A stretch of 61,635 bases of DNA, counting the filler, from Squatina squatina (taxonomy: Eukaryota): the NCBI GenBank assembly GCA_031763465.1. It is 4 parts of 4 records of this genome, joined end to end, with 100 filler letters (N's around TTAATTAATTAA, not from the genome) between each part and the next. Parts side by side here need not be neighbours in the genome. Positions count along the whole stretch, not along the records: positions 34,042 to 47,218 come from JARFOE010000051.1; 3 more parts are not named here. The stretch is one strand, 5' to 3'. Positions 1 to 61,635 of this stretch are shown one piece after another. The notes beneath the pieces are model-generated. The model was given only the letters and a program-made list of their open reading frames with translations, ran no database searches and was not told the DNA's origin. Position numbers and translations under genes: made by a program. Position 1 is the stretch's first letter. Each line of letters begins with the position of its first letter.

Positions 1-11830: not shown

Positions 11831-14269
11831 TTAATGAGCTAGTATGTCAGCTGGGGTTGCCAACTCTGGGTTTGATGTATTCTTGGGTGTTTCATCACAT
11901 GACCTCCTGCCTCCAACCATCTCGCTCGGTTAAACAGCTGTTTTTCTCCATTTCTAATATTGAACTCAAGTGTGAAAGAAATTTTTTTTTAAAACGCAAA
12001 TGCTTTTTAATGCCCCAATGATTTCTTTCCCTGGGGTTGCTCGCAGTAGTGTCCAGGGGATTTATCTAGCATTCCTGGAGACTCCATGTCAATCCTGGAG
12101 AGTTGGCAACCCTCTCAATTAAACTAAAGATCAATCAAAATGGGCTTTTTGGGCCTCGTTCTTATGTTCGAGACGACAGCATGAACATCCCCTAGCAACC
12201 ATCATAGCAACATGGCACCACAGTTTTCAGAATTCGTTGCTCCAGGAACTGTGACCTTCCGAAGCTTCCAAATGAGGCAATAATTCCATATTAAGAAAAG
12301 AATTGAAGTCACAACCCCCTATAATTTATTCATGTAAAAGTTTTAAGCTTAATATTTTTAAAAGATTCTTTTTCTTTAAAGGAACATTAATTTCTCCTCC
12401 GCCCCTGACATTAGCCTGACAGATTCCATATTTTCTGTTCCACAACCCTTGCATCAACATACACAAATCATTTTAAATCCTTTCTGACAAGGAGCTATTC
12501 TGCCAACACTGAGTTGTTAGCAACAGAATTGATAACAGGATCACTAAGCATTTGCAGAAAAAAATCAATTTTCCACCACAATTTCCTGGTAGCTTGTAGT
12601 ACAGGGACTGATGCACCTAGAAAGCACCTGTGGGAGAGAGGGAAGAGAGACAATTTCAGGTTAGTAATAAAACAAAAGTATCGAGGCCAACATTTTTCAG
12701 GGACGTTCNNNNNNNNNNNNNNNNNNNNNNNNNNNNNNNNNNNNNNNNNNNNNNNNNNNNNNNNNNNNNNNNNNNNNNNNNNNNNNNNNNNNNNNNNNNN
12801 NNNNNNNNGGGGGGGGGGGGGGGGCGGGCAAGAAGTGTTTAGTCGCGCTGCTCTGGCCATCTTGGGCGGGGCGCAGGCTGGATAGGCCATAAATCGCTTC
12901 CGAAAAATAAAATAAGCACTTGACCAGTAATCAATTGCTAATTATCTTTTTATTTTTTTTTAATTTTTATGTAAACATTGTTTGATAGGCACAAGATAAC
13001 AAAAGCACTAATGCAACCAATGCAACAAATAAACAAAACGAGATCTCCATTCACATTATTTAGGCTTTTGAGCTGATAAATAGGGCTACGCAATTTTCTT
13101 TTCCTCAGTAAGGCAAGTCCAGAATCGGCTCCTGTCACTTGTACTGGTAAAAGATGCATGTCTTGAATACTTAACGCTGATTTAGTCAATGGTCGCTGGT
13201 CAGTGATGTAGATCAGAATAAATACAGGCACTAACAGGTTAACAGAACCATGCACGAGAAATCATTATCGAGAGAAACTAAAATACTCGAATGGAACATG
13301 GGGATGTACCGAAGATTGCAATAAACTCACAGAAGAGGGACTCTTCCCACTTGAAAAACAAGAATAAGCATAACACTATGGATCTCTCACTCACAGGATC
13401 TTAACACTGAATGTTGGTCATANNNNNNNNNNNNNNNNNNNNNNNNNNNNNNNNNNNNNNNNNNNNNNNNNNNNNNNNNNNNNNNNNNNNNNNNNNNNNN
13501 NNNNNNNNNNNNNNNNNNNNNNCCAACAATTCAGCACTCACTGAGCACTGCACTGGAGTACCAGCCAAGGACTTGAAATCCACAGCCTTCTGGCTCAGAG
13601 GCAAAAGTACTCCACATTGAGCTAAGCTGACATGTGACAGGCCACTAATGGTCTTTAGGCTGCATTACGAGCATTATTACGGGGGCCAACGAATCGTCAC
13701 ACAATTCCTTTATTTTATCTGCTTCTTAGAAAACAATATGAGAATTAGCTTGGCTGCACACTAAGTGAATACTTCTCTTCCAATCACAGGAACTCCTTGT
13801 CCATTCTACTGATTCTGTAAATGATGCCAAACTTCTTAAATCCACATTCCTTCGTAAGTCACACAGGCAACCCAATTCTGAATGTGCGTTTTGCTTCAGG
13901 CAATTACAGATGAAAGAATAGCTGGCAGGAGTACATCCAGAAAATTAAATTGTGTTGGCACTGCACTGAATACCTGCTTTGCATTTTTGCTTGTTGTGTT
14001 GCTAAGGATCTTAGCAGCGGTAATTTGATGGAAGCATTTTTGCCTCTGTTCAGATATGCAAATATCAGCTGGTTCCGAGGAAATTTGTGGGCCTGAGGAA
14101 AAATACAGATATCATCCCGTTTTTCCACGAGTGAATTTTAGTCATTTTCACTTCACGAAAGTGGTTAACGAGATCGTTATTTTATGCGGTTTGCATTGAT
14201 GCAAAATGCATTCTACTTCAACTTGAGGCCACTTGTGTCATGCAATGTGGCAGTGCATCTAGGAGAAAA

Positions 14270-14800
14270 GAAAGACTTACATTTCTATAGTGCCTGTCAT
14301 GACCTCGGGATGTCCCAGCGCGCTTTTATAGCAAAATGAAGTACTTTTGAAATGTCGTCACCCACGCCAAGATAATTTGAAATAAAGACTTGCATTTATA
14401 TAGTATCTTTAACAGCTTCAGAGTGTCCCAAGCGCTTTACAGTTAATTAAATACTTCCAAGTGTAATCACTGTTGTAGTGGCAACCAATTTGCACACAGC
14501 AAGATCCCACAAACAGCAATGTGATAATGATCAGATAATCTGTTTTTGCTATGTTGACTGAGGGATAAATATTGGCCAGGCCATAGTGCCATGGGATCTT
14601 TTACATCCACCTGAGAAAGCAGGCGGGGCCCTTGGTTTAACATCTCATCCAAAAGGTGGCACCTCCGACAGTGCAGCACTCCCTCAGCACTTGCTCTGGA
14701 GTGCCAGCCTAGATTTTTGCGCTCAAGTGTCTGGAGTGCTGATTTGAACCCACAACCTTCTGACTCTGGAGGAGAGAGTGCTACCCGCTGAGCCACAGCG
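14270..14800 (-). mobile_element. Deu-domain SINE, near full length, plus an adjacent second tail fragment
   Basis: Reverse strand: 'gtggctcagcgggtagcactct...gggttcaaatc' tRNA head, Deu body, tail ending 'tataaatgcaagtc'. Confidence 0.85.
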
Positions 14801-16419
14801 GACAAGAGTTGCAAATTGCACTGAGTTACTGAGTGGTGGAATTTGTCCAGATTGAAGAGAAAGCCACTGTGCAGCCATCAGGATAGTCAGATTTGTACTG
14901 CACCAAACGTATTTGTGCCAGTGGTTTATTCTACCCCTCATTCCAGAAGCCTTTAAATGGTATGAAAATATAACATTTTCTGGCAAGTTAACCCTCAGCC
15001 TTGACTTGAGTTGGGACAAATTAGCAGCCCAGCTCCAGTCATTATTCATTATGTCATTATGCGTTAGGCACTTAACTCCTGTACTACATAATTTAGATCT
15101 AATAAAAAATCCATGACAGTATTCTTAGCCACTTCATTAGGTCACTAATTTCTTGTAAAGAATTGTACATTAATCCTTTTCACAGCTTCTTATAAAATGG
15201 CATATTGTTATTTTATGCTAGTAATGGAATGCTCATGCCCTGGCACCCATTGCATGCCTAAGAGAAGCTATTCCATTAGTGTTCAGCATAATTTCACTTG
15301 GAATGAAACATATTGCACATCCTCATTTTCTTAACCCAGTTGCTAACCAACAATATTTTAAGCAAATACTGTATTTTGGACAGCTATTTTGATATTATAA
15401 TTTTTAATAATTAAATTAAAATACTATTTTTGACTGTGCTTTATGTCATTACATAATGATACATTTGGTACACGCATAAATGTTCATCATTATTTAGGTC
15501 ATCACCAATGACTTGACACCGACCGCGCTAAAATTTACACTGAGAATCCGAGAAAAAATGCAGCTCTTTGGTGAAGGGACAACTCCTTGACTACTATGTG
15601 TAGCTCTGCACACTGTACCACAAAGTAACAGCCTTGTATTCGAGGGGTACTAAGTTGATAAATGGCATCGCTCGCCTGTGCAATAAGGGGAGACTTCAGG
15701 GAGTGGGAATGTTTACACTGGAAAAAAGGGTGGCTTGAAAATGATTTTACTGAGCTATTTAAGATTCCAAACAAAGAGAAACTGGATCCCAGACCAAAGT
15801 TTGATATTTAACAAAAGTTGCAGGACAAAGGGGCATAGATTCAAGCTTAGATGAGAAAAGCTAAGTGAACTGTCAACATATAACTTCTTCATGCAGAGGG
15901 CCGTGAAGATGTGGACAGCCTACCCAGAGGAAAATATAAAGCAAGGATGCTACAAATTTCAAGAGGCCGGTAGATACATTTTGATGGACAGGGCTATGAG
16001 AACTGATTAAAAAAAAGAAAGCCTTGCATTTATATAGCGCCTTTCATGNNNNNNNNNNNNNNNNNNNNNNNNNNNNNNNNNNNNNNNNNNNNNNNNNNNN
16101 NNNNNNNNNNNNNNNNNNNNNNNNNNNNNNNNNNNNNNNNNNNNNNNNTGAAGGACCTTGGGATGTACATTATAGGCGCTATATAAATGGAAGTTGTTCT
16201 TGTTGTTAATTTGCTCCCAAAACACTGAACTGCTTGTTCGGCTACATTTTTCATACAAATATTTGGATGACTTAGCTGCTATATTGAAGTGTGCAGCTGT
16301 GTTTGCGTTAAACATGACAGTCTGAGGAGAATTAGAAAATGTATTGACAATACTCCTGTACGTGTAATGTTTGTCTGAGTGTGGTTACATTTTTTTATCT
16401 ATGTTCTGTGGCACTGAAC

Positions 16420-16833
16420 AGTGTCAGTGGGTAGCTCCCTCACCCTGAGTCAGAAGGGACTGGAGCACATAAATCTAGGCTGAAACTCCAGTGCAACGCT
16501 GAGGGAGGTGCTGTCTTTCGGATGAGACGCTAAGCCGAGCCCCCTTCTGTTCTCTCAGTTGAAAGTAAAAGATCCCACAGCACTCTTTCGAAGATGTGCA
16601 GGGGAGTTATCCCCGGTGACCTGGACAATATTTACCCCTCAGTCAACATAAAAAAACAGATTTTCTGGCCATTATCACATTGCTGTTTGTGGGATCTTGC
16701 AGTGCGTAAATTGGCTGCCGCGTTTCCCACATTACAACAGTGACTACACTTCAAAAGCACTTCATTGGCTGTAAAGCGCTTTGAGACGTCTGATGGTCGC
16801 AAAAGGCGCTATATAAATGCAAGTCTTTCTTTC
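16420..16833 (+). mobile_element. Deu-domain SINE
   Basis: 'cagtgggtagct...gagtcagaagg...tttcggatgagacg...aaaggcgctatataaatgcaagtctttctttc'. Confidence 0.85.
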
Positions 16834-17314
16834 ACTGCATATGGGCGGTCAAGAGCAAATTCTATCTTCAGGTGAAGCAGGATAAGAAGGCAAGGGAATC
16901 ATTGGACCAGGAAGGAGGAAGAGAGGAAAGGTAGTGAAGGAAGGGGAAGGCGTGAGGGAAAGGGGAGGAAGAGGAAATGATAGGAAGAGGAGGGGGAAGG
17001 AACGAAGAGGGATTCGGAAGGTGGGAGGCAAAGAAGAAAGGTTTATGGGGAGGAGATCCACCTACAGGCCATGATTGGGTGATGCCAAGCTTAAGTTTTA
17101 AATCTTACAAGAGAAATGAAAGACTGAGGGAGGTCAGGATTTGCACAGTTTGAGCAGCTTGGAAAGAATGATTTGAGCAAGAAATGCTGCGATGAATTTT
17201 GACAAAGTGAGGATACAAGGAGGAGGAAGAGCACATGGGTATTCAGGAGAAAGAGAGGAAAGCACAGAGGACCAATGATAGTAATATTGACAAAGGAGAG
17301 AGGATAGTACCAAC

Positions 17315-17444
17315 CTCAAAGCCTTTTGCATTATCTCCCAGGCCTTCCACAATCCCAGAGCACTCAAAGCCAGGAACCAATGGTGTCTTTGGTGGATTGT
17401 CTATGTTACCTTGTCGAACCATCAAGTCTATGAAATTCAAGCCA
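17315..17444 (-). CDS. VAT1L: Synaptic vesicle membrane protein VAT-1 homolog-like, internal exon (130 nt)
   Basis: GLNFIDLMVRQGNIDNPPKTPLVPGFECSGIVEGLGDNAKGFE; acceptor ttttttcag, donor GAG|gttggt; next to NUDT7 as in other vertebrates. Confidence 0.93.
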
Positions 17445-17880
17445 CTGAAAAAAATAAATTGTCAAGTCAGAATTCCAGCAACTGANNNNNNNNNNNNNNN
17501 NNNNNNNNNNNNNNNNNNNNNNNNNNNNNNNNNNNNNNNNNNNNNNNNNNNNNNNNNNNNNNNNNNNNNNNNNNNNNNNNNNNNNACTTTTGTGGCATCT
17601 AACCCTATGCAGTTTTAAGACTGTGACTTTATAGATGACTTGTGATGCTAAATTGCCTCACAGATAAGATCCCCTTTTTCAACGAACTGCTGATTTTTTT
17701 TTTTGTACTGCCTTTGGTGATTCAGAGATGGTCCTGAGCGTAAGCACAGCTACCCGTCTCCTAGTGACCAACACCCAGGAGTCTGGCAAATCAAATCATT
17801 TTGTGTTTTTTTTTTCCCAGTCAGTTTGCAAAATCATCAAGCGATGAGCAACACAAAGAACACTCAGACCATATTACTGT

Positions 17881-18085
17881 TTAGATAGATAGACAGGAAC
17901 CAGATGAAAATAGATGGGAAGGTAAGTAGATCGATAGATAGAAAAATAGAGAGATAGATAGATAGTAGGCATATAGTTAGACAGAAAGGCAGATAGAAAA
18001 ATAAAGAGGCAGACAGACAGGTGAATATAGATAGATGATAGATAGCTGATAGGTAAATATAGATAAATAGAAAGAAAGAAAGAAA
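17881..18085 (+). repeat. Degenerate (GATA/GACA)n microsatellite
   Basis: Runs of agat/agac; it resumes as tcta/agat at 18250-18296. Confidence 0.85.
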
Positions 18086-18255
18086 AGCAAAATACTGTGG
18101 ATGCTGGCATTCTGAAATAAAAGCAGAAAATGCTGGAAATACTCAGCAGGTCAGGCAGCATCTGTGGAGAGAGAAACAGAGTTAATGCTTCTGGTCGGTG
18201 ACCCTTCGTCTGGTTCTGACAAAAGACCATCAACCTGAAAAGTTAACTCTGTCTG
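18086..18255. mobile_element. Penelope-like element terminal fragment, inverted pair
   Basis: 'aaatactgtggatgctgg...cagcaggtcaggcagcatctgtggagagagaaacagagttaa' then an inverted copy ending 'cctgaaaagttaactctg'; same family at 45443-45555. Confidence 0.6.
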
Positions 18256-18956
18256 TCTATCTATCTATCCAGAGAAACAGTTAGATAGATGGACAGNNNN
18301 NNNNNNNNNNNNNNNNNNNNNNNNNNNNNNNNNNNNNNNNNNNNNNNNNNNNNNNNNNNNNNNNNNNNNNNNNNNNNNNNNNNNNNNNNNNNNNNNGTGC
18401 ATTACTGGAGGAAATCGAACCCCAAGCCGGAAGAGCAACTCAGCAGACAAGCCACCCTGACCATTCTTAACGCAAGTCTGAGTGGATGACTGAAGGACAG
18501 AATTGATAGAAGCACTCACACGCACATATTTTCGGGTAGCCTGTTCAAGGATATATTAGAAAATAAAAGTTTATTATTTTTCTGTATAACTGTCAATTCA
18601 TTACATAACATCTGTTTAAATGACACACATTCTGCTGAGGCTTCACGTCAATCCACAGCACAAGATCATAACATAAGTGATCATAAAACACTGTGGTAAC
18701 GCCTCAAAAGGCTCAACTTACTTAACCACTGGCTTATAACAAGGCACTAGCATGGACAACAACAAATTAAAGATGGCAAGTGTAGGAATTGAGAAGACTG
18801 TACATAAATTCAATGTTGAATTAAACAATTAAAAAGGCTAGTAATAGGCTAACTTACAGCAAGATCCAAAGGCGTAATAAGTTTCGGATCTCACTAAAAT
18901 ACTCGTGTTTAACCGCTGCCTTTTTAAAGACAGAAATAGGAAACATATCAATAAAC

Positions 18957-19260
18957 TCATAGCTTACTAGTGGCATATTTTTCCATAAGATACTTATCCA
19001 TACTTGCAATTGGATCATCTATGTCAAAATCGACCTTAAACAAAGGCCTCTGACCGAGAGCTAAATAGGCCACAATAATACAAAGTTGGGCAGTGAGGCC
19101 CCAGATAGTGAACGACTTGTGCAGCAGCCGGTCCTTGAAGGTGAAGAAATGCAGCAACCTTCCCGCATCGTACGGAGTTGAAGTGTGCTCCTCTGACTTT
19201 AAGAAGTGGTGCATTGGGAGGATAAACACGTCACTCACTTCATCAGCGTTGGGCTGTGGC
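18957..19260 (-). CDS. NUDT7: Peroxisomal CoA diphosphatase NUDT7, terminal exon (5'-truncated at scaffold end)
   Basis: PQPNADEVSDVFILPMHHFL...FTIWGLTAQLCIIVAYLALGQRPLFKVDFDIDD...YATSKL*; IWGLTA motif and C-terminal SKL PTS1. Confidence 0.93.
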
Positions 19261-19304
19261 NNNNNNNNNNNNNNNNNNNNNNNNNNNNNNNNNNNNNNNN
19301 NNNN

Positions 19305-19316
19305 TTAATTAATTAA
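19305..19316. other. Artificial scaffold linker TTAATTAATTAA
   Basis: Six-frame stop spacer centred in N44+12+N44. Confidence 0.97.
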
Positions 19317-19360
19317 NNNNNNNNNNNNNNNNNNNNNNNNNNNNNNNNNNNNNNNNNNNN

Positions 19361-22300
19361 CAGGAATCGGTGCTTGACATTATTGGAGGGGCAGTGACAG
19401 AGTCTGTGGCCACTGGAAAAATTAAAGCCGTTGCTGATAATGATAGTTTGCTCATACCTAATCCTTCTTCTCACATCCCACTGTCCCCTCATCCCACAAT
19501 CCCTTTTCACTTACAAGCTGCTGATGCTATACACATGGATATCTTGCTTTCCCCCCTCCCTTCACCACAACCCGACCCTTGTGCCTTTCTGCTTTCAGAC
19601 ACGCAAGAACTGCAAGCTGGCCAGCCTGTCCCTGAGGTTGCGGAGGAGTATGATGGGGGAGAAGAAGACACACCGTCACTGCATCTGACACTCAGAGGCA
19701 CCAACTCAGAATCTAGCACTGCGTGAAATTTAAAGGGTAGTTTAGAGGTGGGATCTTCACACGGTGAGGCACTGGGTATGAGTGGGCTGCAGCAAGACCA
19801 GGGGGAAAGGGTAACTTGGGTGCCAATTTGTGCATGATTTCTGCTGCACAGGGCTCAGATGATAACTTTGATGGGGCAGCCTTCAGAAGAAGGGTGATGG
19901 GCATGCACATGGAAATGCCTGGTGTAATGGCAAGTCTGCCAGAGAACTTCTTGTCAGTGTCAAGGAGCATGGAGGAGGCTGGCTCCAACATTGGCCTGGA
20001 ATTTGCGCAGAGCTCGGAGTCCATGATTTCCAGGATATAACTGATGGACAACTCCAGTAGAGACCTTGTGGACCCAGCCATGACGCTGCGTGTGATGGAC
20101 GATATTGCGGCTTCCATTGCAGTACAGGCATCTCAGCGTTGCAGTGGAATTGCAGACTGCTCTCCTGCTGTCTCAACTTGCTCCCACCATTATCACTGGG
20201 TTTCCGACTGTCGAAAGGGGCTTGCAGAGTATTACAGCAGACTTCTAACAGATTCCTAGGAATGCAGAGGTGCAGCTCCGAGGAGCGTCAGTGGGATTTG
20301 TGGAGCAAGAACCTGCTGTCCTTTCTCAGGAGGACAACATTCCTACTCCCACCACTGCCGCTCCACCATTGCCCTTGCCGCTGCCTATCAGCCAGCCAGC
20401 CCAGACTGCTGACGCCATGCCGAGGTGGTGCAGTCTGTAGCCAGGCCTTCTAGTTCCACTGATGGTCAAGGTCTTTGTGCAAGGCCACTTGTAGTCTCCC
20501 CACTGAAAGTCAGCAGCCTTCCACCAGCCATGCTGCAGCCATTGGGAGAGCACTGCGTAGAAGCACTAGATCAGGAAGGGCAACCGAATGATAGGGACTA
20601 AGGGAATGCACAAGAATGATTAGTTGATATTATAATTTTGATTGGATTCAGATAAATTTAGGATATTTGTTTGAAATGTGTGTTTTTTGGTGGCTCTCAT
20701 TTCAGCTTTGTGCTCAGGAGGACACTATGATATTCCATGACAGAGGGATGGTATGATGGGGAAATGGTGAGCAACGAGGATCTGGGGTTTCATTCATTGG
20801 AATCAGAGTCTGTTGAGGCGTTCACTGGCAGCTCGTCTGGAATGGGGATTTGATGCCTGCCCCCTGCCTCCTTCCTCCCTCCTCTTTCTCTTCCCTTTCC
20901 TCCATCTCATCCTCTTCCTCTTCCTCCTCCTCCTCTCCCTCTCCCCCTTGAAGTAGTCCTGCAATCCCCGGTGGCAAGGGCTGTGCCCTCATGACGGCCA
21001 CGCTGTGGAGCATGCAGCAGGTGACTACAAAGTGGGACACCTACTCTAGTGAGTATTGGAGGGATCCTCCCGAGAAGTCAAGGCAGCAGAACTGTTGCTT
21101 GCGCATCCCAATGGTTTGCATGATGATGCTCCTGGTGGTAGCACGGCTGTCATTATATGCCTGCTGGGCACGAGCGGTGGGGTTGCAGAAATGAATCATC
21201 AGCCAGGTGCAGAGTGGATAGCCCTGTCTCCAATCAGCCATCCTCGGGTTTGACGTGGTGGCTTGAAGGTTGCTGGTCCACCGGACTGGCACAGAATGAA
21301 GGCATCATGACTGTTGCCAGAATAGCAGGCATTCACCATCATGATGTGCTGGTTGTGACAGCATAACTGCACAATAAGTGAGTGGTAGCTTTTGCGGTAT
21401 ATGGTGCCTGCAAAGCCACGTGTGAACAGTCTATGGCACCCTGCACCATGGGAAGGCCTGCTGTCCTGCCAAAGCCGCATGAGTGTTCGTCCTGCTTCTC
21501 TCTGCTCAGAAAGAAGACAATACAGTCCTTTCTCCTGGTGTGGAGAGGCTCTGTGACCTCCCAGAAGCAGCGGTGGATGGCAACCTGTGAGATGTTAGCT
21601 ATGTGTCCTGCTGCAGACTGGAAAAATCCACTGCTGAAGAAATTGAGGGCCATGGTGATCTTGAAGGCCACTGGGAGAACTGTGGAAGCTCTGCTCTGAG
21701 GCTGCAGGTCTGGTTTCAGGAGGTGGCAGAGTTCTGTGACCACCTCCTTGGTGAAGTGAAGCCTCCTAATACACTGCTCCTCACTTAGGTAGAGGCAAGA
21801 GAAGTGCTCTTGGAAGAACCGAGGTGGGTAAGGATGCTGTTGAGAGCCCTCCTAGCCCTCCTCCTCTTCTCTCTCTGCACATCTTTGCTGCCTCCGTTCC
21901 CTCTCTCGAAGATATTTGAATGCAAGGGGGACTACAAGTAGAGCCCCCATGACTGTGAGCGAGTGCTGTGAGCAGAAGCCTTTAAATGAGAATGAAGGCG
22001 TTCTCCACTTTCACCAATGATGCCTGTCAGCTCAAGAACTTTAAACAAGTTTAGAAAGTTACAAGATTTGCAGAAACTTAGACAGAACCAGTCAAACTGA
22101 GAAACCATGTTAGCTGCAAGTTGTTGTTGATGATGATGATCCCTTTAAATATCACTGCTGGGGCTCCTTCCTGCTCCAAAATGCTTGGTCAGCTGGTCAT
22201 GATTAAGAGAGGATGGGAAGCGGAGTGGCGAAGTCTAAAGTGGCAGATTGTGAATCAAGTGAGTGTTGCATACTCATTGACATCACATTCTGCCTCATTC

Positions 22301-22420
22301 CCATTTCTGATGTGTGCGCACACAACGGTAGCACTGCCAACCTGCCCAAAATGGCAGCCACTGCAGGACCCACTGGAAGCAGTCCCTGATGGCCAGCACT
22401 AACCCCTGAATTTCCAGGCA
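19361..22420. mobile_element. PIF/Harbinger DNA transposon, decayed (copy 1)
   Basis: Convergent layout: spliced accessory-gene remnant on + (19361-20625) and HARBI1-like transposase on -; segments shared with copy 2 at 54979-56380. Confidence 0.85.
20795..21950 (-). pseudogene. Harbinger DDE transposase (HARBI1-like), frameshifted
   Basis: MGALLVVPL start; ELCHLLKPDLQP..TMALNFFSSG..GAIDCSHVAL; WLIGD/QGYPL; TRSIIMQTIG (third acidic residue lost); motifs fall in several frames. Confidence 0.88.
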
Positions 22421-22444
22421 AAACTGTTTACACTGGCAGGAAGT

Positions 22445-22690
22445 TTGGTAACCAGAGGACCCAGATTTAAGGTAATTGGAAAAAGAATCAGAGGGGAGAT
22501 GAGGAGAATTTTCTTTGCGCAGCGAGTTGTTATTGTCTATAATGCACTGCCTGAAAGGGTGGTAGAAGCTGATTTCAACAGTAACTTTCAAAAGGAAACT
22601 TTTTCAGCACTATGGGGAAAGAACAGGCAAGTGGGATTCATTGGATAGCTCTTTCCAAGAGTCAGCACAGGCACGATGGGCCAAATGAGC
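22445..22690 (+). mobile_element. CR1-type LINE 3' fragment
   Basis: VTRGPRFKVIGKRIRGEMRRIFFAQRVVIVYNALPERVVEA. Confidence 0.88.
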
Positions 22691-24973
22691 AGTCGTTGCC
22701 ATCGCAAATCGCACAGTGGCGCTGTATCTTACCTGAGTTAATCCTGACGCTTTCAGCAGCTCCTGGGGAGAGTGGCTGTCGAAGTAGAAGAGGTTGGGGG
22801 GCCGCGCCCCAACAATGCGCGAATAAACTTTGTTTCGGACCTGCATGCAGAAGCAAAAGAAACAAAATCAGTCAGATGGAACACTATGAGTGTCTCTTAA
22901 TTGTACTTGTAGAAAATCTCATCTGAGCAAACAGCCTCTCAAAACTCGATCAGGATATCACAATGTGGCTGGCAACAACAATCAGACGTACAAACCCTCA
23001 TTGGGCATGTGATCTCTATACTCATATTTGCACGGCATGTGCCCGTGAACTTGAGCCTTTTTGTGTGCTTGTTGGTAAAATAAAAAGGAGAGTGTGCAAG
23101 TGTGTTTTGGTCGTTGCAAGTACTTTACTTCCTTGGTTACTGAATGGTGGCAGATATTTGTTAAGTAAACATACAGGGCCTGAAATTACAATCTCCCCGG
23201 GTGGGAACAATGTTTTCACGCACCCGGGGAGACATCGCAAAANNNNNNNNNNNNNNNNNNNNNNNNNNNNNNNNNNNNNNNNNNNNNNNNNNNNNNNNNN
23301 NNNNNNNNNNNNNNNNNNNNNNNNNNNNNNNNNNNNNNNNNNCGCCTCTGGCAGGAAGTGGCCGCCCATTTTGCATGTGCGCGATTTTGCTCTCCGTTTA
23401 CATCCTTTGAATTTAAAAATCAGAACTAGTCTTCATACTCACTCTAATAATATGGATATAAGTGTTGATTTAATGATCTGCTTGTAGCAATATGTTATTT
23501 TGCTGATTGACTTATCATGAGTTCACACTATACTCTGCGTGATTTTGCTCTCTGTCCAGCAGAAAATGCCAGCGATATGTTTGTTATATATCAATTATTT
23601 CAAATTTGTATTGTTTTGTGTGCTGCACAGCCTCCTACATTCGCTGTCTTTGAGAGCCATGGAAAGAGCATTTTCTATTGAGTGAGTTTTTCCCTGAAAT
23701 ACTTGATAGGATTTCTCTGTTGACCAGAATGCTCTCTGTAATGTGTGCTGTAATGGATCTGACGCATATCACGCAGTGTTTATAATGAGGCACCACTGTG
23801 GGTTTTTTTTTTGATTTGTTTTAGTTTGGTAGAAAGTTTTCAGCAAAAGAAAAATCTACATATCTGACAGGCGCTATTCAGGATTTGATGTAGAAGGTGA
23901 CTGTGAATTCTGAGCCATCAACAGTGAAAAATACTCGACAAGTATTTACAGAGAACATCCAGGGACCAGGAATCAACACAGTGGGCGGCATTTCCATTTC
24001 TCAATACACTAATTGGACAATCTCACTCTAGGAAGCCATGAGNNNNNNNNNNNNNNNNNNNNNNNNNNNNNNNNNNNNNNNNNNNNNNNNNNNNNNNNNN
24101 NNNNNNNNNNNNNNNNNNNNNNNNNNNNNNNNNNNNNNNNNNGTTCAATATCTCATCTGAAGGATGGCACCTCAGTGAGTGTACCACCTTCTCAGTACAG
24201 CATACATTATGCGTTGAAGTCTTGAAGACCCTTCTGATTCAGAGGTGAAAGTGCTGGAAGGTGAGACCAGATGACACTTGTTACAGGACCAGATACTGTG
24301 CTAGTGCAGCATTAGAGGAATTCTTGAAGTGGTGGCTTCAATTAGATTTTTCAGGGGATTGTTCAATCGAATTACAAGAAAAAACGAGATACAAAGGATC
24401 TTGTTTTTTTTATTATGAGGTTGAACTTCAGTCATGTCATCTGGGGATTTGTGCACAAAAATAAGCATAATTATCTTAACAGAAACAAGAATAATAGGGT
24501 TTCAAANNNNNNNNNNACCTTCGCCTGACAGAAATAAACCAGCATGTGGGAAGCGCTTGAAGTAATTTACTGCTCAATGTGAACATTAGCAGACTGTTAA
24601 GATAACTTAATTCACACATTTTCACTAATTATCACTGAGATCCAGTGGAAGGTCACAAATTACTATTTTGTTCCGTGAGGAGATAAACCAGGCACAGAAT
24701 TGATATGATTCCCATCTCGACACAGGCTTGTTTGGTTATTAAGAGAATGAAACTAAAACACATAAATGAGTTGTTGCTGTGACAGTTTGATTTCTATCCC
24801 ATTTTTTAATGTTGACTCCAAGTAACACAAAAAAACTCATTACAGAAGACTATCTTAATATATCAAACAGTTTNNNNNNNNNNNNNNNNNNNNNNNNNNN
24901 NNNNNNNNNNNNNNNNNNNNNNNNNNNNNNNNNNNNNNNNNNNNNNNNNNNNNNNNNNNNNNNNNNNNNNNNN

Positions 24974-25430
24974 TTGTTAATAGTTTCTGATGTAGAACCT
25001 TGTCGAATGCCTTCTGGAAGTCCATATAATTAACATCCATGAACACTCCCTTATCTATCACATTTATTGCCATCTCAAAAATTTAACACGGTTCATTAAA
25101 CGTGACTTACCATTCACAAATCCGTGCTGGCTTTCTCTGATCAGCGTATATTTATCCAAATGCTCAGACACTCTGTCCCTAATAACAGATACCAGTAACT
25201 TCCCCACAACTGATGTTAGACTAATAGCCCTATGATACCCAAGTTTTATTTCTCCTACACTTCTTAAATAATGATGGGTCATTGGCAGTTTTCCAAGCCA
25301 AGGTGACAATTCCTGAATCAAGAGAGTTTTAGAAGATCATGACTAATGCACCAACAATTTCCCCACATACTACTTTTAATACCATGGAGTGGAAACCATC
25401 GGAACCTGAAGATTTTTCTATCTTTAACCT
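24974..25430 (-). mobile_element. CR1 reverse transcriptase fragment
   Basis: ISLTSVVGKLL...SQHGFVNGKS; YMDFQKAFDKV. Confidence 0.9.
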
Positions 25431-26616
25431 TATTCATTTCTCCATCACCATTGTTTAAACTTATATTGAATCTTGTTCGTTCCCCTTGATGTCAAACAAA
25501 TCCCAACCTGCTGCTACAAAAACAAGGCAGCTTGGAGGCACTGGCAAAACCCTTCAGTTCTGTACTTACAAGCTCATGTGTAATTTCTGATTGGCATTCA
25601 AATATGCATGTGATTACTCATCTAAATTTACATGTGGTTCCCCAATACCGCAGAAATCGGAAATTAATGGCATGGTGCTTCATCCTAGGTTCACCGAAGC
25701 ACAATATAGGCCAGTCACTGAGGTGGCTTCTGTGCGCTTCCAAAGTTCAGCACCCATAACGTTTTCTCCATTTCCAGGCTCAGTTAAGTGAATAAGTAAA
25801 TTTTCACCGGATGTGGGTGCTTTTTTTTATCTCCGCTCTGCAGCAAGCTGAAGTTTGCACCAGCACACAGTTTTCTTTACAGCATGTGTGGTTTAGCAGG
25901 TCCACCCCCATGACAAGCTTCTGTGGAAGCCACAGATCTGCATATATTTCCTGTCAGAGGTAAATGGGTCATACTAGTCAACACTGGGTGTAGCAAGAGC
26001 TTCTGCATTTCTGAGAGGTTTGAAAAAAAATACTGTGCAATCTCACTTGGTAAACTCACTGTTCTCATTGCACAAAAGGCAAACAATACCTTCAATCACA
26101 CTTTAGACCTGCCCTGAAAAAAATCAAAATCAGTCAACATATGAGCAGGCTNNNNNNNNNNNNNNNNNNNNNNNNNNNNNNNNNNNNNNNNNNNNNNNNN
26201 NNNNNNNNNNNNNNNNNNNNNNNNNNNNNNNNNNNNNNNNNNNNNNNNNNNTGATACATCTTCTTTGACATTATTTGGATTTCTCAACTTTCAATTACAA
26301 AACATAAAATAGGCTCTTGTATGGCTTCTGTGGAGGAAAGAAATTTTAGAATGCAGTTGTCACAAAAAAACCTTATCTTTTTCAGCCCAAATGTGCTCAG
26401 TATTGGCCCACCATGGATAGGCAGTCCAAGTCCTTTGGTGACTTCACTGTCAGAATTAGTGAGGAGAAGTGGTGCCCAGACTATGTTATTCGGAAACTCC
26501 TCATTTCACACGTAAGTTTGAAGGAGCTCCTTATTTGCTTCTGTTCCTGTCACATTTGCTTTTTGTTATGACCGACTGAAGAGATCACGAACTGATATTT
26601 TCTTGTATTTCTTCAG

Positions 26617-26774
26617 AAGAAGGAAAAAACTCCTGAGAGAGAAGTAACGCACATCCAGTTCATTAGGTGGCCAGACCATGGTGTTCCAGAAGATCCACAT
26701 CTCCTTCTCAAATTGCGTCAGAGAGTCAATGCCTTCAGAAACCTATTTAGTGGTCCAATAATTGTGCACTGCAG
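26617..26774 (+). CDS. PTPRC: CD45 receptor tyrosine phosphatase, D1 catalytic exon
   Basis: [52 protein letters not shown]; acceptor cttcag, donor CAG|gtaatg; WPD loop and start of the HCS motif (not in the supplied ORF track). Confidence 0.93.
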
Positions 26775-27582
26775 GTAATGAGGATTTTTTTTTAAAGGTG
26801 GCATTCTGCAATAGTCTGGAAGTAATTGCTTACTTGTTATCACTCATCTGCTGTCTCAGTAACAGAATTAGCATTGCAGTGGTACTCCCAATCTGGGCAA
26901 ACTATGTTCGAGTAAACAAGCTGACAAAATTATCTTATGTTCTGTCCTACTTTAACAAAATGCAACATAATTAAATGCTCTTGATCTGGAATTCATTGAG
27001 GGTAGTATTTCTGATTTTAAATGTTGTCATCTTTGAAAAGCAACCGGCCAAGGTTTTGTCACTTTTGGTATGTTTTTGTCACACTTCTGTGTCAACTTTT
27101 CCATTAACATGCAAACTGCTTACGTAAGCTTGTAATTACACTGTCCTGCCACTTGTGTGGTTGCAGTGCCTTGAACATGGAACTTCCAGCCTGGCTTTGA
27201 GGAGGAGCTGTCGNNNNNNNNNNNNNNNNNNNNNNNNNNNNNNNNNNNNNNNNNNNNNNNNNNNNNNNNNNNNNNNNNNNNNNNNNNNNNNNNNNNNNNN
27301 NNNNNNNNNNNNNTCACAGATCTCCCCCAGCCCTCCCTTCATGATGAGTCCCTGATCACAGAAGTCCAGTGAAAATTGTGACAAGTGGCCGTGAGCTACT
27401 TCCTCAAGAGCTCATGAGGTAGGGAGAGGAGAAAGTTCAACGGATGTTCCCGTACCAACACCATTGAAATTGGACTGGGAGAAGGTTATTTGTCTCTTGG
27501 CTAGGAAATGATGCTGGGGGTAGAGGAACTTGAGATTGAAAGAGAAAAATAACTATATATTTGATTTGGTCTTCTTTGACAG

Positions 27583-27858
27583 GAGCAGTACCAATTCCTC
27601 TATGACACCATTGCCAGCACTTACCCAGTGCAGAATGGGACATTAATATCTGACAATGGTCCGGCACAGACCACTGTTGACATAATCTCTGAAACCCCTC
27701 TGGAAAACAAATCTCAACAAAAAGCTGCCTCTGACTCTACTGAGAATAAGGAAGAGCCGTCCGCAGAGGATGACGAAGCAAAGTCTGGCAGTAGTAACGA
27801 CAAACAACCAGCAGAGAACCCTATTAACGGACCTATAACTAGTGGTGAAAATGAGTGA
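27583..27858 (+). CDS. PTPRC: CD45 terminal coding exon
   Basis: ttgacag|EQYQFLYDTIASTYPVQNG...acidic tail...NGPITSGENE*. Confidence 0.9.
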   Translation, partial: EQYQFLYDTIASTYPVQNGTLISDNGPAQTTVDIISETPLENKSQQKAASDSTENKEEPSAEDDEAKSGSSNDKQPAENPINGPITSGENE

Positions 27859-30569
27859 AGAAAAGTTGCTATGTGTGAAGTATAGGTACTAACAGATTAG
27901 TATTTGTGTTTGTTAGTGAAACACGAAAGTGTTGTCATTAATTTCATTTTTACTTGTACAAAACTTGGTTTATCACTGGATGCTTTCCAAAAAGAGTTGC
28001 CCATATGCAGACTGTTCAAGAATGGCAATCTACTTGAACGTAAGTATGAATGTATTTCAACAAAAAAAATAGTTTTCTAATTTAAAATTCAATCAAAATG
28101 TTTTTTGGTCTTTCAAAAGAGTAGTAACTCTGGAATTAAAGCACAGAAAACTTTTTTTTTAAAATTNNNNNNNNNNNNNNNNNNNNNNNNNNNNNNNNNN
28201 NNNNNNNNNNNNNNNNNNNNNNNNNNNNNNNNNNNNNNNNNNNNNNNNNNNNNNNNNNNNNNNNNNGATCATTGTTTTTATATAAATATATTTTATTGTG
28301 TGTGTGTGTTAAAAAATTAAATGCCAATTCTGCTTCAGGATGTTTTAGTTTGGCAGTGTTCACGCTGTAAAATGTGATGAAGATGCTATGTCACAACTAT
28401 GTTGAAACTCAACATGAGTATGAAGTATTGGCAGGTTTATTCGGTTTGTAAGTTTTAGCGTTTTATAATGCAGCAATTTTTCACTGTTCTTTGCAAATTA
28501 TTTTTATAGTTGGTTTTTCAAGTTAAAGCTGTGCAGTTGATCTGCTTAAGATATCATGATGTATTTAACTATATGAACTTACTTTACATAAGAAAAATAT
28601 ATTATTAGGGTGGACCAAACTGATTTCTGGTGTACCAGACTCGAAGAATCTAGCAAAGGGTCAGAGGATGGGTTACCTTTTGTAAATTAAATATCACACT
28701 TCACTGACAAACTCTGAAGTCTGATCGCCTGGTGAAGCCTGTCCTTTATATCGCTTGTAAAACAGAACATGGCTTCATAATTAAGTCATGTTTTTAAAAA
28801 AACAGAGACTCTGACTTCAGACGAGGGGTTTGGGGATGTGTGCAATACAGCAGTAGCACCAGAGAGCACCACTGGGGACTTAAATACAATCAGACTCCAT
28901 AGGAAGGATCAGTGATGGAGATGCGAGAAAGATCCAGGGCAGTCTCGTCACGCTTGATTTGCTGAACTCTTGCTGTGATTTGACCTGAGAGGCTAAAGAT
29001 CTCAGAATCTACCGACAACCTGAGTTTCCAATTATCAAAGGAGGGGAAACCACCTTGCCCAATTGGGATGGTCAAGCAATTGCTTGAAAACTGACTTTAA
29101 GATTGGACAGAGACAGTCTATTGCCGAGAGTCAGTCAATGGCAAGTTTGGAATGAACTGCCAACAGGTCTAGGGTTTCATGGCACTTGTCACTTGGTAGT
29201 TTTCAGGCTGTTAGTGGTTGAGGATATGCATATGTGAGGATATGTATATCTTCCTTTGTTGTTCTCTGGTTCATGGATGTTGATCAAGTTGTTCTCGATT
29301 GTACTTTTTAGAGACAGTTTTCTGGATTCATGTTATCCATAAAGTACTGTCAAATGAGAAAGCTTTCCAACTCTCAGTGGGGCTTCTAGGAGTTAGCAAT
29401 CAGACTCGACTCATTGCAGTTCACGTAACATCAGCAACAGCAAGATGTACAGCAAAAATTGATTTGTTTTTCATGTTATAACATGGTCATTGTGTTCACA
29501 GTTGAAGAAAATACATTGCTTCAAACTATGCAGGGATGGTTGCCAGGAATTTGTTTAGTCTGTAAGGTAAAAATTAATTCCAGTATATTTGAGACTCGGC
29601 TTTGTTGCTTTTTAAATTTATGTTGACTGTTTCTTACGACCACTGCAGTCTTTGGACGGACATCGATAGCAGCACACAAACTGCTCGCAAGCATTTTCCT
29701 CCACTACTCATATTAGGCTGGCTAGTTGGGTTTTCATGCTGCACTCCTTTTTTGAGAATCAGAGTCACACTCAGTTCATCCNNNNNNNNNNNNNNNNNNN
29801 NNNNNNNNNNNNNNNNNNNNNNNNNNNNNNNNNNNNNNNNNNNNNNNNNNNNNNNNNNNNNNNNNNNNNNNNNNNNNNNNNTCCCCTTTGTTTATATATA
29901 CTGGATATAAAGTCACAAATAGACCACAGAACAGAAGAGTCTCTGTTCCATTCATAAGAATTTTTGATTCTATACTGAGTGTGTTTGCCAAGATTGGCTT
30001 GTGTTGAAAGGTGCTTAACGTTTGGTCGTTTTTAATTTCTGATTTTCGTCAAGCATAGTTCAAGACGGTACTATTTTCTGAGGTGGTTTACGGACTGTTG
30101 TTCAGGTTTTGTCAGTGGCAATTAAAGTAAAAGGCTGTGGTGAAATCCTGCTGATGGGAACCTCTTACTGTCAAAAAAACGCCTGAAATAATCTGCTTTA
30201 ATAATGTTCTTTTGCTGTGAACTTGCTCAGTATAGCACAAAAATGCTTGAAAACTAGCTCCAGTTTTAACGACGTTTAGTGTGTCATCGTATAGATTAGC
30301 GGACTGAGGCTGCAGTTAAAATAAAAACATTGAATTAAAAGAAAACAGAAGCATCTTCAGGAAAATCAAGAAGTTAGTGCTTGTCAATTCTAGACCATCA
30401 AACAAACACAGTGCTGTTTACATTTGGTTAGCAGGTTGATGACATTCCACTTTCATATTGCCACATAACNNNNNNNNNNNNNNNNNNNNNNNNNNNNNNN
30501 NNNNNNNNNNNNNNNNNNNNNNNNNNNNNNNNNNNNNNNNNNNNNNNNNNNNNNNNNNNNNNNNNNNNN

Positions 30570-31062
30570 CTGGAGAGGGTGCAGAGGAGATTTACAAGGA
30601 TTTTGCCTTGACTGGAGAATTTTAGATATGAGGGAAGATTAGATAGGTTGGGCTTGTTTTCTTTGGAACAGAGGAGGCTGAGGGGAAACCTAATTGAGAT
30701 GTATAAAATTATGGGGGACCGAGACAGAGTGGATAGGAAAGACCTATTCCCCTTAACAGTGGGGTCAATAACCAGGGGGCATAGACTTAGTATAAGAGGC
30801 AGGAGGTTTAGGGGGGATTCGAGGGGAGTTTTTTTCACCCAAAAGCTGGTGGTGGTCTGGAACTTGCTGCCTGGTGGTAGAGGCAAAAACCCTCACAACA
30901 TTTTAAAAAGAACTTGGATATGCTTTTGAAGTGCTGTAACCTACAAGGCTACTGACCAAATGCTGGGAAGTGGGATTAGGCTGGATAGCTCTTTGTCGGC
31001 TGGCGCGGACTTGATGGACTGAATGGCCTCTTTCTGTGCTGTAGATTTCTATGATTCTACGA
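30570..31062 (+). mobile_element. CR1-type LINE 3' end
   Basis: LERVQRRFTR...GLFSLEQRRLRGNLIEMYKIM...; tail 'ttctatgattctacgatt'. Confidence 0.9.
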
Positions 31063-32439
31063 TTTAACCATCTCTTGTTTCCCATTTAGGCACTTTACAG
31101 GTTTTTTGTATTCCTCTCGTGTGTGTGTGTGCGCATGTGTATTCCCTTCCCCTTCCTTTTTAAATGCCGTTGATCAGTAATTATTTTCCAGTTCTGAGGA
31201 GGGGGTCCACACCGAATAGATGAGCTGGACTGTTCTCTTCACAGATGCTGAGTGTTTGCAGCATTTTCTGTTGCACATCTCCTCGATTCTCCTCTTCCCC
31301 CACCCCTTCATTCTAAGTGTGCTCTACTGAGTGACATCCTGTTAGCAAGCGTACCAGTGAAAGGTGCTTGCAGTCAAAGGAAAACAAGTTCCCAGCTCAT
31401 CAATATTCTACCTAGCCTCAATTCTGCAACTAACTCTTGCTTCATTGCGGTTGCAGCTATGTTCCTTTATGCAAAATGATTTTTTTTTTCTGAAAGGCTG
31501 ATTTCAATTATTTGTACATTGAAACTTGCAGAGGCATTGTTGCAGGTTACTGTCTTTTGCAAAAAGACAGCAGCACAGGTGTACTGTTGTGGTTAGTATT
31601 GTTTTTGTTAACCAAACCCGAGTTTGGGCTTTTTAACATGAGTGCTTCTGGGCTTTGTCATTAAAATGGGCTCTTTTGCTTTTGCATTACAGCAGATGCA
31701 GCTTTACGGAGAGGACCAGCTGTCAGCAATGGGCTGGGCGGAGGACTGTAAATTGTCATTGACTCCATTGAACTCTTTTCAATAATGTAATGGAGCGGTA
31801 CTTTCCTCATCATAAAGAGCATATGTCTCCACTTTATTACTGAACGTGTGGACTTCTCTGTGACTCGCTTCAGTTGGCAACAAATGTATATTGATAGTTT
31901 TGAAGGTACTTTTCTTGGAGGAACCGTTTCTTCACCACTTTAATAAAATGTTTCTTCCTTCAATGGGCTAGCCAATTTTTGTAAAGATTCCTTTACCTCT
32001 CATATGCCTCTGTTATACAGAGCTACTCTACCTCCTTCCCTATCTGGTTTGTCCTTCCTGAATACTCTAAAGCCTTGTATGTTAGTTGCCGTAATCCTTA
32101 TTGCATCATCGCTTCCAATTGCCACAAGTTCTGTCATATTGTCACAAATCCAGTATTCATGTATATGCACCTTAATAGATTAAGGTCACACCCCTCAAAG
32201 CATTTTTTTCCCATCTTTCTGCTATTAATTTCCTTTCTTTAGGGCTGACTTGTTCATCTTCCCCTGCCTTGCTAGTTTAATTCCTCCCCCATTGTTCTAT
32301 TTACCCTCTGTGCCAGAACATTGCTACCTGTCACATGTAAAGTGCTATATGTAGAAGGAAAAAGAGATGATCCATGGCAGTGCATTACTGAGGGACTACA
32401 GTATTGTGAGTAGTGCCATCTTTGGGATGAGATGTTTGG

Positions 32440-32872
32440 AGGAGGGAACGATAGCATAGTGGTTATATTACTGGACTAGTAATTCAGAGGCCTGGACTAA
32501 TGATCCAGAGATGTGGATTCAAATCCCATGAAATAAATCTGGAATAAAAAGCAAGTAATGGTGACCATGAAACTATCGGATTGTCGTAAAAACCCATCTG
32601 GTTCACTAATGTCCTTTAGGGAAGGGAAACTTCTGTCCTTACCCAGTCTGGCCTATATGTGACTCCAGACCCACAGCAATGTGGCTGACTCTTAGCTGCC
32701 CTGTGAAATGGCCTAGCAAGCCGCTCAGTTGTTTAAAAAAAACTGCTACAAAAAACAATAGTAAAAATAAAACCAGACGACACCGGCTTTGGACATGACA
32801 TGGCACAGCCAGCCCAGTCGACCCTGTACAGTTTTCCTCACTAACATCTGGGGACTTGTGCCAAAATTGGGA
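32440..32872 (+). mobile_element. tRNA-headed retroposon running into a LINE endonuclease start
   Basis: Head and body match 11453-11830, then FLTNIWGLVPKLG before the gap. Confidence 0.7.
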
Positions 32873-33237
32873 NNNNNNNNNNNNNNNNNNNNNNNNNNNN
32901 NNNNNNNNNNNNNNNNNNNNNNNNNNNNNNNNNNNNNNNNNNNNNNNNNNNNNNNNNNNNNNNNNNNNNNNNGGAATGAGAAAAAAGGCCATTCAGCCCA
33001 CTAAGTCATTCTGGTCCTGTTTTGGAATCTGATCTTTTTCCGTACTGCAGCTTGTATCCTCTCACCTTTTACTGAATGCTAATACTGAGCTTTTGCTTGC
33101 TGCTCTTGTTGGCAGATTGTTACAGAATGTAATGTCTAAATAAAGCTAATTTCTTTGTACAAACCCATCCTTGGATCACTGAGATTGCAGTTCTGCCTTG
33201 TCCAATGTCGATTCTATTGGCACCGTTGCTAAAATCT

Positions 33238-33320
33238 GGGCCACAGTTGCATTCATTGTTCAGCGAGCTTTACCACATAGTTAAACCCACCGACAGCAAT
33301 GAATGTTGATTGTGACCTTT
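33238..33320 (-). ncRNA. MIR181B1: pre-miR-181b-1
   Basis: Reverse complement of 33285-33307 is AACATTCATTGCTGTCGGTGGGT; 3p arm 33247-33267 CTCGCTGAACAATGAATGCAA; flanks AAAGGTCACAATC / CTGTGGCCC. Confidence 0.96.
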
Positions 33321-33444
33321 GCTGGGACTTGTTTTTCGCATTCCCTGAAATTATCTGTAATGATCGTGTTAGCGTCTATCATAACAAATGGGCTTTGGAC
33401 CAATCTACATGGCCTGAACTAGCCCAAAAGCAGGTGGAGAAGGT

Positions 33445-33525
33445 TGGCTGTAAGGTACAATCAACGGTCGATGGTTTCTCCAATAGCATCAAACTCACCG
33501 ACAGCGTTGAATGTTCCCTGAAGCC
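33445..33525 (-). ncRNA. MIR181A1: pre-miR-181a-1
   Basis: Reverse complement of 33493-33515 is AACATTCAACGCTGTCGGTGAGT; 3p arm 33454-33475 ACCATCGACCGTTGATTGTACC; downstream of and opposite to PTPRC as in mammals. Confidence 0.96.
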
Positions 33526-33985
33526 ACCATTAAACGAAATAGAATTTAAAATGGGAAAAATTCTGGATCCAAGACTTTTAGCAAAGATGACGACTTCATT
33601 CTTAGTCTGCGGAGTGCAGTTCCTTTGCAGTTTTCTGACGTAAAGGTGTTTAATCAGTTAACATCTGTAAAAACAGCGAGAAAATCACAGCCAAGAGAAT
33701 GCACAGAACCTCTGTCGATTTCTTCTGCAGTTGAATAACTTGTTTTAGGAATTTTTGAAATCTGTTTTAGTGCAAAAAAATCTCTTGCTATTATAATCTT
33801 TAAAGTGTTAACAATGTCCTTGCAACTGAGAGGAGGCAATGATTGATTGTGTTCACTGAAAGACATTTTTCTCACCCCCCCCCCCCCACACAAAAAATCC
33901 AAGCATTGAGCATGGAAAGTTTGGTAGACAAGGCAATTAACNNNNNNNNNNNNNNNNNNNNNNNNNNNNNNNNNNNNNNNNNNNN

Positions 33986-33997
33986 TTAATTAATTAA
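33986..33997. other. Artificial scaffold linker TTAATTAATTAA
   Basis: Same spacer within an N run. Confidence 0.97.
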
Positions 33998-34059
33998 NNN
34001 NNNNNNNNNNNNNNNNNNNNNNNNNNNNNNNNNNNNNNNNNGCACGGCTGGGCCGGGGT

Positions 34060-34340
34060 GGGACTGTACCGGAGAGCGCGCTGATTGTAGTATGTGTGGG
34101 ACTCTACCGGAGAGCGCGCTGCTTGTCCGGTGTGTGGCAGTGTACCGGAGAGCGCGCTGCCTGTCCTGTCTGTGGGGCAGTGTACCGGACGGAGTACGTG
34201 CTGCTTGTCCTGTGTGGGGGACAGTGTACCGGACGGAGTACGTGCTGCTTGTCCTGTGTGGGGGACAGTGTACCAGAGTGCGCACTGCTTGTCCTGTGTG
34301 TGTTGCGGTGCACTGAAGCGCGTACTGCTTGTCCTGTGTA
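34060..34340 (+). repeat. GC-rich intronic minisatellite, ~7 units of 38-44 bp
   Basis: 'tgtaccgga...gctgcttgtcctgtgtg' with unit starts near 34065, 34103, 34141, 34181, 34225, 34269, 34309. Confidence 0.9.
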
Positions 34341-34384
34341 GATAGGTTCTCTGGTATTGACTCCAGCTCTGTCCTTTGTTTCAG

Positions 34385-34573
34385 TTTCACTCAATGGACA
34401 CATTACATAAAAATAACTATGATGTATCGAAGGCGATATCAGCGTTGGTGCCACAGGGAGGGCCTGTGCTCTGCCGGGATGAGATGGAGGAGTGGTCAGC
34501 CTCAGAAGCCAACCTGTTCGAAGAGGCTCTGGAAAAATACGGAAAGGATTTTAGTGACATTCGACAAGACTTT
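34385..34573 (+). CDS. MTA-family (MTA1-like) NuRD subunit, ELM2-SANT exon
   Basis: [63 protein letters not shown]; tttcag| and |gtgagt, 189 nt. Confidence 0.93.
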
Positions 34574-34749
34574 GTGAGTACAGCCAAAAGTTGTAAACAG
34601 TTGCTATCCATGGAGAGACATTTTTAGTCCGAGTCCTGTAACAGTCGAACCGCATGGGGTTAACTAGGTCCCTCAAAGTCCAGCCTGGATAATATTGTAG
34701 CTCTAAAATCATGGCTGGTGCACTGGATTAAACACTGACCTTCCACACC

Positions 34750-34964
34750 TTGATGGGGCAGTTTAGAGAGAGCTTTACTCTGTATCTAATCCGTGCTGTA
34801 CCTGTCTAGGAAGTGTTTGATGTGGACAGTGCAGAGTGAGCTTTACTCTGTATCTAATCCGTGCTGTACCTGCCCTGGGAGTGTTTGATGTGGACAGTGT
34901 AGAGGGAGCTTTACTCTGTACCTAATTCGTGCTGTATCTGCTGTGGGAATGTTTGATGGAGCAA
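34750..34964 (+). repeat. 68-bp tandem repeat, ~3 units, cut by a gap
   Basis: 'agctttactctgtatctaatccgtgctgtacctg...gtgtttgatgtggacagtg' starting at 34771, 34839, 34907. Confidence 0.9.
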
Positions 34965-35330
34965 NNNNNNNNNNNNNNNNNNNNNNNNNNNNNNNNNNNN
35001 NNNNNNNNNNNNNNNNNNNNNNNNNNNNNNNNNNNNNNNNNNNNNNNNNNNNNNNNNNNNNNNNGATTTAAGCCCAAATGCTTTTGGGTAAAATCCCAGT
35101 GCTTTTTCTTATACTGATAGCTGTAAAAATGAAGCTGCTGCAATGGTAATCTTTTCCTTAGATTCTACTTGAGCTGTGGAGGGAGAGGGTCAGAATGCCT
35201 TGATCTCGTTCCATGTTTTATGTTTGTAATGTAGACTCTACAACTGAAGCACTCACTATATTGCGCAAGCTAACTATAATGTGTGGTTTGTTCAGCATGT
35301 CCTCCAGCTGTGACTGTTTTTATTTTGTAG

Positions 35331-35517
35331 AATCCCCATGGGTACTGGGTGAAGAATGCAAACCCCAAGTTTACACTGAAGACGAGGCAGGCTTTCTGTC
35401 TTCAGACAACAAGACTAACCAAAATTGCACGGTATTTCTGTCAGAACCTGTTCCGCCCGCGGCAGGCAGCTCGGCGTCCCTTTATACCAATCAACAGTGC
35501 AGCTATCAAAGCAGAAT
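35331..35517 (+). CDS. MTA-family exon, first RBBP4-binding (R1) region
   Basis: [62 protein letters not shown](C); ttgtag| and |gtgagt. Confidence 0.9.
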
Positions 35518-35569
35518 GTGAGTCACTGCGGAATTGTAATGGACGATCCCTTCTCTGTAACTTGCACCT

Positions 35570-36335
35570 AACTGATTTCTATTACTCAACTATTCCAGTG
35601 CTCTCCTGGCTGGCCTCCCACCTTCCACCCTTCGTGAACTCATTCAAAACTCTGCGGCCCGAATCCTAATTCGCACCAACTCCCGTTCACCCATCACCCC
35701 CAGGCTTCACCGCCTGATCTCTTGGCTCCTGGCCCGTCAACGCCTCAATTTTAAAATTCTAATCCTTGTGTTCAAATCCCTTCATAGCCTTGTCCCTCCC
35801 TAACTCTCTAACCACCTTCAGCCCTACAATCCTCAGAACTCTGTGTTCCTCCAATTCTGGCATCTTGTGCATCCCTGATTTCCTTCANNNNNNNNNNNNN
35901 NNNNNNNNNNNNNNNNNNNNNNNNNNNNNNNNNNNNNNNNNNNNNNNNNNNNNNNNNNNNNNNNNNNNNNNNNNNNNNNNNNNNNNNTAATCTCCTCCAG
36001 CCCCACAACCCTCCTTGAGATCTCTGCGCTCCTCTAGTTCTGCCCTCTTGAGCATCCCTGATTATAATCGCTCCACCATTGGCGGCCGTGCCTTCTGTTG
36101 CCTAGGCCCTGAGCTCTGGAATTCCCTCCCTAAGCCTCTCCGCCTCTCTCCCTCTCTCTCCTCCTTTAATACCCTCCTTAAAACCTACCTCTTTGACCAG
36201 ACTTTTGGTCACCTGCCCTAATACCTCCTTANNNNNNNNNNAATTTATTGTCTTAAAATACCCCTGTGAAGCACCTTGAGACGTTTTACTGCGTTAAAGG
36301 CGCTATATAAACACAAGTTGTTGTTGTTGTTGTTA
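35570..36335 (+). mobile_element. L2-type LINE 3' fragments (across gaps) with (TTG)n tail
   Basis: GGRAFCCLGPELWNSLPKPLR...LKTYLFDQTF; tail 'aaggcgctatataaacacaagttgttgttg' shared with the Deu-SINE tail. Confidence 0.85.
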
Positions 36336-36868
36336 TTGCGCTCCGCAGAACAGACGATTGATATCAGAATCCAAGAGATGTCACAGAGATTATCACAATT
36401 GATCAGACGCAGGAGCCCAGGCAGCAATGGGCTTGTGATCAGACGCTGGGGAGTGGAAGTACTGTACTTCGAGGATGTTAAACAGATTGTCCGTTCCGCA
36501 AACCTTGTTATANNNNNNNNNNNNNNNNNNNNNNNNNNNNNNNNNNNNNNNNNNNNNNNNNNNNNNNNNNNNNNNNNNNNNNNNNNNNNNNNNNNNNNNN
36601 NNNNNNNNNNNNTGGGGATCCTGCGATGTGGGACGGTGAGTGGGGATCCTGCGCTGTGGGACAGTGAGTGAGGATTTTGTATGTGGAATAAAGGGATGTG
36701 GATACAAACTGGGAAACGGTAAGTTCAGGACTGTTGGGAGGAAAGAGAGTGGAGCCAAAAGCTCTGGACTCTGAGCTCTGTGATCAAAGCCTGACCGACC
36801 TGTTAGTTTGCTTTGGTTAGTATTGTTGTGCCATTCAGATTTAATTTGTGTTGTTTTCTTGAAACTAG

Positions 36869-37019
36869 GAAAGTGCGTAAGATGCTGGGCCCGGTAGATA
36901 TGAAGCGAGCTGCACGCCAGCCCTACAGGCAGATTCTCATCCGGCAAGGACGCGCATCCTCCGCATCGCAGCAGCCCAGGCAGCCCATGAATGAAGAGCC
37001 AATTGTCATCGAGGATTAA
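36869..37019 (+). CDS. MTA-family terminal coding exon
   Basis: (R)KVRKMLGPVDMKRAARQPYRQI...MNEEPIVIED*; MTA1-type KRAARR-like motif and EPIVIED end; candidate AATAAA at 38070. Confidence 0.88.
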
Positions 37020-38961
37020 TGCAAAGTGGAGTTTTTAAATAAAGCAAGAGACTGTAGTCCCTGTTATACTTGAACCTTCAGTACGCATGAAGTAGAGCTC
37101 CTGAACTAGACTCCGAATCAAGTGCTTGTCAGCCTCACGTTTAAGATCAAATTGAAGGATTATTATTTGAGTTAGGTTTTCAATTTCCCTCCAGAGTGGA
37201 TGATGGCAGCGGACAGACAGTGGCCAGTGGGGTNNNNNNNNNNNNNNNNNNNNNNNNNNNNNNNNNNNNNNNNNNNNNNNNNNNNNNNNNNNNNNNNNNN
37301 NNNNNCGGACCTGGCACGCGATGCAATCTGCGAACCTGAATGGCCTGTGGTTCTCTTTGTTCTTCGAACTCTCCTCTGCTCCAGTCTGTGCTGCTGGGGC
37401 CCCTAGGACAGTGTGGTTGTCTTCAGCTTGGTAAAAGGTTTTTTTAAGAAAAAGAAAAGGAACGAAAACATTTAAAATTCCTTTTATTTTGAGAATTGTC
37501 TGTACTAGTTTAAGGAGGTGGCGTTTATCCTCGGTTTAAGAAGCAAGTTTTGTTTTTATGGACGGGTTGGCGTGCAGTTAATGCAGTGCATTGTTTTTGC
37601 ATGTTACACTGTATATCGTATCCTTGATCCCATTTAAAATGGTGCAGTTTTCCAATGGAGCAGAAGAGGAAAAAAACTTTCTTAAAAGACTTTTTTTCAT
37701 GTATGACCTTGAATCTTTTCATCACTTGAGATTCGTTATTGCAAGTTTCACAGTGAATAATTATGTACAAAATATTTTTCCATGTTTCTGACTTGGGTTG
37801 TGTTTGAAGCGCCCTGATTTTCACAGTGAGATATATTCCTACTACAAGGTTCTATAGTTTAGTGTGCTGATATGTACATACACTGCTAATGTAGTTGGTA
37901 AGTTAGTGTTATTCAGTCATTCCATAGGATTCAGGGGAGGGGCAGTGGATGTAAAGTTTTACTGATTCTATTTGTTACAGCTTCAGGAAGTACAGTGCCC
38001 GCCTGAGGCAGCGTGTACTTGATGCCCATCACCGAACATTCAAATGAAGCTCATCCTTAGCCATACAGAAATAAAGCATCAAGAAATCTCTCCTCAACTT
38101 ACTTTCTTTTACTCCAGCTTTTTATTTTGTCAACTGTTCTTTTGGTGTTTTGTTTAATGTGAGAACTGTGACACCTTTTCTTTTCAGCAGCTCTGTGAGC
38201 TCTTGACTTTCTGCAGCCTGCCATTGTGCAGACTTCATCTATACTGTTCATTCCTGGTACGTTCAACAGNNNNNNNNNNNNNNNNNNNNNNNNNNNNNNN
38301 NNNNNNNNNNNNNNNNNNNNNNNNNNNNNNNNNNNNNNNNNNNNNNNNNNNNNNNNNNNNNNNNNNNNNGAGCAAGTGTCACTTGATAGCACTGTCTACG
38401 ACACCTTCCATCACTTTGCTGATGATTGAGAGTAGACTGATGGGGCAGTATATGGCCAGATTGGATATTACATTGGTGCTCAGTACTTTAGGCTGGGAAT
38501 GAGGAGGAATAATTAAGCAGAGTCACAATACCTGATCTTTATCCAGTGGCTCATTGCTGCTTAGCGCATGTCAGTGGACATCGGCCAAGGATAGGATTGG
38601 GTTGCATTGTTATGATTCCTCCAGTCATTTTAGACTGCTGACACTCACCTTCATGGTCTTATCTGAAGATCAGTTCCTTAACTGAGGCAATGAAGGGCAA
38701 TCACCGATAGCAAAGCATGAGTCACTGCATTTAGGATAGAAGAGATAAGGAGATGTAAATTGGAAAGGCGATTGGAGGAGAAAAAATAGACAAGTAAAAG
38801 GGGTAAAAAAAAAACAGAAAAATGTAGATGGATCACTGCATACATAGTACTCCAGTAAATCAGTAACACTGTGTTTTCAGTATTTAATAAGTGTATTCAT
38901 ATCACATTAACAAATCTACTAATCTCAGAAATTCATTTGTAATGATTCTTTCTCTTTCCAG

Positions 38962-39074
38962 CTCCATGCCGAAGACTGGCCTTTCGGGGTGGAAGTATGC
39001 AAGCTAATGCCTTTTATGCAGAAAGCATCGGTTGGCATCACTGTTCTCAGTCTCTGTGCACTCAGTATAGACAG
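38962..39074 (+). CDS. Endothelin receptor type B-like, TM3 exon (113 nt)
   Basis: [37 protein letters not shown](R); ttccag| and |gtaatt (not in the ORF track). Confidence 0.92.
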
Positions 39075-39183
39075 GTAATTTACCACATCAGTCAAACATG
39101 TTTCTCTGTTTGATCTTGCTTGCTACTTGCTATCGAAAGGCATTATAGTTAATGTGGTGTTTCATGGGATCTCCCAATTTCAG

Positions 39184-39388
39184 GTATCGAGCAGTAGCAT
39201 CTTGGAGTCGAATTCAAGGGATCAGAGTTCCTATGTGGACCATGATTGAAATCATACTCATCTGGGTAGTGTCGGTTATTTTGGCAGTTCCTGAAACCAT
39301 AGCCTTTGATCTGGTAACCATGGACTATCGAGGCAAGAAATACAGTGTCTGCTTGCTTCATCCCATTCAGAAAACTAAATTTATGCAG
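39184..39388 (+). CDS. Endothelin receptor type B-like, TM4-ECL2 exon (205 nt)
   Basis: [68 protein letters not shown]; tttcag| and |gtaaga. Confidence 0.92.
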
Positions 39389-40316
39389 GTAAGAGGTTCC
39401 ATCATTTCTGTTTATTGATGAAATTCGGTCATGTTGATGGATACACTTTCCTGATCAGCTTGGGCTGAGCAGTGTGTGCAGATGTTTTAGTTTGCAGCGG
39501 GATACAAAACTGACAATACATCAGGTGAAATTACTTTACAAAGCTATTCCAAATTAACTAAATAGACTGTAACATTGAGTGCATTAATAAAAACACAGCA
39601 TGGGAAAAGCTGAAAGACAGTTTCGTGGTTCAGGTATAGACTCTTCATTCGAACTGACGATGTTTAAACTGGAGACCCAATCTGGTGAAGGTTCCACACC
39701 CAAAATATAATCTGTCTTTTTTCGTTTTAGGTGCTGATGCACTCGCTGTGTGTCTCCAGTATTTGGAGTTTTACATTTTGCCTATACATTGAAATTGGTA
39801 CTATTTTATAAATATTTCTAGGGTGATGGATGACATATTCTTCATGGAAGTTGAACAAAATGTATAATCTGAGGGTAACCGCGAGGTACAGTTGATTCGC
39901 ACACTCTTGTTTCGCTTCAGTTTGAATGCATATCAGATTTGTACAATGGAGAGTCTCTTTCTCTCCATCAGGCGAACTGTGAAGTGAATTTGCAGAGTCT
40001 TAAACCAGGTCACAATGGCTCTGAGTCCACAATACAAAAACTGTCCAAAATTAATATAAATTTACACACAACTGCTGCGGTGTGTGACGCAGACAGTTGG
40101 AAAGACAGGGGGTGAAGATCAAAGTTATTTATTCAGCGCAGTAAATGATTTGTTTTTACTTTTTTACTTTATGCTATACTTGACCCAAGAGTGTTTCATT
40201 TTAACAGTGGGAGCCGNNNNNNNNNNNNNNNNNNNNNNNNNNNNNNNNNNNNNNNNNNNNNNNNNNNNNNNNNNNNNNNNNNNNNNNNNNNNNNNNNNNN
40301 NNNNNNNNNNNNNNNN

Positions 40317-40532
40317 GTAAGTGCTGCTTGATAGCACTAGCGATGACACTTTCCATCACTTTGCTGATGATTGAGAGTAGACTGATGTGGGCAGTAATTG
40401 GCTGGATTAAACTTGTCCTGCTCTTTGTGGACAGGATATGCCTGGGCAATTCTCCACATTGTTGGGTAGATGCCAATGTTGTAGCTGTACTGGAACAGTT
40501 TGGCTAGAGGCACGGCTAGTTCTGGAGCAACT
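40317..40532 (-). mobile_element. LINE (CR1/L2 group) reverse transcriptase N-terminal fragment
   Basis: APELAVPLAKLFQYSYNIGIYPTMWRIAQAYPVHK..NPANY / ISLLSIISKVME; a related piece lies at 38370-38465. Confidence 0.85.
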
Positions 40533-41664
40533 TGCTCGGGCAAAAGGGAACACAAGATATTGGCTTCTATGATGGCTCAGTGGGCAAAGTCAAAGAGAGG
40601 TTCAGCCATGCAACCAGAAAGGTCAAAAGTTCAATTCTGCTCTGTACTGTTAGCCAATCTCAGCTGGGATGACAGTAGCGACACAAAAATTCTCCTCAGA
40701 AACCTGGGATTCCTTCTCCAGCTTGCTTTCAAGTTTCCTTCCGACTCCCCACCCCCACCACCCCCTATTGAATTGCACACATGGACACCAGCTGAGGGCA
40801 GGATCAGGCTAGGTTGCGGTGCTCCCATAGCGCAGTGCTCCACTGACATTCACTGCCTGACAAATGTATGAAGAGTAACTACTTGGAAAAGATACTGCAG
40901 GACGACAAATATTTGTGGAAACTGGAAATAATTAAACAAGTTTCTAAGACGTCCTGCAAGGTGTGTCATAGGTTAGTCAGGAATTGTTTCCAGAACCTGA
41001 AGCACCTTAAGCTTTCCCTTCCATTTAGAACAATGTGGGGGGCCTGCAAACTCTNNNNNNNNNNNNNNNNNNNNNNNNNNNNNNNNNNNNNNNNNNNNNN
41101 NNNNNNNNNNNNNNNNNNNNNNNNNNNNNNNNNNNNNNNNNNNNNNNNNNNNNNTAATCTATAGAATGAACTGAATTTAGAAATGCATTGCAAACTATTC
41201 CACAGCAAAGATATTAAGTTGAGTGGTGGGAGCATTCGAGTCCAATGAAGCAGTCAAAGAACTTCAGAAAGACCTAGCCAAAATTTGCAAGTGGGTAGAA
41301 CTAAGGCAGAGAAAATTCAATAAGTGTAATACATGGAAGAAAAAAACGGGCATGCTTAAAGTATGACATCAAACTAGTTTGGAGAATGAGTTTGAGAATG
41401 ACACACTCAACACTTACCATGTCAACTCACTGCAACAAGACAAACAAAATAGTGTCAAATCAGTACAGTACAAATATCAGTGTGATATACAAGCTATACA
41501 ATGCTCTGGTTAGATGGAATAAGTAATGTATTCAGCTCTGGTCACCAAGGCACAAAGAAAACATCGAAGCCCTGAAAAGACTAATCCCTAGTGGTAGACA
41601 GCTGGGTTATGAAGATTAGAAAAACTAACTTCAGCCTTGAAAACAAGCAAATGAGAGGAAGAGT

Positions 41665-42478
41665 GAGGCACAGTGGGTAGCACTCTCACCGGAGCCAGAA
41701 GATAGTGGGTTCAAGTCTCACTCCAGAGACTTGAGCGCAAAATCTAGGCAGACACTCCAGTGCAGTACTGAGGGAGCGCTGCACTGTCAGAGATGCCATC
41801 TTTCGGATGAGACTTTAAAACGGAGACCTTGCCTGTTCTCTCAGGTGGGCATTGAAGAGCCGGGGGAGTTTTCCTCCGTGTCCTGGGGCCAAATATTTCT
41901 CCCTCAACCAACATCACTAAAACAGATCGAANNNNNNNNNNNNNNNNNNNNNNNNNNNNNNNNNNNNNNNNNNNNNNNNNNNNNNNNNNNNNNNNNNNNN
42001 NNNNNNNNNNNNNNNNNNNNNNNNNNNNNNNCCACTCCAGGTGCCAGTGGATAGTGATCAGGAGTGAAAGCCAGAGCTGATTTTTTTCCCTCTTCCTGAG
42101 CCATCTGAGCTCAGCTAACACAGCATAGGCCAGGGATTGAGGGAGTGCTGCACTGTCAGAGGTGCCGTCTTTCAGATGAGACGTTAAACCGTCTGCCCTC
42201 TCAGGTGGACGTAAGAGATCCCGTGATACTATTCCGAAGAAGAGCAAGGGAGATCTCACCAGTGTCCTGGTCAATATTTATCCCTCAACCAACATCAGAT
42301 CATCGAGTAATCATCACATTACTGTTGGCGGGACCTTGCTGTGCGCAAATTGGCTGCTACGTTTGCTACATCACAACAGTGGCAACACTTCAAAAGTGCT
42401 TAATTGGCGGTAAAGCACTTTTGGACATCCTGAGGTCATGAAAGGTGCTATATAAATGCAAGTTTTTTCTTTCTTTCT
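41665..42478 (+). mobile_element. Deu-domain SINE pieces (41665-41931 and 42140-42478)
   Basis: tRNA head 'ggcacagtgggtagcactctc...gggttcaagtc', Deu body, tail 'aaaggtgctatataaatgcaag'. Confidence 0.85.
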
Positions 42479-43562
42479 ATTAAAGTAGACAACAGGAACA
42501 GATTTTAGAGGGTTTCTAAAGGGAAGAGATTAAGGAACACGGGGAGAAGCTGGACAGGTGGCATTCACCTGGGAAGAAAAGACACTTGTTGGGCTTAATG
42601 ATCTTTTCCTGTTTCTAAAAATTCTCATGTTTTTGTTTTCTCTCCTGGTCCTTTAACCTTGTTGGTCTTGGCCCTTCACCTTGGTTCCCTCGTGCAGAAA
42701 TGTTGCCACGGGATGTTTTCTTGCTCTTGGTTGCACTTTCACGGGGAGGTGCTGAGAGAGGCCAGGCTCAAACTCCACAGGGAGGCCTGAACTATTTAGA
42801 GACAGACTAAGCCGCAGGGTCATCGGGGATGTACCTTCTTGGAGCTAGCTGAAGCAGTGTTGACGGAGCTTGAAAGCCGGCAGTCTGTCCACACACCCAG
42901 TGGGGTGCGGTAGAGACTACCTGAGCGAAAGGAAAATTAAAGGGGGAACAATCATCTTAAAAGGAAAATGAATACACTTATAATCCATTGGGTATCACCC
43001 AGGACAGACTACGCACGCAACGTTAAAAAAAAATTCATTGATTATAAATGAGTTTGCCTTCAGCTGAAATGAGGGGAAGGGGTGAAATGATTACCGTTGC
43101 CCATTTAAGCGGCAATTGCCTCATACCCTGTGGTTGGAGCTGTACAATTTTCTGCTGAAGCTCAGCAAAGGGACCCAACCATTTGCAAAAACATTTCCAT
43201 AGAAAAACTATCCGTTGTTTGACTCTTTCAGCTGACCTGCTGAATTTATTTCTCTCAGCTTCTTGCATTGCCCTAGGGACGGGATGAGAGAGCAAGAGGT
43301 GAAGAGNNNNNNNNNNNNNNNNNNNNNNNNNNNNNNNNNNNNNNNNNNNNNNNNNNNNNNNNNNNNNNNNNNNNNNNNNNNNNNNNNNNNNNNNNNNNNN
43401 NNNNNNTCTGGAGTAGGACTCAAACCCACAACCCTCAGAGGTGAGCGTGCCCCCTTCACTGAGTCCCAGGGTGGGCAGAGAGGCAGTGGGATCTGTGGGC
43501 TGCTGTTTGGCGTTGTTGTGACCCGTTACTGACCCTCTTCTCTTCGCTCTCTCCCTCCACAG

Positions 43563-44011
43563 TTGAGCTTCTTGGACCCCGATGATCTGAGTGCCTTTAA
43601 CCCCAAGCTGGATTGCCGAACAGTCAGGCCACCAGCCGGATTCCGCAGACACTCCACCAGCCTCCTGCCGACGGGCAGCTCCAAACCCCAGCCAGCACCC
43701 CTCACCGACAGCTGCTGGCGGATGCCCCTCGACCCCACCCAGCTGAGGAGCCTGCAGCAGTCGCTGGGTCTCAGCCGCTGCCTGAGCGACAGCGACTCGC
43801 TGGAGGATGCCTTCAAACCGGACCACCACCAGCAGCAGAAGCAGCAGCAGCAGCCATCTCCCCGCTACAAGACCGAGCTGTGCCGGCCCTTCCAGGAGAA
43901 CGGCTTCTGCCGCTACGGAGACAAGTGTCAGTTCGCCCACGGCCTCGGGGAGCTGCGGCTCCTAAGCCGCCACCCCAAGTACAAGACTGAGCTGTGCCGC
44001 ACCTTCCACAC
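43563..44011 (+). CDS. TIS11/ZFP36-family tandem CCCH zinc-finger protein, main exon (3'-truncated by a gap)
   Basis: ccacag| acceptor; [49 protein letters not shown]; GFRRHSTS motif. Paralog identity unresolved (ZFP36 by linkage to PAF1). Confidence 0.93.
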
Positions 44012-44111
44012 NNNNNNNNNNNNNNNNNNNNNNNNNNNNNNNNNNNNNNNNNNNNNNNNNNNNNNNNNNNNNNNNNNNNNNNNNNNNNNNNNNNNNNNNN
44101 NNNNNNNNNNN

Positions 44112-44740
44112 GCTACCTTTTTAATATTTATATGCCTAAAGAAGACTCTTGGATTATCTCTTATGTTAGCTGCCATTCTATTCTCATATCCTCTCTTTGC
44201 CCTCTTATTTTCTTTTTCACTTCTTCTCTGACCTTTCTATATATCGCCTGATTCTCAGATGTATTGGCAACCTGACATCTGTCATAAGCACTCTTTTTCT
44301 ACTTCATCATATTCTCTATCTGCTTCATCATCCAGGGAGCCCTGAATTTAGTTGTCCTGCCTTTTCCTCCAGTAGGAATGCACCTCAACTGTACCTGAAC
44401 TATCTCCTCTTTAAAGACAGCGCATTGTTCCATTACAGTTTTGCCTGCCAATCTTTGTTTGCAGTTTACCTGGGCCAGAACTCTTCTCATCCCACTGAAA
44501 TTGGCCACCCCCACAGTTAAACATTTTCACTCTGGATTGCTCCTTGTCCTTTTCCATAGCAAATCTAAACCTTATGATACTATGATCACTGTTCATCTAC
44601 TGACACTTGCTCTACTTGACCTACCTGATTCCCCAGAACCAGATCCAGCAATGCCTTCTCCCTCGTTGGGCCGGAAGCGTACTGATCAAGAAAGTTCTCC
44701 TGAACGCACCTCAGAAATTCTTCCCCTTCGCTGCCCTTAA
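44112..44740 (-). mobile_element. CR1 endonuclease-to-linker fragment
   Basis: EFLRCVQENFLDQYASGPTREKALLDLVLGN; SDHSIIRF; NPRVFFRHINIK. Confidence 0.9.
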
Positions 44741-45442
44741 TACTATTATGGTAGGCTACTACAATGGTATTTAATCCTCCTCTCCCGCGTTGGTTTGCTT
44801 CTTGCCACCCTGGGGTAAGGTTCCACCACTGGCAGACGCTCTCCAGTTCCTTGCAAAAAAAAAAAATGAAGAGGAATGGCATCTCTCAGCATTGATGGCC
44901 GCTGGTTGGAACTTACACTGACCTTAGCAGGAACAGAGCAGAGAGTATGCCCGAACCTGTTGAGTTACTTGTGAAAATTATTATCGCTTGATGCAGACTC
45001 TTTCTGATCTTGCCAGGAATTGGTAATGGGTAGTGATGAAGCACATTAACACCTCAGGATGCACCATGCAGAGGAGCTAGCGGCAGAGGTAGTTTGAAAT
45101 ATAACCGTCCCAACAGTTTTCAGTGTAATTTCAGCTCGATGAGCGTAAAATGAAATCACAACCGTGTTCACAGCAATCAGCCACATGAATTGTTTCTGCA
45201 CTCTACAATCCCTCAGAGACTGGCTTTCATCCTGTTCCATTACTGTAATGCTGTTCTGTAATATACCTTCATACATCAAATACACAGTAACATTGCATTG
45301 GCAATAAACTGTGCTTTTCTCTTTTTAAAAGTTATTAAAATAAATTACAGTAAAAATCTAGCTGCAGATGTAATTCAGAATAATGTAACAGGGCAGCTCA
45401 GAAAATACAAAGCTTAAAGATTAGGTTACATCAGTCATACAA

Positions 45443-45555
45443 AAGTGAAATACTGCGGATGCTGGAAATCTGAAATATAAACAGAAAATGCTGGAAATAC
45501 TCGGCAGGTCAGCCAGCATCTGTAGAGAGAGAAACAGAGTTAACGATTCAGACCG
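45443..45555 (-). mobile_element. Penelope-like terminal fragment
   Basis: Close match to 18086-18200. Confidence 0.6.
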
Positions 45556-45686
45556 NNNNNNNNNNNNNNNNNNNNNNNNNNNNNNNNNNNNNNNNNNNNN
45601 NNNNNNNNNNNNNNNNNNNNNNNNNNNNNNNNNNNNNNNNNNNNNNNNNNNNNNNTGCAGGCAGCCAGCTCAGGGTTGAGCTCTGT

Positions 45687-46126
45687 TCAGTCGCTCTCGC
45701 TGCCACTTCCCTCATTCTCGCTCGAATCTGTACCCTGCTCACTGCCACTTTGCACAGGGCGTTGGTTCTCGTTGTCAGAATGCTCGCTGCCACTGTTGGA
45801 GGCGCTCCTGCTGCGGCTGCGGCTCCTGCTCCTGCTCCTGCGCTCTTCCTCCTCGCTCTGCTGCTCGTCGTCACTGCCACTGTCCTCCTGGCCGCTCTCG
45901 TCCTGCTGATCCTCGTTGTCACTGTCATCGTCACTGCCGAAGATCTCCTCCTTATCGCGGGCTTCGCGAGCCTGCCGCTCGTCCCCGCTGTTGCTTTCCG
46001 CATCGCTCCCACTCTTGTTGCTTGCTTTGTCCTCCTCTTTGTCCTCTTCCCGCTCACTTTCACTCCCCGAGTGCTCGTCCACACTGAGTGCCTTCTCACT
46101 GCCACTTTCTCTGTCTTTCTCATCAT
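45687..46126 (-). CDS. PAF1: RNA polymerase II-associated factor 1, terminal exon
   Basis: DEHSGSESERE...EARDKEEIFGSD...RSRSRS...GSEHS...SESD*; acceptor tttctcttcatcag. Confidence 0.92.
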
Positions 46127-46546
46127 CTGATGAAGAGAAACAATGCAGGAGTTAGATGGAGACCACAGATCCCATGACACTGCCCCAATCTCCCACACTG
46201 AGCATGGGTGACAATCCCCTGCAGGATCGGAACTCAATGCACAAAAAGCAGGTGTTGTAACCCTAAAGTATTATTAGAAACAACAAAAACCACANNNNNN
46301 NNNNNNNNNNNNNNNNNNNNNNNNNNNNNNNNNNNNNNNNNNNNNNNNNNNNNNNNNNNNNNNNNNNNNNNNNNNNNNNNNNNNNNNNNNNNNNTAATGC
46401 CCTATTGTTTTTGCACTCAAATGAGTTGCAATGAGGTAAGCTCACTGTTTGGACCTCAGAATTTCTGCAATTTGCAGCCTGAAGGCACTAAATCCAACAG
46501 CTCCCGACCTCTTCCCTTACACCAGAAGCAGGTTGGAGCGCCTCAC

Positions 46547-46650
46547 CTGATCATAGCTTGGGACATCATCTCCACGGCTCCTGGACCAGCGATCTCTTTA
46601 GGTGCTGGGTCGGAGTCGAATATGACCTGTGCACACGGGTTAATCCACAT
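46547..46650 (-). CDS. PAF1: PAF1 internal exon (104 nt)
   Basis: [34 protein letters not shown](R); ttccatag| and |gtgagg (not in the ORF track). Confidence 0.93.
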
Positions 46651-46744
46651 CTATGGAAAGGAGAAAGAAATGGAGATTTGAAACCATCCACAACAATCCT
46701 AATGGAAGTGGAGCAGAATTGCTAGCATTCCTTAACCATGAGCA

Positions 46745-47218
46745 TCATAGGAACAGGCCATTTAGCCCCTCCAGCCTGTCCCGCTATTCAATGAGATAAT
46801 GGCTGATCTGCCATCGAACTCCATAACCTTTGCCCCATATCCTGTAATACCTTTGGATAACAAAAATCTATCGATCTCAGATTTAAAATTAACAATTGAC
46901 CCAGCATCAATTGCTGTTTGCGGAAGAGAGTTCCAAACTTCTACCACCCTGTGTATAGAAGTGTTTTCTAATTTCACTTCTGAAAGGTCTGGCTCTAATT
47001 TCTAGTCCCCAACCAGCAAAAATAGTTTCTCTCTCTCTCTACCTCATCTGTTCCCCTTAATATCTGGAAAATTCGATCAAATCACCCCTTAAACTTTCTA
47101 AATTCTGGGGAATACAACCCTAATTTATGTAATCTCTCCTCGTAATTGAACCCTTGAAGTGGGGTAACATTTTGGCAAACCTATGCTGCATTCCCAAAGC
47201 CAATATATCCTTCCTAAG
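46745..47218 (-). mobile_element. CR1-type LINE 3' end
   Basis: RVVEVWNSLPQTAIDAGSIVNFKSEIDRFL. Confidence 0.88.
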
Positions 47219-47262
47219 NNNNNNNNNNNNNNNNNNNNNNNNNNNNNNNNNNNNNNNNNNNN

Positions 47263-47274
47263 TTAATTAATTAA
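47263..47274. other. Artificial scaffold linker TTAATTAATTAA
   Basis: Same spacer within an N run. Confidence 0.97.
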
Positions 47275-48330
47275 NNNNNNNNNNNNNNNNNNNNNNNNNN
47301 NNNNNNNNNNNNNNNNNNTTCCACATACTGCTGAGCACTCCAATATATGATGGTATGACTTAAAACATTGTGGCATGAATCATTTCTTTCACTTGTGGAA
47401 GAATGCTCACATGATGAGGAAATAACTTTTTCTGTCCTTTTACAGAAGAAATGGAGGGGGGGCGTGGGAAGAGATCAAAGTATTTCCTCCGGCATTGTTA
47501 ACGTGCTTCGTGAACTTGCACAGACAAAACAAAAAAACCATGTGAAAAAAAAATCAACATACAATGCAGCTTGAAAATCCTATTCCTCCCAGTCTTGGGC
47601 TGATGTAATTCCACACACCAATACTGCCTCGTCTGATTCTCTGACCCACTGCAAGCTCCAGGAAAAACAGTGGTATCCCAATAACGAGCAACAAAATCAA
47701 ATACGGCACAAGGTAGGCACCTGAAGAAGAGAAAACATGGTTTTATAACCTGCCATCACCGTCTCACATCAAATCTTTGCACAACTCAGTCTGAGCTGAT
47801 ATTTTGATTCATCAATTTTGTGACATAAATTGGTGGAGGTTTATTAAGCTCCGATTTTCATACCTTTCTTTCACATAGATGTGTTTTCCACCAATATTAA
47901 CAGCCACTGAATTTAACACACAGCTATTCAAACGGACATACATTCGTTCATCTGCTTTTCTTTAACTGCGTGCATAACATTTCATAAATGTGGAAGCAAG
48001 CCTTATAGTTCAAAGCAAAGGATGGAGTCATTATGAAATGCCTGTGTCACTATAGGATAAGTGATGTTCATGATACACTTCTTAGGCTTAGTTGTGATCA
48101 CAAAAACATCAGTTCCAATTAAATTATTAGACATGGCTACACATAAATTTGAGATTGGAATGCAGACGTTAATCCTAAAAGTAATTATGCTTAATTACAA
48201 GATAAATCAAGTTTTCTAAATTTCAAACCCNNNNNNNNNNNNNNNNNNNNNNNNNNNNNNNNNNNNNNNNNNNNNNNNNNNNNNNNNNNNNNNNNNNNNN
48301 NNNNNNNNNNNNNNNNNNNNNNNNNNNNNN

Positions 48331-48445
48331 TTATATGTTTCAATGAGATCACCTCTCATTCTTCTAAACTCCAGAGAGTATAGGCCCAATCTACTCAATC
48401 TCTCCTCGTAGGACAACCCTCTCACCCCAGGGATCAATCTAGTGT
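48331..48445 (-). mobile_element. CR1 fragment
   Basis: IPGVRGLSYEERLSRLGLYSLEFRRMRGDLIETY. Confidence 0.9.
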
Positions 48446-51400
48446 TCTATATGGCTTAGTAACACTGCAAAATGTGCTCATTCACCAGGAAATCTCAGGC
48501 CCCAATGCAGTATGACATTACTGCAACTTGCATCACATTCATCCACAGCAAGCACATATGACTTTCATTACTTATTCACTTTTTGTAACACTGTAACGCT
48601 GCCATTTTTACTTCTTTTTGTTTATAAACAGAAAACATGCAGGAGACATCACAACTCACTTGCAACATTGTCAGTTGTTTGATAAGCATTGTATCCAAGA
48701 GGTCCCTGGTATGTATCCTCCATTTTCTTAATTACCCTGTTGTAACTCCTCTAATTCCGTTGTGCAATATTAACACAGTTACTGATTTTCACAGTATTGC
48801 CACCAGATTCGGAAAATATTATAAAGAGAATAAAGAAATAAATCTTCCTTAAAACTCGATCTTAAAGCAATAAACTGGACAAAAGAGTAACAAAAGTATA
48901 AAGCTCCTTCAGAAATTATGGGGTTACAGACAGTTCACAACCGTTACTTTCCTGTGACCTTGGATCGTACATTACTAAAAATTGAATCTTTGTTGTCAGC
49001 CGTTATCAGTGTTTCAGCTTCCATGTGTACAGTGGATAGTCATCCAGATTCATTAGGTATGTACCATTGACATAAATTCTGTCCAGATAGTACCAATCAT
49101 TTCTATTGAGCTCATCCAATAACTGGCTAATGACAGGAAAATTATGGCTAGTTGTCTTGAAAACCTGGTAGCTCAATGGTGCAGAATGTTGTTCCAGTAA
49201 TGGTGAACAGGCCCACCTTCACAATTCCTACATTGCAAGTTTCTTTTTTCAGTTGGTTCATTCTAGAAAGCAGAGATTAAGAAGTAAATNNNNNNNNNNN
49301 NNNNNNNNNNNNNNNNNNNNNNNNNNNNNNNNNNNNNNNNNNNNNNNNNNNNNNNNNNNNNNNNNNNNNNNNNNNNNNNNNNNNNNNNNCCGGCATTAAT
49401 GGGTAGACAAATTTCTCACCAAAATGCTTAACGCTATAAGTTGGTGTTAAGCACTTTGTGTCCATTTAACGCCCAAATAAAACTACAAATTGGGCGCCCC
49501 TAGTATTTTAACACCTATCAGTTGTGTAAAACAGCAGCGAAGAGATATTAGCTGAAACCAAGACACAGTAAAAAAAAGTCTTGAAGGCAAAGCATGTCAT
49601 GTGAAATAAGCAACAGCAGCCGTAATCTGCACTTTCAATGTATAATTAATTTGCTCTGCTCCGTCTGTCTTTCCATGAAAACAGTTCGTTTACATGTATA
49701 AGGTTTCAGCATCTGGGATATCATGTAACAAAATGTGCTTTGTGCTTTTACAAAAGCTTCTTGCAATTGCTCAGACTGATACTTTTATCTTTGAAACTGC
49801 AGCGTCAGACAGAAAAACAAAAATATCTAAATCACACAATATAGAGAACATGACAGTTAGTGTACAGAGGAAATGCGCTCTACATGATAGTCACATTAAC
49901 TTGTGCTCATTTTCATTACAGTATGAAGGTTGATTACATATTCAAGAGGGTGAGTTTCCTGTGATGATAAGCATGTGATGTTGGGCATGTGATGGTAAGT
50001 TAATGTTCCAAAGTGAATAGAGATGACAAGACTGACGTCAGAAGCTGCCTCAAATAATAACCAGATTGTTCATTGTTCCTTTATTTCCTATGATCTGCTT
50101 GTAGGTATGGTGAATTATTTGGGGAAACTGGTATAAAGCCATGGTTAGAGCTGGAAAGAAACCTCCTTGAAGCTGTGACTTTTAAAGTGGAATATGTTTT
50201 TCACTCAAAGAAACAAAATGGCCCACCTCGGTTCTCACCAGTAAAGCAGTCTTGCAGAATCAAATTCAGACTGAAAGCATGTTGTTTTAATACAGACTCC
50301 AGAGTATGGGATAGCACATTACTGATCATTCTAATGTCTTCCTTCCTGAAATTAGAATTTTCACTGAAGTAAGCTGGTTGGCCAGCCTCCCCAGAAGTTA
50401 ATTATAATAATTAAATGATAGGTCTGCACTGGCATTTGGAGTAAAAGGCAAGAAAAGTATAGTGTTGTTAAGTTTTCCTTTCATGTCCGTTTCTGTCTGT
50501 TAGTTGAGTCACATTCCTTAAATGCCAAAGTCACAGTTCTCAAACTGAGTTCATTTTTGCACCAGCATTCAGAATGCATATGTTAGATGTAATGTATTTC
50601 AAATAAAGTATTCACTCTTTAATTGTGAATTTATTGCTGAATTTCAAAATCTATGGTCATAATACAGTGATGATGCATGGGTGTGCTATGTTTTAAGCTG
50701 GTCAATATATTGTGTGTTTCGTATGTGTCATTTAATTAAGTGATAATCAGTAATTTTAGTTCACATTGGAATGCATGATTGCATTAACCTTGAGGCAATG
50801 CCATGGATTATAAATTTAAAAAAAAAAAAAAAANNNNNNNNNNNNNNNNNNNNNNNNNNNNNNNNNNNNNNNNNNNNNNNNNNNNNNNNNNNNNNNNNNN
50901 NNNNNNNNNNNNNNNNNNNNNNNNNNNNNNNNNCTAAAACATGTACTATGCTGCCAGTGCTTGCTGGATAAGTAATGATTATATCCCCTTTTATACAGCT
51001 GCAAAAAGATAACCGCTTGCATACAATGGATGGATTCCTTGTTATGACGAGTGAGATAAAGGGTACTGGATACCCTGAGGATCCTCCTACATTTAACACC
51101 TGCAAAAATAAAGCATTTAGCTGAAAGCTGAACAACATTTATCGGAGCACATTTTTGTTTTTAATGAAGCTGAACAGCTTTGACAGGAATGAATCACTTG
51201 TGGTGTGTGCATTATTGATGAGACACTGCAGAAAATATTCACCAGTCAAGGCCTGTGCATACAAGCAAAGGCTTCCACAACTTCTATCATGATACATATC
51301 CCCAAATTAACTAAAAGCTGCATAATTAATATGTCAGGTTAAAATGTTGCAGAATTAGAAGTCTGTAGGGCCCTTGCGTAATAGTATTTAACTCATCTAA

Positions 51401-53839
51401 TAATCCATGATAAAACATAACAATGAGCGCCCATAAATATCAATCATCTGGGGTGGGATTAGGCTTGATTTGGATTTGGATTTTATTTTTGCTTGCTGTC
51501 TTTTACTGGGAATTTATGCCAACAGAAAAAGCTTTCGGCTGGGGTCAGATTTCCGCTGTGCCTGTTTAACTTGAACTCCGCTATCTTCGTGGGGAAGTTC
51601 TGAGTTCAAGGTTCAGGGTCTACAATTCAAATCAAACTCAAAATCTGAATCAGAAAGTGCACGCTTAAGGCTNNNNNNNNNNNNNNNNNNNNNNNNNNNN
51701 NNNNNNNNNNNNNNNNNNNNNNNNNNNNNNNNNNNNNNNNNNNNNNNNNNNNNNNNNNNNNNNNNNNNNNNNTGTACACAACTAAATGCTTCCTTGTAAA
51801 GCACCTGAACTCAATGGACTGGGGTTTTATTGAGTCCTGTGAACATCATGTGACTGGCTAAACCATTCACAATGCTCACAGGTGCATACATTACTAAAGG
51901 CTACACCAGAATTAAGTTTCCCTCTTTCCCAGTGGGAATAAACCTATCAGGAGCAGCATTACCATTCCAACCTCACCTTGAATAGTAAATGAGGGCTCTG
52001 GGGGGAACTGCAGGAGGCTAGCAGCAGCGTCACGTTGACAGGCAGTATTCCTGCTCCACCGTAAACGCAACAATAGGAGGAGAATTGATCTCAAGATCCT
52101 GACTAGATCCTCTCCCTCCATTCCCTAACTTCAGGGCCACTACCACCGCCAGCCCAGGCCTACCATGACCTTCCACATGGTGGTTCCAGGGAGTGACAGT
52201 AACTGGTCAGAAATGGGCTTGGGACTTGATTGCAACACTCCCAAGCTGGCATTTGCATGTAATGGGTGGGGAGGGGCCAGCTAATTGTAGCCCTAGTGGA
52301 ATAAGGGGGTGAAGAAAAATTCATGTTGGGTTGGTAAGATGGAACTAGGCCTCACCGCTCAATTTTGCCTCATTTTCTGCCAAAATCCCACCCATTTCAG
52401 GTGAGATCATGGAGTAAAATCCAGCCATGTATTTCTTCAGTGCGCCCATGAACTTGACAGGAATTAATTGCTTAAAATGATAGAGAGAGAACTGTAATTG
52501 GAGTCTTATTTCCCCATTTTATTTATTAGTTGATCCTGTGCAATCTACTAGGCGGAATAATATTATCTGTGATCCTTCCAAAGTGTGTTAGCAAGGAGCA
52601 CTGGCCTAATTCAAGGTATATGACCCATTCCTTCTACTATTCACTGGATCATCATTATTGTATATACGCTTTAGTGACACATTGTGCTCGGGTTTCAAGA
52701 GACAATTTTCGTTATGAAAATAAATTTTGCAGCCACCTGTTTTTGATCAAGGATTTTTGAAGGAGCCCAGAAGAATAATGCATCATTTGTGTCACAATGA
52801 CATTACATGTTAGTTTTGCACTGATATGCTTCAATGTGGTTTACAGCATCATATTGTCTATTTATAAACAAGTGTATTAAAAAAAGAATTGCCACAGGAA
52901 GATGTGCTCCTTTAATGAAATGTTATTATTGGAGAGAATGGCTGCCATTACAGTGTTTGTATGAAGTTGAATCCTTTGCACTACAGTTGTGTGTTCATTA
53001 GAGATGTTTGAAGAACCAGTCAAAATAGCTGATTCAGCACATAATACTAATAACTCAGTAGCATACAGAGAAACGAATAAGCTCTGGGTTTAGGAAAGAG
53101 CACATTCAATCAATACCAAACAATAGAACCTTGATAGGCAGCTTTTCCATATGAGTGCCTTGTAAAAACTCTGCAACTCCAATCCTCCAAATAGACCATT
53201 CTCAGCCAGAAGGTAAATGATTTACCCACACCCAATGGCAAAATATGCCTAAAGGGCATTGGCAGAAACTGGTTACTATCCAAACGTGTGTCTTGTCTGG
53301 CTGAACTTTCAATGGATAACATAATCTTTAAATAAATCAATTAACTTGAGCTGTCTGGGTACTGTCTGTGTTTAGTAAAGTTAAACAATAGACAGGAGCA
53401 CCTTTCTCACTGACAATGCAGAGGCATATTTTGTTCTTAATCTGAGCAGACAAAGATTACCAATGGGCATATTCTAAAATTGAAAGCTACTGAAAATAGC
53501 AGATAATTCTCACTTTGTTCAAAATTAACGACAAACCAAACTATAGCAGCATGTGTTGATAATGTATAACTTGCTCTGACGATGTAGCGTGCTAAACAAG
53601 ACAACTGACCCACAGATCTTTTTGATAATCTTTGCTCAGTAGCATTTGAATAAAATGTAATTTCTTTATGTAGGTTTTGAACAATATATTTCTATCATTG
53701 CATGTTGTGTTGTCAGAGTAATGATATGTATTGTGTGTATTGTTAGGAGAGAGCATGACTGTCGCAACGCATTTCATTTCAGACATGCTGAGTGCTGCAA
53801 TTATATAAATCTAGAAATTAATGTTTGTTGCCTTCTGGA

Positions 53840-54052
53840 GCACAGGAACATAAAGATCAGGAGTAGGCCATTCAGATCCTCGAGTCTGTTCTGCCATTCA
53901 TTTGGATCCTGGCTGATCTGTATCTTACCCCATCTACCCGTCTTGGTTCGGTAACCGTTAATAACCTTGCCTAACAAAAATCTATCAATCTCAGTTTTGA
54001 AATTTTCAATTGTCACCCAGCCTGAACAGCCTTTTGGTGGAGACAGTTCCAT
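53840..54052 (-). mobile_element. CR1 3' end
   Basis: IENFKTEIDRFLLGK plus 3' UTR 'gaatggcctactcctgatc...atgttcc'. Confidence 0.85.
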
Positions 54053-54978
54053 ATTCTTACATATTCCATATTTCTGGCAGTTTATTGCGGATTAAAAATG
54101 TTTTGGAGAGAATTTACTTCTGTTAGTTTGCTCATAATTTTTCTGTTTTCCGTTTGTGAGTTAAAATGTGGACAATTGGGGAGAATGATCAACTGGCCTG
54201 GGGATTACTCAGTTCCCAAATGCCATGAAGAAAAGATGGCNNNNNNNNNNTCCATCACTGGGTCTATGCCTGGATCTGGACTTTTGTCCTTGGCCCTCTT
54301 GTGAGTATCTCTAAGCTGCACTCAGCTATGCCGGCAGATCAGGATGAGTGCCTCTGTTGCACCATTACAGGAGTGAGCCACCCACTCTGATTATGCAAGT
54401 GACCCTGTCCCTGCAATTTGGTTGCTATGAACATCGGTGCAGTTAAGGCCTACTTGCTAATAGATTGGGAAGTATTTCTTTACTCAGAGAGTGATAACAG
54501 CTGGAGTGGATTGCCAGGGCAAGTGGTCGAGGCCACAGCACTAGATTAATTTAGGGCAGCTAGATGCTATGTTGTGATCAATACATTTCAGGGGCCAATT
54601 TTCATGACCTTTGGCCTCAGAAAATGCCCATTCTCCAGGCGCAAAGGTCAAGGTTTCTGGAGCTTCTCTGGAAGTGCAGAGCTGGGCCTGCATCTGCACA
54701 GGTACAGGCCCATTGCTGCAATGTAAATTAAGTGGTCCTGATTTCCTGCTGCTTTTTTCTGCTGTTGGGGCCGAGGGTACCCAGATGTTGGGGTGTGCCA
54801 CAAAACTGGCATTTAGCTCGCACTAGGAACTTAGTAACAAGCCAAAGATGACTCCAGGTGATGGGGGTGAACTTCAACNNNNNNNNNNNNNNNNNNNNNN
54901 NNNNNNNNNNNNNNNNNNNNNNNNNNNNNNNNNNNNNNNNNNNNNNNNNNNNNNNNNNNNNNNNNNNNNNNNNNNNNN

Positions 54979-56380
54979 ATGGCACAGAGAAGACAGGCAC
55001 TAGGGGAATGCACAAGGGTGATTAATTCACTTTATTATATTATATTGGATGGATAGATGCATAAATTTGATTTGGAATGTTTGTTTTGTGGTAGCTTTTA
55101 TTGTAGCATTGTGGCCAAGAGGATGATGTGATGGTCCACAACAGAGGAAAGTAAGGTGTGGGATTGTGGTTGAATGGGGAATTAGGGTTGCATTCATTGG
55201 TACAAAAGTCAGATCAGTTGATCATGGGCAGCCCAGCCAGAAAGGGGCTGTGTTGGTTGCCTCCTCCCTTCCTCCTCCTCAGCTCTTTACTGTATACCTA
55301 GTGGCAAGAACTGTGCCCTCATGAATCCGTAGTTGTGCAGCATGCAGCAGACCACGACAAATTTTGAGATGTGGCAAGTACTGCAGGGTTCCTCCAGGCA
55401 GCGGAAGTGTTGTTTAAGGACCCCACTGATCTGTTCAATCAAACTGTCTGTGGCATCATGGCTTTCATCATGCTGACCAGGTGTGGTTGGGTTGTGCACC
55501 TGAGAAATGAGCCAGGTAGTCAGTGGATAGCCATTGTCGCCCAATAGCCACTCACTGATTTGTTGTGGTTGAAAAGTGATGGTATAGCAAACTGCCACAG
55601 AATGAAGGCAGCATAGCTGATGCCAGGGTACTGAGCACTGACTTGCATGATGCACCGAGTATAGTCACACACCAGCTGAACACTGAGGGAGTGGAATCGC
55701 TGCCAGTTGCAGCACATCTCTGATTTTAAATGTGGCGCCCGCAAAGCGATGTGTGTACAGTCAATGGCAGACTGCACCATGGGGAAACCTGCTATCCTGG
55801 TGAAGCTGTGTGCTCGCTCTGCCTGTTTCTCTCTGGCAAGAGAGACTGAAATATATTCATCTCTCTTTGCATACAGAGACTTGGTGACCTTCCTCGAGCA
55901 GCTCTGAGCCTAGAAGGCCCAGCTTTAGACTTCACCTACTCGGAATGGTGGCAGCAATCTGGGCTGGCTGGCTGACAGGCAACAACAAGGGCACTGGCAG
56001 AGTGGCAGTGGTGGAAGGATGAATGCTGTCATCCGCCAAACTGTGAGATGTTGCAAATGCCGCCTGCTCCACCCCGGTGCATAGGAATTCATGGCCACGC
56101 TCACCTTCACAGCCATGAGCAATGTCGCCTGCAATAGGTGGCAGATTTCAGTGAGCACCTCCTTAGTAAGCGGAGACATCACGTGCACTGTTCCTCGCTG
56201 AGGTTGAGGTAGGAGAAGTGCTCCCTGAAGATCCTGGGTGGATATGGCCTCCTGCTGAAAGCCCTTCTCCCCCTCCTTCCTGTTCGAGCAGCTTGCCCTC
56301 CTCTGTGTTGCCTCTGCTCATTCTCCCTGTTATGCTGCAGGCCAAGGGGGATACAAGCTCCAGCACCCATGTCTGGGAGC
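54979..56380 (-). mobile_element. PIF/Harbinger DNA transposon, decayed (copy 2), with transposase pseudogene ~55195-56370
   Basis: MGAGACIPLGLQH..RRPYPPRIFREHFSYLNLSEEQC; AIDCTHIALRAP; WLLGDNGYPL; LIEQISGVLKQHFRCL; spacer 'ggaatgcacaag..gatta' matches ~20600. Confidence 0.87.
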
Positions 56381-57990
56381 AACTTTTTAAAATTCATTCA
56401 CAGGATGTGGGTCTTGCTGGAAAAGCNNNNNNNNNNNNNNNNNNNNNNNNNNNNNNNNNNNNNNNNNNNNNNNNNNNNNNNNNNNNNNNNNNNNNNNNNN
56501 NNNNNNNNNNNNNNNNNNNNNNNNNNGATCATATTGAATGGCGGTGCAGGCTCGAAGGGCCTAATGGCCTACTCCTGCACCTATTTTCTATGTTTCTATG
56601 TAACATCTGGATCAGTAAATGGAACCCTGAACCAACTATCCCAAATCAGTACTACAGTAGTGTGTAAGGATATTCTGTGATGAGATATAGGTACAAACCT
56701 GCAGGTATTTGTCATCTCCCCATTATGGGTAATTTTGCAACATTTTAAAACTTATCACCAGAATTGTTCACTTCAGCATTTTATATGAAACATGGATAGA
56801 ATGCCATTATTCTGGAGTTAATCACTTTGCCAACAAAAAGTTTATTGCTAACATAGCACAATAAAAATGTGGATTCCTTTGTGTGTTTTATTCCAAGTGT
56901 GGCTGTTTTTAAGTGGTAAACATTTGAAAAAGTTATTCTGATGCTTATCCTTTTTAATCAGTGAAAATGCCTAGGGCGATTGAGAATGTTTACAGCTGGT
57001 TCTGGATATTTCTACCTCCATTCCCTTATGTTACAGTTATGGCACTGCTGAAATAAACAGCCATCAAAGAATGAAACAACAGATTTGTCAAAACGTGGGA
57101 GAGTATTTTGGTTAAGAGACAGTGAAACTCTGCAGATAATTTTGATCAATTCTGCAGACAGTGTTTGATGAAATCTGGAGGATTTCCCCACATCTAAGTG
57201 TATTTTCTCATCAATAAACAGTGGCATTAAAATATGTGAAGTGCTAGACTCATTTATTAGCTATCATATTTACACACATTCATTTATTCAATTATATCTT
57301 GAAAACGGGCATTTAATCCTGTTACTTGAGTTACACAATGCTTATGTGAAAGTTGAGACATTCCTGAATCCTGCATGGCGACTAATGCAGGAATCACAAT
57401 AACAATGGCAGCCATTTTAATTAGGTAACAACAATGGCCATTTTATTTTGTGAGCTCAAAAAAAACATGGGATTATGTTATGAGGGTGAAATTGGTCTTT
57501 GCCAGTAGAGCGAAGCGACACAAACTCAGTTAATCGACAGCCCATTTTACACAGCGCCCGGTTTTCTTTTTCATTGAAGTTAAAATTGAGCATGGCTGCC
57601 GGTTCGCTCTGAGCCTGTTTCATGCTACTGGCAAAGACCAATTTTGCTGCTAAATGTATTACATTACCTATAGCCATTGAGAACTTTAAGTTTGTGGGAG
57701 GGGAAGTGTGAAATTAATTAAGATGTCATTAATCAATGATTTTGATGCAGATTTTTAATTTGTGAAAGCTTAGATTGCCTAGATGTGAGTGGAGTCTGCA
57801 GCTAATTTGGTGGAATCCACAGTAGGTTTGTTCCTGCAAAATTTCACTGACCCTGATCATGGCTTCTTTTTAAATGAGGAGCACATAATAAAGCTGAAAG
57901 CTTGAAAGATATTTCAGAAAAATGTATTGGTAGAGTTCGAGTGATAATGGGTCTTTGCTGGCACAGAAAATAAAGAAAACATCAGCCAGA

Positions 57991-58016
57991 TAGAGAGAGA
58001 GAGAGAGAGAGAGAGA
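57991..58016 (+). repeat. (AG)n microsatellite
   Basis: agagagagagagagagagagagag. Confidence 0.9.
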
Positions 58017-58578
58017 TGGAAGGAAGAGACTTGCGAATGCAAAAGTTATTAAATAAAAAGGTAAGGGGCAAGATCATTGCTGGTACAGCAAAACAAAAAC
58101 TGGGGGAATGAGAGGAGATAAAGTTGTGTACAAAAGCTCGTGGAACTCCTGGTTTTTCCCTGCATGGCGTCAGGACAAAGACAATTTATTTCAGAGTGCA
58201 TTAGTGATGCTGCAGGGACAGGTATGGGGCTCTGCAGCTCCTGGAGCCAATGACAGCTCTCGTGATAGATGCACGCAACTGCAGGCCTGACTGCGTGACG
58301 GGAGCTTTATAAATGGGACAATCCTACTGAGATGCCACCGGCAGATATGCTGATGCTCATATGAAGGAGTGCTTGACGTGCACAGTAAATTTCATATATT
58401 ACAGACAGATTAAAAGAAATAGGCAGCAGTGACTACAGAAAATTAGACAAGGCCAATACGACACTGCAGACATGGCAGAAAACAGAAGAACCCACTAATT
58501 TTCTCATTCGTCAATCCTCCCTCAGTCTTGCATGGTATTAGAGTGTTGCTCCAAATACCTCATACTTCAGTACATCAT

Positions 58579-58608
58579 CTGACGAAGGGTCATCGACCTG
58601 AAACGTTG
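58579..58608 (+). ncRNA. Minimal hammerhead ribozyme core of a Penelope-like element (truncated by a gap)
   Basis: CTGACGA - stem II AGGGTC/ATC/GACCT - GAAAC. Confidence 0.55.
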
Positions 58609-61600
58609 NNNNNNNNNNNNNNNNNNNNNNNNNNNNNNNNNNNNNNNNNNNNNNNNNNNNNNNNNNNNNNNNNNNNNNNNNNNNNNNNNNNNNNNNNNNN
58701 NNNNNNNNAGTAGATGCTAAACAGAAGTAGGAAGTTTTTGAAATTCTCCTTAAACGATCCCATTTTCAAGAAAAGTCATGTCAAATTTGTAAATCTTTGA
58801 AATTGCATGAAAAGCAACAAGAAACACCATTAAATTGCTGAGTTTTCTTTATCTATATGGTGTAACAAAAACTATAGTGGTTCCTCAAACGATTTTAAGT
58901 CTGATGGATGAATTTTTTTTCCCAATGGCTCCATTGCAAGTAACTTTGTTATTTCTGGATCAATAAGTACTTGTTTAGATATTATTTTTGACCTAAGTTT
59001 GATAGTCTCTGTGATAGTAAATGAATGTTATTCTAAGTAGCCTTGTAATGTTCACATGTTATTTAGAAGGTTAATGGTAACAATTTGCATCATCCTCCTA
59101 ATGGATTTTGAATGTTGGTTTGTATTTGATTACTGAGATTAAGAACATCCTAGAGTGTGAATTCCAAACATTTGAAATCATATTTATCATACAAATTCAT
59201 CCTCGCCCACCTATAGGAACAACTAATTTGGCACATATAGTCCTGAATTTGCACAGGTTGCAATTTTGATGAAATATAGGGCCCCACTCCTGAACAGTGA
59301 AAATCAGCCTGAAGTGGCCCATTTTTAAAAGAGGCCACAATTTCATTAAAACATTCAAATGAGAACTTTGAAAGGAACACCAAGAAAAGTACAAAAACAG
59401 AAGTTTGAATGCCACTATTTTAAAAAAAATCATAACTCTTCGCTAAGTTTTCTGTAATGAATTTGAGGTAGAGTTTCCGCTTTGGGTGCAATCAGCAATG
59501 TTTTGAGAAGTGATTTTTTTCCCTCAGGTTTCAGCTCAAACTCATTTGCATATTGCTGAAAACAAAACCTGCCAGGACCCAGCACAATCGGGCAACATTT
59601 TAACACATAATTCTTGGGGAAAAAATTCTACTTTAAAAAATATTCCTTGATGTATTTAAGTTTGGTCACTTGGTGTAGTTTGATTAATCCAGCTGAAAAT
59701 GTGTTTATCACAAAAAATAAGCATTTTTAATCACAGTATCAATCCACTTCTTGTGAGTAACCCAATTTTACATTACTGCAAATTACTTTTATATAAAATG
59801 TACAGAACCATTTGCTAATTATATTGGGGTACAGCGATCAGTTTCTTAGTAAATTAATGTTCGAAAACGTTTAAAACATGCCAATTAGTGCCCTTGTGCC
59901 CAAAATAACCAGCTTAATTTTTCGAGAGCCTCCTCAAAGTCCTGCAAACCAGCACAATTAGCAGAAACTCCCAATGGTGATTAATTCATCCTGCAGGCCT
60001 GGCCAGTTTTGTGGGTGTAGTGGTTCCCAGTGTGATTTTAAAAAAAACTGCTGGAAACGATCGATTTGGCTCAATGTAATTTACGTTTAGAATTCTGTGA
60101 TCTTTTGCGTGGGTTACACCGCTTTCGGGCGAATTGTGACAAAAGAATCAGCGCAACTGAGTAGAAACTCTACCCCTACATCTTTTGCCCATATATATTC
60201 CTTCATCATCGCGCTCATCACTAAGGAGTCTTCTAAATGGATATTTCTACTGCAGGACTTTTTTGGGAGGTATGGTTTCAGACAAGAAGAGGGGGTTCTA
60301 ACTCTTGCAAACCACTTTTGAGCATTGATTATCAGTTTAGAATCCATGGCCCATAATTTGCGGTCAGTGGCAAAGCAAAGGCGTTCACCGCTGACCCTGA
60401 AGAAAGCTTCCCACAAAGGTCTCGCAATCTCTATGGTGAGAAGTTTGGCTTTTTCGACGTGCAATTGAGATTAGTGTAGTGTAGTGGGAATCCCATAGCG
60501 CATTGTGCTGTGACGTCAACAAGCTGCCTAAGTAGCCAATCACAATGCAGAATTCTCAGACAGGGAACCAGAAAGTGAAAAAGCTCCTTTTATTCTGTCT
60601 TTTTTAAAATGTTATAGAGAGCAAAACAAAGATTGGGGCTCTCACATGGGTAAAGGTAAACCGGAAATAAATATGAACAAACTTTTAAATATATATATAT
60701 ATAGGGGCGCAATTCGTTTGGAATGGTAGCTGCCAAAAAAAGGTTGAGTTGGCACCGGCTCTGAGGTCCTGCCAAATTCTGCGGCATTGGTGTCTTGAAG
60801 AGAACATTTTTCCGACAGTGCTGTTGAAGCCTTTGAGCGCCTCATCTGGGGCGCTGGAGGGGTGCTGTNNNNNNNNNNNNNNNNNNNNNNNNNNNNNNNN
60901 NNNNNNNNNNNNNNNNNNNNNNNNNNNNNNNNNNNNNNNNNNNNNNNNNNNNNNNNNNNNNNNNNNNNTTTCAATTTGATTGCACATTGAAAGAAAATAA
61001 CACTCTAATGTAATCTATGTTATTTTACAGTGTCATAAACTGACAAAGTCCTTAATATTGTAAAATATACAATATTGATACACTTTTTATAAAAAAAAAT
61101 GCCCTTCAAATTGTTTTTCCAACATTCTTGATTTTTTTAAGAACATATATATTAGCCAGATTGTTTATTTTATCTGCTTTAATCAGTTTTGAATATGTTT
61201 CCTTTATCATAGATCTCAAGAGCTTCCTTTTATGTCTTAATGGATGTCATAGTCTGCTGGAGTTGTTACTAGATGGGAATCCATTTCAACAATAGTCAGG
61301 CTGGAGGTGAGCCAAACCCATTTTTCAAGCATTGCTATCTGACAGGCAGGATAGTATATTACTGAATTGAATGCAATAATTAAGAATGCCTCAATAAAAA
61401 TATAAATGACAGTATCTCACATGTTATATCATATGTAGAACTTGTATTAATTGTAATGTATGAAATCACAGTGGGTTAATTTCTTTCATCTTTTGAATTA
61501 ATCATACGGTCCTATTTTCCCAAAGAAAAAAAATTATTTTGTATTACAATTCATGTGAATTTAGTCAGTGGCTTGCAGTTAACTCGTAGTCCTAAAGATT

Positions 61601-61635
61601 TTTGCCATTGTTGTGGATTGTTTTGGTTCTTTTTA

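Follow-up and report, generated by a model that had tools for sequence, protein, structure and literature searches.

Exons from Squatina squatina that very probably come from a fourth MTA paralogue of jawed vertebrates, on a chromosome equivalent to human 19q13

In the parts available to us, papers on the NuRD complex give three MTA proteins (PMC4244562, PMC8292531, PMC10380595). The closest of these to the gene described here is MTA1 (PDB 4BKX, 5ICN, 5FXY, 4PBY/4PBZ/4PC0 and 7AO8), which has the same domain order and forms the sister clade. According to the available portion of PMC4139204, the MTA1 C-terminal helix binds RbAp48/RBBP4 via Lys-678, Arg-679, Arg-682 and Arg-683, and human MTA1 670-695 is given a Kd of about 0.05 uM for RBBP4. 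The new gene resembles MTA1 in its full-length tail with R2 and an acidic C-terminal motif. It differs in being a separate gene on another chromosome, in having its own stretch at the entry to R1 (YW[VI]KN, present in 9 of 9 aligned members of its clade) and in not being found in lobe-finned fishes or tetrapods among the matches listed. MTA2 and MTA3 lie on another branch of the tree and, in the available skate data, on other skate chromosomes.

Our literature search for a fourth vertebrate MTA found no naming paper in the parts of the sources covered, and the ohnologue lists of PMC10115646 and PMC13450315 may include the gene. The accessible parts of the supplements of PMC13450315 and PMC10927551 contained no MTA rows, and passages of PMC10343441 showed no MTA synteny. 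Differentially lost ohnologues of the 2R genome duplications are a known class: as far as the available parts of PMC10115646 go, 24 survived in cartilaginous and ray-finned fishes but were lost from the lobe-finned lineage, and wnt6b and cspg5 are examples that the paper names as retained ohnologues. The fourth MTA has the same distribution pattern and falls within that class.

The window, by which we mean the whole stretch of DNA analysed (61,635 nucleotides), is made of 47 contigs with a median length of 959 bp, joined through placeholder gaps. Three joints carry an all-frame-stop linker, one at 19261-19360 and two that bound a block at 34042-47218 containing the MTA exons, an EDNRB contig, a ZFP36-family exon and the last exon of PAF1. 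Among the papers listed in a literature search, none gave the source of the linker. The features of this block are as follows, with residue numbers referring to P0001, the Chiloscyllium punctatum orthologue.

33942..34041, no strand: artificial joint of 44 N, a 12-base all-frame-stop linker and 44 N, bounding the block on its left
34385..34573, plus strand: exon 1 of the putative fourth MTA; last part of the ELM2 dimerisation domain, then the first part of SANT, with AG/GT sites; P0001 265-327
35331..35517, plus strand: exon 2 of the putative fourth MTA; R1 region, P0001 464-525 and one split codon, including the YWVKN stretch that is diagnostic of the clade
36869..37019, plus strand: last coding exon of the putative fourth MTA; predicted R2 RBBP4-binding helix (KRAARQ variant) and C-terminal tail; stop codon at 37017-37019
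38962..39388, plus strand: endothelin receptor B-type gene, two exons, on contig 38370-40216; PDB match to EDNRB at E 2e-30 versus EDNRA at E 5e-19
43563..44011, plus strand: coding exon of a ZFP36-family gene (tandem CCCH), interrupted by a gap; Pfam zf-CCCH, E 2e-12
45687..46126, minus strand: PAF1 last coding exon with an acidic low-complexity tail; PDB match to PAF1 (6TED_V 394-525) at E 9e-12, with biased composition
47219..47318, no strand: artificial joint built like the first, bounding the block on its right

The other blocks of the window contain NUDT7, an exon with an ADH_N domain, tyrosine-phosphatase exons and a neurotransmitter-symporter exon.

All three MTA exons have canonical AG/GT splice sites and intact open frames. 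Exon 1 matches Pfam Myb/SANT and MTA1 253-314 in the PDB (E 2e-34), exon 2 matches Pfam MTA_R1 (E 7e-24) and MTA1 450-511 (E 3e-19; 7AO8/5FXY), and exon 3 matches MTA1 667-715 (E 1e-7), with the RbAp48-bound peptides 4PBY/4PBZ/4PC0 also matched. These matches are far above chance. The preliminary description had placed three clean MTA exons at this position, and coordinates, splice sites and the Pfam and PDB matches all agree with it. In the exon-2 motif the last letter, C, comes from a split codon that was read on through the GT donor, although orthologues also carry C at that place. The exons are not adjacent in the gene and together account for 174 residues out of the 739 in P0001, each alone on its own contig of 0.6-0.9 kb. 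Searching the whole window with tblastn found no further MTA exons.

Searched with exon 2, 30 candidates yielded 25 proteins, headed by the C. punctatum 'MTA1-like' protein P0001 (a cluster of 59 members) at 100% identity. Two further protein searches gave the best 120 of 741 and the best 120 of 1213 matches. Across the three exons, P0001 is identical at 62/62, 62/62 and 48/49 residues, and the same exons match C. punctatum MTA1 at 54, 35 and 22 residues and MTA2 at 51, 32 and 19. For MTA3 the figures are 54 and 37 for exons 1 and 2, the stored isoform being without the tail. Exon 2 matches rays at 58-59 of 62 residues and the elephant shark at 55 of 62, which makes a shark the most likely source of the window. 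C. punctatum has separate named MTA1 (P0119), MTA2 (P0171) and MTA3 (P0199) proteins, to which P0001 is 72%, 64% and 70% identical. A true MTA1 thus exists alongside the new gene, and the four MTA proteins of this one species bear out the expectation of more than three loci. NCBI already holds the gene as 'metastasis-associated protein MTA1-like' in sharks, rays, gar, bichir, sturgeon and eels; these models are the same gene, under an automatic name that does not flag a fourth paralogue. The '-like' ending is also found on some true MTA1 genes.

As had been claimed, MTA, a ZFP36-family gene and PAF1 share one scaffold, all three lying in the linker-bounded block, and the linkage spans placeholder gaps, with the exons on separate short contigs. 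The scaffold itself is weak evidence of linkage, because its contigs are short, its gaps are placeholders, the EDNRB contig sits between the MTA exons and the ZFP36-family exon, and the other blocks hold unrelated genes. The EDNRB contig, which the preliminary description leaves out, opens with a repeat common to the next contig, and it is probably mis-placed, since skate Ednrb-1 is on Leri_6C in the available part of PMC10115646.

Firmer evidence of linkage comes from the skate. The skate orthologue P0008 (one member, on one contig) lies on a contig of 12,364,586 bp, which is exactly where the little-skate chromosome Leri_38C ends in the portion of SI Table 8 available from PMC10115646. Because the sizes are identical, we take this contig to be Leri_38C and the locus named Mta1-3 in that source to be P0008, on the basis of size and not of sequence. 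The available Hi-C bait bins on Leri_38C are Sipa1l3 (3.09 Mb), Actn4 (3.50 Mb), Paf1-1 (5.34 Mb), Zfp36l1-3 (7.17 Mb), Mta1-3 (7.35 Mb) and Supt5h (7.76 Mb) (PMC10115646). On these figures a ZFP36-family gene lies about 0.2 Mb from Mta1-3, and the skate orthologue shares its chromosome with both Paf1 and a ZFP36-family gene, in keeping with the predicted position of a fourth MTA next to PAF1/ZFP36. The window order of MTA, ZFP36-family gene and PAF1 equals the order in this skate source, and the MTA-PAF1 distance is about 9-11 kb in the window versus about 2 Mb in the skate.

It could be that the gene is real and its linkage to ZFP36 and PAF1 in S. squatina is a scaffolding artefact. The placeholder gaps, the EDNRB contig, the compressed distances and the unrelated genes in the flanking blocks all speak for this, and should a related reference genome have guided the scaffolding, the gene order in the window would not be independent evidence. 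Against it stand the agreement with the skate order and the finding, in the available part of PMC10115646, that skate and bamboo-shark chromosomes are strongly conserved. We consider such an artefact unlikely, and it leaves the paralogy untouched. The human ZFP36/PAF1 region is presumably 19q13.2, and we take the gene set of Leri_38C to be that of human 19q13.2.

We placed the gene in the family with a maximum-likelihood tree (LG+G4) of 45 named proteins and 697 columns. The tree contains four jawed-vertebrate clades arranged as ((MTA1, MTA1-like),(MTA2, MTA3)), with support of 100/100 for the fourth clade, 100/98 for MTA1, 100/100 for MTA2 and 100/99 for MTA3, and of 97/93 and 97/97 for the MTA1 plus fourth and MTA2 plus MTA3 pairs. 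The predicted distinct fourth clade is therefore recovered with full support. Each of the four clades holds both cartilaginous and bony fishes, which dates the MTA duplication after the split from amphioxus and before that between cartilaginous and bony fishes; cyclostomes and amphioxus fall outside, the position of the cyclostomes being poorly supported (76/61). A quick search under LG+C20 PMSF with 34 sequences (the 45 minus 12, plus skate P0008) gave the same topology, with SH-aLRT values of 99, 98, 100 and 99 for the clades and 90 and 94 for the pairs. Nine unnamed matches of 234 were left out of the alignments and trees.

Partial data sets resolve the deeper pairings less well. Both half-protein trees show the same four clades, the fourth among them (SH-aLRT 94 for the N-half and 99 for the C-half), and give its pairing with MTA1 weaker values of 42 and 84, respectively. 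The MTA2 plus MTA3 pair is not recovered in the C-half tree, which carries a long-branch warning, and MTA3 is not one clade in a FastTree analysis of 225 sequences. These weak pairings and the split MTA3 leave the fourth clade itself unaffected. Because single exons are too short for deep nodes, trees of each exon were used for nearest neighbours only; in the exon-1 tree the fourth-clade sequences of cartilaginous and of ray-finned fishes stay apart, and the exon-3 tree has one amphioxus sequence inside the fourth clade.

The sister relationship to MTA1 could also have arisen if MTA1 was duplicated on a small scale in the jawed-vertebrate stem and the copy then moved to a 19q13-type chromosome. 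The tree alone cannot separate a whole-genome duplication from an early single-gene duplication, and the searched parts of the PMC10115646 supplement contain one 'mta1' row and no position for a true skate MTA1. However, the tree is symmetric, two by two, and in the available skate data the fourth copy shares a paralogous stretch of chromosome with further ohnologue families (the ZFP36 family, Actn4, Sipa1l3, Paf1 and Supt5h on Leri_38C), of which the ZFP36 family, Actn4 and Sipa1l3 are neighbours belonging to the same ohnologue families. Leri_38C also mirrors Leri_8C, which carries Mta3, Eml4-2 and Zfp36l1-1, while Leri_9C carries Zfp36l1-2 and Map4k5-1, and Mta2-1 (LE07327) adjoins Eml4-1 (LE07325), all in the available parts of PMC10115646. 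The gene-number block of Mta2-1 differs in these data from that of the chromosome-38 genes (LE05571, LE05782). Moreover, in the available SI Table 3 LER9 is given as A1 1-alpha, the 1-beta entry beside it is empty, and LER38 does not appear (PMC10115646), a vacancy that would fit the fourth copy as the beta sister of MTA1. Small-scale duplication therefore seems to us quite improbable.

It is hard to credit that the gene is simply MTA1, MTA2 or MTA3 as found in cartilaginous fishes, or an extra copy of one of these made in the shark lineage. Such a reading could point to the plain 'MTA1' labels that UniRef attaches to the elephant-shark member and one gar member of the fourth clade, and to one ELM2 stretch that is 95% identical to MTA2. 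Yet P0119, P0171 and P0199 are separate in C. punctatum, ray-finned fishes are in the same fourth clade, and approximately unbiased (AU) tests rejected grouping the cartilaginous fourth copy with cartilaginous MTA1 (p 8e-8), MTA2 (p 1e-5) or MTA3 (p 4e-39). No nesting in a chondrichthyan MTA1, MTA2 or MTA3 clade was seen, and orthology to any of the three is refuted by the four same-species copies together with the AU tests. Placing the whole fourth clade as sister of MTA2 was also rejected (p 4e-4), and as sister of MTA3 weakly rejected (p 0.020).

The preliminary description had read the exons as a mosaic of motifs from different paralogues. Every exon is on a separate contig and the motifs have counterparts in more than one human paralogue, but a gene-conversion mosaic of MTA1-3, or a stitching of different paralogues by the scaffolder, is rejected as scarcely conceivable because the shared motifs occur in lamprey, each exon singly is nearest to P0001 and groups with cartilaginous fourth-clade members, and both protein halves recover the fourth clade. 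DIRQDF in SANT and AARRP in R1 are common to the fourth copy, MTA2 and MTA3, and because lamprey has them too, these 'MTA2/3-like' motifs are ancestral states from which MTA1 alone changed. The description had further called FHSMD, in place of FHAMD, private to the gene. This holds for the cartilaginous members, the only ones in which FHSMD is found, but not for the clade as a whole, as ray-finned members retain FHAMD.

Taken together, its own clade, a separate MTA1 and co-location on skate Leri_38C support the central proposal of a retained whole-genome-duplication copy linked to ZFP36/PAF1. We regard it as very probable that the window exons come from a fourth MTA paralogue of jawed vertebrates, one that the second (gnathostome) whole-genome duplication produced together with MTA1 and that lies on the 19q13-equivalent chromosome; 'MTA4' would fit as a name.

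The gene had been thought limited to cartilaginous fishes and lost in mammals, and neither view stands as worded. The fourth clade makes up 23 of the 225 named sequences in the FastTree analysis, among the matches listed. Its listed cartilaginous members are a shark, rays, skates and the elephant shark, and its listed ray-finned members are two gars, a bichir, a reedfish, two sturgeons, a paddlefish, a tarpon, a bonefish, a halosaur and two eels. Among the matches listed, neither the coelacanth and lungfishes nor any amphibian, reptile, bird or mammal contributed a sequence to the clade, although the listing did include MTA1, MTA2 and MTA3 of the coelacanth as well as lungfish MTA1 and MTA2. 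Zebrafish-type teleosts lie outside this coverage, with no MTA of any paralogue among the matches listed. Because no lobe-finned sequence is in the clade although their other MTAs were listed, the loss, judged from the matches listed, was probably on the lobe-finned stem, and a loss in mammals is probably too late. The ancestral jawed vertebrate thus probably kept all four MTA copies, of which one was later dropped, probably on the lobe-finned stem.

P0001 carries BAH, ELM2, SANT, GATA and R1 Pfam domains, of which set the window itself covers only the start of SANT, R1 and R2. The ELM2-specific HDAC-binding consensus, as given in the available part of PMC4244562, is present in P0001, in an exon outside the window. 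The four GATA cysteines are kept in the orthologue. Five of the six residues of the R2 motif KRAARR are also kept, and a Gln stands at the position of MTA1 Arg-683 in 9/9 aligned members of the fourth clade, giving KRAARQ. Three of the four basic RBBP4-contact residues are accordingly retained. Also retained are the C-terminal tail and the lysine that corresponds to MTA1 Lys-509; we take the lysine to be a SUMO site and the tail a SUMO-interacting motif. In elasmobranch MTA1 itself, the R2 motif is eroded to R[R/Q]SGRR, and R1 has a two-residue deletion, each in four of four aligned sequences.

Shark and ray proteins of the fourth copy share 96% identity, which argues for strong constraint, and the open frames, splice sites and conservation of the gene point to a functional gene and not a pseudogene. 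By analogy with MTA1 (PMC4244562, PMC4139204), its ELM2-SANT region would dimerise and recruit HDAC1/2 with an inositol-phosphate pocket, and its R1 and R2 helices would bind RBBP4/7. The protein may then scaffold its own NuRD complex, exclusive of other MTAs. The extra NuRD variant that this would imply is suggested by conserved motifs.

The corresponding shark-ray identities are 90% for MTA1, 89% for MTA2 and 86% for MTA3, although the species pairs differ. Relative-rate tests gave p values of 0.003-0.02 with lamprey or MTA3 as outgroup and were not significant with amphioxus as outgroup, nor in chimaera or gar. It is conceivable, if rather doubtful, that in sharks and rays the fourth copy took over a conserved MTA1-type role while MTA1 drifted.

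The very probable fourth MTA closes the one vacancy for an MTA gene in the 14q/2p/11q/19q paralogon and, from the available skate data, points to skate chromosome 38 as the so far unassigned 1-beta partner of LER9. It also means that the labels 'MTA1' and 'MTA1-like' in fish databases mix two genes, and it provides a natural variant of the RBBP4-binding helix. If the fourth copy did take over the MTA1-type role, sharks and rays would have NuRD complexes with numbers of RBBP4/7 unlike those of mammals, a natural experiment on the second RBBP site.

Three identical artificial joints cut the window into blocks of approximately 13-19 kb, and the gene content of different blocks looks unrelated. 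Gene linkage across the three joints should not be trusted.

Artificial joints and coding exons in the window
19261-19360, 33942-34041 and 47219-47318: joint of 44 N, a 12-base linker with stops in all frames, and 44 N
17246-17461, minus strand: ADH_N-domain exon, adjoining the NUDT7 last exon
18960-19259, minus strand: NUDT7 last exon, terminating in a peroxisomal SKL signal
26350-27855, plus strand: protein-tyrosine-phosphatase exons (Pfam)
38962-39074 and 39184-39388: EDNRB-type exons, within 38370-40216 inside the MTA/ZFP36/PAF1 block
47557-47742, minus strand: exon matching the Pfam SNF family (sodium:neurotransmitter symporters) at E 3e-22

The ADH_N-domain exon resembles VAT1L, the neighbour of NUDT7 in human. 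The juxtaposition of NUDT7 with this VAT1L-like exon suggests that gene order within blocks was taken from a reference genome. The phosphatase exons resemble PTPRC/CD45, and the symporter exon is SLC6A15/17-like. By eye, 19361-22900 and 55290-56430 are GC-richer, have broken frames and resemble remnants of a Harbinger/HARBI1-type transposase. The introns on either side of MTA exon 1 contain short imperfect tandem repeats (34042-34345 and 34750-34958).

The EDNRB-type exons in the MTA/ZFP36/PAF1 block are probably a mis-join, because the little-skate genome paper places skate Ednrb-1 on a different chromosome (PMC10115646). Alternatively, they may derive from an additional, unlisted receptor copy. 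Skate chromosome 38 (Leri_38C) is missing from the ancestral-segment table, and the A1 1-beta slot there is blank (PMC10115646 SI Table 3). The gene content of Leri_38C suggests that this chromosome occupies the blank slot.

Database names are crossed among the MTA proteins P0010-P0012, P0030, P0115, P0117 and P0120, such that some fourth-clade members are labelled plainly 'MTA1' and some true MTA1 proteins 'MTA1-like'. In the alignment, elasmobranch true MTA1 (P0119, P0114, P0117 and P0123) has an eroded RBBP4-binding motif in region R2 and a two-residue deletion in R1. The R2 motif of elephant-shark MTA1 (P0110) is also altered, but differently from that of elasmobranch MTA1.
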